Assembly (NCBI GenBank): GCA_041651155.1
Contig: JBAZJU010000001.1
Span: 27,932 to 91,931, forward strand
Reading direction: 5' to 3'
Source: Patescibacteria group bacterium
GTDB lineage: Bacteria; Patescibacteriota; Patescibacteriia; CAIXNZ01
DNA: 64,000 bases
In this document: positions 1-64,000 of the stretch, piece by piece
Layout of the letters: every line of letters begins with the position of its first letter
How positions within the stretch are numbered: the stretch's first letter is position 1
Made by a program: the position numbers and the translations under genes
The notes under the pieces: generated by a model
The model's input: only the letters and a program-made list of their open reading frames with translations
What the model was told of the DNA's origin: nothing
Database searches by the model: none

Positions 1-6567: not shown

Positions 6568-9348
6568 ATGAAAGAAATCCCCAAGGCCTACGATCCCAAA
6601 GAAGTTGAGGATAAAATTTATAAGTTATGGGAAGAATCAGGTTATTTTAATCCTGACAATTTGCCAGGTAATCGGCCTGATTATTTTTCCATTGCTATGC
6701 CGCCGCCAAATAGAACCGGTACCTTGCATACCGGCCATGCTTCCATGCTTGCTTATCAGGATTTAATGACGCGTTATAACCGGCTGGCAGGTAAAAAAAC
6801 TTTATGGCTGCCAGGCACTGATCATGCGGCGATCGCCACCCAAACTAAAGTTGAAAAAATTTTATATAAGGAGGAAAAGAAAACGCGCTATGATTTGGGA
6901 AAAGAAAAATTTTTAAAAAAAGTTGCTGAATTTGCAGAGGAATCTAAAAAAACAATTAATAATCAGGTGCGCAAAATGGGCTCATCCTGCGACTGGTCGC
7001 GTGAACGTTATACTTTGGATGATGGCTTAAACCAAGTAGTTAAATATGCTTTTGTGAAAATGCATGACGCTGGCTTGATCTATCGCGGTTATCGCATTGT
7101 TAATTGGTGCCCGCGTTGCGCTTCAACTCTGGCTGATGATGAAGTTGAATATGTGGCAACCAAAACAAAATTTTATACTTTCAAATATGCAAAAGATTTT
7201 CCGATTTCAATTTCCACTACCCGGCCTGAAACAAAATTGGGTGATACTGCAGTAGCTGTTAATCCCAAAGACCAGCGTTATAAAAAATTTATAGGTAAAA
7301 CATTTACAATAGATTTAGGCCATGGCAAACAGAAAATTAAAATTGTGGCTGATGAGTCAGTTGACCCCAAATTTGGCACAGGCGCTCTTGGCGTTACGCC
7401 TGCCCATTCTTTTGTGGATTTTGAAATTGCCCAAAAAAATAAATTGCCATTGATAAAAGTAATAGGCGAGGATGGCAAAATGACCAAAGAGGCAGGCAAG
7501 GATTATGAGGGATTAACGGTTTTAAAAGCCAGAGAAAAATTCGTGGCCTGGTTGGAAAAAAATAAATTAATGGACAAGGTGGAAGAAGTTGAACAAAATT
7601 TGAGCGTGTGTTATCGTTGCAATTCACTGATTGAACCTCTGCCCTCATTACAGTGGTTTGTGGACGTCAATAAAAAAATAACTTTAAAAGGCAATAAATA
7701 TTTCCAGAAAAAATCTCTCAAAGAAGTTGCCTTGCAGGTTGTGAAGGATAATGAAATAAAAATAATTCCCCAAAGATTTGAAGCAAATTATTTTCACTGG
7801 CTGGAAAATTTGCGCGATTGGTGCATTTCCCGCCAGATTTGGTTTGGGCATCAGATTCCCGTGTGGTACAGATCCTCCTCCGCTAAAGCTTCGGAGGACG
7901 GGGGTAAGGAAATTTATGTTGGGCTAGAAGCGCCAAAAGAAAAAGGATTTAAACAGGATGAAGATACTTTGGATACTTGGTTTTCATCTGGGCTGTGGAC
8001 TTTTTCAACATTATTAGATAAAGATTTTAAAAAATATAAATCTTGGGAGGATTGGATTAATGGTTCTAAGGATTTAGAATTTCATCCGACTTCAGTCATG
8101 GAAACTGGTTATGATATTTTATTTTTTTGGGTGGCACGCATGATTATCCAGACCACTTTCATGCTCGGTCAGATTCCATTTAAAAATGTTTATTTACATG
8201 GTTTGGTGCGCGATGAAAAAGGCAAAAAAATGTCCAAATCCTTGGGTAATGTGGTTGATCCTTTGGATATGATTAAAAAATTCGGCACTGATGCTCTGCG
8301 TTTGGCCATGATTTCAGGCACTTCAGCTGGTGCTGATTCGCGCTTGTATGATGAAAAAGTTGAGGGCAGCCGCAACTTTGTGAATAAGCTTTGGAATATA
8401 TCCCGTTATATTTTAACTTCAGTGCGCGAAGTCAGGCGAGTTGAGGAAATTCCTCATGGTGAAACTCTGGCTGACCAGTGGATTTTGGCAAAATTGGATT
8501 TGGTGATTAATGAAGTGACAGCAGATATTAATAAATTTAATTTTCCCGGGGCGGTTGAGGCTTTGCGCGAATTTACCTGGTCTGATCTGGCTGACTGGTA
8601 TTTGGAAATATCAAAATTGCAGATCAAAGAAAGTCCTGATAAACCTTATGAAGAATTAGGCGTGCATACTGAGACAATTTTACTTTATGTTTTGGAAAAA
8701 CTTTTAATTTTATGGCATCCGTTTATTCCTTTTGTGACAGAAGATATTTGGTCAAATTTTGAAGACGAGGATTTATTGATGATTCAGCCTTGGCCTTTAG
8801 TGACTGATAAAGAATTATTTACTGACATTAAAGATAGAGAATATCATGAGGAAACAGATAAGCTTTTGGATTACGATGAAATTTTGTATCCTTTTTATAA
8901 ATTTGAAGAAATTGTCATGACCATCAGAAATTTGCGCTCTGATTTTAAAATTGAACCAGCGAAAAAGGTTGAGGTCACAATTGTTGGGAAAGATTTAGAT
9001 AAAATAAAATTAAATGAACAAATTGATAATATAATTTATCTGGCTCGTTTGAATAATTTAGAAATCGGGAAAATTAAACCAGATAATTCTGTGTCTCATG
9101 TTTTGGAAGGAGTGGGTGAGATTTGTTTACATTTGCAGGGTCTCGTTGATTTGCCAAAAGAAAAAGCTCGTTTGGAAAATGAAATTGCCAGCGTTAAAAA
9201 ATATGCGCAATCTTTGGCACAAAAATTAAAGAATAAAGAGTTTACAAAAAAAGCGCCTAAGGATGTGGTGGAGAAAGAGCAAGAGAAATTAAAGCAACAG
9301 CAAGAGAAATTGGTGAAATTGGAAGAACAATTGAATAGCTTGAAATAG
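6568..9348 (+). CDS. valS: valine--tRNA ligase
   Basis: HIGH-region PPPNRTGTLHTGHA, KMSKSLGN motif, and a C-terminal coiled coil. Start placed at ATG 6568 (MKEIPKAYDPKEV). Confidence 0.9.
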   Translation: MKEIPKAYDPKEVEDKIYKLWEESGYFNPDNLPGNRPDYFSIAMPPPNRTGTLHTGHASMLAYQDLMTRYNRLAGKKTLWLPGTDHAAIATQTKVEKILYKEEKKTRYDLGKEKFLKKVAEFAEESKKTINNQVRKMGSSCDWSRERYTLDDGLNQVVKYAFVKMHDAGLIYRGYRIVNWCPRCASTLADDEVEYVATKTKFYTFKYAKDFPISISTTRPETKLGDTAVAVNPKDQRYKKFIGKTFTIDLGHGKQKIKIVADESVDPKFGTGALGVTPAHSFVDFEIAQKNKLPLIKVIGEDGKMTKEAGKDYEGLTVLKAREKFVAWLEKNKLMDKVEEVEQNLSVCYRCNSLIEPLPSLQWFVDVNKKITLKGNKYFQKKSLKEVALQVVKDNEIKIIPQRFEANYFHWLENLRDWCISRQIWFGHQIPVWYRSSSAKASEDGGKEIYVGLEAPKEKGFKQDEDTLDTWFSSGLWTFSTLLDKDFKKYKSWEDWINGSKDLEFHPTSVMETGYDILFFWVARMIIQTTFMLGQIPFKNVYLHGLVRDEKGKKMSKSLGNVVDPLDMIKKFGTDALRLAMISGTSAGADSRLYDEKVEGSRNFVNKLWNISRYILTSVREVRRVEEIPHGETLADQWILAKLDLVINEVTADINKFNFPGAVEALREFTWSDLADWYLEISKLQIKESPDKPYEELGVHTETILLYVLEKLLILWHPFIPFVTEDIWSNFEDEDLLMIQPWPLVTDKELFTDIKDREYHEETDKLLDYDEILYPFYKFEEIVMTIRNLRSDFKIEPAKKVEVTIVGKDLDKIKLNEQIDNIIYLARLNNLEIGKIKPDNSVSHVLEGVGEICLHLQGLVDLPKEKARLENEIASVKKYAQSLAQKLKNKEFTKKAPKDVVEKEQEKLKQQQEKLVKLEEQLNSLK
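7876..7898. repeat. mini-hairpin element (TCCTCCG-CTAAAGCTT-CGGAGGA) inserted in-frame in valS
   Basis: The 15-nt core CGCTAAAGCTTCGGA is identical to the element at 11949-11976 and is related to copies at 4247-4272 and 37330-37352. It encodes SSAKASED in a variable region before the DTWFSS motif. Confidence 0.5.
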
Positions 9349-9431
9349 TATTAAGTAGTAAGTATTAAGAATTAAGTATTAAGAATAAAGAATATTGATT
9401 AAGCGGGTTGTGAAAACGAGCTGCTTTTTTA

Positions 9432-9459
9432 TTGACAAAATTTTTTAAAATCGTAGAAT
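9432..9459 (+). promoter_or_regulatory. sigma70-like promoter, TTGACA-16 nt-TAGAAT
   Basis: Consensus hexamers 20 nt upstream of the RBS of the 9479 small ORF. Confidence 0.4.
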
Positions 9460-9478
9460 AGAGAACAAGGAGGAAATA

Positions 9479-9622
9479 ATGGACAAGAAAAGGAAAATAT
9501 TAAGTGATTGTCCTTTGGAGGATAAAACATGTGATGATTGCGACCAACAAATAGCTTGTCGGGAATTAGCAGCCAAAAGGAAAATATCATTGTTTGGCCG
9601 GATTAAAAAGTTGTTCACTTAA
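9479..9622 (+). CDS. small Cys-rich protein (47 aa), hypothetical
   Basis: ATG preceded by AAGGAGGAAATA. Sequence is MDKKRKILSDCPLEDKTCDDCDQQIACRELAAKRKISLFGRIKKLFT. Below the ORF-track size cutoff. Confidence 0.4.
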   Translation: MDKKRKILSDCPLEDKTCDDCDQQIACRELAAKRKISLFGRIKKLFT

Positions 9623-9636
9623 ACAAAGGAGGGAAA

Positions 9637-9816
9637 ATGGCAACGAATAATTTGCTGGTAATTATTGGTGAAAATGGAGAGATTGCTGAGACAGACGGCA
9701 GTGTAGAAAAAGAAACTCGTCAGGAGCGCAAGAATTTTAAAGCGTTTAAAAAAGAATTAGACGCTCTTTTGCGCCAAGTGCGAAATCCCGTGTCTTTTAA
9801 TGGGACAATGAAGTAA
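9637..9816 (+). CDS. small protein (59 aa), hypothetical
   Basis: ATG preceded by AAGGAGGGAAA. Sequence is MATNNLLVIIGENGEIAETDGSVEKETRQERKNFKAFKKELDALLRQVRNPVSFNGTMK. Followed by a terminator. Confidence 0.4.
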   Translation: MATNNLLVIIGENGEIAETDGSVEKETRQERKNFKAFKKELDALLRQVRNPVSFNGTMK

Positions 9817-9841
9817 AATAGTTTACAGGATAATAATAAAT

Positions 9842-9868
9842 AGGCGGCTCGCAAATGAGCCGCTTTTT
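9842..9868 (+). terminator. rho-independent terminator
   Basis: GGCGGCTC gcaaat GAGCCGC followed by TTTTTG. Confidence 0.5.
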
Positions 9869-9938
9869 GTTCTCTTGAGTTTGACACGGAGTTGTTTGTT
9901 TGGTAATTTGAAAAAAACAAGAAAGGAGGTGAAGTACA

Positions 9939-10490
9939 TTGCAAATTAAAAAAGGGACATGGCGCGTTGCGATTCTGATTCCTAAACTGAACATTGCGAT
10001 TAAACTGCCACGGATATATTTGCGTCCTGCCTGGAAAATAATAAAAAAGATGTCTACCAGCAAAACATGGTTACACTGGCAATTATTTAAGAGTACCGTT
10101 TACAGTGAAATTTCTCTCAGACAATGGATCTTTAGGGGCATAGTGGAAAATTGGCAAGAATTTTGGTTTTACCAGAAAACCAGGAATCTGTTTTGTGTTC
10201 CAACATATTTTTCCTTTTTGGGGCTCTTTAACATTCAAAAGCTGGGTTCAGAACCCAAAATCAATATCAATGATTTGCATTACCAATTTGTCATATTCAC
10301 TAACAATGAAGCCCGCGGTCACCATTATGACAATAATGGTAATTTTTCCTATCAAAATAGAAAATTGCAAATTCTTGATTATGGTTCTCCTAAGGTTCAG
10401 AAAGTGATTATTGAATTTGGCGCATTGCTGCAGGAGAAATTTGATATTAATGCCAAATGTCCGCACGATGGAATTATAAGCGGCTTGTGA
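9939..10490 (+). CDS. hypothetical protein (TTG start after AAAGGAGGTGAAG RBS)
   Basis: 183-aa ORF. No recognisable domain. Confidence 0.4.
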   Translation: MQIKKGTWRVAILIPKLNIAIKLPRIYLRPAWKIIKKMSTSKTWLHWQLFKSTVYSEISLRQWIFRGIVENWQEFWFYQKTRNLFCVPTYFSFLGLFNIQKLGSEPKININDLHYQFVIFTNNEARGHHYDNNGNFSYQNRKLQILDYGSPKVQKVIIEFGALLQEKFDINAKCPHDGIISGL

Positions 10491-10653
10491 AAACAGGTCG
10501 CTTTTTTATTAGGATACTAATCTACGAATATTATACGAATCTACTAATATTTCCAGAAGGAATTTGTTGTAAATTTAGGGAATTTATGATAAATTTAAGT
10601 TATAAATATTAAAATTTTTTATGCCCTGCTTTAGCAGGCAATTGATTTTTTTG

Positions 10654-10696
10654 CCCACTTCCGCCGTCGCTGTGCTATGGCGGACAAGAAAGTGGG
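10654..10696 (+). promoter_or_regulatory. nested hairpin in the tyrS 5' leader
   Basis: CCCACTT-CCGCC...GGCGG-acaagaA-AAGTGGG gives an outer 7-bp stem and an inner 5-bp stem, 18 nt upstream of the tyrS ATG. A second hairpin GCCCTGCTTTAGCAGGC lies at 10623-10639. Confidence 0.3.
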
Positions 10697-10713
10697 GTAT
10701 AAATTTAAAAAAT

Positions 10714-11919
10714 ATGGCAAAAGTTATTATAGACGAAAAATTAATTGAGGAAATTTTGAGGCGGGGGGTGGAACATGTTTATCCAGAACCAGGCGCTTTG
10801 AAAAAAGTTTTAATGTCAGGTAAAAGAATAAGGATTTATTGCGGGTTTGACCCAACAGGGCCTGATTTACATATTGGCCATGGCAATCAGTTGCGCAAAA
10901 TGGCTCAATTTCAGAAATTAGGACATGAAGTGATTTTTTTAATTGGCGATTTTACAGCCAGGATTGGCGATCCGACTGACAAGCTAGCTGCCAGAAAACA
11001 GCTTACCAAAAAAGAAGTAGAAAAAAATTTTCAGGGCTGGAAAAAGCAAGCCAGCAGTATTTTAGATTTTGGCAATAAAAATCCTATTAAGATAATGTAC
11101 AATTCAAAATGGCATGAGAAATTAAAGCTATCTGATGCTTTAGAGCTTGGTTCAAAAGTGACTGTCCAGAGAATGCTGGAACGCGACATGTTTGAAAAAA
11201 GAATGCAGGAAGGCAAACCAATTTATTTACATGAATTTTTGTACCCATTGATGCAAGGTTATGATAGCGTGGTTATGGACGTTGACCTAGAAATTGGGGG
11301 AAATGATCAAACATTTAACATGTTAATTGGCCGTGATTTAATGAAAACTTTAAAAAACAAAGAAAAGTTTGTCTTAACTATTAAACTTTTAGTTGATCCT
11401 AATGGCAAAAAAATGGGCAAGACAGAAGGTAATATGGTGGAATTATCAGATAGTCCTGAAAATATGTTTGGTAAAATCATGTCCTGGCCTGATGAAATGA
11501 TTATTGAGGTTTTTGAAATTTGCACAGATGTTCCCTTGGTTGAAATTAAGAAAATGAAAGAGCAAATGCAAACCGGCACTAACCCTCGCAATTTTAAATT
11601 ACTATTGGCATTTGAGATTGTAAAAATTTACAAAGGCGAGAAAGCAGCCAATGAGGCTCAGCTTAATTTTATAAAAGTTTTTTCCAATAAAGAAATACCG
11701 GAAGAAGTAAAAAGTTATAAAGTAGAAAGTAGAAAGCTTTTGGAAATTTTGGAAGAAACCGGTTTAGTAACTTCCAGGTCAGAAGCGCGGCGGGTAATTG
11801 AGCAGGGCGGAGTGAAAATTGATAATGAAGTTATTAAAGATGTGAATTTTAATTTATCATCTGGCGAACATTTGATTCAGAAGGGGAAGAGATTTTTCGT
11901 GAAAGTGATTATTGAATAA
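10714..11919 (+). CDS. tyrS: tyrosine--tRNA ligase
   Basis: HIGH motif GFDPTGPDLHIGHG, KMGKTEGN (KMSKS), and a C-terminal S4 domain. Start placed at ATG 10714 (MAKVIIDEK). Confidence 0.9.
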   Translation: MAKVIIDEKLIEEILRRGVEHVYPEPGALKKVLMSGKRIRIYCGFDPTGPDLHIGHGNQLRKMAQFQKLGHEVIFLIGDFTARIGDPTDKLAARKQLTKKEVEKNFQGWKKQASSILDFGNKNPIKIMYNSKWHEKLKLSDALELGSKVTVQRMLERDMFEKRMQEGKPIYLHEFLYPLMQGYDSVVMDVDLEIGGNDQTFNMLIGRDLMKTLKNKEKFVLTIKLLVDPNGKKMGKTEGNMVELSDSPENMFGKIMSWPDEMIIEVFEICTDVPLVEIKKMKEQMQTGTNPRNFKLLLAFEIVKIYKGEKAANEAQLNFIKVFSNKEIPEEVKSYKVESRKLLEILEETGLVTSRSEARRVIEQGGVKIDNEVIKDVNFNLSSGEHLIQKGKRFFVKVIIE

Positions 11920-11948
11920 AGGGAAGAGGAGTAAGAAGGGTAAAAGGG

Positions 11949-11976
11949 GTCATCCTACGCTAAAGCTTCGGATGAC
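11949..11976. repeat. mini-hairpin element GTCATCC-TACGCTAAAGCTTC-GGATGAC
   Basis: Perfect 7-bp stem. The loop carries the conserved core CGCTAAAGCTTCGG. It lies 30 nt after the tyrS stop. Confidence 0.5.
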
Positions 11977-12036
11977 ATGTAAGAAGGGATAAAATAATTT
12001 TTGTAGATTTGTAATATAATTTGTAATTTTGTAGGG

Positions 12037-13746
12037 ATGACTATTAACGACAAAATTAAACAGGAAATCGTTAACCTTTTAAAAAAACAAAAGGTCATGA
12101 TTAAAATTGAGGATTTGGAAATGCCGCCGAGTGCGGAAATGGGTGACTGGGCTTTGCCTTGTTTTAATTTGGCCAAAGAATTTAAACGAGCGCCGCAGGA
12201 GGTGGCTAAAGATTTTGCTCAGAATTTGAAACCCAGCGGATTAATTATAAATTTTAAAAGCATTGGGCCTTATTTAAATTTTGTGATTGACGCAAGCAAG
12301 GTGGCAGAAATAGTTTTAAAAGAAATTAGTAATAGTAAGCGCAAATATGGCCAAAGTAAAATCGGGAAAAAAGAAAAAGTAATGATTGAATATTCCCAGC
12401 CTAATACGCACAAGGAATTTCATGTCGGGCATTTGCGCAATGTCTGCATTGGCTCTGCTTTGGTCAATATTTATAAAAATTGTAATTATAAAGTTATTTC
12501 CGCCAATTATCCGGCAGATTCCGGAGCGCATGTGGCAAAAACTTTATGGTACATGCAAGAATATTTAAATCAAAGCGATATACCATCTGATCCGGCTGAC
12601 CGCGGTGAATTTTTAGGTCAAACTTATGCGCGCTCTGTGGCTGAACTTAAAGATCATCCAGAATTTAAACCTCAAGTTCAGGATGTGATGTTAAAATTAG
12701 AGGCCGGTGATAAACAATTAACAAAATTGTGGCAGGAAACAAGGCAATGGAGCTTGGATCAGTTTAATAAAATTTATAAAGAACTTGGCGTTGATTTTGA
12801 TGTTTGGTTTTATGAAAGCGTGGAAGAAAAAGAAGGCAAGAAAATGCTGCCTCAGCTTTTAAAGCATAGTTTTATCAAAAAGAGCGAGGGTGCGATCATC
12901 GCGGATTTAATCGAATATAATTTGGGAATTTTAGTTTTAATTCGTCAGGATGGCACTGCTTTGTATGGCATTAAGGACTTGGCTTTGGCCATGAAAAAAT
13001 TTAAAAAATATAGGATAAATAAATCCTTGTATTTAGTAGACATTCGCCAGTCGCAATATTTTCAGCAAATATTTAAGATTTTAGAATTGCTGGGCTTTAA
13101 AAAGGAAATGGTTTATGTGCCCTATGAATTTGTGCAATTAAAATCTGGGATTATTTCTTCGCGCACTGGCAATATTGTGACCTATGAAGAAGTGAAAGAA
13201 GCGGCTTTAAATAAAGTTTTGGCTGAAACTAAAGTCCGTCATCCCGATTGGTCTGAAAAGAAAGTTAATGAGGTGAGTTTGAAAATCGTGTTGGCTGCTT
13301 TGAAATTTGGCATGCTCAAAAGCGGTAATGACAAGGTGATTACTTTTGATATAAATGAATCTTTGGATTTAAACGGCTTTACCGGGCCATATTTGCAATA
13401 TACTTTGGCGCGTTTAAATTCTATTTTTAGAAAATTGGGCAAAGTAAAGACTAAAATAAGAATTGATTATAAAAATTTAGCCGCACCAATTGAAACTCAA
13501 TTGATTAAAGATTTAGCTGCTTATCCTGATAAAATTTTAGAAAGTTTAAAGATAAACGACCCCTCGATTATTGCCCAATATTCATTTAAATTATCCCAGG
13601 ATTTTAATGCCTTTTATCACGAACTCCCGGTTTTAAAAGCTAAGCTTGATGTTCAGGCAGCGCGTTTGGAACTTTTAAAGTCCATCTTGCAGGTCTTAAA
13701 AAATGGTTTAGAGATATTAGGGTTAGAAACACTAATTGAAATGTAA
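12037..13746 (+). CDS. argS: arginine--tRNA ligase
   Basis: 569 aa. Contains HVGHLRNVCIGSAL (HIGH-like) and a C-terminal DALR anticodon-binding region (YLQYTLARLNSIFRK). Confidence 0.9.
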   Translation: MTINDKIKQEIVNLLKKQKVMIKIEDLEMPPSAEMGDWALPCFNLAKEFKRAPQEVAKDFAQNLKPSGLIINFKSIGPYLNFVIDASKVAEIVLKEISNSKRKYGQSKIGKKEKVMIEYSQPNTHKEFHVGHLRNVCIGSALVNIYKNCNYKVISANYPADSGAHVAKTLWYMQEYLNQSDIPSDPADRGEFLGQTYARSVAELKDHPEFKPQVQDVMLKLEAGDKQLTKLWQETRQWSLDQFNKIYKELGVDFDVWFYESVEEKEGKKMLPQLLKHSFIKKSEGAIIADLIEYNLGILVLIRQDGTALYGIKDLALAMKKFKKYRINKSLYLVDIRQSQYFQQIFKILELLGFKKEMVYVPYEFVQLKSGIISSRTGNIVTYEEVKEAALNKVLAETKVRHPDWSEKKVNEVSLKIVLAALKFGMLKSGNDKVITFDINESLDLNGFTGPYLQYTLARLNSIFRKLGKVKTKIRIDYKNLAAPIETQLIKDLAAYPDKILESLKINDPSIIAQYSFKLSQDFNAFYHELPVLKAKLDVQAARLELLKSILQVLKNGLEILGLETLIEM

Positions 13747-13761
13747 AAATTTTAAATAAAG

Positions 13762-13795
13762 AAACCCCGCACACTTTGAATGCGGGGTTTTTAAG
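13762..13795 (+). terminator. rho-independent terminator after argS
   Basis: AACCCCGCA cactttgaa TGCGGGGTT followed by TTTAAGTTTT. Confidence 0.6.
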
Positions 13796-14773
13796 TTTTC
13801 TAGACTTACAGTCCATAGCTTTTCCCTCGGGAGCGGGGATCCTCCATCTGGCATTTGCATCAGTATCATTGGCGGAAGAAAGAAAGACCGCCTCGCTGGG
13901 CAAGTTCCCAGATTTCCCCTTTTGGGAGACTAAGCTCTAGAATTACTTCTAGTCGGAGACATATTGTTTGCAAGATTGTATTTAGCCGGCATTCCGGTAA
14001 AATGATTTTGGCTTAGAATTTTTCTTGCGCACTTTATGTTTGGGCTATGAGGCTGGAGATAGCTGAAATGAGAAAGAACTCTCCCGATATTGCCTTTGCT
14101 AGTCTAAAAAACTCAACTGATTTTAGTTTAACTTATTACTTAATTATTGGCAATCTTTTAGGGATTTTTCCACAGAAATTAGATGGAGTTGTTAAAAGTT
14201 ATTAACAAAAAGCCGCTTGCTTTATTATCCTGAAAAAAATGAGAGGACAAGGATTCTTCGCTTTGCTTTGAATGACAGAAGAGGTTTTTTGTTTAACTGT
14301 GCATAAATCATCTAATTATTTTTAACAAAAATTGAGATTAAAAACCTCTTGTCAGAAAAAACAGGCATGATATTTTTAAGGCATAAATGCTTGAGCCAAA
14401 ATTAGCTTGGGCAATATAAAGTAAAACTATGAAAGGGGGAAACAAAAATCAAAAAAAGAGAGCACTCCTTCGCACAAGGCTACGGAGTGCAGGGAGGTAA
14501 ACACTTTTAATTGTGAAGGTGTTTTTTTATTGTTAGTTCTTTGAAAACAAAAAACAAAAGAAAGGAGTACGTGATTTAAAGTAGAAAAAGTTTAAAAGCA
14601 ACAGGAGCGCGTCATTTGGCAAGAAAAAAGCTTAACCTCAAAAATTGGACGAGTTGAAAAGCATTTTAACGCGACCTTTGGCACGTTAAAATGTCTGGCC
14701 CTGCACTAGCCTAGTTATGTACTGGGCAGTGCAGGGTAAAGTTTAACCCAAAACAAATTCAAGGAGTTCTGAA

Positions 14774-17443
14774 ATGAAAAAGTTAGTGACAATCGCGGTT
14801 ATGGTTCTGGTGGCTATGCTTTCACAAGAGGCTTTGGCTCACCAGATGTATATCAAGCAAAACCCGACAAACCAGATGGGTATTGAATTTGGCGTGGACA
14901 ACGCGACCGGCTTTGTACGTTGGCGCGCTTATGTCAAAGGCTGGACCAATAACAGCCAAGGCTTAAATTCCGGCTGGCAATCAGCCAATGGCTGGTGGTA
15001 TTATGACATCTCTTCGTTAACCCAAAGAGTCATGTGGCGTTTGGATGGTTTGACCAACCAAAAGTTTACAATTACTTACTGGGTATTTAAAAGCGATGGC
15101 ACTTGGGAATATGGTCCGCAAGTGGAAGTGATCTCAGACCAGATCCTGCCAACTGCCTTATTTGCCAGTCCTACCAATGGCCAGACTTTCACAACCAACC
15201 AGTTCAATATCTCAGTTAGCTCAAATGACAGCTTAAGTGGCGTGGCAGCGATCAGGATTTACGCTGTGGTACCCAGCGGCTTTAGTTTGAGCGGCTGGAC
15301 GCCTTCAGGTTTAGCTAACCAGTTTTACAAAGAATTTGGCCCATCTTCAATTAACTACAATTTTGTAGCTCCAAGTCCGGGCGCATATACCTTTACTCTC
15401 TGGGTCAAGGATAATGCCGGCAATATTGCCTATGAACCTGGTGGTCCAATTACAGTAAATGTAAATCAAGAAAATCCTCCGCCTCAGCCTACTCCGCCGA
15501 TCGCACCCAGCAATTTACAGCTCACAGCCAATGGCCAGGCAATTACTTTAACTTGGCAGGACAATTCCAGCGATGAAGAAGGTTTTGGCTTGTACAAAAA
15601 TAGCCAGTTTGTAAAAAATTTTACAGCCAATACCACTACTTATGCAGACTCTGGACTGCAATATGGCCAAAGCTACTGCTACAATGTTTATGCTTTCAAG
15701 GCTGGCTTAAATAGTTCTGGCATTGAAAGCTGCTTAACGCTGACAGCGCCGCCAAGCACAGACTATCACTATGCTGACAGCTTTACTTATCCATTAGCCT
15801 GCGACAAAATTTACAGAATTGAAAAAGATACGGAAATCCCAACTGGCGCCTGCTTTGATTATCAGCCTTATGGTTCACTTTTTGCCTACCTGGATAAAAT
15901 TCATCAGGGAGATGATCTGAACCTTAAAGGCATTAATGATTTAGGCAAACCAGTTTATGCGATTGCTAATGCTCTTGTTTGGGACTATGGCTGGACAAGC
16001 GGCTGGGGCAATTATCTGATTTTGCGCATTCAGGCCAACCCAGGACAATTTTTTTTCCTGACAGATAGCACAAAAGTTACAGAGATTTATGTGCTTTACG
16101 GCCATTTGGATGAAATTCAGATCATCAAAGATACAGGCGCTGTGATTGAAAAAGCCAGCATTGTGAAACAAGGGACTTATGTGGCCAAAGGCTGGCAGAT
16201 CGGCACAGTCGGCGACGGCAATGGCAATTTTAGCCCGCATTTGCATTTTGAAATCAGGATTAATGGCTACAGCCAGCTTGGCAATGGTTATTGGCCAGTT
16301 TCTGATCTAACCTATTTAAGCTATTTCGTGGATCCACTGGAATTCATTGAAAATAATGAGTCATTGGCCAAACCAGCTTTGCGTGTTTCTGTGCATGGCT
16401 ATGATATGCAGACATCCCGCAAAGTTAATGTGGCGCTAAACCAAAATTATTGGCACAGGCAGGGACGTGAAAGCGATGGTTTGCCCTTGGCTGCTGTTGG
16501 CTGGGCAAATCATATCTGGCTGACCAGCTCAACAAATGACACAACAGCTTCCTGGAATTTCTACGTGCCGCAAAACGGCGCTTACTCAGTTTACGTTATT
16601 GTGCCGCGTTATTATGGCCAGGCCAGCGGAGTAAGTTACAAAGTCTGGCATAGCAGCCAAAATACAGCCAATCCTTATGTGGCAAAGATAAACCAGGCAA
16701 ACAGCGATGTAAATAATAAGGTTTATCTTGGCACATTTGATTATTATCAGAATAATCAATATTCGGTAGATCTGCTGAGTAAGACTGCTGATAATCCAGC
16801 GAAAAATGTAGCTCTGGATTCAATCGTGCTTACCTATGAAGGTGATCTTGGCACTGGCGGAGGAACTGTTCCGCCGACTGATCCGCCAAGCAGTACAGAG
16901 CCGTTAACGATTAATTCTTCCGGCACACTGACCTTGCGATACTCTGGCACCTACTCAGCGCCGGTATTATACTGCTATGGCTCGGGAATGCCAGGCAGTA
17001 CGCCCATATTTTCCGGAGGAATTAAAGAAAAAACAATTAATGTCAGCCAATCCGGCAGGGTCTATTGCAACATTGAATTTGAAGACGGCCAGTGGCTGGG
17101 CAATTATCAGGGCATTATGCCAAATCAACATCTGTACGTTGAAGACCAGGAAATTACCTATTTTGAAGATAATGGCCAGGGCGGTAGCAATCTGATTTTT
17201 GACCTGGTTGTTAATGGCGATCCTGGAGATTCTCCGCCTGATGTTGATGATCCATCGGGAACCATAAATTTCAGCGGCACGATTAATGTCCCCGGGCTCG
17301 ATCAGTCCGCTATTAAAGGGGCAATCGGCTGTCAAATCAACAGGGGTGGGCAAGTCTTTAACTTCACAACCCTAATTAATCTGCTCGTTCTTTTCTCTCC
17401 GCTCCTTTTCCTTGTGATGCGCCGGCAAAAAAAATCTGCTTAG
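14774..17443 (+). CDS. secreted multidomain protein: signal peptide, fibronectin type III domain, M23 (LytM-type) metallopeptidase domain, C-terminal hydrophobic anchor
   Basis: Signal peptide MKKLVTIAVMVLVAMLSQEALA. FN3-like segment LQLTANGQAITLTWQDNSSDEEGFGLYKN...YCYNVYAF. M23 motifs YGHLDEI and PHLHFEI. C-terminus ends ...LLVLFSPLLFLVMRRQKKSA. Confidence 0.75.
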   Translation: MKKLVTIAVMVLVAMLSQEALAHQMYIKQNPTNQMGIEFGVDNATGFVRWRAYVKGWTNNSQGLNSGWQSANGWWYYDISSLTQRVMWRLDGLTNQKFTITYWVFKSDGTWEYGPQVEVISDQILPTALFASPTNGQTFTTNQFNISVSSNDSLSGVAAIRIYAVVPSGFSLSGWTPSGLANQFYKEFGPSSINYNFVAPSPGAYTFTLWVKDNAGNIAYEPGGPITVNVNQENPPPQPTPPIAPSNLQLTANGQAITLTWQDNSSDEEGFGLYKNSQFVKNFTANTTTYADSGLQYGQSYCYNVYAFKAGLNSSGIESCLTLTAPPSTDYHYADSFTYPLACDKIYRIEKDTEIPTGACFDYQPYGSLFAYLDKIHQGDDLNLKGINDLGKPVYAIANALVWDYGWTSGWGNYLILRIQANPGQFFFLTDSTKVTEIYVLYGHLDEIQIIKDTGAVIEKASIVKQGTYVAKGWQIGTVGDGNGNFSPHLHFEIRINGYSQLGNGYWPVSDLTYLSYFVDPLEFIENNESLAKPALRVSVHGYDMQTSRKVNVALNQNYWHRQGRESDGLPLAAVGWANHIWLTSSTNDTTASWNFYVPQNGAYSVYVIVPRYYGQASGVSYKVWHSSQNTANPYVAKINQANSDVNNKVYLGTFDYYQNNQYSVDLLSKTADNPAKNVALDSIVLTYEGDLGTGGGTVPPTDPPSSTEPLTINSSGTLTLRYSGTYSAPVLYCYGSGMPGSTPIFSGGIKEKTINVSQSGRVYCNIEFEDGQWLGNYQGIMPNQHLYVEDQEITYFEDNGQGGSNLIFDLVVNGDPGDSPPDVDDPSGTINFSGTINVPGLDQSAIKGAIGCQINRGGQVFNFTTLINLLVLFSPLLFLVMRRQKKSA

Positions 17444-17451
17444 GCGCAATT

Positions 17452-17492
17452 GCCCCGGATCAAAAAATGGTCCGGGGCTTCTTTCTTTTCCA
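17452..17492 (+). terminator. rho-independent terminator
   Basis: GCCCCGGA tcaaaaaatgg TCCGGGGC followed by TTCTTTCTTTT. Confidence 0.6.
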
Positions 17493-17669
17493 CAATAAGA
17501 TTGATCAGTATTTACAAATTAATAACAGTTTATTTTGTATAAGATTAGTCATTTTTTTAACTTAGTGTTAGCAAATTATAACACTTTTTAAAAGCAGGAG
17601 AGCTTGTTTTAATATATATTATAATTTACTATTAAGATAATAAACTAAAAAATTAATTTTAGAAAAATT

Positions 17670-18398
17670 ATGAAAAAATTACTCCTTATTATTCCGGTTT
17701 TGGCCTTATTGATTTTCCTTTCAGCCTGCAATCTAAAAGTCAATCTCAATTCCAATCTTAACCAAAGCACTGTTAAAATTGAGCCGAATGCAAACCAGAA
17801 TGCCAATGAAAATGTAAATCAAAATATTAATGTAGCGCCGATAGTCAACACAGAATATGTGGTGACAGCTAATCCTGAAAAAATGGTTACAGAAATAAAA
17901 AGCGGGGAAGTGACTTTAAAAGATTTTAAAGCATTGTGCGGCAATGAAGTCATGGTTTATGCTGAACCTAAAAATGGCTTTATAATTTTTCAGGCTTTTA
18001 ATCCTGGTTCTGATAAGCCAATTTCCAGTTTGTATTTGTTAGATTTGAGTTCCAAGGGCTGTAAAAAATTAGACGTGTCTAAAGAATTGTCTGATTTCGG
18101 CGCTTTGATTTTATCACCTGACCAGACAAAGCTGGCAGTGGCTTTAGAAACCAATGAAGCTAAAGAATTAAAAGTTTTGGATTTAATAAATGATACGGCA
18201 AAAGCTTTAGTCACCTTGCCTGAAGGCGAGACTTTAAACGGTGGTTATGGCGCCTTATCAAATCATTTTGATATAAAGTGGCTTGATGACAAAACGATTC
18301 AATATACTGTTTATGAAGATACAGTGAAAAATTATGCCAAGGAAGCGTCAGAAAAGATAGAAAAAGTTTTGCAGGTCAGGGTAGTGAAAGTTGAATAA
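17670..18398 (+). CDS. putative lipoprotein, Asn-rich N-terminal region
   Basis: Signal peptide with lipobox LIFLSAC. No catalytic motifs. Confidence 0.5.
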   Translation: MKKLLLIIPVLALLIFLSACNLKVNLNSNLNQSTVKIEPNANQNANENVNQNINVAPIVNTEYVVTANPEKMVTEIKSGEVTLKDFKALCGNEVMVYAEPKNGFIIFQAFNPGSDKPISSLYLLDLSSKGCKKLDVSKELSDFGALILSPDQTKLAVALETNEAKELKVLDLINDTAKALVTLPEGETLNGGYGALSNHFDIKWLDDKTIQYTVYEDTVKNYAKEASEKIEKVLQVRVVKVE

Positions 18399-18449
18399 AA
18401 AAATTAAATAAAAAAACGGTCCAATTTTCTTCGGGCCGTTTTTTATATA

Positions 18450-19754
18450 TTAATCAATTTTTTTAATATCAGCGCCCAAGGAAGAATTTAATCTGTCAGC
18501 AATATTTTCATAACCGCGGTCAATCGGATAAGAATTTCGTAAAATAGATTCGCCTTTAGCTGCCAACATGCAAATGAGCAAGTTAATTGATGGCCTCAGG
18601 GCTGGCGGGCAAATAACTTCAGCTGGTAAAAGTTCTGTTGGGCCAGTAACTAAAATGCGATGAGGATCAAGCAGAGTAATATTGGCGCCCATGCGCTTTA
18701 ATTCAATCGCATAAATCAAACGGTCTTCATAAACCCAGTCATGGACCAGGGTTTGTCCCTCGGCTTGGGTTAGAATGGGAATAAATATTGGCAGATTATC
18801 AATATTTAAACCAGGATAAGGTTGCGGATGGATTTTATCTGGTAAGGCAGTCAGTTTGGACGGAAAGATTTCAATATCAACTAAATCAAAAAATCCATTT
18901 TTAGATTTATAAATCTGGCTTAATTCAAATTTTTGGCCCATCACTCGTAATTTTTCTAATTCCAGACTCAGAAAATCAATGGGGCAATTGGTTATTTTAA
19001 AATTTGACTTAGTGGTAATGGCAATGGCCATAAAAGCCATGGCTTCAATCGGATCAGGCATGATTGGATAATCTGTCACTGGATTTAATTTCTCTACGCC
19101 CGTGATGGTTAGTTTTTTTGTGCCAATGCCGGAAATATTGGCGCCAGCCTGGTTTAGAAAATGACATAAGTCCTGGACCATGTAATTGGCAGAAGCAAAA
19201 TTAATTTCTGTTGTGCCAGGAATTAAGCAGGCTGCCATAATTGTATTTTCAGTGGCTGTATCGCCTGATTCATACATGGTAAATGAAGCAGCCTGGCGAT
19301 GTTTAGAATTAATTTGATATTCGCCATCTGATTCTTTTACTTCAATTTTTAAATGGTCAAAAGCAATTAAATATGGATTAACTGTTCTTTTGCCAAGTTT
19401 GCAGCCGCCTGCTTTGGGCATGGAAAATTTTTCCAGTTGGCTAGATAAAGCACCCATTAATAGCAGGGCAGAACGTGTTTTACAAAATGATTCTTTGTTG
19501 ATTTTTTCTGGCAGTAGATTGCCATTATTGGTTATTTCTAAACTATGTTCATTCAGCCATTTTATTTCTAAGCCAAGTGAAGTCAGGATTTCAATAATTC
19601 TTTTAACCTCTTCAATGGCCGGCACATCAATTAAAGTTGTTTTGCCTGGGATCATGGCTGTGGCGCACAAAATCGCTACGGCTGAATTTTTCGCCGAGTT
19701 GGTCTTGATTTCACCTTGTAATTTTTTTCCGCCGTTGACTAAGAATGTAGACAT
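18450..19754 (-). CDS. murA: UDP-N-acetylglucosamine 1-carboxyvinyltransferase
   Basis: 434 aa. N-terminus LVNGGKKLQGEIKTNSAKNSAVAILCATAMIPGKTTLIDVPAIEEV is the MurA/EPT-family signature. Confidence 0.85.
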   Translation of the reverse strand: MSTFLVNGGKKLQGEIKTNSAKNSAVAILCATAMIPGKTTLIDVPAIEEVKRIIEILTSLGLEIKWLNEHSLEITNNGNLLPEKINKESFCKTRSALLLMGALSSQLEKFSMPKAGGCKLGKRTVNPYLIAFDHLKIEVKESDGEYQINSKHRQAASFTMYESGDTATENTIMAACLIPGTTEINFASANYMVQDLCHFLNQAGANISGIGTKKLTITGVEKLNPVTDYPIMPDPIEAMAFMAIAITTKSNFKITNCPIDFLSLELEKLRVMGQKFELSQIYKSKNGFFDLVDIEIFPSKLTALPDKIHPQPYPGLNIDNLPIFIPILTQAEGQTLVHDWVYEDRLIYAIELKRMGANITLLDPHRILVTGPTELLPAEVICPPALRPSINLLICMLAAKGESILRNSYPIDRGYENIADRLNSSLGADIKKID

Positions 19755-19824
19755 AATAAAAGTTTAAGATAAAATTATTGTAGCTTATTTTGGGAGTTTT
19801 GGCAATCGTGATAATTGGTTGAGG

Positions 19825-19854
19825 CCGCCGCCCCGACGTACGTCGGGGCGGCGG
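19825..19854. repeat. 30-bp perfect GC-rich palindrome CCGCCGCCCCGACGT|ACGTCGGGGCGGCGG
   Basis: Exact reverse-complement symmetry. Lies in the divergent region between murA and the 19934 gene, in an AT-rich context. Confidence 0.6.
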
Positions 19855-19933
19855 TCACTTTAAATTTGTAATTTTTTTTATGACATGATAAGTTAAATAA
19901 AATCAGAACTTTATATTTCAAAAGGAGGAAGGG

Positions 19934-20404
19934 ATGAAAAAAAATAATTTTTGGCTTGTTTTGGTTCTGTTAGCTGCAGTAGCAATCGGTCTGGGGTTGA
20001 GTGTTCTTAGGGAGCATTACGTACAATATAAGTACCACCAGCAATATTGCGAAGAGTTGTTGGATAGCTCAGCCCCTAACACTGGTTATCCAAAAAACTA
20101 TAGTGCCATGCGCCAGTATTATCACTGCGTACTGTCGCTTAATGAAGATGTGAATTGCTATCAAAAATACCGTCAGGAAATAATCGATTGTCAGCAATCG
20201 AGCAAAGAAAAGATGTCAGAGGAAGAAATAAAACGCCATTTAGCTGGCGGAGCCATTGAAGAAATTTGTCAGGACACTGCAAAATTATGCACCGAGAGCC
20301 AAAAGGAATTTACCGGTGATGAAGATTTAAAAAAAGCAATGCTAATACTTTGCATAGAAAAGACCAGGAAAGCCTGCACTGACCTAGGCATTGAATGGAA
20401 ATAA
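19934..20404 (+). CDS. small secreted/membrane-anchored Cys-rich protein, family copy A
   Basis: 156 aa. N-terminal TM or signal segment with 8 Cys. The C-terminal half is near-identical to 26056..26520. Confidence 0.5.
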   Translation: MKKNNFWLVLVLLAAVAIGLGLSVLREHYVQYKYHQQYCEELLDSSAPNTGYPKNYSAMRQYYHCVLSLNEDVNCYQKYRQEIIDCQQSSKEKMSEEEIKRHLAGGAIEEICQDTAKLCTESQKEFTGDEDLKKAMLILCIEKTRKACTDLGIEWK

Positions 20405-20444
20405 AAATAGCCCCGTTATAACAAACGGGGCTTAATTTTTTTGA

Positions 20445-21179
20445 TTAGTTGAATTTAATCTTGTCGCGATATTTTGGATCTATGCTTTCCCGGAAAACCT
20501 TGGGAAAATATGGTTTTAGCTTCTGGTAAAAAGAAACGTCCGTTTTCATTAAATCCTCAAATGTTGCCAGGGAGGTTGCTGTTTTAAGGTCAACGTGGAA
20601 AAGCTCCATTAATTGGCAAACATTAGGATTAGTCTGCTTTAAAAAATTATTTTTTTGAGCAAAAGATGTTTCTGCCAACTTAGCGCCATCTTCGTCAAGG
20701 TAAACAATCTTCGTGCCTTCTTCTAATGAGATTGTTTTCTCTTTTTCAGGACTGATTTTAATGTCATGGTAAATATGATAGTGCTCATGGACTAGTACGC
20801 ACCAGAGTTCTTCCTGTCTAGCCGTTTGAAAAGATCTGAGGCTGATTTCCAGAGTTTTATTTTTAGGATCATATTTTGCTGGTACTTTCATTACTCCGGT
20901 AATAATGCCCAAAGTTAATTGGTTGTTATTGAGCAGATCATAATAGTCAGCTTTGACTTTTGCATCAGGCAAAGTATCCAGAGCATGGTAAAAAGGCTCG
21001 CTGGCCGCTTCCATCTGACTTTGATTATGGGAGAGATAGATTATGCCCCCAAAAATAATAACAATAATGGGAATAGACACATAGAAAATTTTGTTGCTTT
21101 TTGTCTGGCAACTGCAATTTTTGATTTTTTGCCTGCATTTGGGACACTTGTTGTTTGGTGATTTTTTCACTTTAATCAC
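20445..21179 (-). CDS. membrane-anchored putative zinc metallopeptidase (N-terminal zinc ribbon, TM, HExxH motif)
   Basis: 244 aa. Contains CPKCRQKIKNCSC, a TM segment, and VLVHEHYHIYHD (HExxH). Confidence 0.5.
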   Translation of the reverse strand: MIKVKKSPNNKCPKCRQKIKNCSCQTKSNKIFYVSIPIIVIIFGGIIYLSHNQSQMEAASEPFYHALDTLPDAKVKADYYDLLNNNQLTLGIITGVMKVPAKYDPKNKTLEISLRSFQTARQEELWCVLVHEHYHIYHDIKISPEKEKTISLEEGTKIVYLDEDGAKLAETSFAQKNNFLKQTNPNVCQLMELFHVDLKTATSLATFEDLMKTDVSFYQKLKPYFPKVFRESIDPKYRDKIKFN

Positions 21180-21284
21180 TCCTTTCTAAATAGATTTTGT
21201 CAAAGGACTTAATAGTCCTAAATGTTTAATATTAGCAATAAAATGAGAAAAAGTCAAGGGTAATGTAATGATATGTAATAATAA

Positions 21285-21317
21285 ATAAATCCCAATCATT
21301 TTTGACTGGGATTTTTT
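21285..21317 (+). promoter_or_regulatory. conserved leader hairpin + U-run (copy 1 of 3) upstream of Cys-rich secreted protein genes
   Basis: aATCCCAatcatttttgacTGGGATttttttt. Near-identical copies at 25933-25963 and 26923-26952. Each lies 90-110 nt upstream of a paralogous gene start. Confidence 0.4.
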
Positions 21318-21396
21318 TATCACACTTGTAAAAATTTTTCATTGATGATATTTTGAAATAAATTAGTTTGAAGGTATTCTTTTAACAAAGGAGGAA

Positions 21397-21831
21397 ATGA
21401 TGGAAAAATTTGCGTCTAAGACAATCTTGGTTCTAATTATTTTAAGCTTGGGAGGATTTATTTTAATTTTTTCTGTAAAAGATTCCCCCCAATTTGACAG
21501 CCAGAAACAAATTAACCAGAAAGTAAATATTCTTTCTGAACAAGAAAAATGTGAGACATCGTTGTCGTCCTTAACCCAAAAAAGACCCTTTTGCCAAGAT
21601 TTGAATTTTTGTCCTGAACCATGCTGGCCAGAACTCAGAGCAGAAATTACTCATTGTTTACAATTAAAAGGGGAATCTGTTAACCCTGAAAAGATCGAAG
21701 GATATTTAAAAAATAATTTTCCACCTGCATGGTTCGCAGAATCAAGAGCAGCTTGTAAAAGTTGGGCTAAAACAGATCAGGAGCTCAAAGACTGTTTGCG
21801 TGGCTATGAGCAAACTTGTTCAAAAAAATAG
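21397..21831 (+). CDS. small secreted Cys-rich protein
   Basis: 144 aa. N-terminal TM or signal segment, 9 Cys. RBS AAAGGAGGAAATG. Confidence 0.5.
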   Translation: MMEKFASKTILVLIILSLGGFILIFSVKDSPQFDSQKQINQKVNILSEQEKCETSLSSLTQKRPFCQDLNFCPEPCWPELRAEITHCLQLKGESVNPEKIEGYLKNNFPPAWFAESRAACKSWAKTDQELKDCLRGYEQTCSKK

Positions 21832-21893
21832 TGCTTCTTATTATAAAGAGCCAATACCCCATAAAAATTTGGGGTATTTTTTTATTACAATCA

Positions 21894-21922
21894 TTGACTT
21901 ATTGAAAATTTTGCGCTAAGAT
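21894..21922 (+). promoter_or_regulatory. sigma70-like promoter TTGACT-17 nt-TAAGAT inside a duplicated ~85-nt promoter/RBS module (copy 1)
   Basis: Module 21893-21985 is near-identical to 27503-27595. Confidence 0.45.
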
Positions 21923-21990
21923 TGGATATTAAAATCAAAAAAAATTGACGTACCTTGAAAGGAGGTTAAAAAAGTGAAAAGAAAGGCATA

Positions 21991-22269
21991 GTGCTCGATG
22001 GTTGCAATTGTGCTATCTCGCACATGACCCTGCTTCCAAATGGAACTGTTTATGCGTGCCGACGATTCGATAGTCTGGTTGGCAACATATTTGAACAAAG
22101 CTTTAAGGAAATATTCTTGTCTCCAGAAATGGATAAATATCGCCAGGTGGAGAAACTATCTGGTTGCGCAAAGTGCGACCTCCTGTATTATTGTAGAGGG
22201 TGCCATGCAGTTGCAGCCGGTACAACTGGTGATTTTTTTGACAAAGATCCCCAATGTTGGCGAAGTTAG
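21991..22269 (+). pseudogene. radical-SAM enzyme remnant: SPASM/twitch-domain-only ORF lacking the radical SAM core
   Basis: 92 aa. GCNCAISHM...YACRRFDSLVGNIFEQSF...SGCAKCDLLYYCRGCHAVA matches the C-terminal SPASM Cys pattern. There is no upstream CxxxCxxC core. The upstream GTG at 21975 is followed by a stop. Confidence 0.5.
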
Positions 22270-22332
22270 TATTTAAGCGGTAGCAAAATATAGTGCTATC
22301 GCTTTTTTAACATTTTAGATATAATAAAAAAT

Positions 22333-22935
22333 ATGAAATACAATAATATTTATAAACAAAATCAAAAGGTTTGGGGTCAGGAACCCAATAAGCTCCTGCA
22401 AATGATTTGGCAAAAAGTAAAGCCCAAATCATATTTCTTAGATTTGGGTTGCGGACAGGGGCGGGATTCAGTTTTTATGGCCAAACAAAGATTTAAAGTT
22501 GTGGCTATTGATGAATCTAAAGAGGCAATTGAGCAGTTAAGGGCAAGGGCTGTCAAAGAAAATTTAAAAATTGAAACAATTTGCCAGAGCATTGCGGATT
22601 ATAAAATTGTCAAAGATAAATTTTCAATCATAAATGCCTATAATATTTTTCAATTTTTGGATAAAGGCAAGACAGGGGAGATTATTGATAGCATTAAAAA
22701 AAATTTAAAGCCTGCTGGTTATGCAATAATTTCTGGCTTTACTGTTAGTGATTCCTTATATTTAAAGCAGGAAAATAAATCTAAGGGATATTTTAGCACC
22801 GATGAATTAAGGGAATTATTTAATAATTTTGAAATTATATTTTACTTTGAGGGAGAAATTGTAGATAAAGGACATGCGGGTGCGAATTTAACGCATAAAC
22901 ACAATGTTGTGCGGATAATTGTCAGAAAATTTTAA
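22333..22935 (+). CDS. class I SAM-dependent methyltransferase (TehB/TPMT-like)
   Basis: Motif I FLDLGCGQGRDSVFMA and an acidic motif II VVAIDES. Confidence 0.7.
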   Translation: MKYNNIYKQNQKVWGQEPNKLLQMIWQKVKPKSYFLDLGCGQGRDSVFMAKQRFKVVAIDESKEAIEQLRARAVKENLKIETICQSIADYKIVKDKFSIINAYNIFQFLDKGKTGEIIDSIKKNLKPAGYAIISGFTVSDSLYLKQENKSKGYFSTDELRELFNNFEIIFYFEGEIVDKGHAGANLTHKHNVVRIIVRKF

Positions 22936-22941
22936 TACTAT

Positions 22942-23415
22942 ATGCTAGAAGATATTAGAATAAAATTAGTTACCAAGCTTAATGATTCACAAATAAGACA
23001 ACTTGTTCGTATTTTAAATTATGACAAAAAATTAAATCAGAGTTTAGGTAATAAAAAAAATAAAATTACAGTTAAACAGTTTAAATCTAAAAATAAAGCT
23101 TGGGCAAAAGATAATCAGGCAAAAATGTTTGCCATTATGTATAAAAACCGGGCTATTGGCATGATTTCATTAAGCCATATTAATTTAAAGGATAAAAAGG
23201 CAAATATCGGATATTGGTTAACCAGTAAGCATTGGGGAAAGAGTATTACTACTGAAGCGTTTAAACAAGTATTAGCAATCGCCAAAAGAAATAAAATAAA
23301 ATATGTTTCTTGTACAATAGCTAAAAACAATAAATCCTCTTTGGGTATCTGGCAAACATATCGGGCTAGTATTAAAAGAAATAGAGACAATATAATACCG
23401 CTTATTAAGTTGTGA
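22942..23415 (+). CDS. GNAT-family N-acetyltransferase (RimJ/RimL-like)
   Basis: 157 aa. IGMISLSHINLKDKKANIGYWLTSKHWGKSITTEA has the GNAT fold pattern. Confidence 0.7.
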   Translation: MLEDIRIKLVTKLNDSQIRQLVRILNYDKKLNQSLGNKKNKITVKQFKSKNKAWAKDNQAKMFAIMYKNRAIGMISLSHINLKDKKANIGYWLTSKHWGKSITTEAFKQVLAIAKRNKIKYVSCTIAKNNKSSLGIWQTYRASIKRNRDNIIPLIKL

Positions 23416-23473
23416 ATGTTATTTAATTTTCCATTTTTGGTATCAGGATATATAATATTTACAGTAACGGCTT

Positions 23474-24295
23474 ATGAAAGATAAATTTAATAAAATTTTT
23501 AATAAAAATAAAAACATAGTTATCGGAGCAATTCATTTTCCTCCGCTTTTAGGATATCCTGATTTTCCCGGGTTGGAAATTGCAATAAGTAATGCTTTAA
23601 ATGATTTGAAGACCTTTGAGCAAGGCGGTGTTGACACTGTAATTTTTGAAAATAATTATGATTTGCCGCATAAAGAATTTGTTGAACCAGAAACAGTGGC
23701 AGCTATGACATTTTTAGGCACCAAATTAAAAGCAGCAACTGCATTACCCTTAGGAATTAATGTTTTATGGAATGATTACAAAACTTCCTTGGCCATTGCT
23801 AAAATTTTAGGTTTGAAATTTATACGTGTGCCTGTCTTTGTGGATGAAGTAAAAACCGATTACGGCGTGATTAAAGGCGACCCGCAGACAATTCGCAATT
23901 TTCAGAAATCAATAGGTGCTGATGAAGTAGCTTTATTTACTGACATTCATGTTAAACATGCCGAATTATTATCTAAATTATCCCTCGTTGAATCGGCGAA
24001 ATTAGCGATTGCTAATGGCAGTGATGCCGTTATTGTTACGGGCAAGTGGACTGGCGATGCACCCGATTATGGGGAACTAGAATTATTAAGAAATAATATC
24101 GGCGATTTTCCTTTAATCGCTGGAAGTGGTTGTAATAAAGATAACATTAAGGAAGTTTTTAATTATTGCAATGCTGCAATTGTGAGCACGGCATTAAAAG
24201 AGGGAGAAGTTACAAAAAAGGAGATTAATTTAAAAAATTGGATGCAGAGAATAAGCGAAAATAAAGTAAAAGAGTTTATGAAAGCAATAGTTTAA
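23474..24295 (+). CDS. BtpA/SgcQ-family TIM-barrel protein
   Basis: IVIGAIHFPPLLGYPDFPGL...GGVDTVIFENNYDLPH matches the BtpA family N-terminal signature. Confidence 0.65.
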   Translation: MKDKFNKIFNKNKNIVIGAIHFPPLLGYPDFPGLEIAISNALNDLKTFEQGGVDTVIFENNYDLPHKEFVEPETVAAMTFLGTKLKAATALPLGINVLWNDYKTSLAIAKILGLKFIRVPVFVDEVKTDYGVIKGDPQTIRNFQKSIGADEVALFTDIHVKHAELLSKLSLVESAKLAIANGSDAVIVTGKWTGDAPDYGELELLRNNIGDFPLIAGSGCNKDNIKEVFNYCNAAIVSTALKEGEVTKKEINLKNWMQRISENKVKEFMKAIV

Positions 24296-24338
24296 GAGTA
24301 AGAGAAGATTTATATTAAAAATAAATAATATACACATA

Positions 24339-25280
24339 ATGACTAAAACAACAGAATTTAATAATGTATTTGAAATACTAATTTATTATGAGTTGAGTGA
24401 AAATGGTCCTGTTCATATTATGCGTGAATCTGGTGATAACAAAGTATATCTTATCGGAGAGAAAGATAAAAAGATATTACGTGTAAGTAAACGGTTACCA
24501 ATAGAGGATGTTCAGTTTGAATATGAAGTTTTAAAGCATCTCGCTAATAATAATTTCCCAGTTCCAGTGTGGGTCAAAACAAAAGAGGGTGCTTTATACG
24601 CATCTATAGCAGGTGTTGCCGTAGCTGTTATGTTTGAATTTTTGGAAGGTTATCACGCTCCTGTTAATAAAGATATTTTACCAGCAATAGAACAAGCACA
24701 CAGTGCTGGACGAGCTTTAGGATCTATGGCTGAAATTGGTAAAACCTTTAAATCGTCGTCTTTTCGTCGAAGAAATATATTCAGTGAATTAGAGAGAGTT
24801 CTACAAAACGAGGAAATTTTCAAGAATGATTTTGAAGGAGGGGATACTTTTGTTGAGCAAGTAAAACAAGTTATTAAATTTGGTCAGGAAGCTCAAACTT
24901 CAATTGGACTTATCCACAATGATTATCGATCTGGAAATGTCTTTTTCAAAAATGACAATGAGATTAGCGGGGTCATAGACTTCGATTGGAGTTGCATAGG
25001 CCCCCACATAAAAGATCTTGGACTGGCAGTGTTAGAATGGTCCTTTTCTGATGGTCAAACTGAGCCTGACTTTACAGTATTTGATGCGTTTTTAGATGGG
25101 TATAATTCAATATCGACGCAAAAATATACAAAAGGTAAAGAATTATATTTATGGATAATGTTTGCTGCATTGTCAGACGCCTCAACTTATTTTTGTGACA
25201 GATTAAATCAGCCTAATTTGGTAAAAGATATTTCTTCTTCACATATGTACCAGAAATATCTTTTCTTTTCAAAATTATAA
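24339..25280 (+). CDS. phosphotransferase-family kinase (APH / homoserine-kinase-II-like)
   Basis: Catalytic loop LIHNDYRSGNV and IDFDWS motif (protein-kinase-like fold). Confidence 0.55.
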   Translation: MTKTTEFNNVFEILIYYELSENGPVHIMRESGDNKVYLIGEKDKKILRVSKRLPIEDVQFEYEVLKHLANNNFPVPVWVKTKEGALYASIAGVAVAVMFEFLEGYHAPVNKDILPAIEQAHSAGRALGSMAEIGKTFKSSSFRRRNIFSELERVLQNEEIFKNDFEGGDTFVEQVKQVIKFGQEAQTSIGLIHNDYRSGNVFFKNDNEISGVIDFDWSCIGPHIKDLGLAVLEWSFSDGQTEPDFTVFDAFLDGYNSISTQKYTKGKELYLWIMFAALSDASTYFCDRLNQPNLVKDISSSHMYQKYLFFSKL

Positions 25281-25334
25281 AAAAGAAATCAATGTCATTA
25301 AAAAACAAAGTAAATTACTAAAAACAATAAATTT

Positions 25335-25883
25335 ATGAACAATAAAAAGGAAATAGAGTTCAGAGGCATCTTGGGGAAAAAACAATATTTTGATCTACTA
25401 AAGAAATTGATTTCACGCGGCTATGCCCATGAAAAAGATGATAAAATTTCATATTTTTTTGTGCGCAAAAAAGGGATATTTAAAATAAATGATGAAATTT
25501 CTAAAAACCAAGCTAAAATATCCTTAAAACTTGGTGATGAAGAGAATGGCAAATTGTATGAAAGCGAAGTCTCTCTTGATCGACGTCACTTCAACGATTT
25601 GCTATTTATTTTTCAAAAACTTGGATTTACAAAATATCATAAAGTTGAACAAAAAAGAGACAACTTCTTGTTAAAAGATTTTGACGTTGAACTTTCGCTT
25701 AAATATACGCTTGATTTTCAATATCATTTTGAAATTGAATATTTGGGTAACAAAATAAAATCTGAAAATAAAATTAAAAAATACTTAAAAGAAGTATGTG
25801 ATAAATTTAATATAGTACCTTTAGAAGAAAAGGAATTATTACAGAGAATTCAAGATATTAAGAAGAAACATCGGTTGCACTAA
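25335..25883 (+). CDS. CYTH-domain protein (CyaB / thiamine-triphosphatase-like), putative
   Basis: N-terminal EIEFRG plus alternating acidic and basic beta-strand pattern. Weak call. Confidence 0.4.
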   Translation: MNNKKEIEFRGILGKKQYFDLLKKLISRGYAHEKDDKISYFFVRKKGIFKINDEISKNQAKISLKLGDEENGKLYESEVSLDRRHFNDLLFIFQKLGFTKYHKVEQKRDNFLLKDFDVELSLKYTLDFQYHFEIEYLGNKIKSENKIKKYLKEVCDKFNIVPLEEKELLQRIQDIKKKHRLH

Positions 25884-26055
25884 GAGCTTATAGATATCAT
25901 TTTAGAAGTTTAGTTTATTATAAAAGACTAATTTTTAATAAAATTCCAATCATTTTTGACCGGGATTTTTTAAACCCACTTGCAATAATTTCAGATAGAT
26001 GGTAATTTGAAATAAATTCAGTTCTAAAATCTAATAACTTAACAAGGAGGAAAAA

Positions 26056-26520
26056 GTGAAGAAAAAGATTGCTCTGGTGATAGTAATCGTCCTAATAATT
26101 AGCACCTTGCTTTTACTCAAACAAAAATATCAAGAGTACAAATATAGAAAGCATTACTGTGAATTATTATTAAACGGTTCCGATCCTTACCGAGGCTTCC
26201 CTAAGGGTTATGCCATCCGTCAGTACTATCATTGCATCATGTCTGATCAAGCTTATAGAGAAAATACCAATTGTTACCAGCAATATCGCCAGGAAATAAT
26301 TGATTGTCAGCAATCAAGTGAAAAAAAGATGTCAGAAGAAGAGATAAGGCGGCATTTGACTGGCGGAGCAATGGACGAAATTTGCCAGGATACTGCAAAA
26401 TTATGCACCGAGAGCCAAAAGGAATTTACCGGTGATGAAGATTTAAAAAAAGCAATGCTAATCCTTTGCATAGAAAAGACCAGGAAAGCCTGCACTGACC
26501 TAGGCATTGAATGGAAATAA
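26056..26520 (+). CDS. small secreted/membrane-anchored Cys-rich protein, family copy B (GTG start)
   Basis: 154 aa. The C-terminal roughly 40 aa and 3' flank are about 97% identical at the DNA level to 20278-20590. Confidence 0.55.
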   Translation: MKKKIALVIVIVLIISTLLLLKQKYQEYKYRKHYCELLLNGSDPYRGFPKGYAIRQYYHCIMSDQAYRENTNCYQQYRQEIIDCQQSSEKKMSEEEIRRHLTGGAMDEICQDTAKLCTESQKEFTGDEDLKKAMLILCIEKTRKACTDLGIEWK

Positions 26521-26560
26521 AAATAGCCCCGTTATAACAAACGGGGCTTAATTTTTTTGA

Positions 26561-26703
26561 TTAGTTGAATTTAATCTTGTCGCGATATTTTGGATCTATG
26601 CTTTCCCGGAAAACCTTGGGAAAATATGGTTTTAGCTTTTGGTAAAAAGATATGTCTGTTTTCATTAAATCCTCAAATGTTGCCAGGGAGGTTGCTGTTT
26701 TAA
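26561..26703 (-). pseudogene. 3' fragment of a HExxH metallopeptidase gene (truncated copy of 20445..21179)
   Basis: Encodes ...KTATSLATFEDLMKTDISFYQKLKPYFPKVFRESIDPKYRDKIKFN. Homology ends abruptly at about 26700 at a TTAA microhomology junction. Confidence 0.6.
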
Positions 26704-26900
26704 CCAGTAAACACTGGGGAAAGGGTATTACTACTGAAGCATTTAAAAAAATATTAGTCATTGCCAAAAGAAATAAAATAAAATATGTTTCTTGTACTAT
26801 ATCCAAAAATAATAAATCCTCTTTGGGCATCTGGCAAACATATTGTGCTAGAATTAAAAGAAATAAAGATAATATAATACCGTTTATAAAGTTGCGATGA
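26704..26900 (+). pseudogene. 3' fragment of a GNAT acetyltransferase gene (truncated copy of 22942..23415)
   Basis: Encodes LTSKHWGKGITTEAFKKILVIAKRNKIKYVSCTISKNNKSSLGIWQTY...IPFIKL, homologous to residues ~92-157 of the intact GNAT. Confidence 0.55.
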
Positions 26901-27013
26901 TAATTTATTTTTTAAAGAAAAAATTCCAATCATTTTTGCTGGGGTTTTTATATTTGCTTTTTTCCTAATAAAATAGTAAATTAAAACAAAACTTGTTCTT
27001 CAAAGGAGGAGAA

Positions 27014-27460
27014 ATGAGAAAAAATATATTTCTGTGTATTCTTTGCTTTTCTTTGGTATTTCTGGCCGGAGGGAAAAAAACCGAGACAGACGAGCTTGAA
27101 GAGCTGATTTTATCATATAAATCACAAGGCGTGTCTATCTCAAAGGAAGAATTTTGCCAAGATTATCTTGATTATGTGTCCCAAAGAGAATATCTGCACT
27201 GCGGCCTAGCACCTAATCAGGTTGATTGCCAGTCCTATGTGATTAAGATGACTAAGCTATGTTTAAAAACGAAAGGACTGGAGCCAAACAATGATAATGT
27301 AGATAAAGTCATGGCAAAATTTTTAAGCGAAGATATCTTTTGCGAATTTTTGCAAAAGAAAATTAACGAGGTGAGCACTGAATCTGAGAAAGACGTCCTT
27401 AATATGTTAAAGGTGCAGTTTGAAACCGCAGCGAAAAAAAAGGTTAATTGCGCCAAATAA
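27014..27460 (+). CDS. small secreted Cys-rich protein
   Basis: Start at ATG 27014 after CAAAGGAGGAGAA. Signal peptide MRKNIFLCILCFSLVFLAGG. 9 Cys. Confidence 0.5.
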   Translation: MRKNIFLCILCFSLVFLAGGKKTETDELEELILSYKSQGVSISKEEFCQDYLDYVSQREYLHCGLAPNQVDCQSYVIKMTKLCLKTKGLEPNNDNVDKVMAKFLSEDIFCEFLQKKINEVSTESEKDVLNMLKVQFETAAKKKVNCAK

Positions 27461-27505
27461 ATCAATTTACCCTGATAATCTCAGGGTATTTTTTTGCACA
27501 AACCA

Positions 27506-27534
27506 TTGACTTATTGAAAATTTTGTGCTAAGAT
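27506..27534 (+). promoter_or_regulatory. sigma70-like promoter TTGACT-17 nt-TAAGAT, duplicated module copy 2
   Basis: Near-identical to 21894-21922, with the same downstream RBS AAAGGAGGTGAAAAAAGTG. Confidence 0.45.
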
Positions 27535-27585
27535 TGGATATTAAAATCAAAACGAATTGACGTACCTTGAAAGGAGGTGAAAAAA

Positions 27586-28371
27586 GTGAAAAAGAAGCAA
27601 AGGATGAAGAGGCAATTAGATAAGCGCTCAAAATTCAAGAATTCTGCCATCCCTGTAAGTAAAACACAAAATCCAAGTAAAAGAAAAAGCATATATTTAT
27701 TGGTAGTTATATTCTGCGTCTTAGCGCTTGGCTTGATCTTGACAATAGTAAAAAGCGCAAATGCACCAGTAAATAAAGACACCACAGAGATCGGGTCGCA
27801 ATTGGAAGGCAAGGCAGCGATTGATAGATTTATGCAATTGCTTGCCAGTTTGCCAGACGATGATGCCCGCAACAACCTTTATGAGCAGATAAGCCGGAGA
27901 GGCTTAAGGTTAGAGCCTTATTCAGGCGAATATGTTATGGAATTCAAACCAAAGATTTCTGTTCTACGGTTTAATCCAGGCATACTTTCTTATCAAGAAG
28001 GTTACATCTGGTCGTATATGGTTCATGAAAATAGGCATATTGAAGATTGGCAAAATAAGCATGAGTCAGGCAAACTGTACTTGCCCTGCGAGATGGAAAG
28101 ATATATTTCCCATCAATGTAAAATAGAATGGTGGGAGGCTGAATTCAGGGCAGTTCAACAGCAAACGATTTTTCTGAAAAAAAATAATTTGGCGCAAGCC
28201 ATGCCTACTGGCCCCAGGGTAAATAATCGGGCAATATTTGAAAATAATAATGTTCGCCTGGCTGCGCTGATATTCTTACGGAATAATTATTATGAAAGTA
28301 AATCGCGATCACCTGATCTGCTGGAAGTTTTTCCGGAATTTTACGCAAAAAAATTAGCTGAAATCAGCTAG
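27586..28371 (+). CDS. membrane-anchored putative zinc metallopeptidase (HExxH), paralog of 20445..21179
   Basis: N-terminal basic region plus a TM segment. Contains MVHENRHIEDW (HExxH) and CxxxxC/HQC motifs. Start GTG 27586 (track ORF starts at 27577). Confidence 0.5.
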   Translation: MKKKQRMKRQLDKRSKFKNSAIPVSKTQNPSKRKSIYLLVVIFCVLALGLILTIVKSANAPVNKDTTEIGSQLEGKAAIDRFMQLLASLPDDDARNNLYEQISRRGLRLEPYSGEYVMEFKPKISVLRFNPGILSYQEGYIWSYMVHENRHIEDWQNKHESGKLYLPCEMERYISHQCKIEWWEAEFRAVQQQTIFLKKNNLAQAMPTGPRVNNRAIFENNNVRLAALIFLRNNYYESKSRSPDLLEVFPEFYAKKLAEIS

Positions 28372-28493
28372 CAGATAAGCACTAAGTTTGAACTTGGTGC
28401 TTTTTTTATTTACCCTTGACATGTATTTTTATAGTTTTGTTTAATTGAATATAATATGTTATAATTTTTAAATAAATTTAACTAATATACAAA

Positions 28494-29204
28494 ATGAAAA
28501 AAATTTTGTTAATACAAATCAGAGATAATAAAATAATTGCGGATCATGAATTTCAATGTTTTAAAAAAGCAACCCAAGGAGAGAAAATTAACCTTGAGCG
28601 AGTTAATATTTATTTCCAGGATTTTTCGCCTGATAAAATTATTAAGAAATATAATGGATTTTTAACTGGGGGTAGTAATTTTTCAATTAAAGATAAATTT
28701 CCGCGCAAGGCTAAGCTTTTTAAATTAGTTAAAAAAATAATTGAGCGGGAAAAACCATTTTTAGGAATTTGTTTTGGTTTTCAGGTTTTAGTGGAAGCAG
28801 CTGGAGGCAGGGTGATTTTTGATAAGAAAAAAGAGGAATTTGGGAGTAAAATTGTTTATTTAAATAACCAAGGCAGACAAGATAAGCTTTTTGAAAATTT
28901 GAAGCGAAAGTTTTATGTACAGCAGGGACATGAATGGCGCGTAGCTAAATTGCCCACTGATATGCTAAGACTGGCGAGTGGCAATGCAGTTTTAAATCAA
29001 GCAGTAAAGATAATTGATACTCCAGTTTATGGCATCCAATTTCATCCCGAACTTGATAAAAAAGCAATGTTATGGCGGTTAAATTTATATAAAACCAGTC
29101 AGGTATCTTGGTATAGTTTTAAGAAAAATCCATTCCATAAATTATTGCCGACTTCTTCCAGCAAGAAAGTTTTAAGTAATTTCATTAAGCATATAGTTAA
29201 ATAA
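28494..29204 (+). CDS. type 1 glutamine amidotransferase-like protein
   Basis: Nucleophile elbow FLGICFGFQ and catalytic GIQFHPE. Confidence 0.65.
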   Translation: MKKILLIQIRDNKIIADHEFQCFKKATQGEKINLERVNIYFQDFSPDKIIKKYNGFLTGGSNFSIKDKFPRKAKLFKLVKKIIEREKPFLGICFGFQVLVEAAGGRVIFDKKKEEFGSKIVYLNNQGRQDKLFENLKRKFYVQQGHEWRVAKLPTDMLRLASGNAVLNQAVKIIDTPVYGIQFHPELDKKAMLWRLNLYKTSQVSWYSFKKNPFHKLLPTSSSKKVLSNFIKHIVK

Positions 29205-29337
29205 AAATTTATAATTTAATTTTAAAGACTGCTAATGCAGTTTTTTTATTCTATCTTGACTTTTTCCATTTTTCGTGTATAATTAGTAAATTGCGGTTAA
29301 GCAATCAGTACGTTTAAAATTGAAAGGAGGTGAGGGA

Positions 29338-30507
29338 GTGAATCTGAAAAAATTCACTAATTTATTCAACTTTGATACTCAGAAAAAAATGTTTCTGGGT
29401 ATTGAGGAGGAATTCTGGCTAACTGATTCAAAAGGTTTTTTAGTTAATAGAGCAGTTAGCCTCTTGCATGAAGCAGCCAAAGAAAAATTGAATCTTAATT
29501 GGAGCAGAAAAGAATTTCTCAAAGATATCTGGAAAAAGGGGACAAAAGGTGTTTTAAATAATTTGCGTTTAAGTGTAGGTTTGCAGCCGGAATTACCATT
29601 ATCACAGATTGAAATAAACACCAACCCCTGCCCTGATTTTAAATCTTTGGAAATTGATCTGCTGGCACAAAGAGGTTATTTGTTCTTCTTAACCGAAAAA
29701 GAGAAAATAAAGGTGTTGCCAACTGCAACACCATTATATCCTTTTGCGGCGAAAATTTTCCCGCTTCCTTATTATCAAAAAGTCCAGGAAATTTTTGCTG
29801 ATAAAATCAAAAAGGGTTTTATCTCTGGCCAACATATCCATATCGGAGTGGCAGATGAATCAGAGGCGATCAAGGTCTTCAATCTCTTGCGAGAGTATTT
29901 GCCAATTTTTCTGGCTCTTTCTACAAATTCCCCTATATCAGAAGGGACTTCAACTTCGCTGCATTCAGCCCGATATTTCAAATATAGGGTGGTGGCTGGG
30001 CAAGTAATTCCCAATCCCGTCTTATCGTGGAAGGATTATTATGGCACGCTAGAAAAAATGATGTGTCTGGACGATCCGACCAGAAACTGGAAAATACTGC
30101 GCATCCATCCTTATGGCACGGTTGAAATTCGTGTCTCTGATATCCAGCTCACTGCCAAGGAAGCGATTTTTTTGGCAGTCATCGCTAAAGTGTTGGCTTT
30201 TTTAGCCCTTAACTCCAGTTACAATCAACAATTTTCCAGTTTGGAATCAATGGAGAGTAGTTTATTAAGGTCCGCAGTCTACGGGTTGTCCAGTCAAGAG
30301 CTAAGGCAATCAATCATAAAGGCTCTTAGTAAATTAACAGCCATTGCCAAAGAAATGGAGATTGGTGAAATCTGGCAAAGAGTTTTGGAGTGGGTTAAAG
30401 AAGGATCAAACGGATCGCAACGCCAGCTCAAATATCTGGCTTGGGCGAAAAATGATCCTGAAAAACTCTTTCAGCTAATCAATAATGAGTTCATAAATGA
30501 ACTTTAG
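29338..30507 (+). CDS. glutamate--cysteine ligase family 2 / carboxylate-amine ligase (YbdK-like)
   Basis: LGIEEEFWLTD and GQHIHIGV motifs. GTG 29338 after AAAGGAGGTGAGG (track ORF starts at TTG 29320). Confidence 0.6.
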   Translation: MNLKKFTNLFNFDTQKKMFLGIEEEFWLTDSKGFLVNRAVSLLHEAAKEKLNLNWSRKEFLKDIWKKGTKGVLNNLRLSVGLQPELPLSQIEINTNPCPDFKSLEIDLLAQRGYLFFLTEKEKIKVLPTATPLYPFAAKIFPLPYYQKVQEIFADKIKKGFISGQHIHIGVADESEAIKVFNLLREYLPIFLALSTNSPISEGTSTSLHSARYFKYRVVAGQVIPNPVLSWKDYYGTLEKMMCLDDPTRNWKILRIHPYGTVEIRVSDIQLTAKEAIFLAVIAKVLAFLALNSSYNQQFSSLESMESSLLRSAVYGLSSQELRQSIIKALSKLTAIAKEMEIGEIWQRVLEWVKEGSNGSQRQLKYLAWAKNDPEKLFQLINNEFINEL

Positions 30508-30569
30508 TAGCATCTATTCGCAGGTGCTACTTTTTTTATATTTTTATTGAGTTGATTATGATTTTATTC

Positions 30570-30598
30570 TTGACAGACAATGAAATTTGCAGTATTAT
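30570..30598 (+). promoter_or_regulatory. sigma70-like promoter TTGACA-17 nt-TATTAT
   Basis: Consensus hexamers upstream of the 30674 gene. Confidence 0.4.
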
Positions 30599-30673
30599 TT
30601 ATTAAATCGGTAAGCAAATATGTTTAAGAAGTGGCGCACTTTAAATTTTAGAAAAAAGAAAGGAGTTCTTTAA

Positions 30674-30913
30674 ATGGAAAAAGATAATTCCCCAAGAGCC
30701 TATGGCCTAGTAGTGAAAATTCTTCGGTTAAAAGCATTTTTACGAAGAATTTTTAAAACTTGTATTTTGGTGTTGGACAGAGTCATTAGACTGGTTGTAA
30801 TCGCAGTAACACACCCGTTCGCCTTTTTTTGCGGGACATTTATTTTACTGAGTGCACAGCTTTATGGCCTCATACGCCGTAACGTGTTGTATCTAAAAGA
30901 TGAGGACTTCTAG
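30674..30913 (+). CDS. small membrane protein, hypothetical
   Basis: 79 aa. RBS GAAAGGAG. One or two TM segments. Confidence 0.35.
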   Translation: MEKDNSPRAYGLVVKILRLKAFLRRIFKTCILVLDRVIRLVVIAVTHPFAFFCGTFILLSAQLYGLIRRNVLYLKDEDF

Positions 30914-31076
30914 GCGAGTGTTCTCATCACATTTTAAGGAATTAGCCCCAAAGAAATAATTATAAAGATCTGCAAACGCAGGTCTTTTTTTTATTTATAG
31001 TTACATAATTTTTCTAAATTATGGCCCTTGACTTTTGCGAAAAATATGTTCTAGTATGGTATGCCCCCATACCCCC

Positions 31077-31105
31077 TTGACAGCGCATCAAAGTGGTGGT
31101 ATCAT
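31077..31105 (+). promoter_or_regulatory. sigma70-like promoter TTGACA-17 nt-TATCAT (a second TTGACT-18-TAGTAT lies just upstream)
   Basis: Tandem consensus promoters upstream of the 31181 gene. Confidence 0.4.
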
Positions 31106-31180
31106 TCACTAAATTGGGTCGCAAACCCTTTTATGCTTCAGTAGAAGCATTGAACGTTGAAAAAAAGAGAGGAGGCCAAA

Positions 31181-32392
31181 ATGGCTACGAAGTTTAAAAA
31201 AAATGATTCAGAAGAAAATCATTATGTCCACAGTCACGCTGAGCCATTAACAGAAGATAAAATTAAGAAACAAAAACATGACACAGTAGCTATGGACCCT
31301 TCTCTAAAAGTAAATCTTAATAAATTAGCGAAGGATGTTAGTTACAAGGTCGACAATGATTCAGCAATGAACTTTGAACATAAAAATTTTTCCCATCTTC
31401 TTGCAATGCCCATATCCCTTCTCATGACCGTTTGGGCATTCCTAAAGACTGCACTATGCGCTTTTTTGACATACATCCGCCATGAAGAAATTTCTTACCA
31501 ACCGCAGACTGCTAATGAGCAAGATTGTTCCGAAGGAAAGAAGATAGTTAAATGGTTCAATTTCAATGCAGCTTTGCGTGTATGGTGGTGTGTGCCTCAG
31601 GAAAAAAAAGGTGAAACATTGAGGCCAAGATTTACTAGCCTTTTCTTTGATAGATTCAGCGCTCCTCTAAAAAAAATACGTCATGGAGCTGCCTCATGGA
31701 AAGCTCTAGACATTATCTATCATCATGAATTCGGGAGAGACAAAACTTTTGGGAGCAGGCTAGCAGATTTTTGGATTGGCATGAGAAATGCTCAAGCCGT
31801 TCGCAACCGTCACAAGCTTGTGCAGAGAGAACTAATCAAGGTGATTTGTGAGATAGGCAAAATGCAAGTAAATTTACTCTCCGTTGCCTGTGGTTCAGCC
31901 GAAGCAGTAATCCAGGTAGTAAAGACAGTTAAGGAGGAAAAAGGAATAATAGTAAAGGTCACATTACTTGACCTTGATGCTAAGGCGCTAACTTATGCAA
32001 AAGGATTGGCAAAGGAATACGGTATTGAAAATCAGTTCTTAACGATTAACGAAAACATCAAGAATTTGGAGAAAGTAATTACGGACTCCTTTGATGTTAT
32101 TGAGATGCTCGGGTTTCTTGATTACCAAGTATACGGGAAAGCAGTTTCACTGGTATCAAGATTGAGAGCATTACTAAATAAGAACGGGGTATTCCTTACC
32201 TGCAATATAATGAACAATCCTGAAAAATATTTTTTGCGATGGGTCATTTCTTGGCCAATGATTTACCGCAAGCCGTACGAAGTTGCTAAAATAATGTTAG
32301 CAGCTGGGTTCAGGAAAGAAAACATTGCGTTAATTGCTGAGCCTCATGAAATTCACATGATGGCAATATGCAAGTTAAATAGCAATTGTTAA
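31181..32392 (+). CDS. putative SAM-dependent methyltransferase with N-terminal TM segment
   Basis: Start ATG 31181 after GAGAGGAGG. Motif I-like LLSVACGSAEAV and motif II LLDLD. Assignment is tentative. Confidence 0.45.
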   Translation: MATKFKKNDSEENHYVHSHAEPLTEDKIKKQKHDTVAMDPSLKVNLNKLAKDVSYKVDNDSAMNFEHKNFSHLLAMPISLLMTVWAFLKTALCAFLTYIRHEEISYQPQTANEQDCSEGKKIVKWFNFNAALRVWWCVPQEKKGETLRPRFTSLFFDRFSAPLKKIRHGAASWKALDIIYHHEFGRDKTFGSRLADFWIGMRNAQAVRNRHKLVQRELIKVICEIGKMQVNLLSVACGSAEAVIQVVKTVKEEKGIIVKVTLLDLDAKALTYAKGLAKEYGIENQFLTINENIKNLEKVITDSFDVIEMLGFLDYQVYGKAVSLVSRLRALLNKNGVFLTCNIMNNPEKYFLRWVISWPMIYRKPYEVAKIMLAAGFRKENIALIAEPHEIHMMAICKLNSNC

Positions 32393-32459
32393 TAAGCCTC
32401 TGAAAATGATATAATTATTTCAGAGGCTTTTAAATTCCAGAAAATAATACTGGGAAATT

Positions 32460-34661
32460 ATGCTTTATTTTTCACTTAGCGCATTAATTAATGCAATTAC
32501 AAGTTTAATCCTTGGTGTTTTTGTTTTGTGGAAAAATCCGAAGGATAAGATTAATAGATCTTTTTTTTATTTTTGTTTCAGTGTTTTTATATGGTCATTT
32601 GGCTATTATTTCTGGCAAATTTCCAAAGACTCTGATACTGCATTATTTTGGCTAAGATTATTAACTTTCGGTTCTGCACTTATTCCACTTTTTTATTTAT
32701 ATTTTAGTTTAGTCTTTGCAAAGAAGGAAAGGAATAAGGGAGTTGCATATTTTTTTATAATATCAATAATTTTAGCCCTTTTAAGTTTAACAAACTATTT
32801 AGTTGTAGGAGTGGGTAAAAAATTAATTTTTAATTTTTGGCCAATACCTGGAGCATTATATCCTTTTTTGCTTTTAGTTTTTTTTGCTTATACTATATAT
32901 TCCTCTGTTATCCTTTACATTGAATATAAAAATTCGTCAGGCTTAAGGAAAGAACAATTAAAATATATTTTATTCGGGTTTATCGTTGGCTTTATAGGTG
33001 GAAGTACAAATTTTTTATTATGGTATAATATACCATTTCTTCCTATCGGCAACATTCTAGTATCGGTTTACGTCCTAGCAACTACCTATGCAATTATAAG
33101 GTATAGGTTTATGGATATTAGAGTTGTAATTAAACGTTCGGCTATTTTTACAATTTTAGTCTTGCTGATAACCTCAATTTATGCACTTTTTACCTATTTA
33201 GTTAGTATTTTTTTTCAGGGTATTATTGGTACCCAATCTGTCATTGTGAATGGTGTGATAACTGCCGTTCTAGTTGCTTTAGGCTTTGAGCCTTTAAAGA
33301 AATTCTTGTCTCAAATCACAGACACTTTTTTATTTAAAGCTGAATACAATCCTCAGCAGGTTTTGGGTGAATTTTCAGATAAATTATCTTCTACTTTGAA
33401 TCTGGATGAATTAACCCAATTTTTAGTGAAAAAAACTAGCGAGGTATTTAAGTGCACCAAATCCTCGCTTTATTTATTTAATCCAGATCATCAGGAATAC
33501 CAGGAAAAAGCCATGTGGGGCAAGCGCAGCGTAGAACCAATGGCAAAAATTGAGCCCAAATTATTTAATAAAATTTTCAGCTACCTCAAGCAGATTGGCA
33601 AAGCCAAAGATGTCATTGTCAGGGAAGAAATTAAAAAAATTAATGAGCAGTATAAAAATCAGGTTTTAAATTTACTGATTAAACAATTAGATGAACGCGA
33701 AGTGAATTTAATTGTGCCGTTTTATGTGAAGGAAGAATTAATAGGCATTTTATTTTTAGGCGACAAGAAATCCGGAGATGTTTATTCTCAGCAGGATTTA
33801 AATGTTTTGGAAATCATTGCTGGCCAGTCAGCGGTTTCCATCCAGAATGCCGGGCTTTTTGAAGAGCAAAAGCACTTTGCCGAGCATTTGAAACGCGAAG
33901 TTGATAAAGCCACCAAAGAATTACAAATTGCTAATGTGCAGTTAAGGAAATTAGATAAGGCTAAGTCAGAATTTATTTCCATTGCTTCCCATCAATTACG
34001 CACGCCTTTGACAGTTATCCGCGGCTATATTTCCATGATTGAACAAGGTGATTTTGGCATTGTCTCGCATAAAGTTCAAGAACCATTGGACCGCGTTTAT
34101 AAAAGTACCATGAGAATTATTGGCCTGGTTGAGGATTTATTAAATATTTCGCGCATTGAAAGCGGCCGTTTGAAATATGATTTTAAGCCAACTGATTTAC
34201 CTGCTTTGGTGGCTGATGTTTATGAGGAATTAAAACAGCAAGCTAAAAATAAAAGTCTGCAATTTGAATTTATCAAGCCAACCAAAGAAATTCCCCAGCT
34301 GGTGCTTGATCAGGGTAAAATCAGGGAAACGATTATGAATCTGATTGATAATTCCATTAAATACACTGATGCTGGTTTTGTCAGAGTAAAACTAGAACGC
34401 GATGATGACCATGTTACTTTGAGCGTCAGTGATTCCGGCCGCGGACTTGCGCCAGACGAAATACCATTATTATTTCAAAAATTTTCTCGCGCCAAAGGCG
34501 CGCAGCTGATGCACACCGAAGGCACTGGCTTGGGTCTTTATATTGCCAAAAATATTATTGCCAAGCACGGAGGCAAGATCTGGGTGGAAAGCCCTGGGAC
34601 TGGCAAAGGCTCAACTTTTTATATTAGGTTTAGGATAAATAATAAAAGGCTGGAGAAATAA
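32460..34661 (+). CDS. sensor histidine kinase (multi-TM sensor, GAF-like region, HisKA, HATPase_c)
   Basis: H-box SIASHQLRTPLTVIRGY. ATPase N/G boxes IDNSIKYTD and GTGLGLYIAKNII. At least 6 N-terminal TM helices. No adjacent response regulator. Confidence 0.8.
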   Translation: MLYFSLSALINAITSLILGVFVLWKNPKDKINRSFFYFCFSVFIWSFGYYFWQISKDSDTALFWLRLLTFGSALIPLFYLYFSLVFAKKERNKGVAYFFIISIILALLSLTNYLVVGVGKKLIFNFWPIPGALYPFLLLVFFAYTIYSSVILYIEYKNSSGLRKEQLKYILFGFIVGFIGGSTNFLLWYNIPFLPIGNILVSVYVLATTYAIIRYRFMDIRVVIKRSAIFTILVLLITSIYALFTYLVSIFFQGIIGTQSVIVNGVITAVLVALGFEPLKKFLSQITDTFLFKAEYNPQQVLGEFSDKLSSTLNLDELTQFLVKKTSEVFKCTKSSLYLFNPDHQEYQEKAMWGKRSVEPMAKIEPKLFNKIFSYLKQIGKAKDVIVREEIKKINEQYKNQVLNLLIKQLDEREVNLIVPFYVKEELIGILFLGDKKSGDVYSQQDLNVLEIIAGQSAVSIQNAGLFEEQKHFAEHLKREVDKATKELQIANVQLRKLDKAKSEFISIASHQLRTPLTVIRGYISMIEQGDFGIVSHKVQEPLDRVYKSTMRIIGLVEDLLNISRIESGRLKYDFKPTDLPALVADVYEELKQQAKNKSLQFEFIKPTKEIPQLVLDQGKIRETIMNLIDNSIKYTDAGFVRVKLERDDDHVTLSVSDSGRGLAPDEIPLLFQKFSRAKGAQLMHTEGTGLGLYIAKNIIAKHGGKIWVESPGTGKGSTFYIRFRINNKRLEK

Positions 34662-34769
34662 TTAGAAAAAATAAAAAATTGCCTTGTTGGGCAATTTTTT
34701 TGATTGGTTAATTTTTTGATTAATAAAAAAAGCGGCTCAGGTGTAAAGCCTAGCCGCTTGTTAAGACAT

Positions 34770-35363
34770 TTACTGCGGTTTGCAGTGAAGAGCGATTTTG
34801 TTTTCATCGCTCAACGTGATATCAAGAAAATCCTCGGGAAGAACAGGAAACTCGCTGTATCTTGGAAAGGTTATAAATTTATAACTTTCCATTCTAAAAG
34901 AATTACCGTATTTCTGTTTTTCCCATTTGATTAATTCTTTAAGCAGCCCAAGCGGGCAGAAGTGAAGACCAGATTTAATCTCCGCTTTTGGTTTGAGCAC
35001 GAAGTTAAAGATGAGCCCAGTATTGGTGCCGTTCGTAGGTCGTTCGGTTGTCTTGTGGCTTATCCACCAATCCACGCCATTTTCCCACTGCCTGGGATGT
35101 TTATTGCATTCTTGGATTGGCACAAGAACATCAACATCTTTGTGTTCTGCAAAGATGCGGGGGGAGGTGGTGCCTTTCCAAATTTCTTTGGCTAGTCCGC
35201 CGATAAGTATACCGACGGCATTATAATTCTTAAGCACTTGGTCTGCCACTTTAAGCCCTTCAATCCCACAAACGGCATTTAGCGGACTTGGCGCTCTCCA
35301 TTCAAGACGTAGATCCAAACTCATTCTAAGTGCCATCATATTTTTCCCCTCCTTTGACTTCAA
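34770..35363 (-). CDS. putative nucleotidyltransferase-fold protein (minimal NTase-like GG...DxD), uncertain
   Basis: VGILIGGLAKEIWKGTTSPRIFAEHKDVDVLV resembles the hG[GS]...DhDh motif. Overlaps the upstream metallophosphoesterase gene by 11-38 nt depending on the start chosen. Confidence 0.3.
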   Translation of the reverse strand: MKSKEGKNMMALRMSLDLRLEWRAPSPLNAVCGIEGLKVADQVLKNYNAVGILIGGLAKEIWKGTTSPRIFAEHKDVDVLVPIQECNKHPRQWENGVDWWISHKTTERPTNGTNTGLIFNFVLKPKAEIKSGLHFCPLGLLKELIKWEKQKYGNSFRMESYKFITFPRYSEFPVLPEDFLDITLSDENKIALHCKPQ

Positions 35364-36840
35364 TTTCTAGTGTTTCCGTATTAATGAGCACAGTTTGTAA
35401 GCTGTGTATGTGCTCGCCACCAGGATTAATACAGAGCGTATTTCCGAGTAAAGTGACATTGGCGCCATAAAGCCGTGGCGCTTCATGGATGTGGCCGAAA
35501 AGAGCTATTTGTGGTTGCGCTTCCAGAATGAATTGCATTATGCCCTGACTGCCTGCGTGTTTTTGGCCATTCACTTGATCCAACACTTCGTAAGGTGGAT
35601 TATGAATTACCCAAACTGCTTTTTGTTCGCCAAGCTGGTTTTGCAAAACACGAAGCTCCGCCAGGATTTCTTTTGATTTTTTTTCCCAGGCTCGGTACAG
35701 GATTTTTGGTGGCAGGGATTCTACAAAGCTGTAGCCGACGATCGCAAAGTTTTCATCTAATTTGTGGATTTTACCGTGAAGATAGTAGATTATTCCTTCG
35801 CGTTCAGCTTCTTCTAGCAATGATGCGTTCTCAATCAGGTCGTCATTGCCGAGCATTGCATAGACTGGTTTATTGTTGTTGGCTGCTCTCCATTGTTTTG
35901 TCAGAGGCAGAAAAAATTTCTGAAAGAATTTCTGCTGAGCCTGTTTAAGGTGAGCAGGATCTTCTGCTTTATTTTTCAGTTGCGCTATGTTTGAATGTTT
36001 CGCCAAAGAAGCGATATGGGTTTCTTCCAGGATCGTTTTGTAGGCATGAGCCCGAAAGAGTCTTGTATTTGTGTCCTTGAATGATTGGAGAATATGCTTT
36101 GCCAGCGGGCTTTTATGCTCAAGTAAAACTTTTTCAACTCCGTGGGTAATCTTTGTCATTTGCCCTTGATAGAGCTCAAATAGAATGCACTCCAGCAAAT
36201 ATTGCGATGGTGCCCATTCAGAGAAATTTTTTATTTTTGAGCCAAGAGCCAGCGAACACTTGTGCGTAAAGGCATCGCGCATTGCTTCAGTCCAAGTCTC
36301 CTCTTCCTGCTTTAGCCAATCCACAACGCAATCACCTAAAATATCCAGCTCCATTTCAGAAAGCTGGAGTTGAGCCGGTTTCCCGACTGGCTCAGCGCTT
36401 TTGAAAAAAGCATAGAGCTTTTCAAGTATGATTTGTTCCATCATTAAGGTTTCAAACTCATAGAACTTGTTTGTCAGTTCATAGAGTATGTAGCCTTGTC
36501 GCTCTAGATGCCTTGCCAGAATTGCAGAGCCGATTCTCTCATTGAAAGTTTTGATGGCTTGCAAACTCTCTAAATAAGAATTTGATTTTAAGCTCTGTTC
36601 GAGACTGTCAGTCGGAATGACTTCGCCGTCTATAAGCGGCAGATCTTCGTCGTTAATTTCGTAATTTTCTTCTTCAGAGTAGTCAGGGTGCTGTGCAAGT
36701 TTGATAGCTACTGACTTGGGAGTCAGATCGCCACCAAAAACTATTGCATCAGCCTGCTCTTTTTGAGCTAGTCTGAACACAGCTTCAATGGCGTTTTGAT
36801 TCCCGTGTAGATCGGTAGCGTATACAAACCGCATGATCAC
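35326..36840 (-). CDS. calcineurin-like metallophosphoesterase with ~270-aa helical insertion
   Basis: Motifs YATDLHGN, GGDLTP, GNDD, and GHIHE. A long insert separates motifs II and III. Confidence 0.65.
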   Translation of the reverse strand: MIMRFVYATDLHGNQNAIEAVFRLAQKEQADAIVFGGDLTPKSVAIKLAQHPDYSEEENYEINDEDLPLIDGEVIPTDSLEQSLKSNSYLESLQAIKTFNERIGSAILARHLERQGYILYELTNKFYEFETLMMEQIILEKLYAFFKSAEPVGKPAQLQLSEMELDILGDCVVDWLKQEEETWTEAMRDAFTHKCSLALGSKIKNFSEWAPSQYLLECILFELYQGQMTKITHGVEKVLLEHKSPLAKHILQSFKDTNTRLFRAHAYKTILEETHIASLAKHSNIAQLKNKAEDPAHLKQAQQKFFQKFFLPLTKQWRAANNNKPVYAMLGNDDLIENASLLEEAEREGIIYYLHGKIHKLDENFAIVGYSFVESLPPKILYRAWEKKSKEILAELRVLQNQLGEQKAVWVIHNPPYEVLDQVNGQKHAGSQGIMQFILEAQPQIALFGHIHEAPRLYGANVTLLGNTLCINPGGEHIHSLQTVLINTETLEIEVKGGEKYDGT

Positions 36841-37001
36841 CTTACCTCCTTTTTGTTGTCAAAAAACGTTAGTTAAAATCAACTATAATTATATTTCAGA
36901 ATTTTAAAGTATAGCAATAATTAGGCATAAAGTCAATAGTAGCACTGGTAAATATTTTTTGCGACTTAAAAAAATTGCTTTTTTAGAGCAATTTTTTTTG
37001 A

Positions 37002-37075
37002 TGGGCGCTGGAGGGATCGAACCCCCGACCTACTCGGTGTAAACGAGTCGCTCTAACCAGCTGAGCTAAGCGCCC
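37002..37075 (-). tRNA. tRNA-Val (anticodon TAC)
   Basis: Reverse-complement folds as GGGCGCT/AGCGCCC acceptor, anticodon stem ACTCG/CGAGT with loop TTTACAC, and T-arm GGGGG TTCGATC CCTCC. Confidence 0.8.
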
Positions 37076-37211
37076 TGGAATAACTAATAACTTATAACTA
37101 TAACAATAACTCTTGGTATGCGCTTAGCGAAGCTGGTTGCCGTCCGTAAATACTTTAATTCACAACTGCCTGCCTGCCGTAGCTTTAGCGAAGGCAGGAG
37201 CTAAGCGCCCT
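37076..37211 (-). repeat. tRNA-Val-leader repeat unit A (136 nt)
   Basis: Minus-sense begins GGGCGCTTAGCTC, the first 13 nt of tRNA-Val(TAC). It is followed by the hairpin CCTGCC-TTCGCTAAAGCTACG-GCAGG, then GCAGGCAG, then the box AACCAGCTTCGCTAAGC. Confidence 0.5.
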
Positions 37212-37376
37212 AGAATAACTAATAATTTATAACGATAACAATAACTTTTGTAAGGAGCTTAGCGAAGCTGGTTATCACCCATAAATACATACTAACCAAA
37301 CTGCCTGCCTGCCGTAGCTTTTTTATCCGCCGAAGCTTTAGCGTAGGTGGAAGCGAAGGCAGGAGCTAAGTGCCCT
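37212..37376 (-). repeat. tRNA-Val-leader repeat unit B (165 nt), with nested mini-hairpin insertion
   Basis: Begins GGGCACTTAGCTC. Same architecture as unit A, plus an extra CCACCTACGCTAAAGCTTCGGCGG element inserted in the hairpin loop. Confidence 0.5.
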
Positions 37377-37393
37377 TGGATTTTTTTTGCGGG

Positions 37394-37475
37394 TGCGCGG
37401 GAGAGGACTCGAACCTCCACGCCTTGCGGCACAGGCACCTCAAGCCTGCTTGTCTACCGGTTTCAACACCCGCGC
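37394..37475 (-). tRNA. tRNA-Leu (anticodon GAG), long variable arm
   Basis: Reverse-complement folds as GCGCGGG/CCCGCGC acceptor, anticodon stem CAGGC/GCCTG with loop TTGAGGT, a 13-nt variable arm, and a T-arm with TTCGAGT loop. Confidence 0.75.
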
Positions 37476-37482
37476 AAAAGGT

Positions 37483-38190
37483 TTAATTTATATTATCAAG
37501 TATATTAAAAATTTTCAAGCGTTTTCTTCGTAAACATGGTATTTTATCTGAATAATAAATTTTTTTTAGTAAAATTTTCGATTCATTCTTGGCATATTTT
37601 AGTTGATATATTGTAGATTTTTTGGCATGAGTAATGTGCCCATTTAGATTAATAATTTGTTTGATACTTTTCCTTAACCATAAAATATGTTGTTTGCTTG
37701 CAGACACGAAAGTCGTATAAAACATTAAACTTGATTTCCAGCGTTTATCCCAATAAGAATAAAAGGAACCATCTCCATCAAAGTGACCTCTTAAAAAATC
37801 AAAAAAATATTGTTTAGGAATTTTTATGTCATTTAATATTTTCGTTTTGTTTGGCATTAACCCTATGCTTAATAAGAATTTATAAAAATTAACATCCCCA
37901 AATTGAATTACATAATATTTTTTTATTTTATTTCCACCCCGCGATTTTTTACCAATTTTGTTCGTTAATTTTAATATTTTTTTGAATTTTAAAACAAGCT
38001 CTTTGTCCTTAGATGTAAAGTGAATGTGCCTCTTATCAGATGAAAGATTTCCATCGGTTGTAATTAGTCCAATAATATAGGCAAACTCTGGAGCCCATTT
38101 AATTAAAATTTTTGATTGTGGTTTTGACATAATTATCTCAAATTCAAAGCGTCTGCCAATTTTATTATATAATATTTTTACTCTTAACAC
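37483..38190 (-). CDS. LAGLIDADG-family homing endonuclease (two-motif, free-standing)
   Basis: Two LAGLIDADG motifs: FAYIIGLITTDGNL and FLRGHFDGDGSF. Stop codon is 8 nt from the tRNA-Leu 5' end. Confidence 0.75.
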   Translation of the reverse strand: MLRVKILYNKIGRRFEFEIIMSKPQSKILIKWAPEFAYIIGLITTDGNLSSDKRHIHFTSKDKELVLKFKKILKLTNKIGKKSRGGNKIKKYYVIQFGDVNFYKFLLSIGLMPNKTKILNDIKIPKQYFFDFLRGHFDGDGSFYSYWDKRWKSSLMFYTTFVSASKQHILWLRKSIKQIINLNGHITHAKKSTIYQLKYAKNESKILLKKIYYSDKIPCLRRKRLKIFNILDNIN

Positions 38191-38289
38191 AAGTTTATTG
38201 ACATTGTTTTCCTATTCTGTAAATATTAAGGCAAGTAAAACGGGGGCCAATTATGGTCCTTTTAAAATTTCAAGAAGGAGGTAGGTGAA

Positions 38290-39627
38290 ATGGCAGAGTT
38301 CAAGGTTTTGCTGATTGGTTCGGGAGGCAGGGAGTATGCTTATTTAAGAAAGCTACTTCAAGCCTCGGAGGTGTTTGTTCATGTTGCTCCGGGCTTAAGC
38401 GGCATGCTGTATTTTCTTAATGAGGAAGAGCGCAGCCGGGTTAAGCTTTATCCGGAAGTAAAAGCAACTGACGTTAAGGCGATTTTGCAACTGGCGCAAA
38501 CAATCATGCCCGATCTGGTTGTGGTCGGGCCTGAAACGCCGCTAATCTTCGGCCAGGCTGATGAATTGCTCGCCAAGGGCTTGAAGGTTGTCGGCTTTAC
38601 GGCCAAGGGCGCGGAACTGGAAAACAATAAGGCCATGGCTAAAGCAGTTTATCAGCAGCTTGGTGAGCCGACTGCTCCGGGCAAGCTGGTGCTAAGCCTG
38701 CCAGAAGCCATTCCTTTTATTGAGCAATGCCGCCGTGATGGCATTCCTTTAGCTTGCAAAACCAACCACGAAGCAGCGGGCAAGGGCGTTATTGTTCCGT
38801 CGCCCGAAGGCCAGGATGGCAAAGATCACTGGACCTTGGTGGAAGAAACCCTGGTTCAAATGTTTGATCCTAAAAAGCCTCTTGGCTTTTTGTCCAAAGC
38901 CGTCTTGCTGGAGCATTGCTACCGCTCGTTGAGAGAGTGGTCAGCCATGTACTTGCTGGGCAAGAATGGCTTTTGTTTGCCCTGGATGCCAACTAAGGAC
39001 CACAAACTGCTGCACGGCAATAACACTGGCGGCATGGGCATTGTTACCCCGGCGCCGGGATTTTCCATGGCTGACATGAACAAGCGATTGGGAATAATTG
39101 CCAAAGTGCGTCAATATCTGGCAGACAGATTTGGCATTGAGCTCTGCGGAATCCTTTACGAAGGATTGAATCGCATTGGCCTGATCGATTATCTGCTGGA
39201 AACAAATATCCGCGGCGGTGATCCAGAAACCCAAGCCCAGCTGGAATATATTCTGGGAGTGGCTTTCCACGAACTGCTTTTGGCAGCATGCGAAGGCAAT
39301 ACCGGCATTTTAAGCCAAGTAAAAGTGCCAGAAGACATGGTATCAGTTGGCGTGGTCATGGCTTCCACGGGTTATCCAGGTGATTATTCTGCCCAAAAAG
39401 GCAAGGAAATCATCATTCCCCGAGATCTACCGGAAAACGTAATTATCCATCCTGCTGGCCTGGTCTTGGAAGACAACAAACTGAAGATTGCTGGCGGCCG
39501 AGTATTAATGGTTTCTGCCAAAAGAAAAACAATACCCGAAGCCAGGGACATTGTGTACAAAGTGGTCAAGGAAATACAACATGACGGTGCTTTAGACTGG
39601 CGCGAGGATATTGGCATCGCTGCCTAA
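38290..39627 (+). CDS. purD: phosphoribosylamine--glycine ligase
   Basis: N-terminus MAEFKVLLIGSGGREYAYLRKL and ATP-grasp architecture. 445 aa. Confidence 0.85.
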   Translation: MAEFKVLLIGSGGREYAYLRKLLQASEVFVHVAPGLSGMLYFLNEEERSRVKLYPEVKATDVKAILQLAQTIMPDLVVVGPETPLIFGQADELLAKGLKVVGFTAKGAELENNKAMAKAVYQQLGEPTAPGKLVLSLPEAIPFIEQCRRDGIPLACKTNHEAAGKGVIVPSPEGQDGKDHWTLVEETLVQMFDPKKPLGFLSKAVLLEHCYRSLREWSAMYLLGKNGFCLPWMPTKDHKLLHGNNTGGMGIVTPAPGFSMADMNKRLGIIAKVRQYLADRFGIELCGILYEGLNRIGLIDYLLETNIRGGDPETQAQLEYILGVAFHELLLAACEGNTGILSQVKVPEDMVSVGVVMASTGYPGDYSAQKGKEIIIPRDLPENVIIHPAGLVLEDNKLKIAGGRVLMVSAKRKTIPEARDIVYKVVKEIQHDGALDWREDIGIAA

Positions 39628-39683
39628 ACTTACATAAACACAAAAGGTCGGATTAAAACCCGGCCTTTTCTTTTTGAAAATTT

Positions 39684-39872
39684 TTATTCTTCAATACTAA
39701 TACACTGCACTGGACAGGCATCAACTGCCTGGTCAATTTTGTCTTTAAACGGCGCGTAATCTGGCATTTCTTTGACCTGGCTTTTGCCGTCATCTAAATG
39801 AAAGACTTCAGGGCAAAGGCCTTCGCAGGTGCCGCAGCCAATGCAGAGCTCTTGGTTGACGATTGGTTTCAT
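39684..39872 (-). CDS. 4Fe-4S ferredoxin
   Basis: 62 aa. CIGCGTCEGLCPEV ... CPVQCI. Confidence 0.7.
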   Translation of the reverse strand: MKPIVNQELCIGCGTCEGLCPEVFHLDDGKSQVKEMPDYAPFKDKIDQAVDACPVQCISIEE

Positions 39873-40032
39873 ATTAAATAAATGATTTCCGCCAAAGGCG
39901 GATCAGCCTCTGGCTGAAAATTGTTAGGTTGTTAGTACTCTTTATAGTATGGTAGCAATTTTTATAGGTTTAGACAAGATGGTTGTTTTTTGTTATTATT
40001 ATAAGAGAATTAAATTTTAAGCCAAAACCAGC

Positions 40033-40287
40033 ATGTTATTTGTTAGAATATTTGGAGTAGTTTTATTTATCTTGGGTCCAGTCTTAGTTTTTAAATCTGA
40101 ATGGTTTTTGGAAAACTTTGGACGCATTGAATGGGCGGAAAAACACTTGAGCACAGAAGGCGGGACTCGTGTTTTCTATAAAATTTTAGGCTTGATTTTC
40201 ATGTTTTTCGGCTTAACCATGATTTTTAATCTGTTTGGCGGCATTGTTTTGTGGATTTTTTCACCTTTGCTGCCTAAAGGACAATAA
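40033..40287 (+). CDS. small membrane protein, hypothetical
   Basis: 84 aa. Two predicted TM helices. Confidence 0.35.
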   Translation: MLFVRIFGVVLFILGPVLVFKSEWFLENFGRIEWAEKHLSTEGGTRVFYKILGLIFMFFGLTMIFNLFGGIVLWIFSPLLPKGQ

Positions 40288-40318
40288 TTTTTAATCTTAA
40301 TTTTTTTATTTTAAAAAT

Positions 40319-40870
40319 ATGCCAGTTTCAGGCGGCGCTCAATTTCTTAATCCAAAAGAAATTTTGGGAAAACTTCAAATTACTGAGGGCATGACGATTG
40401 CAGATTTGGGTTGCGGAAATTTGGGTTATTTTATAATCCCGGCAGCCAAACTAATAGGCAAAGAAGGCAAGGCTTATGCCGTAGATATCCAAAAATCTGT
40501 TTTGGACGCGGTTGTTAGCCGGGCGAAACTTGATTCTTTGACCAATATTGAGACTATTTGGTCTAATCTGGAAGATGCTGGTTCAACTAAAATTCCAAGT
40601 GGCACCGTAGATATTGCAATTTTAGTCAATATTTTATTCCAAAATAAAAAGAAAAAGGAGATCATCTATGAGGCTGCGCGTATTTTGAGAAATGGCGGCA
40701 AGGTGATTATTATTGACTGGAAAAAAATTGGCATCCCATTTGGTCCGCCCGTAGAATTACGAGTTGAGCCAAATGTTATAAAAAGCTGGGCGACTGAATT
40801 GAGGTTGCGGTTAATAGAAGAAACTGAATTTGGTGATTATTTCTGGGGCTTAATATTTGAAAAAATTTAA
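40319..40870 (+). CDS. class I SAM-dependent methyltransferase
   Basis: Motif I IADLGCGNLGYF and acidic motif AYAVDIQ. Confidence 0.6.
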   Translation: MPVSGGAQFLNPKEILGKLQITEGMTIADLGCGNLGYFIIPAAKLIGKEGKAYAVDIQKSVLDAVVSRAKLDSLTNIETIWSNLEDAGSTKIPSGTVDIAILVNILFQNKKKKEIIYEAARILRNGGKVIIIDWKKIGIPFGPPVELRVEPNVIKSWATELRLRLIEETEFGDYFWGLIFEKI

Positions 40871-40893
40871 CTTACTAATAATTTTAGCAATTT

Positions 40894-41319
40894 ATGATTT
40901 TCTTAGGAATTGATTGGGGGAAGATTTTTTCCGTACCTTTTTGGTTAGATGTTAATCCAGGCGAATTGTCAGCACGTTTTGAGCAGATGTTTCTGGTTGT
41001 TTTAGCTGTGAGCTATTTAATTTACGGTCTGAGCAAACTGATGGCCAAGAGATTAAAAATAAAACGCGAGTTTGTGCGCGCTAAGTTTTGGGTAAAGGTG
41101 GGTAATTTTTGTCTGACCATGGCCATTTCCTTTACTTTTATTTTCTTTTTTCGTTATGAAGCAATTCCGGTTTTGGGCGGCAGGTTTTGGATTTTTATCT
41201 GGCTGCTGATGGGTGTGATCTGGCTGGTTTATTTAATCAGGTATTATTTTGTCGTCATGAAAAAACAGCTAAGAGAGCTGAATGAAAAGCAGAAATTAAA
41301 TAAATACTTAAAAAAATAA
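40894..41319 (+). CDS. membrane protein, hypothetical
   Basis: 141 aa. 3-4 TM helices. Confidence 0.35.
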   Translation: MIFLGIDWGKIFSVPFWLDVNPGELSARFEQMFLVVLAVSYLIYGLSKLMAKRLKIKREFVRAKFWVKVGNFCLTMAISFTFIFFFRYEAIPVLGGRFWIFIWLLMGVIWLVYLIRYYFVVMKKQLRELNEKQKLNKYLKK

Positions 41320-41358
41320 GATAAGAATAGGCCGGGTTGGCCTATTTTTATATTACAG

Positions 41359-41715
41359 ATGTCTTATAAACAAAATATCGGCAAATATGGGCAAGAAGTG
41401 GCTAGAAAATGGCTGCAAGCCAGGGATTATAATTTTTTAGCTGCAAATTTTTCCACCAGGCATGGCGAGCTTGATTTAATTTTTGAAAAAAATAAGCAGA
41501 TAATTTTTGTGGAGGTTAAAACACGCTTGTCTGATAAATTTGGCCTGCCCGAAGAAGCGGTCACAGAACAAAAGAAAGCCAAAATGTCTGAAGCAGGCTT
41601 AAAATATCTGGCAGCCAATCAAATTGCTAGTGATAATTATCGTTTTGACATTGTGGCAGTGGAAATAGATAAAGCTAATAAAAAAGCGAAAATTAGGCAC
41701 CATAAGGGGATTTAA
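41359..41715 (+). CDS. YraN/UPF0102-family endonuclease
   Basis: RHGELDLIFEKNKQIIFVEVKTR matches the YraN core. Confidence 0.65.
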   Translation: MSYKQNIGKYGQEVARKWLQARDYNFLAANFSTRHGELDLIFEKNKQIIFVEVKTRLSDKFGLPEEAVTEQKKAKMSEAGLKYLAANQIASDNYRFDIVAVEIDKANKKAKIRHHKGI

Positions 41716-42016
41716 GAAATTTTTAATATTAAATTTTTAATTTTTAATCAATTAATAAATGACTAAATTTTTAATTAAATTTCAATTTCTAAATTCTAAA
41801 TACTGTTTCAGAGTTTGAAATTTGCAAACTGAATTATTGTTATTTATTTGGGATTTGGTATTTGTGGATTTAATTGAAAATGACAAATGACAAAACTCAA
41901 AAGACAAAATAAATATAAAGTTCAAATAATAAAATTTTGTTATTTAAATTTTGGGCTTTGAAATTTTTTTGTCTTTTGTCTTTATAATTTTGTCATTCTT
42001 TACAAAATACGTGCTG

Positions 42017-42045
42017 TTGACATAAAAGTTTTTACCAGGTATAAT
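42017..42045 (+). promoter_or_regulatory. consensus sigma70 promoter TTGACA-17 nt-TATAAT upstream of nusA
   Basis: Perfect -35 and -10 hexamers with optimal spacing. Confidence 0.5.
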
Positions 42046-42207
42046 ACAATCAAGCTAGTTTAATGTATTTTAAACTAGTTATTTTAATAAGTGGTAAGAG
42101 GAAATAGGTAATACGTAATAGGTAGCAAGGTATTGGTGAATATTAAAATTTATTTTTTTCCTTTCCGTATTACATATTTCTTATATCTAATATCTAATTT
42201 CAAGCAT

Positions 42208-43572
42208 ATGGATTTACAATCAATACAACAGGCAGTAAAGCAGATTGCCTCTGAAAAAGGCCTGTCAGAGGCAGCAATAATGGAAACTATTAATTCAGCC
42301 TTGGCCGCGGCTTATCGCAAGGATTTTGGCCAGAAAAACCAGAATATTATTTTTGAGTTTGATGTTAAAAGCGGCAAAATGAGGGTTTATGATAAAAAAA
42401 TCGTGGTTGATTTTCCTGCAGAATTTATTAAAAAAATAGATGAAAACGGCCGTGATAAAAAGTATGTGGAGGAGCTTGAGGAAGGCGCTGTTTTACCAGA
42501 AGGCCAGGAACCTCTGAAATTCAATCCCAAAAATGAAGTTTTGCTGGAAGATGCCAAAAAAATTAATAAAAAAATAAAAGTTGGTGAAGAATTAATTGTG
42601 GACCTGGAAATTCCAGCTGATTTTGGCCGCATGGCTGCGCAAACAGCCAAACAGGTGATTATCCAAAAAATCAGGGAATCTGAAAGAGAAACAATTTTTA
42701 ATGAATATAAGCAGAAAGAAGGTCAGTTAATAACAGGCACGATTCAAAGAAGGGAAATGGCCGGACTTTTAATTGATTTGGGCAAGATTACCGCTTTGAT
42801 GCCATTTGAAGAACAAGTCAGAAATGAGCGTTATGTTCCCGGGGAAAGAATGAAATTTTATATTGCCAGGGTGGAAATGACAATAAAAGGCCCTGAAATT
42901 ATAGTTTCCCGTTCAAGCTCAGAATTAATCAAAAAATTATTTGAATCAGAAATACCAGAAATTAATGCAGGCTCAATTGAGGTGATGTCTATTGCCCGCG
43001 AAGCAGGCTTTCGTTCAAAAGTGGCTGTCAAAAGCAATCAGGAAAATATAGATCCGATTGGTTCATGCGTTGGCCAGCGTGGCGCCAGAATTCAGACTAT
43101 TATCAATGAGCTGGGCGGTGAAAAAATTGATATTATTGAATGGAATGAGGAACCTCATAAATTTATCAGCAATGCCTTATCACCGGCTAAAGTCGTAAGC
43201 TTGGATATTTCTGAAAAAGATAAAACAGCTTCAGTCACTGTTCGTGAGGATCAGCTTTCTTTAGCAATCGGCAGGGAGGGCCAAAATGTTAGGCTGGCTG
43301 CCAAATTAACCGGCTGGAAAATAAATATTGTCAAAGAAACCCCAAGCGGTGAAAAAGAAGAAGTCGTGGCTGTTGATGGGGCTGGCACGCCTGTTCTGGA
43401 ACCTGAAAAAACAGAGGAATCAAAAGACGCTAAAAAAGATGAAAAGAAAAAAGCCAAAAAGGCTGCCAAGGAAAAAAAGGTGAAAAAATCAGAAACTAAG
43501 AAAAAATCTCCCAAAGCCGAGCCAGAAGAAACAAAATCTGAAGAAGCAAAAGAGCAACAAAAAGAGGATTAA
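42208..43572 (+). CDS. nusA: transcription termination/antitermination factor NusA with Lys-rich C-terminal tail
   Basis: Start placed at ATG 42208 (MDLQSIQQAVKQIASEKGLSEAAIMETINSALAAAYRKDFG). S1 and KH regions (GSCVGQRGARIQTI) are present. Confidence 0.85.
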   Translation: MDLQSIQQAVKQIASEKGLSEAAIMETINSALAAAYRKDFGQKNQNIIFEFDVKSGKMRVYDKKIVVDFPAEFIKKIDENGRDKKYVEELEEGAVLPEGQEPLKFNPKNEVLLEDAKKINKKIKVGEELIVDLEIPADFGRMAAQTAKQVIIQKIRESERETIFNEYKQKEGQLITGTIQRREMAGLLIDLGKITALMPFEEQVRNERYVPGERMKFYIARVEMTIKGPEIIVSRSSSELIKKLFESEIPEINAGSIEVMSIAREAGFRSKVAVKSNQENIDPIGSCVGQRGARIQTIINELGGEKIDIIEWNEEPHKFISNALSPAKVVSLDISEKDKTASVTVREDQLSLAIGREGQNVRLAAKLTGWKINIVKETPSGEKEEVVAVDGAGTPVLEPEKTEESKDAKKDEKKKAKKAAKEKKVKKSETKKKSPKAEPEETKSEEAKEQQKED

Positions 43573-43619
43573 GAATTTCAGATTTTTGCTTTCAGATTTC
43601 ATAATTCATAATTTATCAA

Positions 43620-44375
43620 ATGTCTTATCTAATCTACGTTTACAACTTAATTTTTTATCAGCCGCTTTTTAATGGCTTGATTTGGCTTTATAATGTTTTG
43701 CCTGGCCATGACATTGGCATAGCGATTTTAGTTTTGACTGTGGCAATCCGCGTAATCCTTTTCCCGCTTTATTACCAGTCAATCAAATCGCAAAAAGCTT
43801 TACAGGATATTCAGCCCAAAGTTGATGCTTTGAAAAAACAGTATGCCAATGATAAGGAAAAAATGGCGCAGGAAATGATGAATTTGTATAAGCAAGATAA
43901 AGTCAATCCTTTTTCATCATGCCTGCCGCTCTTGATTCAATTTCCATTTTTAATTGCTGTTTATCAGGTCTTTAGACAAGGCTTAAGCTCGCAGGGTTTT
44001 GAAATGCTTTATTCTTTTGTGGCTCAGCCAGATAAAATCAACCCCATATTTTTGGGCTTTGTTAATTTAGCTGTTCCTAGTTTGGCGCTGGCAGTCTTGG
44101 CTGGCGCGGCTCAATTCTGGCAAACAAAAATGCTGATGGCCAAAAAGCCGCCTTTAGTAAATCAGAAAGAAATAAAAGGTTCAGGAGATGAAAAAACTTT
44201 GGCTGTGATGAATAAGCAAATGCTGTATTTTATGCCGATTTTTACTGTCATTATTGGCGCCAGTTTGCCGGCTGGATTAACATTGTATTGGTTTACCACG
44301 ACATTGCTCATGGCCTTGCAGCAGCTGTGGATGTTTGGACGACATAAGAAAACTGAAACACCTGCCTCCGTTTAA
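43620..44375 (+). CDS. yidC: membrane protein insertase YidC (short form)
   Basis: 251 aa. YQSIKSQKALQDIQPKVDALKKQY...MMNLYKQDKVNPFSSCLP is the conserved YidC/Oxa1 core. Confidence 0.8.
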   Translation: MSYLIYVYNLIFYQPLFNGLIWLYNVLPGHDIGIAILVLTVAIRVILFPLYYQSIKSQKALQDIQPKVDALKKQYANDKEKMAQEMMNLYKQDKVNPFSSCLPLLIQFPFLIAVYQVFRQGLSSQGFEMLYSFVAQPDKINPIFLGFVNLAVPSLALAVLAGAAQFWQTKMLMAKKPPLVNQKEIKGSGDEKTLAVMNKQMLYFMPIFTVIIGASLPAGLTLYWFTTTLLMALQQLWMFGRHKKTETPASV

Positions 44376-44386
44376 AACTTCGGTCT

Positions 44387-44440
44387 TCACCGACTGAAGT
44401 CGGTTTCGACCGACGAAGGTCGGCAGGCAGGCTAAAATAA
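44387..44440 (+). repeat. cluster of three overlapping hairpins ending in GGCAGGCAGG
   Basis: CTTCGGTC..GACTGAAG, then GTCGG-tttcg-ACCGAC, then CCGAC-gaag-GTCGG. The tail GGCAGGCAG also ends the tRNA-leader hairpins. Confidence 0.4.
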
Positions 44441-44539
44441 TTCACAAAAACACACGAAAACTTGACGATTTTTTGAGTAGGGGAAGTATAGGAAATTAAT
44501 TTTTGTATATTTGTATTTAATTTGTAGTTTTGTAGTGCT

Positions 44540-44860
44540 ATGCTTATTAACCAAAAGCAATTAAAGAAGATCAGAGTAGAAACGCAAAGCGGGCAGTTTT
44601 TGGGTTATGTTTCAGATTTTGAATTGGAAACAGAGACTGGCATAATTGAAAAATATCTGGTCAGAAGCAACAATTTGATGTCAGGACTTTTTGAAGGCAA
44701 ATTAATTATTCATAAAAGGCAGATTATAAATTTTGATGATGAAAAAATGGTTGTAGAAGATGCGGCGCTGAAAGAAAAAATCGGGCACAAAGCTTTTGAA
44801 AAAGTAGAAAATGTAGAAGGAATTGAACCGGTAATTTCTAGCGAAATTAATAACCAATGA
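44540..44860 (+). CDS. PRC-barrel domain protein (YlmC/YmxH-like), putative
   Basis: 106 aa. Pattern QLKKIRVETQSGQFLGYVSDFELETETGIIEKYLV. Confidence 0.4.
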   Translation: MLINQKQLKKIRVETQSGQFLGYVSDFELETETGIIEKYLVRSNNLMSGLFEGKLIIHKRQIINFDDEKMVVEDAALKEKIGHKAFEKVENVEGIEPVISSEINNQ

Positions 44861-44934
44861 ATAAAAGTTCCAAATAACAAATAAATTATAAATTCTAAAT
44901 CCAAATAATTAAAAATTGTTTTAAGATTTGATTA

Positions 44935-45951
44935 TTGGGATTTATTTGGAGCTTGGAATTTGAAGTTTGTGATTTTCCAGATATGTTTAACCTAAACTAC
45001 TTAGAACTCTTTATACTAAACACAATTATCTATTTTGATCTTTTTGATTACCCCTTAACTTTAAATGAAATTTATACTCATCTTTTTACAGGCGGCATGG
45101 TCGGCAGTAATTATTCTTTAACTGAAATTGCCAGTGAATTAAAAACAAATCCTAAGCTTAATAAAATAATAGCCACTGAACGTGGTTTTTATTTTTTGCA
45201 AAATCGGCAGAAAATAATTCAAACGCGTTTAGGGCGTTATGTCTTGGCAGAAAAAAAATGGAAAATTGCGCTATGGGCCGGCCGAATTTTTAAATACCTG
45301 CCCTTTGTAAAATTAATTGCGGTCTGCAACAGCCTGGCCTATAACAATGCCAAAATTTCCAGTGATATTGATTTTTTTATAGTGACAGCAAAAAATAGAA
45401 TCTGGCAGACTCGTTTATTTTTAATTTTTACCATTGCTGTGCTGGGTTTGCGGCCGCCAAAAAATAAACAGCCTGATAAAATTTGCCTGAGCTTTTATTT
45501 GGCTGAAGATGATTTGGATTTAACAAAAATAAAAATCGCGTCCGAAGATATTTATCTGGTATTTTGGCTGGCTACTTTGCTGCCTATATATATGAGAGAT
45601 GAAATGTATGACCAGTTAATTGCGGCTAATCCTTGGCTTAATAAATATCTGCCCAACTGGCAGCCGGTTAAACCAAGCCTCAGGCGCAGAATTGAAGATA
45701 ATAAATTTAGTAAGTTTGTTTATCAGGCCAGAGAATTTATCTTGCAAAGCTGGCTGGGAGATTGGCTGGAAAATCTGGCAAGGCAACTGCAAATCAAGCA
45801 TATGTCGCAAAAGAAAAAGGATTTAGCTGTTTTGGGTGATAAACGGGTAATTATTTCAGATACGATTTTAAAATTTCATGAAAACGACCGGCGGGCGGAA
45901 TATCAGGAAAAATTTGAGAAAAAGAGGGAAGAATTATTAAAAAATATATAA
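44935..45951 (+). CDS. hypothetical protein with nucleotidyltransferase-like GS...DxD motif
   Basis: AVCNSLAYNNAKISSDIDFFIV. Remainder unassigned. Confidence 0.35.
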   Translation: MGFIWSLEFEVCDFPDMFNLNYLELFILNTIIYFDLFDYPLTLNEIYTHLFTGGMVGSNYSLTEIASELKTNPKLNKIIATERGFYFLQNRQKIIQTRLGRYVLAEKKWKIALWAGRIFKYLPFVKLIAVCNSLAYNNAKISSDIDFFIVTAKNRIWQTRLFLIFTIAVLGLRPPKNKQPDKICLSFYLAEDDLDLTKIKIASEDIYLVFWLATLLPIYMRDEMYDQLIAANPWLNKYLPNWQPVKPSLRRRIEDNKFSKFVYQAREFILQSWLGDWLENLARQLQIKHMSQKKKDLAVLGDKRVIISDTILKFHENDRRAEYQEKFEKKREELLKNI

Positions 45952-46021
45952 AATAAAAAAGCCGGCTCATCCATTTGGACAAGCCGGTTTTGAATTTTTA
46001 TTTGTTGTTCAATTATTTCGG

Positions 46022-46621
46022 TCAATAATCCGGCCCTTGGAGTTCAGGGCAAGGATACTTCCATGCTGATTGGTGTTTTATGTGGTCATTGAGGCTTTCG
46101 AGACAATTGTGATTGGGATCAACGCCGCTTGTTTCCTGGCTTATCGCTTGAGCCCCGTTTTCATCGCTTAGGTGCAAGGCAAGGCTACTGACCTTTGCAT
46201 TGCAGACAGGGTCTGGGTTGAGTTGGCCATCTTTGCCAATGTAGAAAGAACCGTAAGGAAATTGGTTGGGCTGAATTCCACCCAGACAAAAGCTGTTGAT
46301 CAACTCTTTCCCGATATGCATTCCTTCAATACTCACCTGACCATCCAGAACATAACCTATGGTATAGGTCTCATTCTTATTGCGCAAGTAGTATCTCACG
46401 AGTTTGCCGTCGGTCGCTTTGACATAACTCATTCTTGACTCGTACGGTGATGCAATCCCCGAGGTAGTCAATGAGCCATAAAGGCCGATGGTATGCTCCC
46501 CGCCGGGAAGTTCAATGGAGAACCTTATGAGCCTGTACTGGGTTATCAGAATCAAGATGATCGCCACTAGTGGAATGCTAATTAATAACCGCCACTTTAA
46601 CGCTGTTATATCTACTAACAT
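46022..46621 (-). CDS. membrane-anchored extracytoplasmic protein, hypothetical
   Basis: 199 aa. N-terminal TM segment. GC content above the local average. Confidence 0.4.
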   Translation of the reverse strand: MLVDITALKWRLLISIPLVAIILILITQYRLIRFSIELPGGEHTIGLYGSLTTSGIASPYESRMSYVKATDGKLVRYYLRNKNETYTIGYVLDGQVSIEGMHIGKELINSFCLGGIQPNQFPYGSFYIGKDGQLNPDPVCNAKVSSLALHLSDENGAQAISQETSGVDPNHNCLESLNDHIKHQSAWKYPCPELQGPDY

Positions 46622-46758
46622 TTCCTTCCTCCTTAAATTTTGAAAGAATTAATCGCTAAATTAGCGATTTTGAGACCATCTAGGTCATTTGATAGTTTAG
46701 CATTTTTAAAGGTGTTTGTCAAGAGTGTGGGATTTTCTTGTTTTGGTATAATTAACTT

Positions 46759-48150
46759 ATGCCCAAATTCGCCAAAACAATTGAATATCTTTTTTACCTT
46801 TTTATTTTTTCTTTACCCTGGCAAACCAGGTGGATTTGGCATTATGGCAGTTTAAATGGGGGGCAAAGCGAATATCTGACTTTTAGTTTGTATGCTACGG
46901 AAATTCTGCTTTGGCTGATTTTGTTTTTGACAATAATTTACAAAATTAAAATTAAGGATGAGGAAGCCGGGATTTTAAATTATAAAATTCTGGATTTTTA
47001 TATTTTATTTGGCTTGTTAGTAATTGTATCGGGCTTATCAATAATTTGGGCTCAAGATAAACAAGTGGCATTTTATTATTTAATAAAAATGCTGGAAGGC
47101 TTGGCGCTGCTGATTTTTATTATTAATTTTAAGCTTAGTTTTAAAAAAGTTGGCTTAGCAATTGTCGCCTCTGGTTTTGTCCAGGGAGTTTTAGCAATCT
47201 CCCAATTTGTATCTCAAAAAGTTTGGGTTAGCAAATGGCTGGGCATGGCTGAACAGCTGACGCAAACACTCGGGACTTCAGTAGTTGAAGCAAATGGAAC
47301 AAGATGGTTGCGCGCGTATGGTTCTTTTGCCCATCCTAATATCTTGGCTGGTTGTTTAGTTGTCAGTTGTTTGTTTTTAGTTGTCTTATTAATCTTGTCC
47401 AAACACAAATGGGAAAAAGTTTTTTTGTGGATTTGCTGGCCAATAATCTTGGCTGGTTTATTTTTTACTTTTTCCAAAAGCGCATTTTTAGCCTTGGGAA
47501 TTGGCTTTCTGTTTTTAAGCATATTTATTTTTTTAAGTTATGAAAATAAAGCTAAAATTATTTTGAGCCAGTTAATTGGCAGCGGATTTTTGGTTTTGGC
47601 TGTTTTGACTTTATTTTACAGCCAGTCGGTTTTTACGCGTATAAATGGGGAGGAGAGGCTGGAACAAAAATCAATGACTGAACGCACTCTTTATTTTGAA
47701 CAAGCCAAAGATTTAATTCAGGCCAATTGGCTTAAAGGCGTTGGCTTGGGCAATTATACTTTAGCTTTATTTAATTATTTGCCAGCCAAACAGCCTGTCT
47801 GGTTTTATCAGCCTGTACATAATGTTTATGTTTTGGCAGCGGTTGAGCTGGGCATTTTAGGTTTTATAATTTTTGTGTTGATCATTATTAATATTTTAAG
47901 AAAAATTTGGGATTTTAAAATTGATTATAATCTGAAATTGCTGGCTATTTTTCGGAATTTTAAATCTAAGGAAATATATCATCACTATAAAAATCATTTT
48001 TTCTGGTTTTTGGGTCTTACAGGAGTTTTGATCGCGATTTTAATTTTAATGGCCTTTGATCATTTTTTTTGGACAATGTGGTTTGGGATTGCGTTGTGGT
48101 GGATGTGTTTGGGGTTGTGGTTGAAGGGGACACAAATTAACACGAATTGA
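46759..48150 (+). CDS. O-antigen ligase / Wzy-family polytopic membrane protein
   Basis: At least 10 TM helices. FTFSKSAFLALGIGFLFL resembles the O-antigen ligase domain. Confidence 0.5.
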   Translation: MPKFAKTIEYLFYLFIFSLPWQTRWIWHYGSLNGGQSEYLTFSLYATEILLWLILFLTIIYKIKIKDEEAGILNYKILDFYILFGLLVIVSGLSIIWAQDKQVAFYYLIKMLEGLALLIFIINFKLSFKKVGLAIVASGFVQGVLAISQFVSQKVWVSKWLGMAEQLTQTLGTSVVEANGTRWLRAYGSFAHPNILAGCLVVSCLFLVVLLILSKHKWEKVFLWICWPIILAGLFFTFSKSAFLALGIGFLFLSIFIFLSYENKAKIILSQLIGSGFLVLAVLTLFYSQSVFTRINGEERLEQKSMTERTLYFEQAKDLIQANWLKGVGLGNYTLALFNYLPAKQPVWFYQPVHNVYVLAAVELGILGFIIFVLIIINILRKIWDFKIDYNLKLLAIFRNFKSKEIYHHYKNHFFWFLGLTGVLIAILILMAFDHFFWTMWFGIALWWMCLGLWLKGTQINTN

Positions 48151-48226
48151 AAACGAATTTAGGAAAATAAAAAACCCGCCGTTGCTTCTTTTGAAGTTCC
48201 GGCGGGTGATTTGTTGAAGCAGTTAA

Positions 48227-48583
48227 TTAACTGCCAGCATACTTGAAGTTGATTCCCCAAGCGTGTTTAGCGACGGTGACGTTGCCGTCAACCATTAATG
48301 TGCTCTGGTTGGTGAAATCCGGCAGCCAATGGTTGGTGTTTGGAAGATGAACTGCAAATTCACAGCCCGGAGTCATGTCTTTTTTGTTGATTTTGATTGT
48401 CCCCTGGCCTACGCCCATCATTTCCCATTCACTGGTTTTGCAGTCGCCATAAAGTACCCATTGATCATGTTTGTCCAGATTTATCTGGATCGTCTCGGTG
48501 GACTTTTTGTGGGCGAAGAAAAACAAGCCAGAAAGAGTCGTTACCGAAATGACAATAGCGAACACTAACACGATTTTTTTCAT
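48227..48583 (-). CDS. cassette ORF 1: small secreted protein, hypothetical
   Basis: 118 aa. N-terminal signal or TM segment. Confidence 0.45.
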   Translation of the reverse strand: MKKIVLVFAIVISVTTLSGLFFFAHKKSTETIQINLDKHDQWVLYGDCKTSEWEMMGVGQGTIKINKKDMTPGCEFAVHLPNTNHWLPDFTNQSTLMVDGNVTVAKHAWGINFKYAGS

Positions 48584-48736
48584 TCTTTTTCCTCCTAGAA
48601 AAATTTTTACTTTTTCAAAAGGGCAAAGCCCTTTACTATCCTCGTCTCAAGATGAAATATTTTAATATTACATCCTGGGATGAGGCGGGCGATCTTTTTA
48701 GACCGCCCGCGGTTTTGTTTGAATTAAGAATACAGA
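48584..48736 (-). repeat. conserved intergenic cassette module, copy 1
   Basis: Shares the hairpins GGGCAAAGCCC and CGTCTCAAGACG, plus the GC-rich hairpin GCGGGCGGTC..GATCGCCCGC, with four other copies. Module ends in the RBS AGGAGGA. Confidence 0.55.
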
Positions 48737-49498
48737 TTACTCGTTATCACCTGTTAACGCCGATCTGTATTCTATCAGAGGACAGACCTTTTCTTTCTTG
48801 GCATGAATAAATTCCGTAACCAAGTCGATTGTTTTGCTGTCTTTCCCCTGAAATAATCCGGTTATAATCACGGCTACGTACTGGATAAAGATCCAGCTAA
48901 TAATCAATAGCACTGTGGCAAAAAAGAAGTCCACTATGCCCTCATAGTAGAACCCAAAGTTTGCTATCTTTTGATTGTAGCTATGAAGGAAAGCCAGGCT
49001 CGTGATTATCACCGCTGGTATTATTGAAAATGCCAGTACTTTATTTTCGGTGCCCGAGTCTAATCCCTCGATAGTCCTTAGGTAGTATTTGTAGGTAAGG
49101 CGGAACCCTAAGAATGTTACAATCGCGAGGGTTACCGATAGAAGAAAGATCCAATTGAAATTTTTGTCCTTTTCTTCTTGTCCCGGCTGATACCACTCCC
49201 GCTCATCAGGCGTTTTTAACCGCCAGTGAGTATTTTCAACCAGATTTCCCTCAGTAGAATGATTGTAGCTTTTTTCTGCCACGAAGTATTTGTCAACGAT
49301 TTTGGGTTGAATTACTTCCTGGTTAAGCAAATAGCCAGCGCCAATCACCATAAAAATTGTTGCGATTAGAGCGGGAATCACTGCCAAGCCAAGCAGAACG
49401 TTTCTGACTAAAGTCCAGACGTATGAACATAGGTCAGTTGGTTTCTCCCTCGTCAACTTTACTATTCTGTAATGCCACGATTTTTCAGAAATTCTCAT
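48737..49498 (-). CDS. cassette ORF 2: polytopic membrane protein, hypothetical
   Basis: 253 aa. 5-6 TM helices. Confidence 0.45.
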   Translation of the reverse strand: MRISEKSWHYRIVKLTREKPTDLCSYVWTLVRNVLLGLAVIPALIATIFMVIGAGYLLNQEVIQPKIVDKYFVAEKSYNHSTEGNLVENTHWRLKTPDEREWYQPGQEEKDKNFNWIFLLSVTLAIVTFLGFRLTYKYYLRTIEGLDSGTENKVLAFSIIPAVIITSLAFLHSYNQKIANFGFYYEGIVDFFFATVLLIISWIFIQYVAVIITGLFQGKDSKTIDLVTEFIHAKKEKVCPLIEYRSALTGDNE

Positions 49499-49648
49499 TC
49501 TTTCCTCCTTGGAAATTTTTGTATTTACTTTTCAAAAAGGGCAAAGCCCTTTACTATCCTCGTCTCAAGACGAAATAATTTACTCGAAACTATTCCGTCC
49601 TGGGATGAGTGGGGCGATCTTTGCAGACCGCCCATAAGCTGGTTTTGT
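49499..49648 (-). repeat. conserved intergenic cassette module, copy 2
   Basis: Near-identical to copy 5 (51621-51772). Confidence 0.55.
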
Positions 49649-50227
49649 TCAGAAGTAGTAGGAGAATTTTCCGTTTTCGTTCGTGAAACCGACGGTTTTC
49701 TTGAGCAGTTTACAGCTTCCTGCGCCGTCGCAGAATTCGAGAGAATAGGGAGTGGCTATCAGGTAGCTGTATATGGGCAACTGGGGTTCGATAAGGTGCT
49801 CATTTAACCAGTAGGCCGTGGGTAAGCCAATTACAATTTCTATCGGTGGGGTATAGATTTTAAAAACCCCACCACTAAGCCTGTATGCTTCGAGATCAAG
49901 CGTCGTCTGGGTATTCCCCTTTGGATCTTTTCGGTAAAAGACGAAGAAAGCTTTGGCGGGTTGGCTGTTTGTTTCCGTGATTTCCAGGTTGCTCAGATCG
50001 TAGATCCTGTCGCTTACCTGCATCAGTTCTTTCACGACCCAATCGTTGCTTTCCTGTCTGGCCTGTTTTGCCTTGTTGAGCTGCCAGTTATAGCCGAGAT
50101 AGAGGCCGAAGGGAATGACAATCAGCGTTAAAATCAAATTGATTATAACGATTAGGCACCCACAGCCTCTTTTTTCTACGACCACGATTCTTTCCTTTTC
50201 TACCTCTTCAATTTCTTTTTCTTCCAT
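49649..50227 (-). CDS. cassette ORF 3: single-TM extracytoplasmic protein, hypothetical
   Basis: Start moved to ATG at 50225-50227 (MEEKEIEEV), which is preceded by AAAAAGGAAAA. Track ORF is 49649..50320. Confidence 0.4.
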   Translation of the reverse strand: MEEKEIEEVEKERIVVVEKRGCGCLIVIINLILTLIVIPFGLYLGYNWQLNKAKQARQESNDWVVKELMQVSDRIYDLSNLEITETNSQPAKAFFVFYRKDPKGNTQTTLDLEAYRLSGGVFKIYTPPIEIVIGLPTAYWLNEHLIEPQLPIYSYLIATPYSLEFCDGAGSCKLLKKTVGFTNENGKFSYYF

Positions 50228-50373
50228 TTGTACATTTTCCTTTTTCGTTTCTGAATTTTTGAAAGAGCAAAGCTCTTTTATTTTCCTCATCTCAAGACAA
50301 AATAATCTACACGAGACCATCCTGTCCTGAGATGAGGGGGGATCGGAAGATCCCCTGTATGAATTTGCCGATG
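50228..50373 (-). repeat. conserved intergenic cassette module, copy 3
   Basis: Variant with AGAGCAAAGCTCT hairpin and GGGGGGATCG..GATCCCCT hairpin. Confidence 0.5.
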
Positions 50374-50826
50374 CTATTCGTTCGGCTCGAGGTTTTGATT
50401 GTACTTTTCAATCAGGTTGATGATCTCTGTGATTGTATCATCATCTTCACCCGATGTAATTGGGTAAGGCCCTGATTTAGAATCTTCTCCCGGGTCATCG
50501 TCTTCATATCTGACCCTTCCCGAAACGAAAACAATTTTGTCGTTTTCATTTTTGATTCTTACGGAGTAAAAACTCCGCATTTCAAAGTTGCCCTGTCTGG
50601 TATGGTTAAGGTGATATTGGGAAAGTTTTTTATCTTCAGAATCTCCCTCCTCAATTTCCCAACCAGTAAAAACTTGGACTTCTCGGTTTCCGATTTTTTC
50701 TACGACGTGTCTTTTCCGATGTTTTAGTACACCATCATGGCCTTCGTTGCATTGGGAAAGAGGGATTTCTCTCCCGCATCTTTTGCATCGGCCAAATGGT
50801 ACGATTTCAGTTTTATAGATTTCCAT
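50374..50826 (-). CDS. cassette ORF 4: acidic cytoplasmic protein with Cys4-type motif, hypothetical
   Basis: 150 aa. Contains PFGRCKRCGREIPLSQC. Paralog of ORF 5. Confidence 0.45.
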   Translation of the reverse strand: MEIYKTEIVPFGRCKRCGREIPLSQCNEGHDGVLKHRKRHVVEKIGNREVQVFTGWEIEEGDSEDKKLSQYHLNHTRQGNFEMRSFYSVRIKNENDKIVFVSGRVRYEDDDPGEDSKSGPYPITSGEDDDTITEIINLIEKYNQNLEPNE

Positions 50827-51029
50827 CTTTCCTCCTTTGAAATTTTTTTAAAGAGCATAGCTCTTTTTCTATCCTCGTCTCAAGACGAAATGATCTACTA
50901 GAGACCATCCCGTCCTGAGATGAGGGGGGATCGTTGGATCCCCTATGTCGCGGGCGATCTTCGTTAAGACCGCCCGCGAGCTTTGTCAGCGATTGCTACA
51001 CATCGCAAAGGGTTTCTTAATTTAAAACC
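50827..51029 (-). repeat. conserved intergenic cassette module, copy 4
   Basis: Carries both the GGGGGGATCG-type hairpin and the GCGGGCGATC..GACCGCCCGC hairpin. Confidence 0.5.
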
Positions 51030-51620
51030 TTAAGAGTTGCGATATTTTTGAATGAACCCAAGAATCTTCGTGATGATTTTTTCACTTTCCTGTGGATGTA
51101 GAGGTAATGGGCCTGGATCAGACCGAAGCTCGATAAATTCTTCTTCCTCGTCATCAGCATCTTCACATTCATATGTGCCTGAAACGAAGATAATATCGTT
51201 ATTAACCTTTTTTACAGTGATGTAGAAGGTTTCAACTCGAAGATTTTTCACATCACAATTATGGATAATACGATATTCGGAAAGGCTTTTATCTTCAGCT
51301 TCAACATGGATATCAGAAGCATCTGATTGCATGACGCCAGCAACTAGCATCTTGAAAAGCGTGGCCAGGGTTTTTTCTTCAGAATTTACTTCCTCAATAT
51401 CCCACGTTAAGGTCGTTTCACGTTCACCTTCGATCGGCCTAACAATACATAGGTTTGATAATGTAACCATCCCCCAGGGAATAGCATGATTATGGTACAT
51501 TTGCATCCGCGGTGACTCACTTTCCAGATCTGGCCACTCTTCGCACACTGAAAGTGGAATTTCACCACACTCCTCACAGCATCCATAGGGCTCTAATATT
51601 TGTTCATGAATCCTCAACAT
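51030..51620 (-). CDS. cassette ORF 5: acidic cytoplasmic protein with Cys4-type motif, paralog of ORF 4
   Basis: 196 aa. PYGCCEECGEIPLSVC; IIFVSGTYECEDADD aligns with IVFVSGRVRYEDDD of ORF 4. Confidence 0.45.
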   Translation of the reverse strand: MLRIHEQILEPYGCCEECGEIPLSVCEEWPDLESESPRMQMYHNHAIPWGMVTLSNLCIVRPIEGERETTLTWDIEEVNSEEKTLATLFKMLVAGVMQSDASDIHVEAEDKSLSEYRIIHNCDVKNLRVETFYITVKKVNNDIIFVSGTYECEDADDEEEEFIELRSDPGPLPLHPQESEKIITKILGFIQKYRNS

Positions 51621-51772
51621 ATTTCCTCCTAGAAAATTTTTCGTATTTAATTTTCAAAAAGGGCAAAGCCCTTTACTATCCTCGTCTCAAGACGAAATAA
51701 TTTACTCGAAACTATTCCGTCCTGGGATGAGTGGGGCGATCTTTGCAGACCGCCCGCGGGGTTGTTTGTGTA
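51621..51772 (-). repeat. conserved intergenic cassette module, copy 5
   Basis: Near-identical to copy 2. Confidence 0.55.
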
Positions 51773-52138
51773 TCACCTGATTTTTGCGACGCGGTGCCAG
51801 GTGGTGATGACCTCTACATCATAAATTGGCAGATCGTCATCTCCTGGTTCGTCATCAAAAGTCGAAAGATAGCTCAGGTCAAAGACCTTTCCATAGTCGG
51901 CCTTTCTCGGTGAATATTTTTCCGGTTCCCTTCTTACAAGGATTGAGTTGGTATCGTCTATCCAGGCCAGATATTTGGCCAGACAGATAGGGCATCGCGC
52001 TTCGGCAACGAGCATTCCTTTGTATTTGTTGTCAAAGTAAACGCCGGCTTCCTTTTCGGTTATGGGTCTTGGTTCTTCTAACAGTTCCACTGGATGTTCG
52101 CAATGAACGCATGCGGTCGCACCTAAGTTTCGGCTCAT
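51773..52138 (-). CDS. cassette ORF 6: zinc-ribbon-like protein, hypothetical
   Basis: 121 aa. CVHCEHP ... CPIC. Confidence 0.4.
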   Translation of the reverse strand: MSRNLGATACVHCEHPVELLEEPRPITEKEAGVYFDNKYKGMLVAEARCPICLAKYLAWIDDTNSILVRREPEKYSPRKADYGKVFDLSYLSTFDDEPGDDDLPIYDVEVITTWHRVAKIR

Positions 52139-52376
52139 TTTTTTCCTCCTTTAGAAATTTTTGGTTTATTCTTAGCCTTTTGGCTGGTTTTCATTTATAT
52201 TTTTAACCCAAAATGAATTGGGTGTTGTAAAATTACTGTTTATATAATAGCATACTTTTATAAAAAAGTCAAGGGTTTTGTGGGCTATTTTGTTAGAAAT
52301 TGGCCCTGAAAGGGCCCCTTTGGGGCTAAAATAAGCTATTTTTTAAAGATTTGCCTGGGAAGATAAAAAATTATTC

Positions 52377-52432
52377 CCCACTTTAGTGGGCTCGCCTTGG
52401 CGAAGCCAGGCCTGCTAAAGCAGGGTATAAAT
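52377..52432 (+). promoter_or_regulatory. three tandem hairpins (CCCAC-ttta-GTGGG; GCCTTGGC-gaa-GCCAGGC; CCTGC-taaa-GCAGG) followed by GTATAAAT
   Basis: Lies 80 nt upstream of the 52514 ORF. The hairpin + GTATAAAWT arrangement recurs upstream of groES. Confidence 0.35.
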
Positions 52433-52513
52433 TATTAATACAAAAGGGTTTTTATTTGACTTTAAATGAATTTTTAGATAAAATATAATCGTTAGATAAA
52501 ATAATTTTTATTT

Positions 52514-52804
52514 ATGCTGACCCATGAAGATATACAAAAAATAATAGAAGCGCAAAGGGGAATTTTTGCTACCAAGGAAGATTCATCTAAGCTTAGTATT
52601 GAAATTGTTAATATTAAAGAAACAATGGCAACCAAGGAAGATTTTAGTAGATTAGAAGGTCAATTTAATCGCCTTGTTGATTCTATTGATAAGTATGCTA
52701 AGAAGGTGGATGACTGCTATCAAGAAATGGTGGCTAGGATAGTAAGCTTAACCGTCATGAAAGATGGTGCCAGCTTATCGCTGAAAAGCTTGATATTAAA
52801 TTAG
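52514..52804 (+). CDS. small hypothetical protein with internal ATKEDxSxL repeat
   Basis: 96 aa. Predicted helical, with a duplicated ATKEDSSKLS / ATKEDFSRLE segment. Confidence 0.35.
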   Translation: MLTHEDIQKIIEAQRGIFATKEDSSKLSIEIVNIKETMATKEDFSRLEGQFNRLVDSIDKYAKKVDDCYQEMVARIVSLTVMKDGASLSLKSLILN

Positions 52805-53130
52805 AATATTAATTTTCCAATTTTTAAAATATAGTTTTTAACGGTTGGCATTGCTGGCCGTTTTTTGTTTGACAAAGTTTGGCTAATTATATAAGCTAAT
52901 TTAATAGTAAAAAGGTAATTTTTAGTACTTTGAACGGGGGACTGCCAATAGGTTTAAAATATCAAAAGACAAAGCACAAATAACAAACCTTCGTTTGCCC
53001 TAGCAAACTACGGCTTGCGAAGGCAAAATAATAATAAAATATAAAATTCAAAATTTTAGTATTTGATATTTGGGTTTTGAATTTATTTTGTCCTTTGGAT
53101 TTTGATGTTTGTCATTTAATCTCATCGTAA

Positions 53131-53153
53131 CCCACTAAAGTGGGGTATAAAAT
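53131..53153 (+). promoter_or_regulatory. inverted repeat CCCAC-taaa-GTGGG + GTATAAAAT immediately upstream of groES (candidate operator / -10)
   Basis: 14-bp perfect IR followed by a TATAAA box. Ends 13 nt before the groES ATG. No CIRCE present. Confidence 0.4.
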
Positions 53154-53166
53154 TAAATTTAAAATT

Positions 53167-53457
53167 ATGTCTATGTACAAACCCTTAAACGATCACGTCT
53201 TAATCAAGCCAATCAATGGCAATGAAGTTTCCAAGGCCGGCATTATTTTGCCTGACACGGTTGACAAAGAAAAGCCAGAAAAAGGCGAAGTTGTGGCCGT
53301 AGGTTCTGGTAAACTTTTGGAAAATGGATCTAGAGCGCCAATGTCTGTTAAAGTCGGGGATAAGGTTATTTTTAAAAAATATTCACCGGACGAACTGCCG
53401 GGGGATGAAGATTTGATGGTGATAAAGGAGGAGGATATTCTTGCGATAATTCAATAA
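53167..53457 (+). CDS. groES: co-chaperonin GroES
   Basis: MSMYKPLNDHVLIKP...GEVVAVGSGK. Confidence 0.9.
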   Translation: MSMYKPLNDHVLIKPINGNEVSKAGIILPDTVDKEKPEKGEVVAVGSGKLLENGSRAPMSVKVGDKVIFKKYSPDELPGDEDLMVIKEEDILAIIQ

Positions 53458-53478
53458 TTTTTAATTTTTAATTTTTAA

Positions 53479-55128
<1,650 letters not shown>

Positions 55129-55170
55129 ACTACAGATTACAGATTTATACAGATATACAAATATAATATA

Positions 55171-55205
55171 AAAAAAGATCGTCTGGAAATGGGCGGTCTT
55201 TTTGT
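55171..55205 (+). terminator. strand-specific terminator hairpin with G.U pairs (family copy 1): AAGATCGTCTGG-aaat-GGGCGGTCTT + T-run
   Basis: 10-bp RNA stem needs three G.U pairs, so it forms only on the plus-strand transcript. Followed by TTTTGTTTTTTT. Confidence 0.5.
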
Positions 55206-55351
55206 TTTTTTCAAATGTTGTCTAAATTGCCGTCAGATCAAAAAATGCTTGACAATTTTTAAAATTATGTTAAGGTGTATTGTTACCCGTAAACGGGTAT
55301 TTTAATATGTAATTTGACAACTAAAACAAAGAAAAAGGAGGAAGTATAGAA

Positions 55352-55744
55352 GTGGAAAAATATGCTAACTTAAAGGAGTTTTTAAGCATCCTGATTGACT
55401 TTCTTAACAAGTTTTTCAGCGTGTTTCTGGTTGAAGGCAGTTCTCTGCAATTTCAGCAGATAGTGAAAATTTCAGCCCTGGTTATTTTGCTGGCCTTTAT
55501 CTGTTTAATTATTTTGTTCATTTACAGAATAATTGATCAGAGTTTAAAGCCATTGATTGCCAGCGTAAGCCAAAAGAGCGAGTATGTCTTATATCTTCTT
55601 TTGGCGACTTTACTTTTGTTTTTCACTTCTGCTGTCAGTTTTAAAACAGCTGCCACTGCTTTGGGCTGCTTTATTGGCATCCATTTTGTTTACAACTACT
55701 ACTTTAAAGGTGGTAATGTAAAAGTAAAACGAGAGGAGGAATAG
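55352..55744 (+). CDS. membrane protein, hypothetical
   Basis: 130 aa. 3 TM helices. RBS AAAGGAGGAAG. Confidence 0.35.
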   Translation: MEKYANLKEFLSILIDFLNKFFSVFLVEGSSLQFQQIVKISALVILLAFICLIILFIYRIIDQSLKPLIASVSQKSEYVLYLLLATLLLFFTSAVSFKTAATALGCFIGIHFVYNYYFKGGNVKVKREEE

Positions 55745-55745
55745 C

Positions 55746-56504
55746 ATGGAGTTAAAAGTTCTGATGTACTGGTACAACCTAATCTATGTTGTCCCGTTTT
55801 GTCTGGGTGTCATACTGCTGATTCTGCAGACCATTGGCCTGGGCGAAACCGGGCTTGACCATGACGTGGATCAAGACATTGATCACGACATTGATCATGA
55901 CATTGAGTGCGATGCTGATAGCGATGCAGATAGTGGCACTGATCATGACGCTGAACACGGGCATGATGTTGAGTCCGATCAGGACAGCTTGTTTTGGAAA
56001 GTTGCCCTGCTCATGGGTATTGGCAAAGTCCCGCTTTCCATTATTATGATGACATTCTGTTTTGTCTGGGGATTTGTCGGCTATATGCTGACAGCATTTG
56101 CTCAGACAATATTAAGAACACCGTTTCTGTTTTTCCCGCCGGTTTTTCTGGCCACGCTGATCATTGCAGTTTTTGCCACTGGTTATGTGGCCAAAGCAGT
56201 TGCCAGGATAATGCCGAAAACTTCAACCTTTACCACCACGGTAAAAGATTTAGTGGGTAAGGTCGGTGAATCATTATATCCAATTGATCAAGATCACGGC
56301 ACAATCAGAGTCACGGATCAATTCGGTAATTTGCAGCAATACGCTGCTTATACATCGGGTGGAGTTTATATCCCAGGTAATACGCAAATACTGCTGGTTA
56401 ATTGGGATGAACAGCGTGACGCTTTTTTTGTCACAGTTTTGCCGCCTGAATTGGCAGATTTGAAAAAAGAAGAAGAAAGGTTAAAAGGAGGAAAAGATGC
56501 ATAG
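55746..56504 (+). CDS. NfeD-like membrane protein with Asp/His-rich repeat region and C-terminal OB-fold
   Basis: N-terminal TM, then a DHDVDQDIDHDIDHDIECDADSDADSGTDHDAEHGHD repeat, more TMs, and a C-terminal soluble domain. Lies immediately upstream of the flotillin-like gene. Confidence 0.5.
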   Translation: MELKVLMYWYNLIYVVPFCLGVILLILQTIGLGETGLDHDVDQDIDHDIDHDIECDADSDADSGTDHDAEHGHDVESDQDSLFWKVALLMGIGKVPLSIIMMTFCFVWGFVGYMLTAFAQTILRTPFLFFPPVFLATLIIAVFATGYVAKAVARIMPKTSTFTTTVKDLVGKVGESLYPIDQDHGTIRVTDQFGNLQQYAAYTSGGVYIPGNTQILLVNWDEQRDAFFVTVLPPELADLKKEEERLKGGKDA

Positions 56505-56556
56505 ACGTGAAGAGTATGAGGAAGAAATGCCAAGAAAAAAAGGAGGAGAAGTAAGC

Positions 56557-58404
56557 ATGGACAGTAAGAGGAGCATAGCGTCGTTTGCCGGAGGACTGAT
56601 TTTCATTTCTCTGGCTCTAATCATCGGTCCGTTTTTTCTCAAGGTGGGCTGGACAATCCAGTTAGTGCTTGGTGTGTTCGGCATTCTGGGTTTGATCATT
56701 GGCGCCATTTTGGTGACCATTGCCAAACTCTATGTCAAAACAGCGGCTGATGTGGCTTTTTACCGCACAGGCCAAGGCAAACCCAAAGTGATTATTGACG
56801 GTGGTGCGATTGTTGTGCCGGTTATCCATGAGATTATTCAAGTATCGTTGCAAACCATGAAGCTGGAGGTTGATCGCAGCGGTCAGTTGGCATTAATTTG
56901 TAAGGATTATTTGCGAGCTGATGTAACAGCTGAATTTTACATCCGCGTGCAAAAGGACAAAGACGGCGTGACAGCTGCAGCCACCACGTTGGGCCGCGAC
57001 GCCATGACCGCTTCCACGATCAAAGATCGGTTGATGGAAAAATTGGTTTCTGCTTTGCGGACAGTGGCAGCGACCATGGATCTGAATGAACTGCATCAGG
57101 AACGCGATAAATTCGCGGCCGCAGTTCAGGAAGCTGTAACCAAAGACATTAAGCCCAACGGCTTGGTCTTGGAAACAGTAACCATTTCCCGGTTGGACAT
57201 GACTGATCCGAAAAACCTGCGGGAAGATAATGTCTTTGATTCCCAGGGCTTGAAAAAAGCCGCATCCATCGTGCAGGAACAGAAAATCCAGAGGAATAAG
57301 ATTGAAAGGGAAGCTGAACTGCAAATCACGCAGAAAGACGTTGAAACCAGGAAGAGCGTCTTGGCTCAACAGCAGGATCAGGCTTTTGCCGAGGCAGACC
57401 AAAAAGCCAAAGTCGCCAATCAGCAGGCCCTAAAGGAAAAAGATATCCAGCAGTTCAAGATTGAACAGGATCAGGCCGTACAAACGCGCCAAGTGGAAAG
57501 CGAAAAGGCAGTCCAGACTGCGCAGTTCCAGAAAGATGCAGAGCTGGTAAAACAAGCTCAAGCAGTTGCTACTGCAGAAGTAACCAAGACTCAGGCAGTT
57601 GATGTCGCCAATAGAGAGAAAGATGTTGCGATCGCTGATGCTGAAGCAAAAAGAGCGGAAGCACAAGCGAATCAGCGCATAGCCGAAGCCAAGGCTCGGG
57701 AAGCTCAGGAAAAAGTGACGACAGCTGCGACTCTGGAAATTGCCCGGCGCAACAAGGATCAAGCAGTTATTGCAGCCGAGCAGGAAGGTCAGCAAAATCT
57801 GATCAAGCAGCAAAAGATTGCTGATGCGGCTGCATACACCAAGACCAGAGAAGCAGAAGCAGATAAAACTGCGGCAGAAAATCAGGCTCAAGCCCAGATT
57901 CGTTTGGCTGATGCTGGCTTGGTTGCCAAGCAAAAAGAGGCCGAAGGAGACAGGGCCGTAAAAATCGTACCGGTTCAGGTCGCCTCTGAGCAGGTTGAAG
58001 TTGACCGCAAGTCCGTTGAGGTCCTGACTGAAAAACTCAAGGCCCAGGATACGTATCAAGAGGCAGCGATTAAGCTGGAGATCTTTAAAGCCAAAATCTC
58101 GGCCGGACAAGTGGTTGGCGTGGAAATGGCCAAGGCCTTTGCTCAATTCATGAGCAAAGGCGACTTCAACATTTTCGGCGATCCCAAAACTCTGGCTGAG
58201 ATGACCGCACTCTTTACCAAAGGGTTGGGCATCAGTCAGTTGCTCGAAGGCATGAATGATGGCAGTCCTGAGCTGGCAAAGCTGGCCGGAACCGGTATTG
58301 CCGCCGCTACCGCCGGACTGGAAGCGATTAAAACTAAGGCCGAGGAAGTCGCAGGCAAAGGAGGGAAAGGCAAGGGTAAAGAAACTCCTCCACCCGAAGC
58401 TTAA
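56557..58404 (+). CDS. flotillin-like SPFH/band-7 protein with long Ala/Gln/Glu-rich coiled coil
   Basis: Start ATG 56557 after AAGGAGGAGAAG. N-terminal membrane hairpin, SPFH core, and a coiled coil of about 300 aa. Confidence 0.75.
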   Translation: MDSKRSIASFAGGLIFISLALIIGPFFLKVGWTIQLVLGVFGILGLIIGAILVTIAKLYVKTAADVAFYRTGQGKPKVIIDGGAIVVPVIHEIIQVSLQTMKLEVDRSGQLALICKDYLRADVTAEFYIRVQKDKDGVTAAATTLGRDAMTASTIKDRLMEKLVSALRTVAATMDLNELHQERDKFAAAVQEAVTKDIKPNGLVLETVTISRLDMTDPKNLREDNVFDSQGLKKAASIVQEQKIQRNKIEREAELQITQKDVETRKSVLAQQQDQAFAEADQKAKVANQQALKEKDIQQFKIEQDQAVQTRQVESEKAVQTAQFQKDAELVKQAQAVATAEVTKTQAVDVANREKDVAIADAEAKRAEAQANQRIAEAKAREAQEKVTTAATLEIARRNKDQAVIAAEQEGQQNLIKQQKIADAAAYTKTREAEADKTAAENQAQAQIRLADAGLVAKQKEAEGDRAVKIVPVQVASEQVEVDRKSVEVLTEKLKAQDTYQEAAIKLEIFKAKISAGQVVGVEMAKAFAQFMSKGDFNIFGDPKTLAEMTALFTKGLGISQLLEGMNDGSPELAKLAGTGIAAATAGLEAIKTKAEEVAGKGGKGKGKETPPPEA

Positions 58405-58518
58405 ATAGCAGAATTATAAAATAATTCCAAGGGACGATTAATTTCGTCCCTTTTTTGCTACGAATTTTAGGATCCTAATTTACAAATCTGCTACTAATCT
58501 ACGAATATTTCCAGTAAT

Positions 58519-58549
58519 AAAAAAATCGTCTGGTAATGGGCGGATTTTT
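58519..58549 (+). terminator. strand-specific terminator hairpin, family copy 2
   Basis: AAATCGTCTGG-taat-GGGCGGATTTTT. Confidence 0.45.
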
Positions 58550-58555
58550 CATTTT

Positions 58556-58668
58556 TATGGTATAATATAAAAAGTTATAGGAGCTATAAGAGCTAAAGGC
58601 GGAGATGGGGATTAAAGCATAAGAAAAGTCTTAAAAATAATTAATTTTAATTAAAGAACTTTAAAAAT
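58556..58668 (+). promoter_or_regulatory. duplicated promoter + structured leader, copy 1 (extended -10 TGGTATAAT; possible 5-codon uORF)
   Basis: About 85% identical to 59405-59524. Contains ATGGTATAATAT, the motif GGAGCTATAAGAGCTAAAGG, and a tiny ORF ATGGGGATTAAAGCATAA. Confidence 0.4.
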
Positions 58669-59049
58669 ATGGAAAATAATCTAAAAGAGACAACACCTAC
58701 CCAAGGAGGCGTCACAAATCCAGTTAAAGAAAAAGCAACTGGTTCTCAGATGGCCGAATATTTAGTTTTTTTCTTTTTTGGAGCGTTGGATATACTCTTA
58801 GTTTTCCGGCTTATTCTTAAACTGACAGGAGCAAGTATAACAAGCGCCTTTGTGGGTTTTATCTATGGTTTAAGCGGAATTTTTATTTTGCCTTTTGTAG
58901 GAATATTCCACAGCGGGTATACTCAAGGCATAGAAACAACTGCAGTTTTTGAACCGTCAACGCTAGTCGCAATTATTGTGTACGCTGTTTTGGCTTTGGG
59001 CATTGTTAAGCTAATACGAATATTTTCCCGCGAACAGCGAGCTTCTTAG
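58669..59049 (+). CDS. membrane protein, hypothetical
   Basis: 126 aa. 3 TM helices. Confidence 0.4.
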   Translation: MENNLKETTPTQGGVTNPVKEKATGSQMAEYLVFFFFGALDILLVFRLILKLTGASITSAFVGFIYGLSGIFILPFVGIFHSGYTQGIETTAVFEPSTLVAIIVYAVLALGIVKLIRIFSREQRAS

Positions 59050-59111
59050 CTTATTTGATTTGTTTAGTTTAAAGATATGTTTAGCACTAATATAATTAAT
59101 ATAAAAAAATT

Positions 59112-59261
59112 ATGTTGCTTACAATTGCAGTCATTTTAATCATTCTTTGGCTTCTTGGCTTAATCACTTCTTATACCATGGGAGGATTAATCCACATACT
59201 TCTGGTTATTGCGATCATTATAATCGTGGTCCGATTGATCAGAGGAGAAAAGATATTTTAA
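59112..59261 (+). CDS. small two-TM membrane protein (50 aa)
   Basis: MLLTIAVILIILWLLGLITSYTMGGLIHILLVIAIIIIVVRLIRGEKIF. Below the track cutoff. Resembles a widespread small GxxLIHxLLVIA membrane-protein family. Confidence 0.35.
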   Translation: MLLTIAVILIILWLLGLITSYTMGGLIHILLVIAIIIIVVRLIRGEKIF

Positions 59262-59404
59262 GTGCGTTACATACCAATTGATTTTGTTTGTAAAATGAAA
59301 AAGCTCCTTATACCGGATAAATAAAAAACCTTTTCTAAAAGATAGGGTAAATTTTGTTGTAAAAACTTATCCACAGGGGATTTTTCTGCAGAAATGGCGA
59401 AAAA

Positions 59405-59524
59405 ATGGTATAATATATAAAAATTATAGGAGCAATAAGAGCTAGAGGTGAAGATGCGGGTTAAAGCGTACAAAGGTCTTAAAAATAATTAATTTTTACA
59501 TATTTAATTAAGTATTATTTAATT
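59405..59524 (+). promoter_or_regulatory. duplicated promoter + structured leader, copy 2
   Basis: ATGGTATAATATATAAAAATTATAGGAGCAATAAGAGCTAGAGGTGAAGATGCGGGTTAAAGCG... Possible 12-codon uORF MRVKAYKGLKNN. Confidence 0.4.
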
Positions 59525-61375
59525 ATGAAAAAATTTAAAATGAGTTTAATAGTAACAGTCATTGGTGTCTTGACTGTTTCCTTTGCGCTTGGTCTGAGTG
59601 GGCCAATGACTGCGCAGGCAGCAACCTCTCCCTCTTTAGGAGATGCAGCAACTTATGGTGTTTTAGCCGACACTTTTAATTATAATGTTGGGCTGACAAC
59701 TATTACTGGTGTTGCAGGCACAAGCGTTCTTGGCTATGTTGGGGCATTTCCAGGTGGCGGTGCTTCATTAGTAGTTACTGGTAACACAGAGGTTAATAAT
59801 GCTGCTAGGACCACGGCAGGCACAGCTCAAAACGCTGCTTTAAATAATGTTGTTGATGGTCTTAATATTCAACCTTGTACATCTATTGGTGCAATTGTTG
59901 CTTTAGACGCGATTGATATTGATGGTGCTGGACCTCTTCCTCCTGGAACTTTTACCCCTGGTTGTTATTCCAGTACTGGCACAATGAATATTACTACAGG
60001 CACGACAGTAACACTTAGTGGCTCTGGAACTTATATTTTCAGGCCAGCTGGCGCGCTTAATCCAGCAGCCAATTCAACTATTGCATTAGTTGGCGCATCA
60101 GCCTGTGATGTTTTTTGGGCTCCAATTGCGGCTACAACTATCGGCGCTAACTCAACTTTCGTAGGAACTGTCATTGATGCTGCCGGTATTACCATCGGTA
60201 ATACTGTAAATTGGACAGGAAGAGCTTTGGCTTATGGCGGAACAGTTACGGCTGATACAGATACAATTACAGTACCAACCTGCGTAGTTCCGCCTGTACC
60301 GGGTGGTTCTGTTTCATACACAGGTACAATTAATGTTGTCAAATTAGTCGTTGGCGGAACCAAGATTGTTGCTGATTTTCCATTGTTTATCAATGGCACT
60401 CCAGCTGTTTCTGGTACAACTTATACTTTGCCAGCACAATCTAATATGTATACTATATCTGAAACTATTGATCCTAATTATACTCAAACAATTTCCGGCG
60501 ATTGTGACTCAAGCGGTGTTACATACCTCCAGCCAGCTGAAGTTCTTTTCTGCATTGTCACTAATACCTTCAAAACAGTGCCTGTAGTTGTCCCGCCTCT
60601 AATTGATGTCATTAAAGTCCCTAGTCCTCTAGCTCTGCCAACAGGTTCGGGAGCAGTTACTTATACCTATACTCTTACTAATATTGGCACAGTCCCTGTG
60701 TCCAATGTAACCATGGTAGGTGATACTTGCAGTCCAATAACCTTATCTTCCGGCGATGTTAATTCTGATGCCAAACTTGATTTAACTGAAACATGGATAT
60801 ATAAGTGCTCCACTACTCTTACAGAAACTCATACTAATAACGTGGTTGCAACTGGCTGGGCTAATGGCATAAGCGCAACTGATGTTGCCAGTGCTACGGT
60901 TGTTGTTGGCTCACCTACAGTGCCCCCATTGATCCACGTGACAAAAGTTCCAAATCCGCTCTCATTGCTGGCCAAAGGTGGAATGGTCACTTATACGGAA
61001 AAAATTACTAATCCGGGTACAGTTGCTTTAAGCAATGTTAAGCTCACTGATGATAAGTGCAGTCCGATGGCCTATATTTCTGGCGATACCAATGGTGATT
61101 CAAAGCTTGATACCACTGAAACCTGGACTTATACTTGTAGAACCAACTTGACTAAAACTACTACCAATGTTGCTATTGCATCTGGTGAAGCCAATGGCCT
61201 GACAGTCAGGGATCTTGCGACTGCTACTGTTGTGGTGGCTGCTTTAGTTCCGGCATTGCCAAATACCGGCTATAATCCAGTAGGAGCTTATTTGGCGGTT
61301 TTCATTGTTCTGGCGATTGGAATTCTTGCTGTTTTGAATTATTTTTTCTTTGCGCGAAAAAAACAAACTAGATAA
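59525..61375 (+). CDS. cell-wall-anchored surface protein: signal peptide, DUF3494 ice-binding-like beta-helical domain, two DUF11-like repeats, LPNTG sortase signal
   Basis: N-terminal LGDAATYGVLADTFNYNVGLTTITGVAG... (DUF3494 pattern). Two ~105-aa repeats PPLI.V.KVP.PL.L...G.VTYT..ITN.GTV..SNV...D.CSP. C-terminus ends LPNTG + hydrophobic stretch + RKKQTR. Confidence 0.7.
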   Translation: MKKFKMSLIVTVIGVLTVSFALGLSGPMTAQAATSPSLGDAATYGVLADTFNYNVGLTTITGVAGTSVLGYVGAFPGGGASLVVTGNTEVNNAARTTAGTAQNAALNNVVDGLNIQPCTSIGAIVALDAIDIDGAGPLPPGTFTPGCYSSTGTMNITTGTTVTLSGSGTYIFRPAGALNPAANSTIALVGASACDVFWAPIAATTIGANSTFVGTVIDAAGITIGNTVNWTGRALAYGGTVTADTDTITVPTCVVPPVPGGSVSYTGTINVVKLVVGGTKIVADFPLFINGTPAVSGTTYTLPAQSNMYTISETIDPNYTQTISGDCDSSGVTYLQPAEVLFCIVTNTFKTVPVVVPPLIDVIKVPSPLALPTGSGAVTYTYTLTNIGTVPVSNVTMVGDTCSPITLSSGDVNSDAKLDLTETWIYKCSTTLTETHTNNVVATGWANGISATDVASATVVVGSPTVPPLIHVTKVPNPLSLLAKGGMVTYTEKITNPGTVALSNVKLTDDKCSPMAYISGDTNGDSKLDTTETWTYTCRTNLTKTTTNVAIASGEANGLTVRDLATATVVVAALVPALPNTGYNPVGAYLAVFIVLAIGILAVLNYFFFARKKQTR

Positions 61376-61443
61376 TTAAAGATAAATTAGTAAATAAGAG
61401 TCAGGCAATAGTTTGTCTGGCTCTTATAGTATGATGAGCAGTT

Positions 61444-62154
61444 ATGGCAAAAATAAAACGAACGAAAAAATCATTAAAAAAATTGAAAAATTTTAAAAGA
61501 GGTGCGAAAGGCAGGTCAAAACAAGTTAAAAGAAAAGCAAAAACATTAGGAGCTTTGTCAACGTACGCCAAATTATTTTTTGTCCTTGCTGTCTTTGCCT
61601 TTTCACTTGCACTTCTTTTTTATTTGATTCCGAATAGATCAATCCAAAGTAGTTCTGCGCAACCAAATGAAAATGCGGTTGCCCCTCCGAAACAAGAAAA
61701 GGCCAGCCCTGGTTTGCCGGTACGTCTTAAAATCCCAAAAATCAAGGTTGATGCTGCTGTTGATTCGGTCGGACTTACGCGTCAGGGAGCAGTTGGAGTG
61801 CCAAAGGGACCTTTAACAGTAGCCTGGTTTAATGTCTGGCCGCGTCCTGGAGAAAATGGCAACGCAGTGATTACTGGGCACTATGGCCCTTGGATAACTG
61901 GGCAAAGGTCAGTGTTTGATAATATAAATAAATTAGCAAAAGGCGATAAGTTGTATGTTAAAGATGACAAAGGAACAACAATTACTTTTGTGGTGCGGGA
62001 AATTAAAACTTACACATTGAAATCAGACGCCTCTGAAGTTTTTATTTCAACTGATGGAAAATCCCATTTAAATCTAATTACTTGCGTTGGCACTTGGAAT
62101 AAAAAAACAAAGTTGTATTCAAATCGGTTGGTGGTATTTACTGATAGAGAATAA
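61444..62154 (+). CDS. sortase-family transpeptidase
   Basis: N-terminal TM anchor. His motif VITGHY, catalytic HLNLITCVGTW (TLxTC), and conserved Arg in LVVFTDRE. Confidence 0.7.
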   Translation: MAKIKRTKKSLKKLKNFKRGAKGRSKQVKRKAKTLGALSTYAKLFFVLAVFAFSLALLFYLIPNRSIQSSSAQPNENAVAPPKQEKASPGLPVRLKIPKIKVDAAVDSVGLTRQGAVGVPKGPLTVAWFNVWPRPGENGNAVITGHYGPWITGQRSVFDNINKLAKGDKLYVKDDKGTTITFVVREIKTYTLKSDASEVFISTDGKSHLNLITCVGTWNKKTKLYSNRLVVFTDRE

Positions 62155-62227
62155 TTTAAAACTGAGTAAGATTATTTTAAATAAAAAATCCCGGGTAAAA
62201 GCCGGGGTTTTAGTTTGTGTTTTGATA

Positions 62228-62740
62228 TTAAGCAGGATTATATAATAGTTTAAGTTTTTCAAGTCCTCGATGCGCTTGCACAGCTATGTTATTTATTGAT
62301 TGTCCTGTGATTTGAGATATTTCTTTTAGTGACAAATTTTGCACATACTTCAGACTCATCACCCTTTGATATCTTTTAGTAAGACGCGCAAATAAAAGGA
62401 GAGCTGACTGTCCATCTAAAAAATTAAAAAGACGTTGGGAATCGTCAGTGCTTGGTTCAAAACCTTTGGCGCGAAGGACATCAAGTGATGTTGTTTTACG
62501 CTTGCGATATTCATCAATAATGAGGTCATTAAGAATATGATAAAGAAAAGCCTTCATTCTGTTAATTGTCCCTCCTTTTATTAAGTAAGACCATGTTTTT
62601 GTAAAAGTGGACTGCACCAATTCTTCGCTGATCGCGCTATTGCGCACCTTGAAAAAGGCATATGCATTAAGCTTTTTTGAGTAGTCGTGGTGGGCTGTTG
62701 CCAAGACTGCTTGTTGATGTTTTTCCTGTTTTGGGGTCAT
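62228..62740 (-). CDS. RNA polymerase ECF-type sigma factor
   Basis: Region 2 (FFKVRNSAISEELVQSTFTKTW) and region 4 HTH (SLKEISQITGQSINNIAVQAHRGLEKLK). Confidence 0.8.
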   Translation of the reverse strand: MTPKQEKHQQAVLATAHHDYSKKLNAYAFFKVRNSAISEELVQSTFTKTWSYLIKGGTINRMKAFLYHILNDLIIDEYRKRKTTSLDVLRAKGFEPSTDDSQRLFNFLDGQSALLLFARLTKRYQRVMSLKYVQNLSLKEISQITGQSINNIAVQAHRGLEKLKLLYNPA

Positions 62741-63089
62741 ATGGTCTCATTTAGCCAAGATTGGCCACGTTTAATAACATTTGCATGGTATTTAAGTCAA
62801 GCTCTCTTAAAACGGTTATTTAGGCCTTAAGCATAGCACTTAAGGTATTTAATAGATATAGCAAATTGTAATAATAAATGCACTCTAACGGCTATATTTA
62901 TATAAGAATGATGACCATGTAATCAATGCGTTTAACATTTATTTAAGTTTTAATAAAAATCATATGTATAAAATAATTAAACTACAAAAAATGACGCATA
63001 AAGGTCTTTTTTTTAGTTGATTAATAGTCGCACTACTATTTGTCTCGTTTTTCGCGATTAAGAATGCCAAAGCAGAGATAAACAGCCAG

Positions 63090-63872
63090 TTGGATTTCGG
63101 TTCCAGCGGATCAGATGTTGTTGAACTTCAGACATATCTTGCTGCGGATACAGACATTTATCCTTCCGGTCTTGTTACGGGATATTTTGATTCTTATACG
63201 GAATCGGCAATACAAAAATTTCAAACCGCGCAAGGAATCGTTTCCTCAGGAACGCCTAAGACAACCGGTTATGGCAGGGTAGGCCCCAAAACATTGGTAA
63301 GGATAAATACTCTCATTTATTTAATTCCCATAACCCCAATTCAGAGCAGCCTAGAACCGCTTGTGGACAATAGTGCAATTCTTACAAATTCTGAACAAGC
63401 AGGTTCTCGGTTGCCTGTCGCTATTGCAGGCAGGCCAGAGCGTCTTATAATCCCAGGAATAAATGTTGATGCAGCTGTTAAGGAAGTGGGGCTTACTTCT
63501 GTTGGAGCAATGGATATGATCAAAAGCTTGAATGATGTAGCATGGTATGAATTGGGGCAGCGCCCGGGGGATAATGGCACTGCTGTTTTTGGCGGACACT
63601 ATGATGGCAGGAAAAATGGGGAAGTAGCAGTATTTGATAATTTATATAAATTACGACAAGGCGATAAAATATTTGTTGAAGATGATCAGGGGGTGACTAC
63701 AACTTTCGTAGTGCGTGAAAGCCGAAGGTATGAGTCGCATGCTGACGCTACAGATGTGTTTGTTTCAAATGACGGGAAAGCGCACCTTAACCTTATTGCT
63801 TGTGACGGAGTATGGAATAAAGTTGCCAAAAGTTATTCCCAGCGGCTGGTGGTGTTTACTGATAGGGAATAG
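63090..63872 (+). CDS. sortase-family transpeptidase with N-terminal putative peptidoglycan-binding domain (in-frame TGA upstream separates a likely signal-anchor)
   Basis: PG_binding_1-like segment LQTYLAADTDIYPSGLVTGYFDSYTESAIQKFQTAQGIV. Sortase motifs FGGHYD, HLNLIACDGVW, LVVFTDRE. TTG start in the track. See the related finding for 62991-63020. Confidence 0.6.
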   Translation: MDFGSSGSDVVELQTYLAADTDIYPSGLVTGYFDSYTESAIQKFQTAQGIVSSGTPKTTGYGRVGPKTLVRINTLIYLIPITPIQSSLEPLVDNSAILTNSEQAGSRLPVAIAGRPERLIIPGINVDAAVKEVGLTSVGAMDMIKSLNDVAWYELGQRPGDNGTAVFGGHYDGRKNGEVAVFDNLYKLRQGDKIFVEDDQGVTTTFVVRESRRYESHADATDVFVSNDGKAHLNLIACDGVWNKVAKSYSQRLVVFTDRE

Positions 63873-63882
63873 AAATTGTTAT

Positions 63883-63914
63883 AAAAAAGATCGCCAGGAA
63901 ATGGGCGGTCTTTT
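63883..63914 (+). terminator. strand-specific terminator hairpin, family copy 3
   Basis: AAGATCGCCAGG-aaat-GGGCGGTCTTTT. Confidence 0.45.
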
Positions 63915-63980
63915 ACGTTTAGGTTGACAAAAAATAAAATAGATGCTAAACTAAAAAATCAATAAACAAAGGAGGAAGTA

Positions 63981-64000
63981 AATGAGAAAAGTAGATATTA
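63981..64000 (+). CDS. start of an ORF running off the window end (MRKVDI...)
   Basis: ATG preceded by AAAGGAGGAAGTAA. Only 6 codons visible. Confidence 0.25.

What the first reader, a model, noticed from the sequence alone, without database searches (positions are those of the whole stretch)
7876..7898. Mini-hairpin repeat inserted in-frame inside the valS coding sequence
TCCTCCG-CTAAAGCTT-CGGAGGA has a perfect 7-bp stem. It shares an identical 15-nt core (CGCTAAAGCTTCGGA) with the intergenic element at 11949-11976, and 18 nt with the element at 37330-37348. A chance 15-mer match in 64 kb is about 1e-4. The element lies inside valS and keeps the reading frame. It adds SSAKASED to a variable surface loop just before the conserved DTWFSS motif. 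A palindromic repeat that colonises both intergenic and coding DNA and is tolerated in an essential synthetase is unusual. Such a repeat would also form an RNA structure inside the mRNA.
Basis: seen in the sequence. Interest (0 to 1): 0.6.

Follow-up and report, generated by a model that had tools for sequence, protein, structure and literature searches.

The report
30-nt hairpin repeat inside valS
The small palindrome in the valyl-tRNA synthetase gene is a real in-frame insertion of a 30-nucleotide hairpin repeat; related copies lie between genes, beside tRNA genes, inside each other and inside other housekeeping genes in bacteria of about fifteen phyla.

Summary
Confirmed. Window 7873-7902 (TCCTCCTCCGCTAAAGCTTCGGAGGACGGG) is exactly 30 nt that an 88%-identical ValS relative lacks (TGGTACAAA|GGCAAG). 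It adds SSSAKASEDG to the loop that replaces the Thermus ValRS zinc knuckle.

It is one copy of a hairpin family with consensus YCCKCC-TWC-GC-TAAA-GC-TTC-GGMGGR-CARG (30 nt). The outer stem covaries (115 double changes vs 39 expected; 0/500 shuffles). The inner helix varies.

The window holds six copies:
- 4247
- 7873
- 11949
- 14462
- 37169(-)
- 37322(-), a clean 30-nt insertion into the loop of another copy

ValS of related Patescibacteria carries family copies at three different sites, interleaved with empty relatives. Other copies sit in-frame in IleRS, two DNA ligases, TGT, alanine racemase and other genes.

The 18-mer core occurs in about 15 phyla, including cultured Bradyrhizobium. 12% of copies abut tRNA genes.

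I found no target duplication, no linked transposase, no Rfam match and no GTAG/CGTC tag.

Best reading: a REP/SDR-like non-autonomous hairpin element that is a tolerated passenger in valS. How it moves is unresolved. In-frame palindromic repeats are known; this family's small size and multi-phylum conservation appear undescribed.

The parts
6568..9348 (+). valS (valine--tRNA ligase), intact host gene
   Evidence: ORF. 100% identical to P0001, 'valine--tRNA ligase [Patescibacteria group bacterium]'. E = 4e-174 to Thermus ValRS 1GAX. HTGH and KMSKS motifs present.
7873..7902 (+). 30-nt in-frame hairpin insert TCCTCC-TCC-GC-TAAA-GC-TTC-GGAGGA-CGGG, encoding SSSAKASEDG.
   Evidence: Filled versus empty site against L002. 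Matches the family consensus unit. Folds at -13.2 kcal/mol as RNA.
4247..4276 (+). Family copy CCCACC-TAC-GC-TGAT-GC-TTC-GGTGGG-CAGG between tRNA-Ile(UAU) and tRNA-Val(GAC)
   Evidence: Structural detector. Absent from the orthologous spacers of L001-L003.
11949..11976 (+). Intergenic family copy GTCATCC-TAC-GC-TAAA-GC-TTC-GGATGAC, between a 432-aa ORF and argS, flanked by GTAAGAAGGG direct repeats at 11931 and 11979
   Evidence: L002:1954 has the same stem and flanks at a non-orthologous site.
14462..14494 (+). Family copy GCACTCC-TTC-GC-ACAAG-GC-TAC-GGAGTGC-AGGG in the gene-free gap downstream of argS
   Evidence: Orthologous copy in L251, absent in L002.
37169..37198 (-). Family copy CCTGCC-TTC-GC-TAAA-GC-TAC-GGCAGG-CAGG upstream of tRNA-Val(UAC)
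37304..37363 (-). Second copy of the same CCTGCC...GGCAGG hairpin, interrupted in its TAAA loop by another family copy
   Evidence: Comparison of the two 135-nt tandem units.
37322..37351 (-). Nested 30-nt insert TCCACC-TAC-GC-TAAA-GC-TTC-GGCGGA-TAAA. Boundaries are ambiguous by up to 3 nt because of an A-run.
   Evidence: Host loop 'ttta' versus 34 nt in the interrupted copy, giving a 30-nt insert.

Best explanation
The valS palindrome is one copy of a dispersed, non-coding, non-autonomous 30-nt hairpin repeat. Its layout is a 6-bp pyrimidine/purine outer stem, a symmetric 3x3 internal loop (TWC/TWC, which is GWA/GWA on the other strand), a short variable inner stem-loop and a CARG tail. In kind it resembles REP elements and the 'small dispersed repeats' of Nostoc.

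Shown: a copy was inserted, without target-site duplication and in phase, into the loop of ValRS that replaces the ancestral zinc knuckle. The reading frame there gives a short hydrophilic peptide (SSSAKASEDG), and the gene remains intact.

Inferred: it is a tolerated passenger with no valS-specific function. Copies are made by a copy-and-paste process that acts on the folded single-stranded hairpin in trans. That process could be a REP/RAYT-like HUH enzyme encoded elsewhere, or template switching or gene conversion from another copy. Selection then keeps only copies that land in gene-free DNA, tRNA flanks, loops of other copies, or permissive protein loops in one of the four open frames.
For: Insertion:
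- Exact 30-nt filled versus empty site.
- The same-size insert sits in the loop of another copy.
- A third filled/empty pair lies downstream of argS in L002.

Family definition:
- Across 121 copies, conservation and pairing stop 4 nt to the left and about 8 nt to the right of the 18-mer, giving a 30-nt unit.
- Outer-stem covariation: 92.7% of cells paired versus 27-50% when slid; 115 double changes versus 39+-6; 0/500 shuffles.
- The strict structural detector gives 0 hits in shuffles but 5 (+1 nested) in the window.
- The sister variant with inner helix GCCAAGGC has the same stems and tail.
- An 18-mer of the same composition with a broken inner helix gives 0 hits, versus 14 and 52.

Passenger status:
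- Family copies sit at three different ValS sites in different lineages, interleaved with empty relatives.
- In-frame copies lie in Pyr_redox_2, alanine racemase, TGT, an ATP-dependent DNA ligase and LigA (Pfam confirmed), and in IleRS, a histidine kinase and a membrane protein (identified by eye).
- The insert lies in a hypervariable loop that in other lineages holds whole inserted domains or a zinc ribbon.

Non-autonomous: no protein family recurs within the 120 8-kb loci.

Not a one-strand RNA element: G-T and A-C mismatches are equally frequent, and there is no Rfam match.

Precedent: intragenic REPs occur in tRNA synthetase and ligase genes (PMC3733652).
Against: - The mobilising activity is unknown. 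No RAYT or other transposase was found, although only 64 kb of this genome was available.
- No consistent target motif emerges from the few filled/empty pairs.
- REP families are normally genome- or genus-specific, whereas this unit is nearly identical across about 15 phyla. A simple REP/RAYT model does not predict that.
- The same ValS sites are occupied in distant lineages (site 1: P0001/P0002 and P0022; site 2: P0105 and P0120). That needs either site preference or old polymorphism with precise loss.
- Silent sites in the insert are more conserved than in the rest of valS (10/10 versus 61%, p about 0.007). This is compatible with a nucleotide-level function I have not identified.
Confidence: 0.75

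Rival explanations
1. Old resident, not recently mobile. The site-1 insert entered valS once, before P0001 and P0022 diverged (about 70% amino-acid identity). The hairpin has since been kept by nucleotide-level constraint or intra-palindrome correction, and it was precisely deleted many times in the intervening lineages.
For: The window and L003 inserts share the same codon boundary, a 20-mer, the rarer TCC variant of the internal loop and a CGRG tail. The palindrome could favour slippage deletions.
Against: At least 15 closer cluster representatives lack it, and the empty site in L002 is clean. Silent sites are 10/10 identical although they are only 61% identical elsewhere in the gene, which fits a younger insert. 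The argS-downstream gap shows turnover between genomes only about 10% diverged in ValS.
Confidence: 0.15
2. The hairpin is a functional cis-element of valS. It would be an mRNA structure that modulates translation or mRNA stability, or its peptide would be a functional addition to ValRS.
For: A stem of about -13 kcal/mol is predicted in the mRNA. Silent sites in the insert are unusually conserved. In this clade 9 of 10 classifiable copies are in the sense orientation.
Against: The same unit occurs in unrelated genes, in intergenic DNA and beside tRNA genes across phyla. Relatives that are 85-88% identical do without it. The fold z-score is only -0.75 for the valS context. In the broad sample the orientation bias is not significant.
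Confidence: 0.05
3. It is a member of a classical REP/RAYT system. The hairpins would be substrates of a REP-associated tyrosine transposase encoded once per genome.
For: It is a short imperfect palindrome with a 4-nt unpaired tag at one end. Insertions show no target duplication. Some copies form inverted pairs (L084, Bradyrhizobium loci). Intragenic copies are a known REP behaviour.
Against: The tag is CARG/CYTG, not GTAG or CGTC. Most copies are singletons. The unit is near-identical across phyla, unlike REPs, which co-vary with their RAYT. No Y1-transposase-like family recurs near copies. Patescibacteria are not among the phyla I recall as RAYT hosts (from memory, not tested).
Confidence: 0.2
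4. It is a chance palindrome or an assembly or adapter artefact.
For: TCCTCCTCCG resembles part of the PacBio SMRTbell hairpin adapter (from memory). Most genomes that carry the element are MAGs.
Against: Five matches versus 0.31 expected. The stems covary. The same insert is present in independent assemblies (P0001 in NCBI and JGI; P0022 in two GenBank assemblies). Copies occur in cultured isolates, including a complete Bradyrhizobium chromosome, and at the same locus in four Bradyrhizobium loci (L157, L163, L192, L193).
Confidence: 0.01

Closest known systems
Small dispersed repeats (SDR1-8) of Nostoc punctiforme (Elhai et al. 2008, Genome Res 18:1484; cited in PMC3116915; content recalled from memory because the paper is not held)
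   Same: Very small size (21-27 nt there, 26-30 nt here). Hairpin supported by compensatory changes. Copies inserted inside copies of themselves. No element-encoded protein. Found embedded in other repeats; the 11949 copy sits between GTAAGAAGGG repeats.
   Different: SDRs were reported as confined to a subgroup of cyanobacteria, whereas this family spans about 15 phyla. Sequence relatedness could not be tested. A preference for tRNA flanks and frequent in-frame residence in housekeeping genes were not, as far as I recall, SDR features.
REP elements of the GTAG- and CGTC-tagged super-families, including intragenic REPs (Di Nocera et al. 2013, PMC3733652)
   Same: A 20-40 bp imperfect palindrome with a short unpaired tag at one end. 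Mostly intergenic, and some copies are terminator-like. A minority lie entirely inside ORFs and are translated, notably in tRNA synthetase, DNA ligase and repair genes. The CGTC type also lacks a known transposase.
   Different: The tag here is CA(A/G)G, not GTAG or CGTC. The stem is interrupted by a conserved 3x3 internal loop. Copies are mostly single, not head-to-head dimers. The same unit sequence is shared across phyla.
Rickettsia palindromic elements (RPE; Ogata et al. 2000, cited via PMC3733652)
   Same: Palindromic repeats inserted in-frame into essential genes, adding peptide segments at permissive surface positions without inactivating the protein.
   Different: RPE-1 is about 100-150 bp and specific to Rickettsia. 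Here the unit is 30 nt (10 aa) and occurs in many phyla.
REPINs / RAYT system (Bertels & Rainey 2011, PMC3116915)
   Same: A non-autonomous hairpin repeat presumed to be mobilised in trans through a single-stranded intermediate.
   Different: REPINs are inverted REP doublets of about 100 nt with a cognate RAYT gene. The window copies are singlets, and no RAYT was seen.

Membership tests
REP (GTAG/CGTC-tagged super-families) | 20-40 bp imperfect palindrome able to form a stem-loop | tested here: met
   26-nt hairpin with covarying outer stem. The predicted fold matches.
REP (GTAG/CGTC-tagged super-families) | Unpaired terminal GTAG or CGTC (TGTC/CCTC) tag | tested here: not met
   The unpaired end is CA(A/G)G (CYTG on the other strand) in 121 + 53 copies. 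In valS it is CGGG.
REP (GTAG/CGTC-tagged super-families) | Many dispersed copies per genome, mainly extragenic | tested here: inconclusive
   6 copies in 64 kb and 5 in 92 kb of relatives. The whole genome was not available.
REP/RAYT and REPIN | Cognate REP-associated tyrosine transposase gene flanked by the repeats; repeats organised as inverted doublets | tested here: inconclusive
   No recurrent protein family in the 120 8-kb loci. The window copies are singlets; doublets were seen only in some other genomes. A single-copy RAYT elsewhere in the genome cannot be excluded.
Nostoc SDR elements | Hairpin repeat of about 21-27 nt with compensatory changes and nested self-insertion | tested here: met
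   26-nt hairpin plus 4-nt tail; covariation; nested 30-nt insert at 37322-37351; further tandem or nested copies in L036, L175 and L243.
Nostoc SDR elements | Sequence identity to SDR1-8 and restriction to heterocystous cyanobacteria | not testable with these tools
   The paper is not held. None of the 120 genome loci is cyanobacterial.
MITE | Terminal inverted repeats plus target-site duplication; usually >50 bp | tested here: not met
   No duplication at the valS, nested or L002 sites, only 1-4 nt boundary ambiguities. The unit is 30 nt.
Rickettsia palindromic element (RPE) | In-frame insertion of a palindromic repeat into protein-coding genes | tested here: met
   valS plus 8 other genes.
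Rickettsia palindromic element (RPE) | Unit of about 100-150 bp, Rickettsia-specific sequence families | tested here: not met
   30-nt unit found in about 15 phyla.
Intrinsic (Rho-independent) terminator | GC-rich hairpin immediately followed by a U-run | tested here: not met
   The valS copy is followed by CGGGGGTAAGG. Only 14 of 123 family copies have a T-rich tract downstream, and only on the GAA strand.

The most novel reading that the evidence does not exclude
A hairpin of about 30 nt (YCCKCC-TWC-short helix-TWC-GGMGGR-CARG) is a protein-less mobile element, smaller than any MITE or REPIN. It has spread, or is continually regenerated, across at least 15 bacterial phyla with its sequence almost unchanged. 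It inserts without target duplication into tRNA flanks, into the loops of its own copies and into permissive loops of essential genes. This would imply mobilisation by a conserved host or widely shared trans-acting activity that has not been described.
Probability: 0.3. Interest if true: 0.8.

Novelty: new variant of a known kind. Interest (0 to 1): 0.55.

Why it matters
For this gene it matters little. ValRS tolerates ten extra residues in a loop that is variable anyway.

The family behind the insert is more interesting. A 30-nt unit with a conserved architecture recurs from Patescibacteria to Bradyrhizobium. It nests inside itself, clusters at tRNA gene ends about 60 times more often than my rough estimate for random placement, and repeatedly ends up translated inside aminoacyl-tRNA synthetases, DNA ligases and other core enzymes.

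If it is truly mobile, it would be among the smallest mobile DNAs known. It would also be a recurrent source of small insertions in the otherwise streamlined proteins of CPR bacteria, and a source of spurious peptides such as FAKAS, EALAK and RSFSEGG in metagenome annotations.

It also offers many natural filled/empty site pairs for working out how hairpin repeats that carry no transposase of their own propagate.

Tried and rejected
- **Chance.** Rejected by shuffles and by the composition-matched control 18-mer.
- **Known RNA family.** No Rfam hit at gathering thresholds in the window or six other loci, and none at E <= 10 on 37060-37400.
- **tRNA-derived element.** The 37-kb and 4.2-kb copies sit in composites with tRNA 5' fragments, but most family copies have no tRNA nearby. 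I dropped tRNA origin and kept the tRNA-flank preference.
- **Stem derived from the target (inverted duplication).** Rejected, because the stems follow a family consensus YCCKCC/GGMGGR with only two freely covarying positions.
- **Target-site duplication.** None is consistent.
- **Linked transposase, integrase or reverse transcriptase.** None recurs.
- **Phage or plasmid vector.** The family is sparse in IMG/VR (14 stretches) and essentially absent from sequenced plasmids and cultured phages.
- **Strand-specific RNA selection from wobble pairs.** G-T and A-C mismatches are balanced.
- **Literature.** Searches for the motif string and for CPR hairpin repeats found no description. Elhai 2008 could not be read.
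- **Exact 30-nt boundaries for ValS site 3.** Withdrawn after finding that P0005 also carries the copy and that the neighbouring sequences vary in length.
Full report
**Observation.** Window 7876-7898 is TCCTCCG-CTAAAGCTT-CGGAGGA, as reported. The 14-mer CGCTAAAGCTTCGG is exact at 7881(+), 11958(+) and 37330(-). It has one mismatch at 37177(-) and two at 4255(+). That makes five matches where 0.31 are expected, and no shuffle out of 100 reaches five. The element lies in an intact 934-codon ORF (6544-9348). This ORF is 100% identical to a Patescibacteria valine--tRNA ligase (P0001) and matches Thermus ValRS 1GAX at E = 4e-174. One detail of the finding is off. The valS copy shares 14 nt, not 18, with the 37330 copy; the 18-nt identity is between the 11949 and 37330 copies.

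**It is an insertion, and its unit is 30 nt.** ValS relatives form a graded series.
- P0002 (88% identical) has VWYK-SSSAKASEDE-GEEIYV.
- P0003 (88%) and P0005 (85%) have VWYK-GKEIYV.
- At the DNA level L002 reads TGGTACAAA|GGCAAGGAA.
- The window reads TGGTACAGA[TCCTCCTCCGCTAAAGCTTCGGAGGACGGG]GGTAAGGAA, and L001 has the same 30 extra bases with two substitutions.

The insert starts at codon position 1 and encodes SSSAKASEDG. There is no target-site duplication. The segment aligns to the zinc knuckle of Thermus ValRS (AWYCEDCQ...CEACGS), whose cysteines are lost in this clade. In other relatives the same spot holds a zinc ribbon, assorted short inserts, or whole extra domains: PF00300, PF02567 and PF06821. 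It is therefore a permissive loop.

**The family.** Looser searches showed that the core is the apical part of a defined hairpin. A viral-contig scan with the 14-mer was mostly chance hits, but about 20 hits had complementary flanks.

In 121 copies from that scan, pairing and conservation extend exactly 4 nt to the left and about 8 nt to the right. The consensus is YCCKCC-TWC-GC-TAAA-GC-TTC-GGMGGR-CA(A/G)G, which adds up to 30 nt. Two independent insert boundaries delimit the same length: valS, and the nested copy described below.

The four outer-stem pairs not fixed by the search covary:
- 92.7% of cells are paired, against 27-50% when the partner is slid.
- There are 115 double-sided changes against 39 +- 6 in shuffles.
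- 0 of 500 shuffles reach the observed values.

ViennaRNA predicts this architecture for the consensus, at -11.6 and -13.3 kcal/mol as RNA on the two strands. G-T and A-C mismatches are equally common, so nothing singles out one transcript strand. This fits a DNA-level palindrome.

The inner helix varies: GC-TGAT-GC, GC-ACAAG-GC, GCC-AA-GGC, GCTTC-TGC-GAAGC and others. The commonest sister variant, CCTTCGCCAAGGCTTCGG, has the same stems and the same CARG tail. In IMG/VR it gives 52 stretches and the CTAAAG variant gives 14. A control 18-mer of identical composition with the inner helix broken gives none.

**Copies in the window.** A strict structural detector that gives zero hits in dinucleotide shuffles finds five copies in the window. 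With the nested copy, which it misses, the window holds six (coordinates verified):
- 4247-4276
- 7873-7902
- 11949-11976
- 14462-14494
- 37169-37198(-)
- 37322-37351(-)

The last is a clean 30-nt insertion (TCCACCTACGCTAAAGCTTCGGCGGATAAA) into the TAAA loop of a second CCTGCC...GGCAGG copy. This is seen by comparing the two 135-nt tandem units at 37063-37321. The 4247 copy is absent from the orthologous tRNA-Ile/tRNA-Val spacers of three relatives.

Downstream of argS, the window and L251 share the 14462 copy. L002 lacks that copy and instead has a different family member about 60 nt upstream: ATGAAAG[CCCTCC...GGAGGGCAAAG]GGGGAAA, where the other two are empty. Copies have therefore turned over between genomes only about 10% diverged in ValS.

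**Coding copies are recurrent.** Within ValS itself three sites are occupied in different lineages.
- **Site 1**, after VWY(K/R): P0001, P0002 and the distant P0022.
- **Site 2**, after TLGWP: P0105 and P0120. L249 reads CCCGCC-TCC-GC-TAAA-GC-TTC-GGCGGG. L250 reads CCCGAC-TCC-GCC-AA-GGC-TTC-GTCGGG. The two differ by compensatory changes in both helices, some of them non-synonymous.
- **Site 3**, after FWP: P0005 and P0006.

On a ValS tree the occupied lineages are interleaved with closer empty relatives. That implies either repeated gain at the same permissive positions or repeated precise loss.

Between the window and L003 (70% amino-acid identity), third-codon positions in the insert are 10/10 identical, against 61% at identical-residue codons elsewhere (p about 0.007). 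This argues against a neutrally drifting ancient peptide. It favours a younger insert or nucleotide-level constraint.

In other genomes the 18-mer lies in long open frames of real genes:
- Confirmed by Pfam: Pyr_redox_2 oxidoreductase, alanine racemase, TGT, an ATP-dependent DNA ligase and LigA.
- Identified by eye: an IleRS, a histidine kinase and a membrane protein.

The peptides read FAKAS, EALAK or RSFSEGG according to orientation and frame.

**Distribution and context.** By my own reading and tally of the record titles, the 120 genome loci comprise about 26 Patescibacteria, about 36 Bacteroidota and about 27 Alphaproteobacteria. The remainder come from Nitrospirota, Verrucomicrobiota, Planctomycetota, Omnitrophota, Dehalococcoidia, Desulfobacterota, Bdellovibrionota, Elusimicrobiota, TM6, Cloacimonadota and Gammaproteobacteria. 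GC content ranges from 33 to 66%. Ten loci are from cultured isolates: six Bradyrhizobium, with the copy at the same locus in four of them (L157, L163, L192, L193), plus Mesorhizobium, Sphingorhabdus, Aureisphaera and Geomonas.

Fifteen of 123 copies (12%) lie within 30 nt of a tRNA gene end, most within 0-5 nt. My rough estimate for random placement is about 0.2%, assuming one tRNA gene per ~70 kb. Several Bacteroidota copies follow a tRNA 3' end on the GAA strand and are themselves followed by a T-run, so they look like terminators. Overall 14 copies have T-rich DNA downstream on that strand, against 3 on the other.

No protein family recurs in the 8-kb loci. Rfam has no match. Sequenced plasmids and cultured phages essentially lack the unit.

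**Interpretation.** The valS palindrome is a passenger copy of a small non-autonomous hairpin repeat. It is kept because it landed in phase, in an open frame, in a permissive loop.

The shown steps are the insertion itself, family membership, hairpin covariation, nesting, turnover, and recurrent coding residence.

The inferred step is the mode of propagation. The absence of target duplication and of a linked gene, together with the hairpin-plus-4-nt-tag design, resembles substrates of HUH/Y1 enzymes (REP/RAYT, IS200/IS605). However, the tag is not GTAG or CGTC, copies are mostly single, and near-identity across phyla is not typical REP behaviour. Template switching or gene conversion from other copies, or an RNA-mediated route as was proposed for the Nostoc SDR elements (recalled from memory), remain open.

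**Comparison with known systems.** In-frame palindromic repeats are established: Rickettsia RPEs, and intragenic GTAG/CGTC REPs, including some in tRNA synthetase and ligase genes (PMC3733652). Nested, ultra-small hairpin repeats are known from Nostoc (Elhai 2008, cited in PMC3116915).

This family works like those, but it fails the defining tag test for the REP super-families and the size and host tests for RPEs. I found no description of the motif in the searchable literature. I therefore rate it a new variant of a known kind.

**Limits.** Only 64 kb of the source genome was available. The genome scan was truncated at 120 rows, so prevalence is a lower bound and taxon proportions may be biased by scan order. 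The 18-mer was fixed by the search, so conservation inside it is by construction. The mobilising mechanism is not identified.

Noticed in passing
window 4236-4340 (+); 37115-37216 (-); 37250-37381 (-): Three composites lie just upstream of tRNA-Val genes. Each has a direct copy of that tRNA's own first ~13 nt (GGGCAATTAGCTC or GGGCGCTTAGCTC), then a family hairpin plus CAGGCAG, about 30 nt of spacer, and an inverted copy of tRNA positions ~3-21 with TC changed to GA (AACCAGCTTCGCTAATTGC / ...TAAGCGC). They could form a long hairpin, or pair with the 5' half of the real tRNA. Origin and function are unexplained.
   Followed up: partly
window 37063-37321: A 135-nt tandem duplication (83% identity) lies between tRNA-Val(UAC) and tRNA-Leu(GAG). 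The second unit carries the nested hairpin insert.
   Followed up: partly
window 4157-4229: A tRNA-Ile gene with anticodon UAU lies next to tRNA-Val(GAC), and the pair is conserved in L001-L003. From memory, a UAU isoleucine tRNA is uncommon in bacteria, which usually read AUA with a lysidine-modified CAU tRNA.
   Followed up: no
ValS relatives P0013, P0020, P0021, P0040, P0047, P0051, P0079, P0081 and others, at the position equivalent to window ~7870: In many Patescibacteria ValS proteins the loop that holds the 30-nt insert here carries whole inserted domains instead: histidine phosphatase PF00300, PhzF PF02567 and PF06821. The proteins reach 1050-1170 aa.
   Followed up: no
L251:4421-4470 (P0006; the same peptide in P0004 and P0018): A different, longer palindromic insert sits about 10 residues downstream of site 1. 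Its sequence is CCGCCC-TCAGCTGATGGTTCGACTAAGCTCACCATGACAGCTTC-GGGCGG and it encodes SADGSTKLTMTASG. P0006 also has PEADQPLADK and an N-terminal TLREPQGDKRA segment that look repeat-encoded.
   Followed up: partly
window 11931-11940 and 11979-11988; L002 around 1930-1990: The 11949 hairpin is bracketed by direct GTAAGAAGGG repeats. A copy with the same TCATCC stem sits in similar purine-rich repeats at a non-orthologous site in L002. It may be a hairpin embedded in another short repeat.
   Followed up: partly
window 13747-14773 (e.g. 13813-13851, 14346-14379, 14699-14736): This 1-kb gene-free gap between argS and a large secreted-protein gene contains blocks conserved in L002 and L251. These include CCATAGCTTTTCCCTCGGGAGCGGGGATCCTCCATCTGG and a long hairpin CCCTGCACTAGCC...GGGCAGTGCAGGG just before the next gene. 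They could be an unannotated RNA or a regulatory leader; Rfam found nothing.
   Followed up: no
window and L001-L003, L249-L251: In this clade 9 of 10 classifiable family copies have the TWC strand as the sense strand of the local transcription unit, and the minus-strand copies near 37.2 kb follow the minus-strand tRNA genes. In the broad genome sample the bias is weak (14:7 intergenic, 7:5 intragenic; p = 0.19).
   Followed up: yes
window 1-64000: GC skew is positive in 15 of the 16 4-kb bins. This suggests that the whole window lies on one replichore arm.
   Followed up: no

Follow-up and report, generated by a model that had tools for sequence, protein, structure and literature searches.

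A family of 30-nucleotide hairpins, probably a mobile REP-like repeat, in a Patescibacteria genome that encodes a RAYT

The window, i.e. the whole stretch of 64,000 nucleotides that was analysed, belongs to a Patescibacteria genome and carries, among others, the genes of ValRS, TyrRS, ArgRS, YidC, NusA and GroES/EL, which mark the source as a bacterium with a small genome; the relatives of its ValRS are Falkowbacteria/Buchananbacteria-like. Because the G+C content of the window is only 37%, GC-rich hairpins are conspicuous in it. The canonical member of one family of such hairpins is located between tyrS and argS at positions 11949-11976 (+) and reads GTCATCC / TACGCTAAAGCTTC / GGATGAC. A second copy lies in frame within valS at 7873-7902 (+), where TCCTCC / TCCGCTAAAGCTTC / GGAGGA / CGGG provides the codons SSSAKASEDG; the preliminary description of this DNA had placed it at 7876-7898. 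At 4247-4276 (+), a copy with CCCACC/GGTGGG arms, the drifted loop TACGCTGATGCTTC and the tail CAGG is part of a tRNA-Val(gac) leader unit (4235-4327, +), which consists of the first 13 nt of the tRNA, the hairpin, CAGGCAG, an AT-rich part and ACCAGCTTCGCTAATTGC. Two tandem leader units of tRNA-Val(tac) on the minus strand (37120-37375, comprising 37375-37255 and 37210-37120) host three copies. In the first unit, the hairpin CCTGCC / TTCGCT(insert)AAAGCTAC / GGCAGG / CAGG (37304-37363, -) is interrupted by a nested copy TCCACC / TACGCTAAAGCTTC / GGCGGA / TAAA (37322-37351, -), the stem of which contains one A.C mismatch; the second unit contains the uninterrupted copy CCTGCC / TTCGCTAAAGCTAC / GGCAGG / CAGG (37169-37198, -). 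The four copies that had been listed before, including the nested one on the opposite strand, are all present, but the list lacked the fifth at 37169-37198.

The 14-mer CGCTAAAGCTTCGG occurs five times in the window if up to two mismatches are allowed, whereas 0.31 occurrences are expected; none of 100 shuffled sequences reached five, and all five occurrences are part of a hairpin. Similarly, GGCAGGCAG, which is composed of GGCAGG, the 3' arm of copies with CCTGCC/GGCAGG arms, and their tail CAGG, is found six times (expectation 0.29). Chance as the source of the hairpin family is excluded. A covariance model (R1) was built from the family. It recovered five strong window copies with 40 to 46 bits, among them the canonical copy (44.6 bits), the valS copy (45.8 bits), the copy at 4247 (40 bits) and the one at 37169, which has one mismatch to the 14-mer (45 bits). 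The total of two to three diverged copies includes two that were added by R1. GCACTCC / TTCGCACAAGGCTAC / GGAGTGC / AGGG (14462-14494, +; 19.8 bits, E 0.01) is intergenic, 3' of argS, and has an ortholog in the related locus L295 (9980-10016). TCCGCC / GTCGCTGTGCTAT / GGCGGA / CAAG (10660-10688, +; 29 nt) is nested in a shorter repeat described below. A related cluster after yidC, which had also been reported, was confirmed as a composite with CCTGCC/GGCAGG arms and the tail CAGG (44361-44431, +; MFE -35.3 kcal/mol, z -4.1); its loop TCCGTTTAAAACTTC is degenerate and contains nested CGGT/ACCG mini-hairpins. At 39888-39902 (+), TCCGCC-AAA-GGCGGA combines canonical arms with a loop of 3 nt and is followed by TCAGCC-TCT-GGCTGA; the same pair of hairpins is found after the stop codon of a RAYT gene in the relative L301.

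A scan of species-representative genomes for CTNCGCTAAAGCTTCGG gave at least 124 matches at at least 120 loci. Among those listed, nearly all of the 124 share one hairpin context, with the consensus 5' arm YCCKCC, the 14-nt loop TNCGCTAAAGCTTC, the 3' arm GGMGGR and a YARG tail (C-A-R-G). The unit is 30 nt long and made up of a 6-bp stem, the loop and the 4-nt 3' tail. In 122 unfiltered copies from other genomes (matches listed), the pair -2/17 is GC in 53, TA in 32, AT in 8 and CG in 4 cases, and the pair -5/20 is CG in 52 and TA in 39. For a subset of 87 sequences, from which some poorly paired copies had been removed beforehand, 94% of the cells pair, compared with 78% after shuffling and 35-51% if the partner position is slid. 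Pairing of the stem is thus supported by covariation, and the earlier description of one family with varying stems agrees with these values: the arms differ between copies, yet they are complementary.

As RNA or as DNA, the unit is predicted to fold into a stem of 6 to 7 bp and an in-loop mini-stem of two GC/GC base pairs, which is capped by TAAA. A CUUCGG tetraloop, which had been postulated, is not compatible with this arrangement: its two G residues belong to the stem and each pairs with the C 14 nt upstream (122/122 and 122/122 copies, matches listed), a C(UUCG)G hairpin could not exceed 2 bp, as only 55% of the copies have a C at the following position, and the predicted folds show a 14-nt loop instead of a helix topped by C(UUCG)G. 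An H-type pseudoknot between GCUU of the loop and AAGC of the tail was rejected by geometric reasoning (not by computation), since a single nucleotide would have to bridge the 6-bp helix. Read on the opposite strand, the unit has the layout of a REP, with the tetranucleotide CYTR in front of the hairpin; the 3' flank C-A-R-G corresponds to CYTG on the complementary strand. No GTAG or CGTC tag was found at the foot in the consensus (matches listed), the only position that could yield GTAG being an A in 24% of the copies (matches listed), and the 5' flank is unconserved. Rfam searches, both at gathering thresholds and with E values up to 5, detected tRNAs and no other family; a literature search gave no description of the 30-nt hairpin, and a by-eye comparison with universal RNAs (rRNA 3' end/anti-Shine-Dalgarno, 5S, tRNA T-arm) revealed no convincing origin. 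A 17-mer in the 3' piece of the leader unit is the antisense of an ordinary tRNA-Asp D-arm; consequently, most of its metagenome matches are real tRNA genes.

The preliminary description had also suggested that selection acts on the loop, for example as a recognition site, or that the hairpin is a mobile mini-element. The older window copies at 4247, 10660 and 14462 have drifted loops, which speaks against local selection; it looks as if loop conservation reflects either the source copy or the recognition target of the machinery. Of this proposal, a mobile mini-element with a conserved and presumably recognised loop is supported best.

Evidence for mobility comes, among others, from valS. Compared with the 88% identical ortholog of the relative L121, the window gene contains exactly 30 extra bases (7873-7902), i.e. 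10 codons, and in ValRS the insert SSSAKASEDG is placed in a surface loop following PVWY. It is present in L122 (88% identical) and missing from the orthologs P0003, P0005 and P0025. Both arms of the copy are new sequence with respect to the empty-site ortholog. In Buchananbacteria RBG_13_39_9, the codon concerned likewise carries an insert of 30 nt (GCCTCC TCCGCTAAAGCTTC GAAGGC CGAG), and other orthologs have independent in-frame copies at two additional sites, which gives at least three sites in ValRS: at GW-PSFAKASEGK-PGK, the protein is 10 amino acids longer than its neighbours, and at WPS[SYF]A[KE]..EG, in-frame copies occur in four lineages. The valS insertion sites of the window and of RBG_13_39_9 are not CT sites; in valS, the insert follows TACAAA. 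The whole tRNA-Val(gac) leader unit including the 4247 copy is missing from the same spacer of L121 and L122. The copy at 11949 and a copy of L121 (1951-1986) agree in their arms and in their purine-rich, GGGTAAGAAGGG-type flanks but are located at different sites of the genome. In six relatives, copies were found at differing positions, and one relative has none in 22.7 kb. These comparisons show gain and loss of copies among closely related genomes.

A target duplication of fixed length was found neither at the valS and nested junctions nor across 121 copies (matches listed). Direct repeats at the flanks are infrequent and vary in length; repeats of at least 8 nt are found at 8 of these 121 copies, compared with 1.6 expected. 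The junctions show that the unit enters as a precise 30-nt block and leaves no fixed target duplication. The idea that the stems are regenerated from a duplicated target is not supported, for this reason and because both valS arms are new. About 80% of the 124 copies (matches listed) are intergenic. Of the 24 copies in long open reading frames (matches listed), 13 use the xAKAS frame and 7 the reverse frame EALA; the two frames that contain stop codons are not used. As judged from these frames, copies in coding DNA survive in frame only, mostly in the xAKAS frame.

In three separate events, a hairpin was inserted into another hairpin, each time at CT^AAAG in the apex. At 37322-37351 (-), the 30-nt block is located between CGCT and AAAGC in the loop of the other copy, and architecture and insertion point are identical at the WWE3 locus L018. 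The third insert is the 29-nt copy at 10660-10688, which interrupts CCCACT^AAAGTGGGG. The host in this case, CCCAC-T(insert)AAA-GTGGG followed by GTATAAAT (10654-10704, +), is a different, shorter repeat, the uninterrupted form of which, CCCAC-TAAA-GTGGG-GTATAAAT, flanks the RAYT gene introduced below. The interrupted host lies directly upstream of the likely start of tyrS, ATG 10705 (10621 in the listed open reading frame). Its partner is CCTGC-TTTA-GCAGG at 10625-10638 (-; TAAA orientation on the minus strand). A GTTATWC or GTATAAAT flank accompanies short REPs of the type CCTGC-TTTA-GCAGG. Further short REPs are the doublet CCCAC-TTTA-GTGGG ... CCTGC-TAAA-GCAGG-GTATAAAT in a divergent intergenic region (52377-52424) and CCCAC-TAAA-GTGGG-GTATAAAA upstream of groES (53131-53152, +). 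Altogether, the window contains six short TAAA/TTTA hairpins, whereas control loops with identical composition give 0-1. The apex C-TAAA-G is common to the 30-nt unit and the short REPs.

A search for a nearby transposase had been recommended, and such a gene exists on the same contig, 2.15 kb past the left end of the window. The locus L298 matches window positions 1-12135 with 0 mismatches and extends beyond this end; 2.15-2.65 kb to the left of the window start, it encodes a RAYT of 167 residues (P0121). The protein scored 89.3 bits (E 2e-25) with the NCBIfam model NF047646 for REP-associated tyrosine transposases, whose curated cutoff is 80 bits, and also matches Pfam Y1_Tnp. Its HUH (NHYH) and YIIGNPFKHGLV tyrosine motifs are invariant in seven homologs. 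A protein identical to this RAYT and one 100% identical to the ValRS of the window are both encoded on one 348-kb contig of a Patescibacteria group bacterium; in the relatives examined, no gene occupies the position of the RAYT. Two 5-bp hairpins in inverted orientation, CCTGC-TTTA-GCAGG and CCCAC-TAAA-GTGGG-GTATAAAT, border the RAYT gene, and this is the pair that is found without a gene upstream of tyrS. In three relatives, the RAYT homologs have arrays of like hairpins beside them, which differ in their arms and keep the C-TTTA-G apex. Two of the genomes of these relatives, that of P0003 and RBG_13_39_9, contain the 30-nt hairpin as well. R1 detected none beside the RAYT gene at any RAYT locus examined; in four genomes, it is the short REPs that flank it, and the 30-nt type is linked to them indirectly, through the common C-TAAA-G apex and the 29-nt copy nested in one of them.

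RAYTs are known to cleave and strand-transfer single-stranded REPs (PMC8266576; PMC3479197). In the Marinomonas group-3 REP, a perfect 5-bp palindrome, the bases of the TTTA loop are essential (PMC8266576); as presumed for our hairpin, the recognition determinant can thus lie in the loop. The E. coli enzyme cuts between C and T (PMC3479197); the CT^A junction of the nested insertions is one base off this position.

Given the observed anatomy, insertion events, polymorphism and presence of a RAYT, we interpret the family as a REP-like, non-autonomous mobile mini-palindrome that is served by a Y1 enzyme in trans, and assign to this explanation as a whole a probability of roughly 0.55. Its two parts differ in strength. 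That the hairpins are a mobile REP-like repeat is quite probable, whereas their movement by the resident RAYT can be proposed only tentatively: this link is weakened, because no RAYT flanked by the 30-nt unit was found, the short REPs do not accompany the unit in other phyla (loci listed), and the CT^A junction is shifted by one base. According to the explanation, the folded single strand would be recognised via its loop or apex plus the closing CC/GG pairs. The Y1/HUH enzyme would then nick the hairpin strand and transfer it into transiently single-stranded DNA. Loops that are exposed and the base of folded structures, for instance in other REPs or in tRNA genes, would be preferred targets. 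Variation of the arms would be allowed, their complementarity being kept by intrastrand (quasi-palindrome) correction; in genes, only in-frame copies in stop-free frames would survive. Some copies have probably been co-opted. We think that the 30-nt hairpin constitutes a second class of REP, as it has the CYTR-plus-hairpin architecture of REPs, shares the GC-TAAA-GC apex with the REPs flanking the RAYT and has entered one of them.

Among known systems, REP/BIME/REPIN elements with their RAYT (the REPtron) are similar in several respects: they are short, GC-rich, imperfect palindromes, which are multicopy, dispersed and mostly intergenic, carry a conserved tetranucleotide at one foot and cause no target duplication; in addition, a single-copy RAYT gene has inverted REPs beside it, which are here of the short type. 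The 30-nt unit differs from these elements in that it lacks the GTAG/CGTC tag, has a 14-nt loop with an internal mini-hairpin, occurs in this genome mostly as singletons rather than doublets, includes in-frame intragenic copies and is not the type that flanks the RAYT. Moreover, REPs are normally lineage-specific and REP/RAYT systems have been worked out chiefly in Proteobacteria, whereas the hairpin has the same sequence in many phyla and its host has a Patescibacteria genome. Rickettsia palindromic elements, which also enter protein-coding genes in frame, essential ones among them, and lie in or close to RNA genes, measure 100-150 bp and are confined to Rickettsia; the present unit has 30 nt (10 codons) and is found across phyla. 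The ends of IS200/IS605 elements and PATEs share hairpin-dependent single-strand Y1/HUH chemistry, the lack of a duplication and a short specific site. In contrast to IS200/IS605, the unit has one hairpin, no distinct left and right ends and no internal tnpA/tnpB, and its valS sites lack CT. MITEs such as Correia and Nezha are likewise small non-autonomous repeats that can be co-transcribed, but they typically exceed 100 bp and possess terminal inverted repeats and a fixed target-site duplication, neither of which was observed for the 30-nt unit.

A somewhat unlikely alternative is that the hairpin is mobile, but moved by another enzyme, via an RNA intermediate, or by a host process, e.g. gene conversion among the copies, or repair or template switching at the tips of hairpins, while the RAYT serves the short REPs only. 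Besides the fact that only short REPs flank RAYT genes, four observations favour it. Firstly, short TTTA REPs are enriched in this clade only and not in the 120 listed loci from other phyla that host the 30-nt hairpin; a different mobiliser is therefore possible there, or everywhere. Secondly, an all-vs-all BLAST comparison of 2394 open reading frames from the 120 listed loci revealed no family that is present in more than six loci, i.e. no recurring gene accompanies the copies. Thirdly, insertions occur at hairpin apices and at exact boundaries of mature tRNAs. Finally, flanking direct repeats of variable length are in excess, as specified above for the matches listed. On the other hand, a defined 30-nt unit whose ends and loop are conserved across phyla is better explained by an enzyme that reads sequence, the GC-TAAA-GC apex matches that of the REPs flanking the RAYT, and no candidate for an alternative mobilising enzyme was found in the window.

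The cross-phylum identity of the hairpin is the main feature that is left unexplained by a REP-like element and is atypical of REPs. Among the matches listed, an exact 17-mer in hairpin context is present in many classes of Patescibacteria, in Bacteroidota, in Alphaproteobacteria including isolates of Bradyrhizobium, Mesorhizobium and Sphingorhabdus, and in Nitrospirota, Planctomycetota, Verrucomicrobiota, Acidobacteriota, Chloroflexota, Elusimicrobiota, Omnitrophota and TM6. In viral contigs, the 17-mer was found in 37 stretches, most of which have the stem, compared with 11 for the reversed and 3 for the shuffled control. The hairpin was not found in 28 Gb of E. coli genomes, and 7.3 Gb of plasmids contained nothing but a partial Thermus match; outside the clade, there is seldom more than one copy per 8 kb (loci listed). 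A further explanation is a pan-bacterial 30-nt module with a conserved 14-nt loop, which would cross phyla (Patescibacteria, Bacteroidota, Alphaproteobacteria, Nitrospirota, Planctomycetota, Acidobacteriota and phage contigs) and be aimed at the exact boundaries and the loops of tRNA genes and at the tips of other hairpins by a mechanism other than REP/RAYT. A widely shared enzyme or an RNA-level route would then replace the lineage-specific pairing of REP and RAYT. We regard this possibility as unlikely.

The hairpin could also be a functional cis-acting RNA under selection, for example a signal for processing or stability of tRNA/rRNA precursors or 5' UTRs, whose spread is secondary. All 7 to 8 window copies have the orientation of the surrounding transcription, a hint of a constraint at the RNA level. 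Among the 124 copies (matches listed), 24 (about 20%) have a tRNA gene within 100 nt and 12 within 10 nt. Any tRNA and either end can be concerned: at the loci L051 and L075, the tail directly adjoins position +1 of the tRNA, whereas at four tRNA 3' ends (L023, L076, L104, L115), the 5' arm is formed by the CCA/acceptor end, with a 3' arm complementary to that end, which indicates that arms can adapt to their flank. Furthermore, a Sphingorhabdus isolate has a copy in the rRNA spacer, directly after tRNA-Ala, and several copies in relatives immediately precede a Shine-Dalgarno sequence and ATG. A functional RNA is contradicted by the in-frame copies at several sites of ValRS, by the varying presence and absence among close relatives, and by the decay of arms and loops in older copies. 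In addition, there is no Rfam family, and outside the window no strict orientation rule exists, as tRNA-adjacent copies are found in both orientations (11 co-oriented, 13 opposed; matches listed) and the bias relative to flanking genes is weak (26 vs 14; low-GC loci, matches listed). We regard a selected RNA function as improbable.

Ordinary intrinsic terminators that share their loop by coincidence are a far less probable explanation still. In Bacteroidota, many copies (L009, L010, L012, L054, L056) are reverse-oriented and have a T-run on the complementary strand right after the tRNA 3' end, and these probably serve as tRNA terminators, i.e. they have been co-opted. In the genome studied here, by contrast, terminators are excluded because the T-run is missing: what comes after the window copies is CAGG, CAAG or ATGT. 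The true terminators in the window are AT-rich, copies exist in coding sequences, and the loop is conserved. The notion of solo units of a guide-RNA array of the TIGR or CRISPR-like type, with its superficial likeness of variable arms and a conserved loop and the occurrence of TIGR systems in parasitic bacteria (PMC12045711), is practically negligible and already refuted by anatomy, as TIGR arrays comprise 5-15 tandem units with non-complementary 9-nt spacers and UG...CCA boxes beside a Nop-domain tas gene (PMC12045711), whereas the copies found here are dispersed, their arms are complementary, and no tas gene is among the Pfam matches of the window.

An ultra-small Patescibacteria genome, in which each insertion is costly, contains a RAYT and two kinds of hairpin repeats. 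The insertions are clean and datable: the gene of an essential aminoacyl-tRNA synthetase offers sites with and without the insert, and hairpins were inserted into hairpins at one defined dinucleotide. One small enzyme and two oligonucleotides would therefore suffice for a direct test of how REPs are disseminated. The 30-nt unit also accounts for some of the short insertions that dot the proteins of Patescibacteria. The occurrence of the same hairpin in many phyla, often at the ends of tRNA genes, is unexpected for REPs and, if it holds, would point to horizontal spread or to a common principle of recognition.

The RAYT gene is found in L298, the sequence that overlaps the left end of the window, at positions 14286-14789. 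This places it 2.15-2.65 kb to the left of window position 1. It is an insert that has a pseudouridine synthase gene on one side and a cytidylate-kinase-like gene on the other, and relatives carry no insert between these two genes. The RAYT homologs of the relatives are located elsewhere; the one in L301, for instance, has T4SS-pilin genes on both sides. In Bradyrhizobium isolates (loci L021, L040, L048, L065, L086, and L087), the 30-nt hairpin is partnered with a GC-richer variant, CCGGC GAAGCCTTGGCGTAG CCGG, which lies about 20 nt away in inverted orientation. The inverted doublet at these six loci resembles BIME/REPIN arrangements.

Three tRNA-Val leader units occur in the window, at 4235-4327 (+), 37375-37255 (-), and 37210-37120 (-). 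Each begins with a 5' piece identical to the initial 13 nt of the tRNA-Val located downstream; there follow a GC hairpin, CAGGCAG, an AT-rich hairpin, and finally ACCAGCTTCGCTAA plus 4 nt, which is antisense to the 5' end and D-arm of a tRNA. The 5' piece pairs with this 3' piece, and both co-vary with the downstream tRNA (AATT in Val-gac, GCTT in Val-tac). Homologous units exist in the relatives L187, L225, L245, L254, and L296, with differing hairpin loops; the corresponding spacer of the close relatives L121 and L122 contains none.

The tRNA-Ile at 4157-4229, detected by both ARAGORN and Rfam, carries the anticodon TAT (UAU), an unusual means of decoding AUA without lysidine. The tRNA-Ile(UAU) gene of L122 (8050-8290; an 88% relative) is interrupted within the anticodon: nt 35 is followed by an insert of about 190 nt, which is bounded by CCGCCTGCC...GGCAGGCGG and holds another, complete tRNA-Ile copy. 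Immediately upstream of tRNA-Leu(gag) lies a free-standing ORF resembling LAGLIDADG_3 homing endonucleases (37483-38190, minus strand). For a metallophosphoesterase ORF (35326-36840, minus strand), the Pfam matches fall into two parts, residues 3-43 and 391-475, which suggests that the domain contains a large insertion.

Further repeats are distributed over the window. Between 48606 and 51768, five copies of a repeat of about 60-120 nt, containing TATCCTCGTCTCAAGA and the GC hairpin GCGGGCG...CGCCCGC, each precede one of successive small minus-strand ORFs; this repeat may be a common leader or regulatory element. Three pairs of segments of 100-300 nt (20144-20443/26260-26559, 23218-23430/26700-26912, and 21872-21985/27484-27597) are 87-91% identical, indicating that a gene block was duplicated in part. 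A perfect 13-bp GC palindrome, CCGCCGCCCCGAC gtac GTCGGGGCGGCGG, is intergenic at 19825-19854, and palindromes of the GCCAAT...ATTGGC type lie downstream of the gene for the CCA-adding enzyme (380-560). Directly after the valS stop codon, a short tandem run of GTATTAAG/AATTAAG is found (9349-9392).

An alignment of Patescibacteria ValRS homologs showed other short inserts in the same surface loops of P0027, P0032, P0036, P0040, P0004, P0006, and P0018. Among them are ESGIRNYESRINSKF, which would have palindromic coding DNA, and PPSADGSTKLTMTASGG. Other hairpin families may likewise insert into surface loops of ValRS.

Follow-up and report, generated by a model that had tools for sequence, protein, structure and literature searches.

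RESULTS

Cys-rich and HExxH genes in the window

The stretch of DNA that we analysed, 64,000 nt from a Patescibacteria group bacterium and hereafter called the window, carries under the locus tags WC460_00225-00270 the genes of a four-gene module, in which a Cys-rich gene (CysA) is convergent with a gene for an HExxH protein (HExxH-A), and another Cys-rich gene (CysB) is followed by HExxH-B. Four Cys-rich genes are present: CysA1 (WC460_00225; 19934-20404, plus strand), CysB1 (21397-21831), CysA2 (WC460_00265; 26056-26520, plus strand) and CysB2 (26993-27460), the last of which precedes HExxH-B. All four encode small proteins with exactly eight cysteines each and an N-terminal hydrophobic anchor. 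CysA2, the paralogue of CysA1, is intact, with 154 aa, and is predicted to be all-alpha. One intact gene of each HExxH type was found as well, both for membrane-anchored proteins. HExxH-A (WC460_00230; 20445-21179, minus strand) encodes an N-terminal Cys4 ribbon, a transmembrane helix and a domain with the motif HEHYH, and HExxH-B (27577-28371, plus strand), its distant paralogue, has the motif HENRH. Public gene calls for HExxH-A (244 aa) and CysB2 (155 aa) use other start codons. The two HExxH proteins share 27% identity over 149 aa, and CysA1 and CysB2, likewise distant paralogues, share 23% over 139 aa. CysB1 and CysB2 are only 18% identical at the amino acid level although their flanks are 75-91% identical, and to have genes this close to unrelated within conserved flanks requires either allelic replacement or very fast evolution.

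Searches of Pfam and NCBIfam gave no significant match for any Cys-rich or HExxH protein (SprT appeared at E = 0.09). H131, E132 and H135 are invariant in the HExxH proteins, and the AlphaFold model of HExxH-A (pLDDT 84) has a weakly zincin-like fold, for which the best Foldseek matches in the PDB were selecase, jannalysin, IrrE, BlaR1 and Spartan, with E-values of 0.03-0.7 only. For CysA, the PDB search yielded no fold match. The HExxH family is very rare, comprising 20 clusters (50% identity) at E <= 0.001 among 1.84 billion representative proteins, and an alignment search with HExxH-A in a genome contig collection without the close kin of the window returned no match. Relatives of the module were likewise not found in a viral contig collection, so nothing ties it to phages. 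The region was also considered as a compositional island and rejected as such, the GC content being 0.31-0.37 over 18-30 kb and 0.33-0.47 elsewhere.

A repeated block within a longer homology

The first-pass annotation had noted that 20278-20590 recurs at 26396-26703. This is indeed the case: 20276-20587 and 26392-26703 are identical at 307 of 312 positions. However, the left limit that it set at 20278/26396 is too narrow, since the homology extends at lower identity back to about 20040/26150. In a self-BLAST of the window, 20104-20587 aligned with 26211-26703 at 89.9% identity over 493 bp. The two copies are direct repeats with a spacing of 6116 bp, and a base-by-base comparison at this fixed offset gave 26 mismatches in 20150-20275 (79% identity) and five mismatches in 20276-20587 (20347, 20523, 20535, 20537 and 20541; 98.4% identity). 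The block includes an exact core of 175 bp (20348-20522, equal to 26464-26638). The bases next to the core tell the copies apart, with A at 20347 and C at 20523 in copy 1 and C at 26463 and T at 26639 in copy 2. Leftward, identity falls to the 79% just given and then to about 51% in the N-terminal part of the two full-length CysA genes.

Analysis of ORFs and hairpins agreed with the earlier description of the block, in which a terminator is bounded by the 3' ends of a Cys-rich gene and an HExxH gene. In copy 1 (R; 20104-20587, plus strand) the terminator separates the 3' part of CysA1 from the 3' end of HExxH-A, which is intact here. Its paralogous counterpart, copy 2 (R'; 26211-26703, plus strand), comprises the 3' two-thirds of CysA2, the terminator and an HExxH-A remnant. 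Within the 98.4% identical part lie the final 43 codons of the Cys-rich gene and, on the minus strand, the final 47 of the HExxH gene, with a bidirectional, intrinsic-terminator-like hairpin between them (26525-26548, common to 20409-20432).

Junction of HExxH and GNAT gene remnants

At about 26700 the homology was reported to switch to a GNAT gene through the tetranucleotide TTAA, and a three-way comparison of the junction bears this out. The HExxH source reads GCTGTTTTAA followed by GGTCAAC, the mosaic reads GCTGTTTTAA followed by CCAGTAAAC, and the GNAT source reads TTGGTTAA followed by CCAGTAAGC. The junction, J2, thus comprises 4 bp of TTAA microhomology (26700-26703) leading from the HExxH-A remnant to the GNAT remnant. 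For 200,000 random breakpoint pairs simulated from the region, the probability of sharing at least 4 bp was 0.029, a value to be read with the divergence of the sources since the event in mind.

Two 3' gene remnants do meet at this joint, as had been stated, namely the last 47 codons of the HExxH gene and codons 93-157 of the GNAT gene. They are not facing fragments, as the earlier description had it: their truncated 5' ends abut at J2 and their reading directions diverge. The HExxH-A remnant (26561-26703, minus strand; 47 codons and the stop) is identical to 20445-20587 at 139 of 143 positions, with the four mismatches clustered at 26639-26657. Two chimeric ORFs run across the joint. One, of 82 aa (26652-26900, plus strand), consists of 16 codons antisense to the HExxH remnant followed by the GNAT remnant, and is annotated as a gene by JGI and ENA. 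The other, of 81 aa (26561-26806, minus strand), begins antisense to GNAT and continues into the C-terminus of HExxH-A; it is the NCBI hypothetical protein WC460_00270. Protein searches with either ORF found no homologues beyond this contig.

A transposable element or MITE was rejected as the origin of the structure. There is no inverted repeat of at least 30 nt in 19000-29500, no transposase domain was found among ten scanned ORFs of 19.9-28.4 kb, and TTAA occurs singly at the joint instead of flanking an insert. No Rfam family matched 19.0-29.5 kb at E <= 0.1.

The GNAT remnant

On the right side of J2, 26700-26911 aligned with 23218-23430 at 87.8% identity over 213 bp in the self-BLAST. The GNAT remnant (GNAT'; 26700-26900, plus strand) starts from the acetyl-CoA loop WGKGIT and had been described as the 3' third of the gene; with 65 of 157 codons it is really about two-fifths. 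It covers only positions 87-131 of 138 of the Pfam model (PF13302/PF00583). Since codons 1-92, and with them the N-terminal half of the fold, are missing, the remnant does not contain a complete GNAT fold. Its original stop codon has mutated from TGA to CGA, which adds one codon. The right edge of the piece, junction J3, is at about 26900-26915, just past the stop codon and just upstream of t'', a degenerate terminator-like element (26906-26949, plus strand; other copies at 21283-21315 and 25937-25969), and in this it resembles a native gene end.

The intact GNAT acetyltransferase gene (22942-23415, plus strand) is a paralogue of the remnant and not its direct source. Over the 65 codons compared, the two sequences have only 21 differences, from which we estimate dS at 0.37, dN at 0.064 and dN/dS at 0.17. 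The differences comprise 11.5 synonymous changes per 39 sites and 9.5 non-synonymous changes per 156 sites, a synonymous excess with p about 1e-4. When polarised with the outgroups L012 and L013 (for these and other related contigs, see below), four changes fall to the intact gene, seven to the remnant and ten are ambiguous. The remnant has kept the ancestral WGKGIT and KQIL-type residues, which are changed in the intact GNAT. Because the differences are mainly synonymous and changes occurred on both branches, GNAT' is probably the relic of a once-functional old paralogue and not a fresh copy of 23218-23415. No full-length GNAT' allele was recovered, and a protein search with the 66-aa remnant matched its own ORF only.

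Support for the junction in a second assembly

Both CysA genes lie on one public contig of 348,259 bp (NCBI MAG, Patescibacteria group bacterium). In the MEGAHIT assembly ERZ27247363 the same DNA is distributed over three contigs, all 100% identical to the window: one ends at window position 20488, one spans 20382-26604 and one (k141_799758, or L003) starts at 26498, so that J2 lies 203-206 nt inside it. Each of these breaks is located exactly 141 nt into the 175-bp core, which is where a k=141 de Bruijn graph must break if a repeat truly occurs in two copies with different left and right flanks. The exact repeat accounts for the breaks at 20.4 and 26.5 kb in short-read assemblies of this genome. 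Further to the right, a Logan contig from run SRR8542065 is 100% identical to 27564-31173. J2 itself is found in unique sequence, 65 nt outside the exact core. Its two sources have only 4 nt in common, which is far below any assembler k and too little for an assembler to have made the joint. It is flanked on the left by four copy-specific mismatches within 65 nt (26639-26657) and on the right by 12% divergence. A chimera of reads would match its sources exactly, whereas the GNAT piece is 12% different. Judged from these contigs, J2 is a genuine joint and not an assembly artefact.

The middle contig of ERZ27247363 (L001) leads out of copy 1 and into copy 2, which implies that the linear chromosome passes the repeat twice. 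The pairing of the repeat copies with their left and right flanks comes from a single source, the 348-kb public contig. It might be argued that on the true chromosome the GNAT remnant directly follows CysA1 and that the 6.1-kb segment is a circle, an amplification or DNA of another strain, the more so as two paths enter and two leave the core in the k=141 graph of ERZ27247363, in ambiguous order, and as the adjacency in L006 is just such a "crossed" one, with a left flank of the CysA2 type and an intact HExxH gene on the right. We regard this arrangement as highly unlikely, given that L001 entails two passes through the repeat, barring a 6.1-kb circle without a replication gene, and that the public contig contains both CysA genes. 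The HExxH-GNAT joint, being in unique sequence, would remain under every resolution of the repeat.

Related contigs and the ancestral state at copy 2

A convergent CysA/HExxH-A pair is kept in all related contigs that were fetched (L005/L009, L006, L007, L010 and L011). Of these, L006 comes from JGI 3300032342 (Ga0315286) and L005 from 3300032163. The CYTH-like gene of L006 is 96.2% identical to that of the window at the DNA level (dS 0.12). In the window, the context of copy 2 is BtpA-APH-CYTH-CysA2, and the pair follows CYTH in L006 and BtpA in L007. The first-pass annotation had proposed a comparison with closely related strains, and in L006 this comparison revealed the pair at the copy-2 site, with an HExxH gene that runs 56 bp past the J2 point to the end of the contig (94.6% identical to 20588-20643). 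It follows that the lineage of the window truncated its copy. By extrapolation from these 56 bp, which bear on the left side of the joint only, L006 would have a complete HExxH-A'. Since L006 and L007 have CYTH or BtpA, then a Cys-rich gene, and then an HExxH gene past the J2 point, the CysA/HExxH-A pair appears to have its ancestral site at copy 2.

Other contigs show how the remaining genes are arranged. All four genes of the module are adjacent in L011, in the order CysB-like, HExxH-B, CysA, HExxH-A. A Lac Pavin Parcubacteria MAG (L012), whose synteny with the window extends between the M23 peptidase and the histidine kinase, has the order CysB2-like, HExxH-B, radical SAM/SPASM, GNAT. A radical-SAM gene also comes after HExxH-B in L030-L032.

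A second scar in copy 1

The segment following CysB1 contains a second scar. Its left half (21872-21985, plus strand) consists of the promoter, the RBS, the GTG start and the first codons of HExxH-B, and is 91% identical to the HExxH-B start region at about 27484-27597. Its right half (21991-22269, plus strand) encodes a 92-aa SPASM fragment that matches positions 250-339 of 341 of TIGR04340 (rSAM_ACGX; E = 2e-39); the first ~250 residues are missing, and this ORF is a truncated gene. HExxH-B followed by a radical-SAM gene, as seen in L012 and L030-L032, corresponds in position to the SPASM fragment of the window. The fragment might be taken for the C-terminal part of a radical-SAM gene like those of L012, L005 or L030, but comparison with these genes gave no significant similarity; the synteny is thus positional only.

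The losses of the two copies are reciprocal: copy 1 lost HExxH-B together with the first ~250 radical-SAM codons, and copy 2 lost HExxH-A. Between them, the copies still have all four Cys-rich genes and an intact gene for each HExxH type. The joint of the X element with the SPASM fragment, at about 21985, would fit a boundary of a tandem-duplication unit; the block order differs between the copies.

An identity step and pieces of different age

The region 26392-26638 is a putative gene-conversion tract, having one mismatch in 247 bp relative to 20276-20522 (99.6% identity). At its left edge, identity rises abruptly from 79% to 99.6% inside a homology that continues, and the corresponding mismatch counts, 39 of 174 vs 5 of 310, differ with p = 4e-14. 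The C-terminus of CysA in L006, equivalent to the coding part of the tract, is only 60% identical to either copy in the window, so the identity of the tract does not result from constraint. As the step lies inside an older paralogous alignment, it points to gene conversion rather than to a new insertion of 310 bp. Homology of the two copies is present beyond the tract too, as gene conversion between paralogues requires.

The HExxH remnant, its copy-1 counterpart and the L006 gene are mutually about 3% apart (dS 0.07-0.11), and this three-way divergence is similar to the CYTH divergence between the organisms of the window and L006. The pieces of the mosaic would therefore be of three ages, with GNAT' the oldest, the HExxH remnant intermediate and the conversion tract the youngest.

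DISCUSSION

Proposed history of the locus

We consider it probable, if well short of certain, that two old copies of a rare four-gene module, both partly degraded, are present in the window and, jointly with this, that the older second copy lost most of two genes by deletion before some 250-310 bp of it were overwritten by gene conversion. Such a history would start with the module being duplicated long ago, possibly as a tandem array, into two copies that both had working genes. Copy 2 would once have contained a full HExxH-A' and, further right, a functional GNAT' with its terminator t'', followed by CysB2-HExxH-B; we infer the former functional GNAT' and the full HExxH-A' from the dN/dS of the remnant and from the relatives. 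After the split from the L006 lineage, a TTAA-mediated deletion would have taken away the 5' four-fifths of HExxH-A' and codons 1-92 of GNAT', together with the DNA between them. The joint and the fuller state in the relative are observed, and around them this mechanism and the content of the deleted interval are our reconstruction. The last event would have been a conversion between the direct blocks 6.1 kb apart, overwriting about 247-312 bp in a tract that spans the 3' end of CysA and the terminator and takes in the HExxH remnant partly or entirely. The tract would not reach beyond J2, since the homology ends there. While the identity step is seen directly in the alignment, the direction of the conversion, into copy 2, is a presumed one that the outgroups L005 and L006 do not polarise.

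A difficulty for any simple version of this history is the block order, which is R-t-X-GNAT for copy 1, as opposed to R'-GNAT'-t''-X' for copy 2. A single duplication with a single internal deletion as the whole story is contradicted by it; the unlike orders call for a second junction (J3) or for an array that was larger in the ancestor, unless the GNAT piece is a templated filler (see below). The X element is 86-88% conserved in L030/L031, and its conservation is probably functional (promoter or 5' UTR) and not due to recent exchange.

Alternative explanations

The first-pass annotation took the mosaic as direct evidence of recent illegitimate recombination or duplication, that is, of one recent event in which ~310 bp (20278-20590) and ~200 bp (23222-23415) were joined at TTAA. 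Part of this description stands, namely the non-homologous joint at TTAA and the two 3' remnants, and it is also true that both sources lie within 6.5 kb in the same orientation. One recent mosaic copy is nevertheless very unlikely. The halves differ from their counterparts by 5 of 310 and 25 of 212 positions, a seven-fold gap in divergence (1.6% vs 11.8%; Fisher p = 1e-6), and in the GNAT half most differences are synonymous and both branches carry changes. Moreover, a 79% homology continues to the left of the block into a full-length paralogous gene, and L006 already has the pair at the copy-2 site. A more elaborate possibility is that the body of HExxH-A' (~685 bp) was replaced in a single replication template switch and that conversion came later. 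Here the ancestral unit would be a cassette CysA-HExxH-A-t-CysB-X, and the inserted GNAT piece a 205-bp filler from the GNAT gene 3.3 kb upstream. Such a templated insertion would agree with the colinearity of the copies for R, t, CysB and X, only the HExxH body being exchanged, as well as with a nearby donor on the same strand and the microhomology at the left joint. However, a neutral filler should have accumulated about 70% non-synonymous changes, as expected from site counts, vs 45% observed (dN/dS 0.17 over the 65 codons), and a filler does not explain why the piece ends so neatly after a stop codon and before a terminator, as a native gene does. We consider it unlikely.

It is extremely unlikely, in our opinion, that the fusion generated a new expressed small protein, be it the 82-aa product or WC460_00270. 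Both ORFs are open and are called genes by public pipelines, and the acetyl-CoA loop is kept in the GNAT remnant. On the other hand, neither chimeric ORF has a homologue beyond this contig, the N-terminal half of the GNAT fold is missing and the original stop codon is already mutated. The 82-aa ORF and WC460_00270 are best treated as chimeric relics and not as genes, and the HExxH-A and GNAT remnants are most likely non-functional.

Relation to known systems

In Salmonella chemostat cultures, deletions and duplications bounded by short direct repeats are common spontaneous rearrangements, and the verified junctions share at least 8 bp (PMC3411829). J2 differs from these junctions in sharing 4 bp only, which is modestly above chance (p = 0.03), and it differs from documented deletions in that no relative preserves the deleted interval. 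With spontaneous microhomology-mediated deletion, a RecA-independent form of illegitimate recombination in bacterial chromosomes, it shares the joining of unrelated sequences in direct orientation at a few bases and the truncation of both genes. As for conversion within a genome, the duplicate tuf genes of Salmonella and the pilS-to-pilE transfer in Neisseria are familiar examples. The proposed tract is similar to them in being short and near-identical, with a sharp edge, between direct repeats a few kilobases apart. Unlike in those systems, its end coincides with a deletion scar, and it is a pseudogene remnant that is kept "fresh" by hitch-hiking. The locus also has features of duplication-degeneration, in that each copy of the module lost a different member and one working gene per type is left. 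It departs from the simple form of that process because the Cys-rich partners are all kept and are far more diverged than their flanks.

We see in the feature nothing beyond ordinary genome decay through duplication, deletion and gene conversion, and the scar itself alters no open question. If the favoured history holds, the locus would provide a clean, datable case in a reduced Patescibacteria genome of duplication, reciprocal deletion and a conversion that rejuvenated a pseudogene; our literature search found no paper on gene conversion between paralogs in Patescibacteria.

It is tempting to speculate that the scar is a by-product of cassette-type diversification of a rare extracytoplasmic pair, formed by an 8-Cys all-alpha protein and a membrane-anchored minimal zincin, but we think this quite unlikely. 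The Cys-rich genes are mosaic and hypervariable between near-identical strains: between the window and L006, CYTH is 96% and the C-terminus of CysA 60% identical, and the identity of L005 and L006 goes from 97% to 61% between adjacent segments. The hypervariable Cys-rich partner of a rare HExxH protein might merit a separate study, albeit with a low prior. If diversification did operate, recombination and gene conversion at t and X, the short conserved terminator/promoter elements on either side of these genes, could shuffle alleles among paralogues, as in antigenic-variation loci, and the 312-bp direct repeats could permit reversible loss or amplification of the 6.1-kb segment.

A second gene junction and the module genes in related organisms

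The window contains a second junction-truncated gene, at 21872-22269. Its left half consists of the promoter, RBS and start codon of HExxH-B, a gene for a membrane-anchored HExxH protein, and is 91% identical to 27484-27592. It is fused to a right half that encodes the C-terminal ~90 residues of an ACGX-type radical-SAM/SPASM protein, matching positions 250-339 of the 341 in TIGR04340. A 5-codon ORF at this scar ends in a TAG that overlaps the GTG of the SPASM ORF, which suggests that the fragment may still be translated.

In one relative (contig L011, 370-3610), the CysB-HExxH-B and CysA-HExxH-A pairs stand together in a four-gene cluster. In the Lac Pavin Parcubacteria MAG (L012, 7008-10474) and in contigs L030-L032, the genes downstream of HExxH-B are a radical-SAM gene and an ORF for a small Cys-rich peptide (226-3214 in L030, where the peptide ORF at 2426-2596 has the C-terminal end ...MICCDDGCDTMPGDC). 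This arrangement looks like a RiPP-type cluster. In L031, the place that CysB2 holds in the window, immediately upstream of HExxH-B's conserved promoter element, is taken by a minus-strand ORF of 302 aa (2-907), which on visual inspection resembles a DDE/rve-type integrase.

The CysA genes, which encode 8-Cys membrane-anchored proteins, are mosaics across organisms (19934-20404 and 26056-26520 in the window compared with 2242-2697 in L005 and 980-1429 in L006). Between L005 and L006 the N-terminal segment is 96.8% identical, whereas the C-terminal segment is only 61% identical; between L006 and the window the neighbouring CYTH gene is 96% identical, but CysA only 60-84%. These contrasts suggest either allelic replacement or diversifying selection.

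Hairpins and repeated elements

Three of the four Cys-rich genes of the window are preceded by a short terminator-like hairpin element, AAATCCCAATCATTTTTGACTGGGATTTTTT (21283-21315, 25937-25969 and 26917-26949), and the promoter/RBS region that follows it is also similar (76% between 21287-21413 and 25941-26072). The related contig L006 has the element twice (177-209 and 858-946). In copy 1 of the module it sits between divergent genes, where there is no need for a terminator; a small ORF on the minus strand (21186-21323), conserved in L005, overlaps the element there. Another hairpin, GGCCGCCGCCCCGACGTACGTCGGGGCGGCGGTC, a perfect 15-bp one with 13 GC (19823-19856), is found in the AT-rich spacer that separates MurA from CysA1, which are transcribed divergently, and its composition is out of keeping with that spacer.

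A 110-160-bp element recurs at 48577-48721, 49481-49649, 50227-50356, 50812-50944 and 51600-51768 (copies 76-92% identical). Each copy lies at the beginning of one of five successive minus-strand genes of unknown function (48227-51620) and in the sequence upstream of it. These genes form another cassette-like array, with conserved 5' ends; the GC content of the region, 0.42, is above the window average.

tRNA genes and sortases

Adjoining tRNA-Val(tac) is a tandem 124-bp duplication (37063-37186 and 37198-37321, 84%), and the region 36997-37321 resembles, in inverted orientation, that of tRNA-Val(gac) at 4.3 kb (4235-4449). A free-standing LAGLIDADG ORF (37483-38190) adjoins tRNA-Leu(gag). ARAGORN predicts a tRNA-Ile with the anticodon TAT at 4157-4229; this anticodon is uncommon in bacteria, AUA usually being decoded by a lysidine-modified CAT anticodon. 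Finally, two sortase paralogues (61444-62154 and 63090-63872) share 66% nucleotide identity over 430 bp, the second having an N-terminal peptidoglycan-binding domain.

Follow-up and report, generated by a model that had tools for sequence, protein, structure and literature searches.

A conserved element with sense and antisense copies of the tRNA 5' end directly upstream of tRNA-Val genes in Patescibacteria

The genomes of Patescibacteria are tiny and encode few protein regulators, and how this group controls its supply of stable RNAs is poorly understood. Leaders of rRNA precursors, as processing stalks or 'chaperone' helices, contain a flank complementary to the mature 5' end and pair with it transiently in the precursor. 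Bacterial RNase P also cleaves some hairpin substrates that are not tRNAs. In Nanoarchaeum equitans, tRNA genes are reportedly split, and the pieces are joined via complementary flanks that do not belong to the tRNA. Pairing of a leader with the 3'RCCA end is described as inhibiting the RNase P catalytic complex (PMC9433436), and in a synthetic RNase P riboswitch the pairing of the leader with the tRNA termini is described as affecting RNase P (PMC7897497). Dispersed palindromic repeats of the REP/RAYT type, which are relevant to one part of the element described here, are introduced in PMC3116915 and PMC3733652.

The locus studied here lies in a 64-kb stretch of DNA (the window) from a candidate-phyla bacterium. 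It contains three units, termed A, B and C, each located directly 5' of a tRNA-Val gene and each opening with a copy of nt 1-12/13 of the adjoining tRNA (the mimic). This copy is followed by a GC-rich hairpin (P2), a joining segment, a conserved box and an AT-rich linker. The units and their operons are composed as follows.

37490..37518, minus strand: sigma-70-like promoter (TTGAAA-17-TAATAT with TG), 5' of tRNA-Leu
37391..37476, minus strand: tRNA-Leu(GAG), first gene of the operon; unit B begins 15 nt downstream
37212-37376, minus strand: unit B, the distal copy, slightly degenerate
37363-37375, minus strand: mimic of unit B, 12/13 to the tRNA
37308-37363, minus strand: P2 of unit B, with a nested hairpin at 37326-37351
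37274-37307, minus strand: joining segment of unit B
37255-37273, minus strand: box of unit B, AACCAGCTTCGCTAAGCTC
37212-37254, minus strand: AT-rich linker of unit B
37076-37211, minus strand: unit A, the copy adjoining tRNA-Val(TAC); 113.8 bits with covariance model R1
37198-37210, minus strand: mimic of unit A, 13/13 to the tRNA
37173-37198, minus strand: P2 hairpin of unit A
37139-37172, minus strand: joining segment of unit A, CAGGCAGUUG...UUUACGGACGGC
37120-37138, minus strand: box of unit A, AACCAGCTTCGCTAAGCGC, 17/19 to the reverse complement of tRNA nt 3-21
37076-37119, minus strand: AT-rich linker of unit A, 44 nt
37002..37075, minus strand: tRNA-Val(TAC), whose nt 1-21 (37055-37075) recur in sense as the mimic and in inverted form as the box
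36968..36999, minus strand: A/T hairpin and T run directly 3' of tRNA-Val(TAC), read from the sequence as a putative operon terminator
4115-4143, plus strand: promoter-like site upstream of tRNA-Ile(TAT)
4157..4229, plus strand: tRNA-Ile(TAT), first gene of the second operon; unit C begins 5 nt downstream
4235-4370, plus strand: unit C, 89.5 bits with covariance model R1
4235-4247, plus strand: mimic of unit C, GGGCAATTAGCTC, 13/13 to tRNA-Val(GAC)
4247-4272, plus strand: P2 of unit C, CCCACC...GGTGGG
4273-4308, plus strand: joining segment of unit C
4309-4327, plus strand: box of unit C, AACCAGCTTCGCTAATTGC, 17/19 to the reverse complement of its own tRNA nt 3-21
4328-4370, plus strand: AT-rich linker of unit C
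4371..4447, plus strand: tRNA-Val(GAC), with AA at nt 5-6 instead of the GC of tRNA-Val(TAC)

The tandem arrangement upstream of tRNA-Val(TAC), which had been described in an initial annotation of this DNA, was recovered by Tandem Repeats Finder as a period-135 repeat at 37063-37321 (1.9 copies, 84% matches). Since this range begins at 37063, the start of the array lies within the tRNA 5' end. On the minus strand, unit A starts with GGGCGCTTAGCTC, identical to nt 1-13 of tRNA-Val(TAC), and unit B with GGGCACTTAGCTC, which agrees with it at 12/13 positions. A length of 13 nt had been given for this copy. It holds for units A and C in the window, but C and U both occur at position 13 within the family, and the identity of the mimic to the tRNA is therefore firm for nt 1-12. 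The hairpin, its GGCAGGCAG run, the mini-hairpin nested in unit B and the third unit upstream of tRNA-Val(GAC), with the same architecture, are all present as annotated. A search for the mimic pattern GGGCRNTTAGCTC yields exactly five perfect matches in the 64 kb, namely the two tRNA-Val genes and the three units. The box AACCAGCTTCGCTAA occurs exactly three times in the window, once per unit. With up to three mismatches allowed, nine matches are observed against a shuffle mean of 2.03, and 0/100 shuffles reach nine. No further unit in the window is found by covariance model R1. Two near-matches at 35626-35640 and 35545-35557 are located inside a 504-aa ORF in the wrong order and are thus attributed to chance. 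A small peptide gene was likewise rejected as a candidate: the ATG of units B and C (ATGG[GA]TGATAACCAGCTTCGCTAA) is not conserved and reads ACG in unit A and in loci L001, L005b, L007, L008 and L009.

The conserved box is indeed present once per unit, but it is not the arbitrary motif as which it had been listed. Opposite-strand matches to the box with two mismatches fall inside the tRNA-Val genes (4377-4391 and 37055-37069) and thereby reveal an antisense relation. The box is the reverse complement of tRNA nt 3-21 except for a fixed 2-nt mismatch at nt 12-13 (TC vs GA), which is kept in every unit seen. Complementarity of the box to its own tRNA is 17/19 in most loci. This relation had been missed, and it changes the mechanistic picture. 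Similarly, the segment previously labelled variable holds a conserved YGGAYG block.

Mimic and box follow the tRNA where it varies. At tRNA-Val(GAC) genes (unit C and L008), the GC at nt 5-6 is replaced by AA in both. The D-loop of the L013 tRNA reads AGTTGGTT and the box there AACCAACT, such that the box follows the change at nt 16; L014 has the same D-loop change, leaving a G·U pair with the box. The co-variation of box and tRNA comprises two independent events, at nt 5-6 and at nt 16, and correction at the DNA level between short inverted repeats could also be their source. The distance from the box to the tRNA start is 55-65 nt.

Eleven further contigs of Patescibacteria (named records: Parcubacteria, Falkowbacteria) contain the unit, in each case directly 5' of tRNA-Val; an inspection of other CPR genomes for this arrangement had been suggested earlier. 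Two of the loci, L001 and L005, stem from sediment of Lac Pavin. It is present at 10/10 Leu-Val(TAC) loci recovered from other contigs, and covariance model R1 finds no unit away from tRNA-Val in the window or the fetched loci. PurD proteins encoded beside the unit loci are 51-88% identical to the PurD of the window. Mean pairwise identity reaches 94% in the box and 91% in the tRNA but drops to 64% over the 42 nt that precede the box and to 43% in the linker, the length of which is held at 36-46 nt across loci. The invariance of the box is in part an ascertainment effect, since the box formed part of the search patterns for most loci; the four loci that entered via a neighbouring protein (L011, L013, L014 and L015) still carry it. 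Units diverge together with their genomes, and paralogous P2 types are sorted differently among genomes. One or two units are found per locus, with collapsed relics in L007 and L014. Linkers of tandem units are near-identical within a genome and different between genomes, and GAC-type and TAC-type units share their non-tRNA parts. Exceptions to the general occurrence are the Ile-Val(GAC) spacers of a Falkowbacteria and a Buchananbacteria contig. These lack the unit, which is therefore dispensable there; the Falkowbacteria genome carries a unit at its TAC locus. L021 contains an independent-looking partial copy of the tRNA-Val 5' end (16/17) without the remainder of the unit. Genome-scan matches L002, L003 and L004 (an Alphaproteobacteria MAG, a Saccharibacteria MAG and Pantoea) have neither tRNA-Val nor a unit adjacent, and two box-pattern matches in viral contigs are one and the same coding sequence, which lacks both a tRNA and an R1 match; all of these were dismissed as chance.

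A gathering-threshold scan of the window with Rfam 15 returned three tRNA matches only. An E-value scan of 36950-37520 gave both tRNAs and low scores far below gathering, none of which spans a whole unit. The units match no T-box, ribozyme, Y-RNA-like, 6S, tmRNA or other Rfam family. Literature searches yielded no description of the element, and neither Rfam nor the literature provided a natural leader with sense and antisense copies of its own tRNA 5' arm or a tRNA leader conserved in a gene-like manner across families. A tRNA-Val leader of this kind appears to be undescribed.

Where promoter-like sites were found, they lie exclusively 5' of the tRNA that heads the operon; the site at 37490..37518 is the sole one upstream of the block of tRNA-Leu, unit B, unit A and tRNA-Val. 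Because of this placement, the units look like transcribed spacers. Weak -10-like hexamers can be seen by eye in the AT-rich linker, but a promoter there was rejected, as the consensus scan finds none in any linker of the window or the other loci. Typically, the unit starts 5-16 nt downstream of the upstream tRNA. The hairpin at 36968..36999 is missing from the terminator scan because it has too few G-C pairs. Neighbouring ORFs encode a LAGLIDADG protein, a metallophosphoesterase and PurD. The LAGLIDADG ORF abuts tRNA-Leu not only in the window but also in L007 and L014. Neither an integrase nor a transposase is associated with the window's units.

Two helices are supported by the alignment. 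P1 pairs mimic nt 3-11 with the 3' half of the box (97% paired). For P2, pairing amounts to 89%; four of its six pairs show compensatory changes, G·U pairs occur as well, and its covariation score exceeds all 500 shuffles. In L010 and L015, the tips of P2 are C(UUCG)G tetraloops; together with the G·U pairs, these point to RNA rather than DNA. The outer pairs of P1 are its least conserved part, being mismatched in unit B, L007 and L014 and unpaired in GAC-type units. In many TAC-type units, the 3' strand of P1 runs on as AGCGC-AUN-CCA, where G1 and G2 can pair with the CC past a 3-nt bulge and an A follows as at the tRNA discriminator position. The 5' half of the box, AACCAGCU, is complementary to D-loop nt 14-21 and weakly paired in the lone unit (mean unpaired probability 0.51 vs 0.04 for the P1 strand). 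A helix P3 (AGGC-A-GUUG with CAAC-CA-GCUU), proposed by RNAalifold as its intramolecular partner, was rejected: it is weak, invariant or broken with almost no compensation, lost in L013 and L014, and absent from single-sequence folds.

The box is shared by mutually exclusive predicted helices, with the mimic in P1 or with tRNA nt 3-21. In the predicted minimum free energy fold of unit, linker and tRNA, the box pairs with nt 3-21 of the real tRNA in 13/13 loci (15-17 pairs), with seven pairs in 12 loci and six in L010 between mimic nt 1-7 and the 3' acceptor strand of the tRNA. The switch is predicted to become favourable once tRNA nt 1-21 exist (-55.5 vs -43.0 kcal/mol). For the whole precursor, the strand-swapped fold is predicted to be 7-20 kcal/mol better than separate folds in the 13 loci, and the native fold may nevertheless win in vivo, since tRNA tertiary structure, Mg2+, modifications, co-transcriptional kinetics and processing do not enter the free-energy model.

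Three explanations had been offered in the initial annotation: a small element that targets or duplicates the tRNA-Val 5' end, a decayed tandem tRNA array, and a conserved structured leader. Only in part does this set stand, and the leader fits best, with its sequence, P1 and P2 kept in distant genomes and its position inside a tRNA operon without a promoter-like site of its own. An element that targets or duplicates the tRNA 5' end is conceivable, given that the P2 hairpin has dispersed relatives beside a Y1 transposase gene in two related genomes and that another lineage (L021) has an independent-looking partial 5' copy of tRNA-Val. We tentatively propose, with a probability of roughly 40%, that the unit is a cis-acting RNA that gates the folding or maturation of pre-tRNA-Val. 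The units would be transcribed as internal spacers of tRNA operons with two genes (Leu-Val and Ile-Val), and each would encode a conserved RNA of ~100 nt followed by an AU-rich linker of ~44 nt. This RNA would consist of the mimic (sense nt 1-12), the GC-rich P2 hairpin and the box (antisense nt 21-3). A lone unit would close into P1 and leave AACCAGCU exposed. The 5' arm of the nascent real tRNA could then bind to AACCAGCU and displace the mimic from the box, and the freed mimic could pair with the tRNA 3' acceptor strand. In this way, the leader would compete with the native cloverleaf and gate or divert pre-tRNA-Val folding and 5' maturation, and a nuclease cut in the AU-rich linker would release the native tRNA. 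The trapping of an essential tRNA by its own leader looks costly, and any benefit is hypothetical. It is doubtful, though conceivable, that the element represents a natural strand-exchange device in a tRNA precursor, in which an anti-D-loop segment captures the 5' arm, a decoy strand enters the acceptor stem, and the supply of tRNA-Val is set post-transcriptionally by RNA folding kinetics or nuclease access, as a lineage-wide, RNA-only layer of control.

In these genomes, 3' trailers of the 'type-2' kind carry an antisense and a sense copy of the tRNA 3' end. Under the strand-exchange reading, a similar logic may apply to tRNA 3' ends there.

The main rival to the gating leader is a selfish or neutral palindromic DNA repeat, because P2 belongs to a dispersed hairpin family. 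The unit would then be a by-product of partial direct and inverted duplication of the tRNA-Val 5' end with a REP-like mobile hairpin inserted as P2; its likeness to the tRNA would be kept by unequal recombination or template switching, and it would have no RNA function. P2-type hairpins are dispersed over about six non-tRNA contexts across the window and the loci. They are found in the tyrS 5' UTR (window 10654-10697), in the NusA C-terminal tail and in a split T-arm relic after tRNA-Leu. Another is nested at GCU^AAAGC within the P2 of unit B itself, and a hairpin beside a Y1_Tnp gene has one inserted at a similar site. Y1 transposase genes (PF01797) are located amid many GC hairpins, 1.5-3 kb from the locus, in L005/L018 and L011; the match (E = 7e-8) is assignable to RAYT or IS200 alike. 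The variable copy number with collapsed relics, the near-identical tandem linkers and the partial copy in L021 also fit. A hairpin GCGCTTGCT...AGCAAGCG beside the Y1 gene was considered as a 'mini-unit' with a tRNA-like stem and rejected; membership in a GUGCG-stem-CUAAAG-stem-CGAUAAU series of hairpins, together with a P2-type insertion, explains it better. Against neutral DNA, the non-tRNA segments GGCAGGCAGU and YGGAYG are conserved, and the box is kept at 94% identity beside a linker decayed to 43%. Frequent correction between inverted repeats should erase the TC vs GA mismatch that every unit retains. The compensatory changes, G·U pairs and UUCG tetraloops of P2, the sense orientation of all units and all dispersed hairpin copies relative to local transcription, the presence of the unit at all ten Leu-Val(TAC) loci and the lack of a Y1 gene in the 64-kb window are also unfavourable, and this explanation is judged unlikely, if the least so among the alternatives.

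Slightly less probable is a processing scaffold or by-product. Here, P1 would copy the 5' strand of the acceptor and D-stem to ensure clean cuts by RNase P (upstream, by RNase Z), separating the tRNAs and releasing the ~100-nt RNA, and the pairing of box and tRNA would be incidental. P1 is the most robust helix, its extension in TAC-type units offers the G1/G2:CC pairing and the discriminator-like A, and the unit starts shortly after the upstream tRNA. However, the outer P1 pairs, which are most important for RNase P site choice, are the least conserved, and the unit lacks a T-arm-like element. Such a scaffold also leaves AACCAGCU unexplained, which lies outside P1, is invariant and yet follows the tRNA D-loop in L013.

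The footprint of a mobile or integrative element is improbable. It would require insertion into tRNA-Val at about nt 12/13 of an element that brings a replacement 5' arm. The original 5' portion would remain upstream as the mimic, and tandem units would result from repeated insertion. In favour are the direct repeat of nt 1-12 on either side of each unit, the existence of tandem arrays, a linker that moves together with its unit, and the LAGLIDADG ORF abutting tRNA-Leu at three loci. The common non-tRNA parts of GAC-type and TAC-type units imply transfer between the two tRNA-Val loci, and in the Falkowbacteria contig the GAC locus is without a unit that the TAC locus of the same genome has. 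On the other hand, no integrase or transposase accompanies the units of the window, the element measures only ~135 bp, and the box matches the resident tRNA, not a donor. The divergence of units with their genomes and the sorting of P2 paralogues indicate old vertical inheritance instead of recent mobility.

A little more improbable still is a DNA cis-regulatory site, in which box and tRNA 5' end form a 19-bp inverted repeat around the AT-rich linker that is bound by a protein and controls tRNA-Val transcription. The repeat matches at 17/19 positions and its spacing of 55-65 nt is kept despite the unconserved linker sequence, but a consensus promoter is absent from every linker scanned, one arm lies inside a tRNA gene whose sequence is constrained anyway, and the RNA-type signals of P2 (G·U, UUCG) and the mimic are left unexplained. 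A decayed tandem array of tRNA-Val pseudogenes, to which the first 12-13 nt, a CAGUUGG after P2 loosely resembling D-loop nt 13-19 and the apparently truncated 5' tRNA fragment in L021 might point, is very improbable and largely refuted for the unit family, as the earlier statement that these are not pseudogenes already held: ARAGORN and the Rfam tRNA model (RF00005) call only the four true tRNAs and nothing over 37076-37376 or 4235-4370 at E<=10, the middle segment, aligned locally to tRNA nt 14-76 (sense) and 76-22 (antisense), does not outscore shuffles (p = 0.5-1.0), the 3' block has antisense and not sense orientation, and the non-tRNA parts are conserved.

If the spacer acts as RNA, it would provide cis gating of tRNA folding and maturation, for which no description was found, and it would be testable, since particular alternative helices and RNase P cleavage sites can be predicted from the sequences. 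Should the spacer instead be selfish DNA, it would be an example of palindromic repeats that colonise and reshape tRNA operons in these lineages. Either way, it is an unannotated, alignable element, and covariance model R1 can be used for finding copies in other genomes.

Among known systems, partial tRNA duplications at island and phage integration sites likewise place a direct repeat of a tRNA end beside an intact tRNA. Unlike them, the repeat here is of the 5' end, spans 12 nt, encloses ~120 bp of non-coding sequence and is joined by an antisense copy, with no integrase nearby; the repeats lie ~135 bp apart next to LAGLIDADG, metallophosphoesterase and PurD genes, not as expected of att sites. 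The swapped fold resembles the split tRNAs of Nanoarchaeum equitans in that the tRNA receives its 5' strand from elsewhere, but a complete tRNA gene is present and the host is a bacterium. With REP/REPIN sequences and their RAYT (Y1) proteins, the P2-type GC hairpins share stems that vary with compensation and the ability to nest, and they may also share dispersal and the clustering around a single-copy Y1_Tnp gene that is seen in two related genomes. In contrast to REPs, the whole unit is not dispersed and occurs at tRNA-Val only, the hairpins are all sense to transcription, the CGTC/GTAG-like tetramers are located in the internal loop of the hairpin and not at its foot, and the window has no Y1 gene.

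As in attenuator and T-box leaders, a three-segment logic (1:2 vs 2:3) is found: the box has two possible partners, the mimic and the downstream tRNA arm, and the choice between them is predicted to alter the fate of the downstream RNA. Unlike these, the unit has no terminator or antiterminator, specifier, T-box sequence, Rfam T-box match or known ligand, and control would act on the folding of a tRNA and not on the transcription of an mRNA. With rRNA leaders, it shares a probably transcribed flank complementary to the 5' end of the mature RNA; it differs by adding a decoy copy of that end and by having a tRNA as its target. In the polycistronic tRNA leaders and spacers of bacteria that are processed by RNase P, RNase E and RNase Z, finally, the general layout is the same: the unit is encoded between two co-oriented tRNA genes, promoter-like sites are located only upstream of the first tRNA, and an AU-rich single-stranded stretch follows the unit.

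ARAGORN predicts four tRNA genes in the window, and each of the two tRNA-Val genes is directly preceded by one or two of the units:

4157-4229, forward strand: tRNA-Ile(TAT)
4235-4370, forward strand: unit C
4371-4447, forward strand: tRNA-Val(GAC)
37002-37075, reverse strand: tRNA-Val(TAC)
37076-37211, reverse strand: unit A
37212-37376, reverse strand: unit B
37391-37476, reverse strand: tRNA-Leu(GAG)

In the tRNA sense, the 300-nt gap between tRNA-Leu and tRNA-Val(TAC) holds two tandem units, and a third occupies the gap between tRNA-Ile and tRNA-Val(GAC). Tandem Repeats Finder reports an array at 37063-37321 (period 135, 1.9 copies, 84% matches), so the repeat starts within the 5' end of the tRNA itself. 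Within the 64 kb, the 13-mer pattern occurs without mismatch five times, in the two tRNAs and the three units, and the 15-mer box AACCAGCTTCGCTAA three times, once per unit. The tRNA calls, the repeat array and the pattern matches thus bear out the initial annotation, which had placed tandem units upstream of tRNA-Val(TAC) and the same architecture upstream of the other tRNA-Val gene. The conserved box that it described is also present in each unit, but its antisense relation to tRNA-Val nt 3-21 had been overlooked. With up to two mismatches, the box pattern is also found in both tRNA-Val genes, on their opposite strand (4377-4391 and 37055-37069). The box, AACCAGCT-TC-GCTAAGCGC, corresponds in reverse complement to tRNA-Val nt 3-21 (AACCAGCT-GA-GCTAAGCGC), departing from it solely by a 2-nt change that faces tRNA nt 12-13. 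The order of the unit is therefore:

mimic: sense copy of tRNA nt 1-12
P2: GC-rich hairpin
joining segment: CAGGCAGUUG ... UUUAYGGAYG
box: antisense copy
linker: AT-rich, ~44 nt, leading into a further mimic or into the real tRNA

At nt 5-6, tRNA-Val(GAC) has AA and tRNA-Val(TAC) has GC; the mimic GGGCAATTAGC and the box end GCTAATTGC of the unit at tRNA-Val(GAC) both carry the matching change.

Related contigs were sought by one scan each of a genome collection and a metagenome collection, which yielded L001 and L005-L010 as contigs with units; the three remaining matches of the genome scan (L002-L004) were rejected as chance. The gene adjoining the locus encodes phosphoribosylamine-glycine ligase (PurD), and contigs with PurD homologues added four unit-bearing loci (L011, L013, L014, L015), in whose selection the box sequence played no part. 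The arrangement that the initial annotation had proposed to look for in other CPR genomes is present in all of these contigs, in every case between tRNA-Leu(GAG) and tRNA-Val(TAC) or, in L008, 5' of tRNA-Val(GAC). One or two copies are found per locus, with collapsed relics in L007 and L014; records that carry a name belong to Candidatus Parcubacteria and Candidatus Falkowbacteria MAGs. In the window and the fetched related contigs, the covariance model R1, built from 16 units, matches these units and nothing else.

Across the unit-bearing contigs, PurD is 51-88% identical to that of the window. In mean pairwise nucleotide identity the box reaches 94% and the tRNA 91%, compared with 64% for the 42 nt that precede the box and 43% for the linker, whose length is nevertheless held at 36-46 nt; the distance from box start to tRNA start is 55-65 nt. 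Mimic nt 2-12 equal those of the unit's own tRNA in 13 of 13 tRNA-proximal units. In L013, the tRNA-Val D-loop reads AGTTGGTT in place of AGCTGGTT, and the box of both units reads AACCAACT in place of AACCAGCT, with no compensating change in the putative partner inside the unit. L014 has the same D-loop change and keeps the box G, so that a G·U pair is still possible in RNA. Few as such events are, the complementarity of box and tRNA is therefore better conserved than box pairing within the unit. During replication, correction between short inverted repeats could also let the box track the tRNA, but it should have erased the universal TC/GA mismatch as well, which persists.

Two helices are supported by RNAalifold and single-sequence folds alike. 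In P1, which is 97% paired, mimic nt 3-11 base-pair with the box's 3' half. P2 is 89% paired, with G·U pairs and, at four of six pairs, compensatory substitutions (CCUGCC/GGCAGG, CCCACC/GGUGGG, UCCGCC/GGCGGA and others), and its covariation score exceeds those of all 500 shuffles and all slid controls. The length of its distal part is variable, and in L010 and L015 this part is capped by C(UUCG)G tetraloops; these tetraloops and the G·U pairs indicate that the tRNA-sense strand is under selection as RNA. RNAalifold also put forward a third helix (AGGC-A-GUUG / CAAC-CA-GCUU), which was set aside, being invariant or broken and missing from L013 and L014. Within the unit, pairing of the 5' half of the box (AACCAGCU) is thus weak, with a mean unpaired probability of 0.51 versus 0.04 for the P1 strand.

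Promoter-like consensus sites lie 5' of the first tRNA in both window operons and in L013, and none was found in any linker scanned; in L001 and L008 the scan gave none upstream either. An A/T hairpin and T run directly follow tRNA-Val(TAC) on its 3' side. Because of this placement, the units are most simply read as internal transcribed spacers. When unit, linker and tRNA of 13 loci were folded together, the predicted minimum-free-energy structure was strand-swapped in all 13. In this predicted fold the box forms 15-17 pairs with nt 3-21 of the real tRNA, and mimic nt 1-7 pair with the tRNA 3' acceptor strand. It is predicted to beat the separate unit and tRNA folds by 7-20 kcal/mol, in nearest-neighbour energies that take no account of the tertiary structure of the tRNA or of modifications, kinetics and processing. 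In unit A, switching is predicted to be favourable once tRNA nt 1-21 exist (-55.5 vs -43.0 kcal/mol).

The best explanation, to which we give a probability of roughly 40%, is a conserved cis-acting RNA that gates or diverts the folding and 5' maturation of pre-tRNA-Val. In vivo, the unit would swap strands with the 5' arm of the tRNA and thereby gate or divert both processes; release would probably come about by a cut within the AU-rich linker. What the analysis establishes is the anatomy of the unit, its conservation, P1 and P2, the tracking of the tRNA by mimic and box and the computed energetics, whereas transcription, exchange in vivo and any benefit are inferred.

The alternative that the unit is purely selfish DNA draws on the P2 hairpin, which is shared beyond the unit (motif UCYGCC-U[UA]C-GC...GC-U[AU]CG-GGCRGA-CARG), also beside a transposase gene:

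window 10654-10697: in the tyrS 5' UTR
L005: in frame in the NusA C-terminal tail
L005, L006, L010: within a split T-arm relic after tRNA-Leu
unit B: nested in its own P2 at a GCU^AAAGC site
L005/L018: at a site of the GCU^AAAGC kind, in a hairpin beside a Y1 transposase gene (PF01797)

The tyrS 5' UTR (10620-10713, forward strand; the Tyr-tRNA synthetase ORF starts at 10714) begins with the hairpin GCCCUGCUUUAGCAGGC, followed by the P2-type hairpin within an outer stem CCCACU/AGUGGG; neither has an Rfam match. In L005 (7800-7960, forward strand), several P2-type sequences are in frame in the Ala-rich NusA tail (…KASAFAEATADRSEGKEEE*), so the repeat is tolerated within a coding region. Y1_Tnp genes (IS200/RAYT-like) are located in L005 at 136-675 (forward strand; L018 7560-8045) and in L011 at 1192-1677 (forward strand), 1.5-3 kb from the tRNA-Leu/Val locus and amid many GC hairpins with CUAAAG loops; in L018 a ~140-nt direct repeat brackets the gene. 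The L005 and L011 copies are 87% identical, whereas PurD of those genomes is far more diverged. Since these hairpins and genes resemble a REP/RAYT system, a contribution of mobile DNA appears real. A purely selfish origin is nevertheless opposed by the dispersed P2 copies all being sense to local genes, the full unit being seen at tRNA-Val alone, the conservation of unit segments without a tRNA counterpart and the retention of the fixed 2-nt mismatch.

Further copies of tRNA ends occur in the flanks. The Ile-Val(GAC) spacer was compared in contigs fetched via the QueA neighbour. In L021 (a Buchananbacteria MAG) the spacer is 69 nt long (3327-3395, reverse strand), starts with GGGCAATTGGCTCAGCC, which is identical to the tRNA-Val 5' end at 16 of 17 positions, continues with two small hairpins and has no R1 match. 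The Falkowbacteria contig has a unit at Leu-Val(TAC) and none at Ile-Val(GAC), where the spacer holds a different element, with antisense and sense copies of the preceding tRNA 3' end in its terminal GGUGGGC-UUAG-GCCCACA; the same trailer follows tRNA-Val(TAC) in L011 and L013. A second, conserved spacer element (L024 3687-3770, forward strand; L011 about 4250-4340 and L013 about 4215-4295, reverse strand) begins right at the tRNA 3' end (CC-U[AU]CGC...) and ends GCUUCG-GUGGGC-UUAG-GCCCACA. Its GGUGGGC stands antisense to GCCCACC at the tRNA 3' end, which GCCCACA repeats, and the mimic/box design is thereby mirrored. Given the L021 copy and these trailers, copies and inverted copies of tRNA termini seem a recurring theme of these tRNA operons, consistent with a lineage-specific way of processing or folding, or else with a mutational process that acts on tRNA ends in this lineage.

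A second T-arm follows tRNA-Leu(GAG) in L005 (2051-2110, forward strand), L006 (about 525-581, reverse strand) and L010 (533-605, forward strand), split by GC hairpins (CAGGTT[hairpins]CAAATCCTG) and followed by an acceptor 3' strand copy CCTCGGCA. In L011, L013 and L015 the functional T-arm is the uninterrupted form of this one; the relic is a partial 3' duplication of tRNA-Leu whose T-loop holds a P2-type hairpin. In the window, a free-standing LAGLIDADG_3 homing-endonuclease-like ORF (37483-38190, reverse strand, 235 aa) stops 7 nt ahead of tRNA-Leu, with homologues likewise placed in L007 (88% identical) and L014. Downstream of tRNA-Val, before a small ORF (4519-4869), a block CCACA...ACTCTTTGAGTAA...TTTACCCCCTA (about 4470-4515, forward strand) is conserved in L008, L009, L011 and L013 and is possibly a further leader element. 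At 44376-44435 (forward strand), immediately after the yidC stop codon, come three short GC hairpins (TCGGTcttcACCGA and others) and then GGCAGGCAGGC, and L012 has a similar cluster between nusA and yidC (6350-6382). The tRNA-Ile gene with a UAU anticodon, an uncommon bacterial way of reading AUA codons, is also found in L021 and L024.

The unit fitted none of the described families against which its membership was tested. It is neither a tRNA nor a tRNA pseudogene, in agreement with the initial annotation; no Rfam family matches it, T-box included, and no conserved peptide is encoded. It lacks the tag that REP elements carry at the hairpin foot and the integrase of an integrase-bounded island. 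The element is real and conserved and apparently undescribed, as no description was found in the literature searched, and its proposed mechanism is testable. It is best filed as a variant of a structured cis-acting tRNA leader. It would behave most like an alternative-pairing leader, after the fashion of attenuators or of the leader-to-mature-sequence helices of rRNA. Among the conceptually closest parallels found are the inhibition of RNase P through pairing of a leader with the 3' end (PMC9433436) and a synthetic RNase P riboswitch (PMC7897497).
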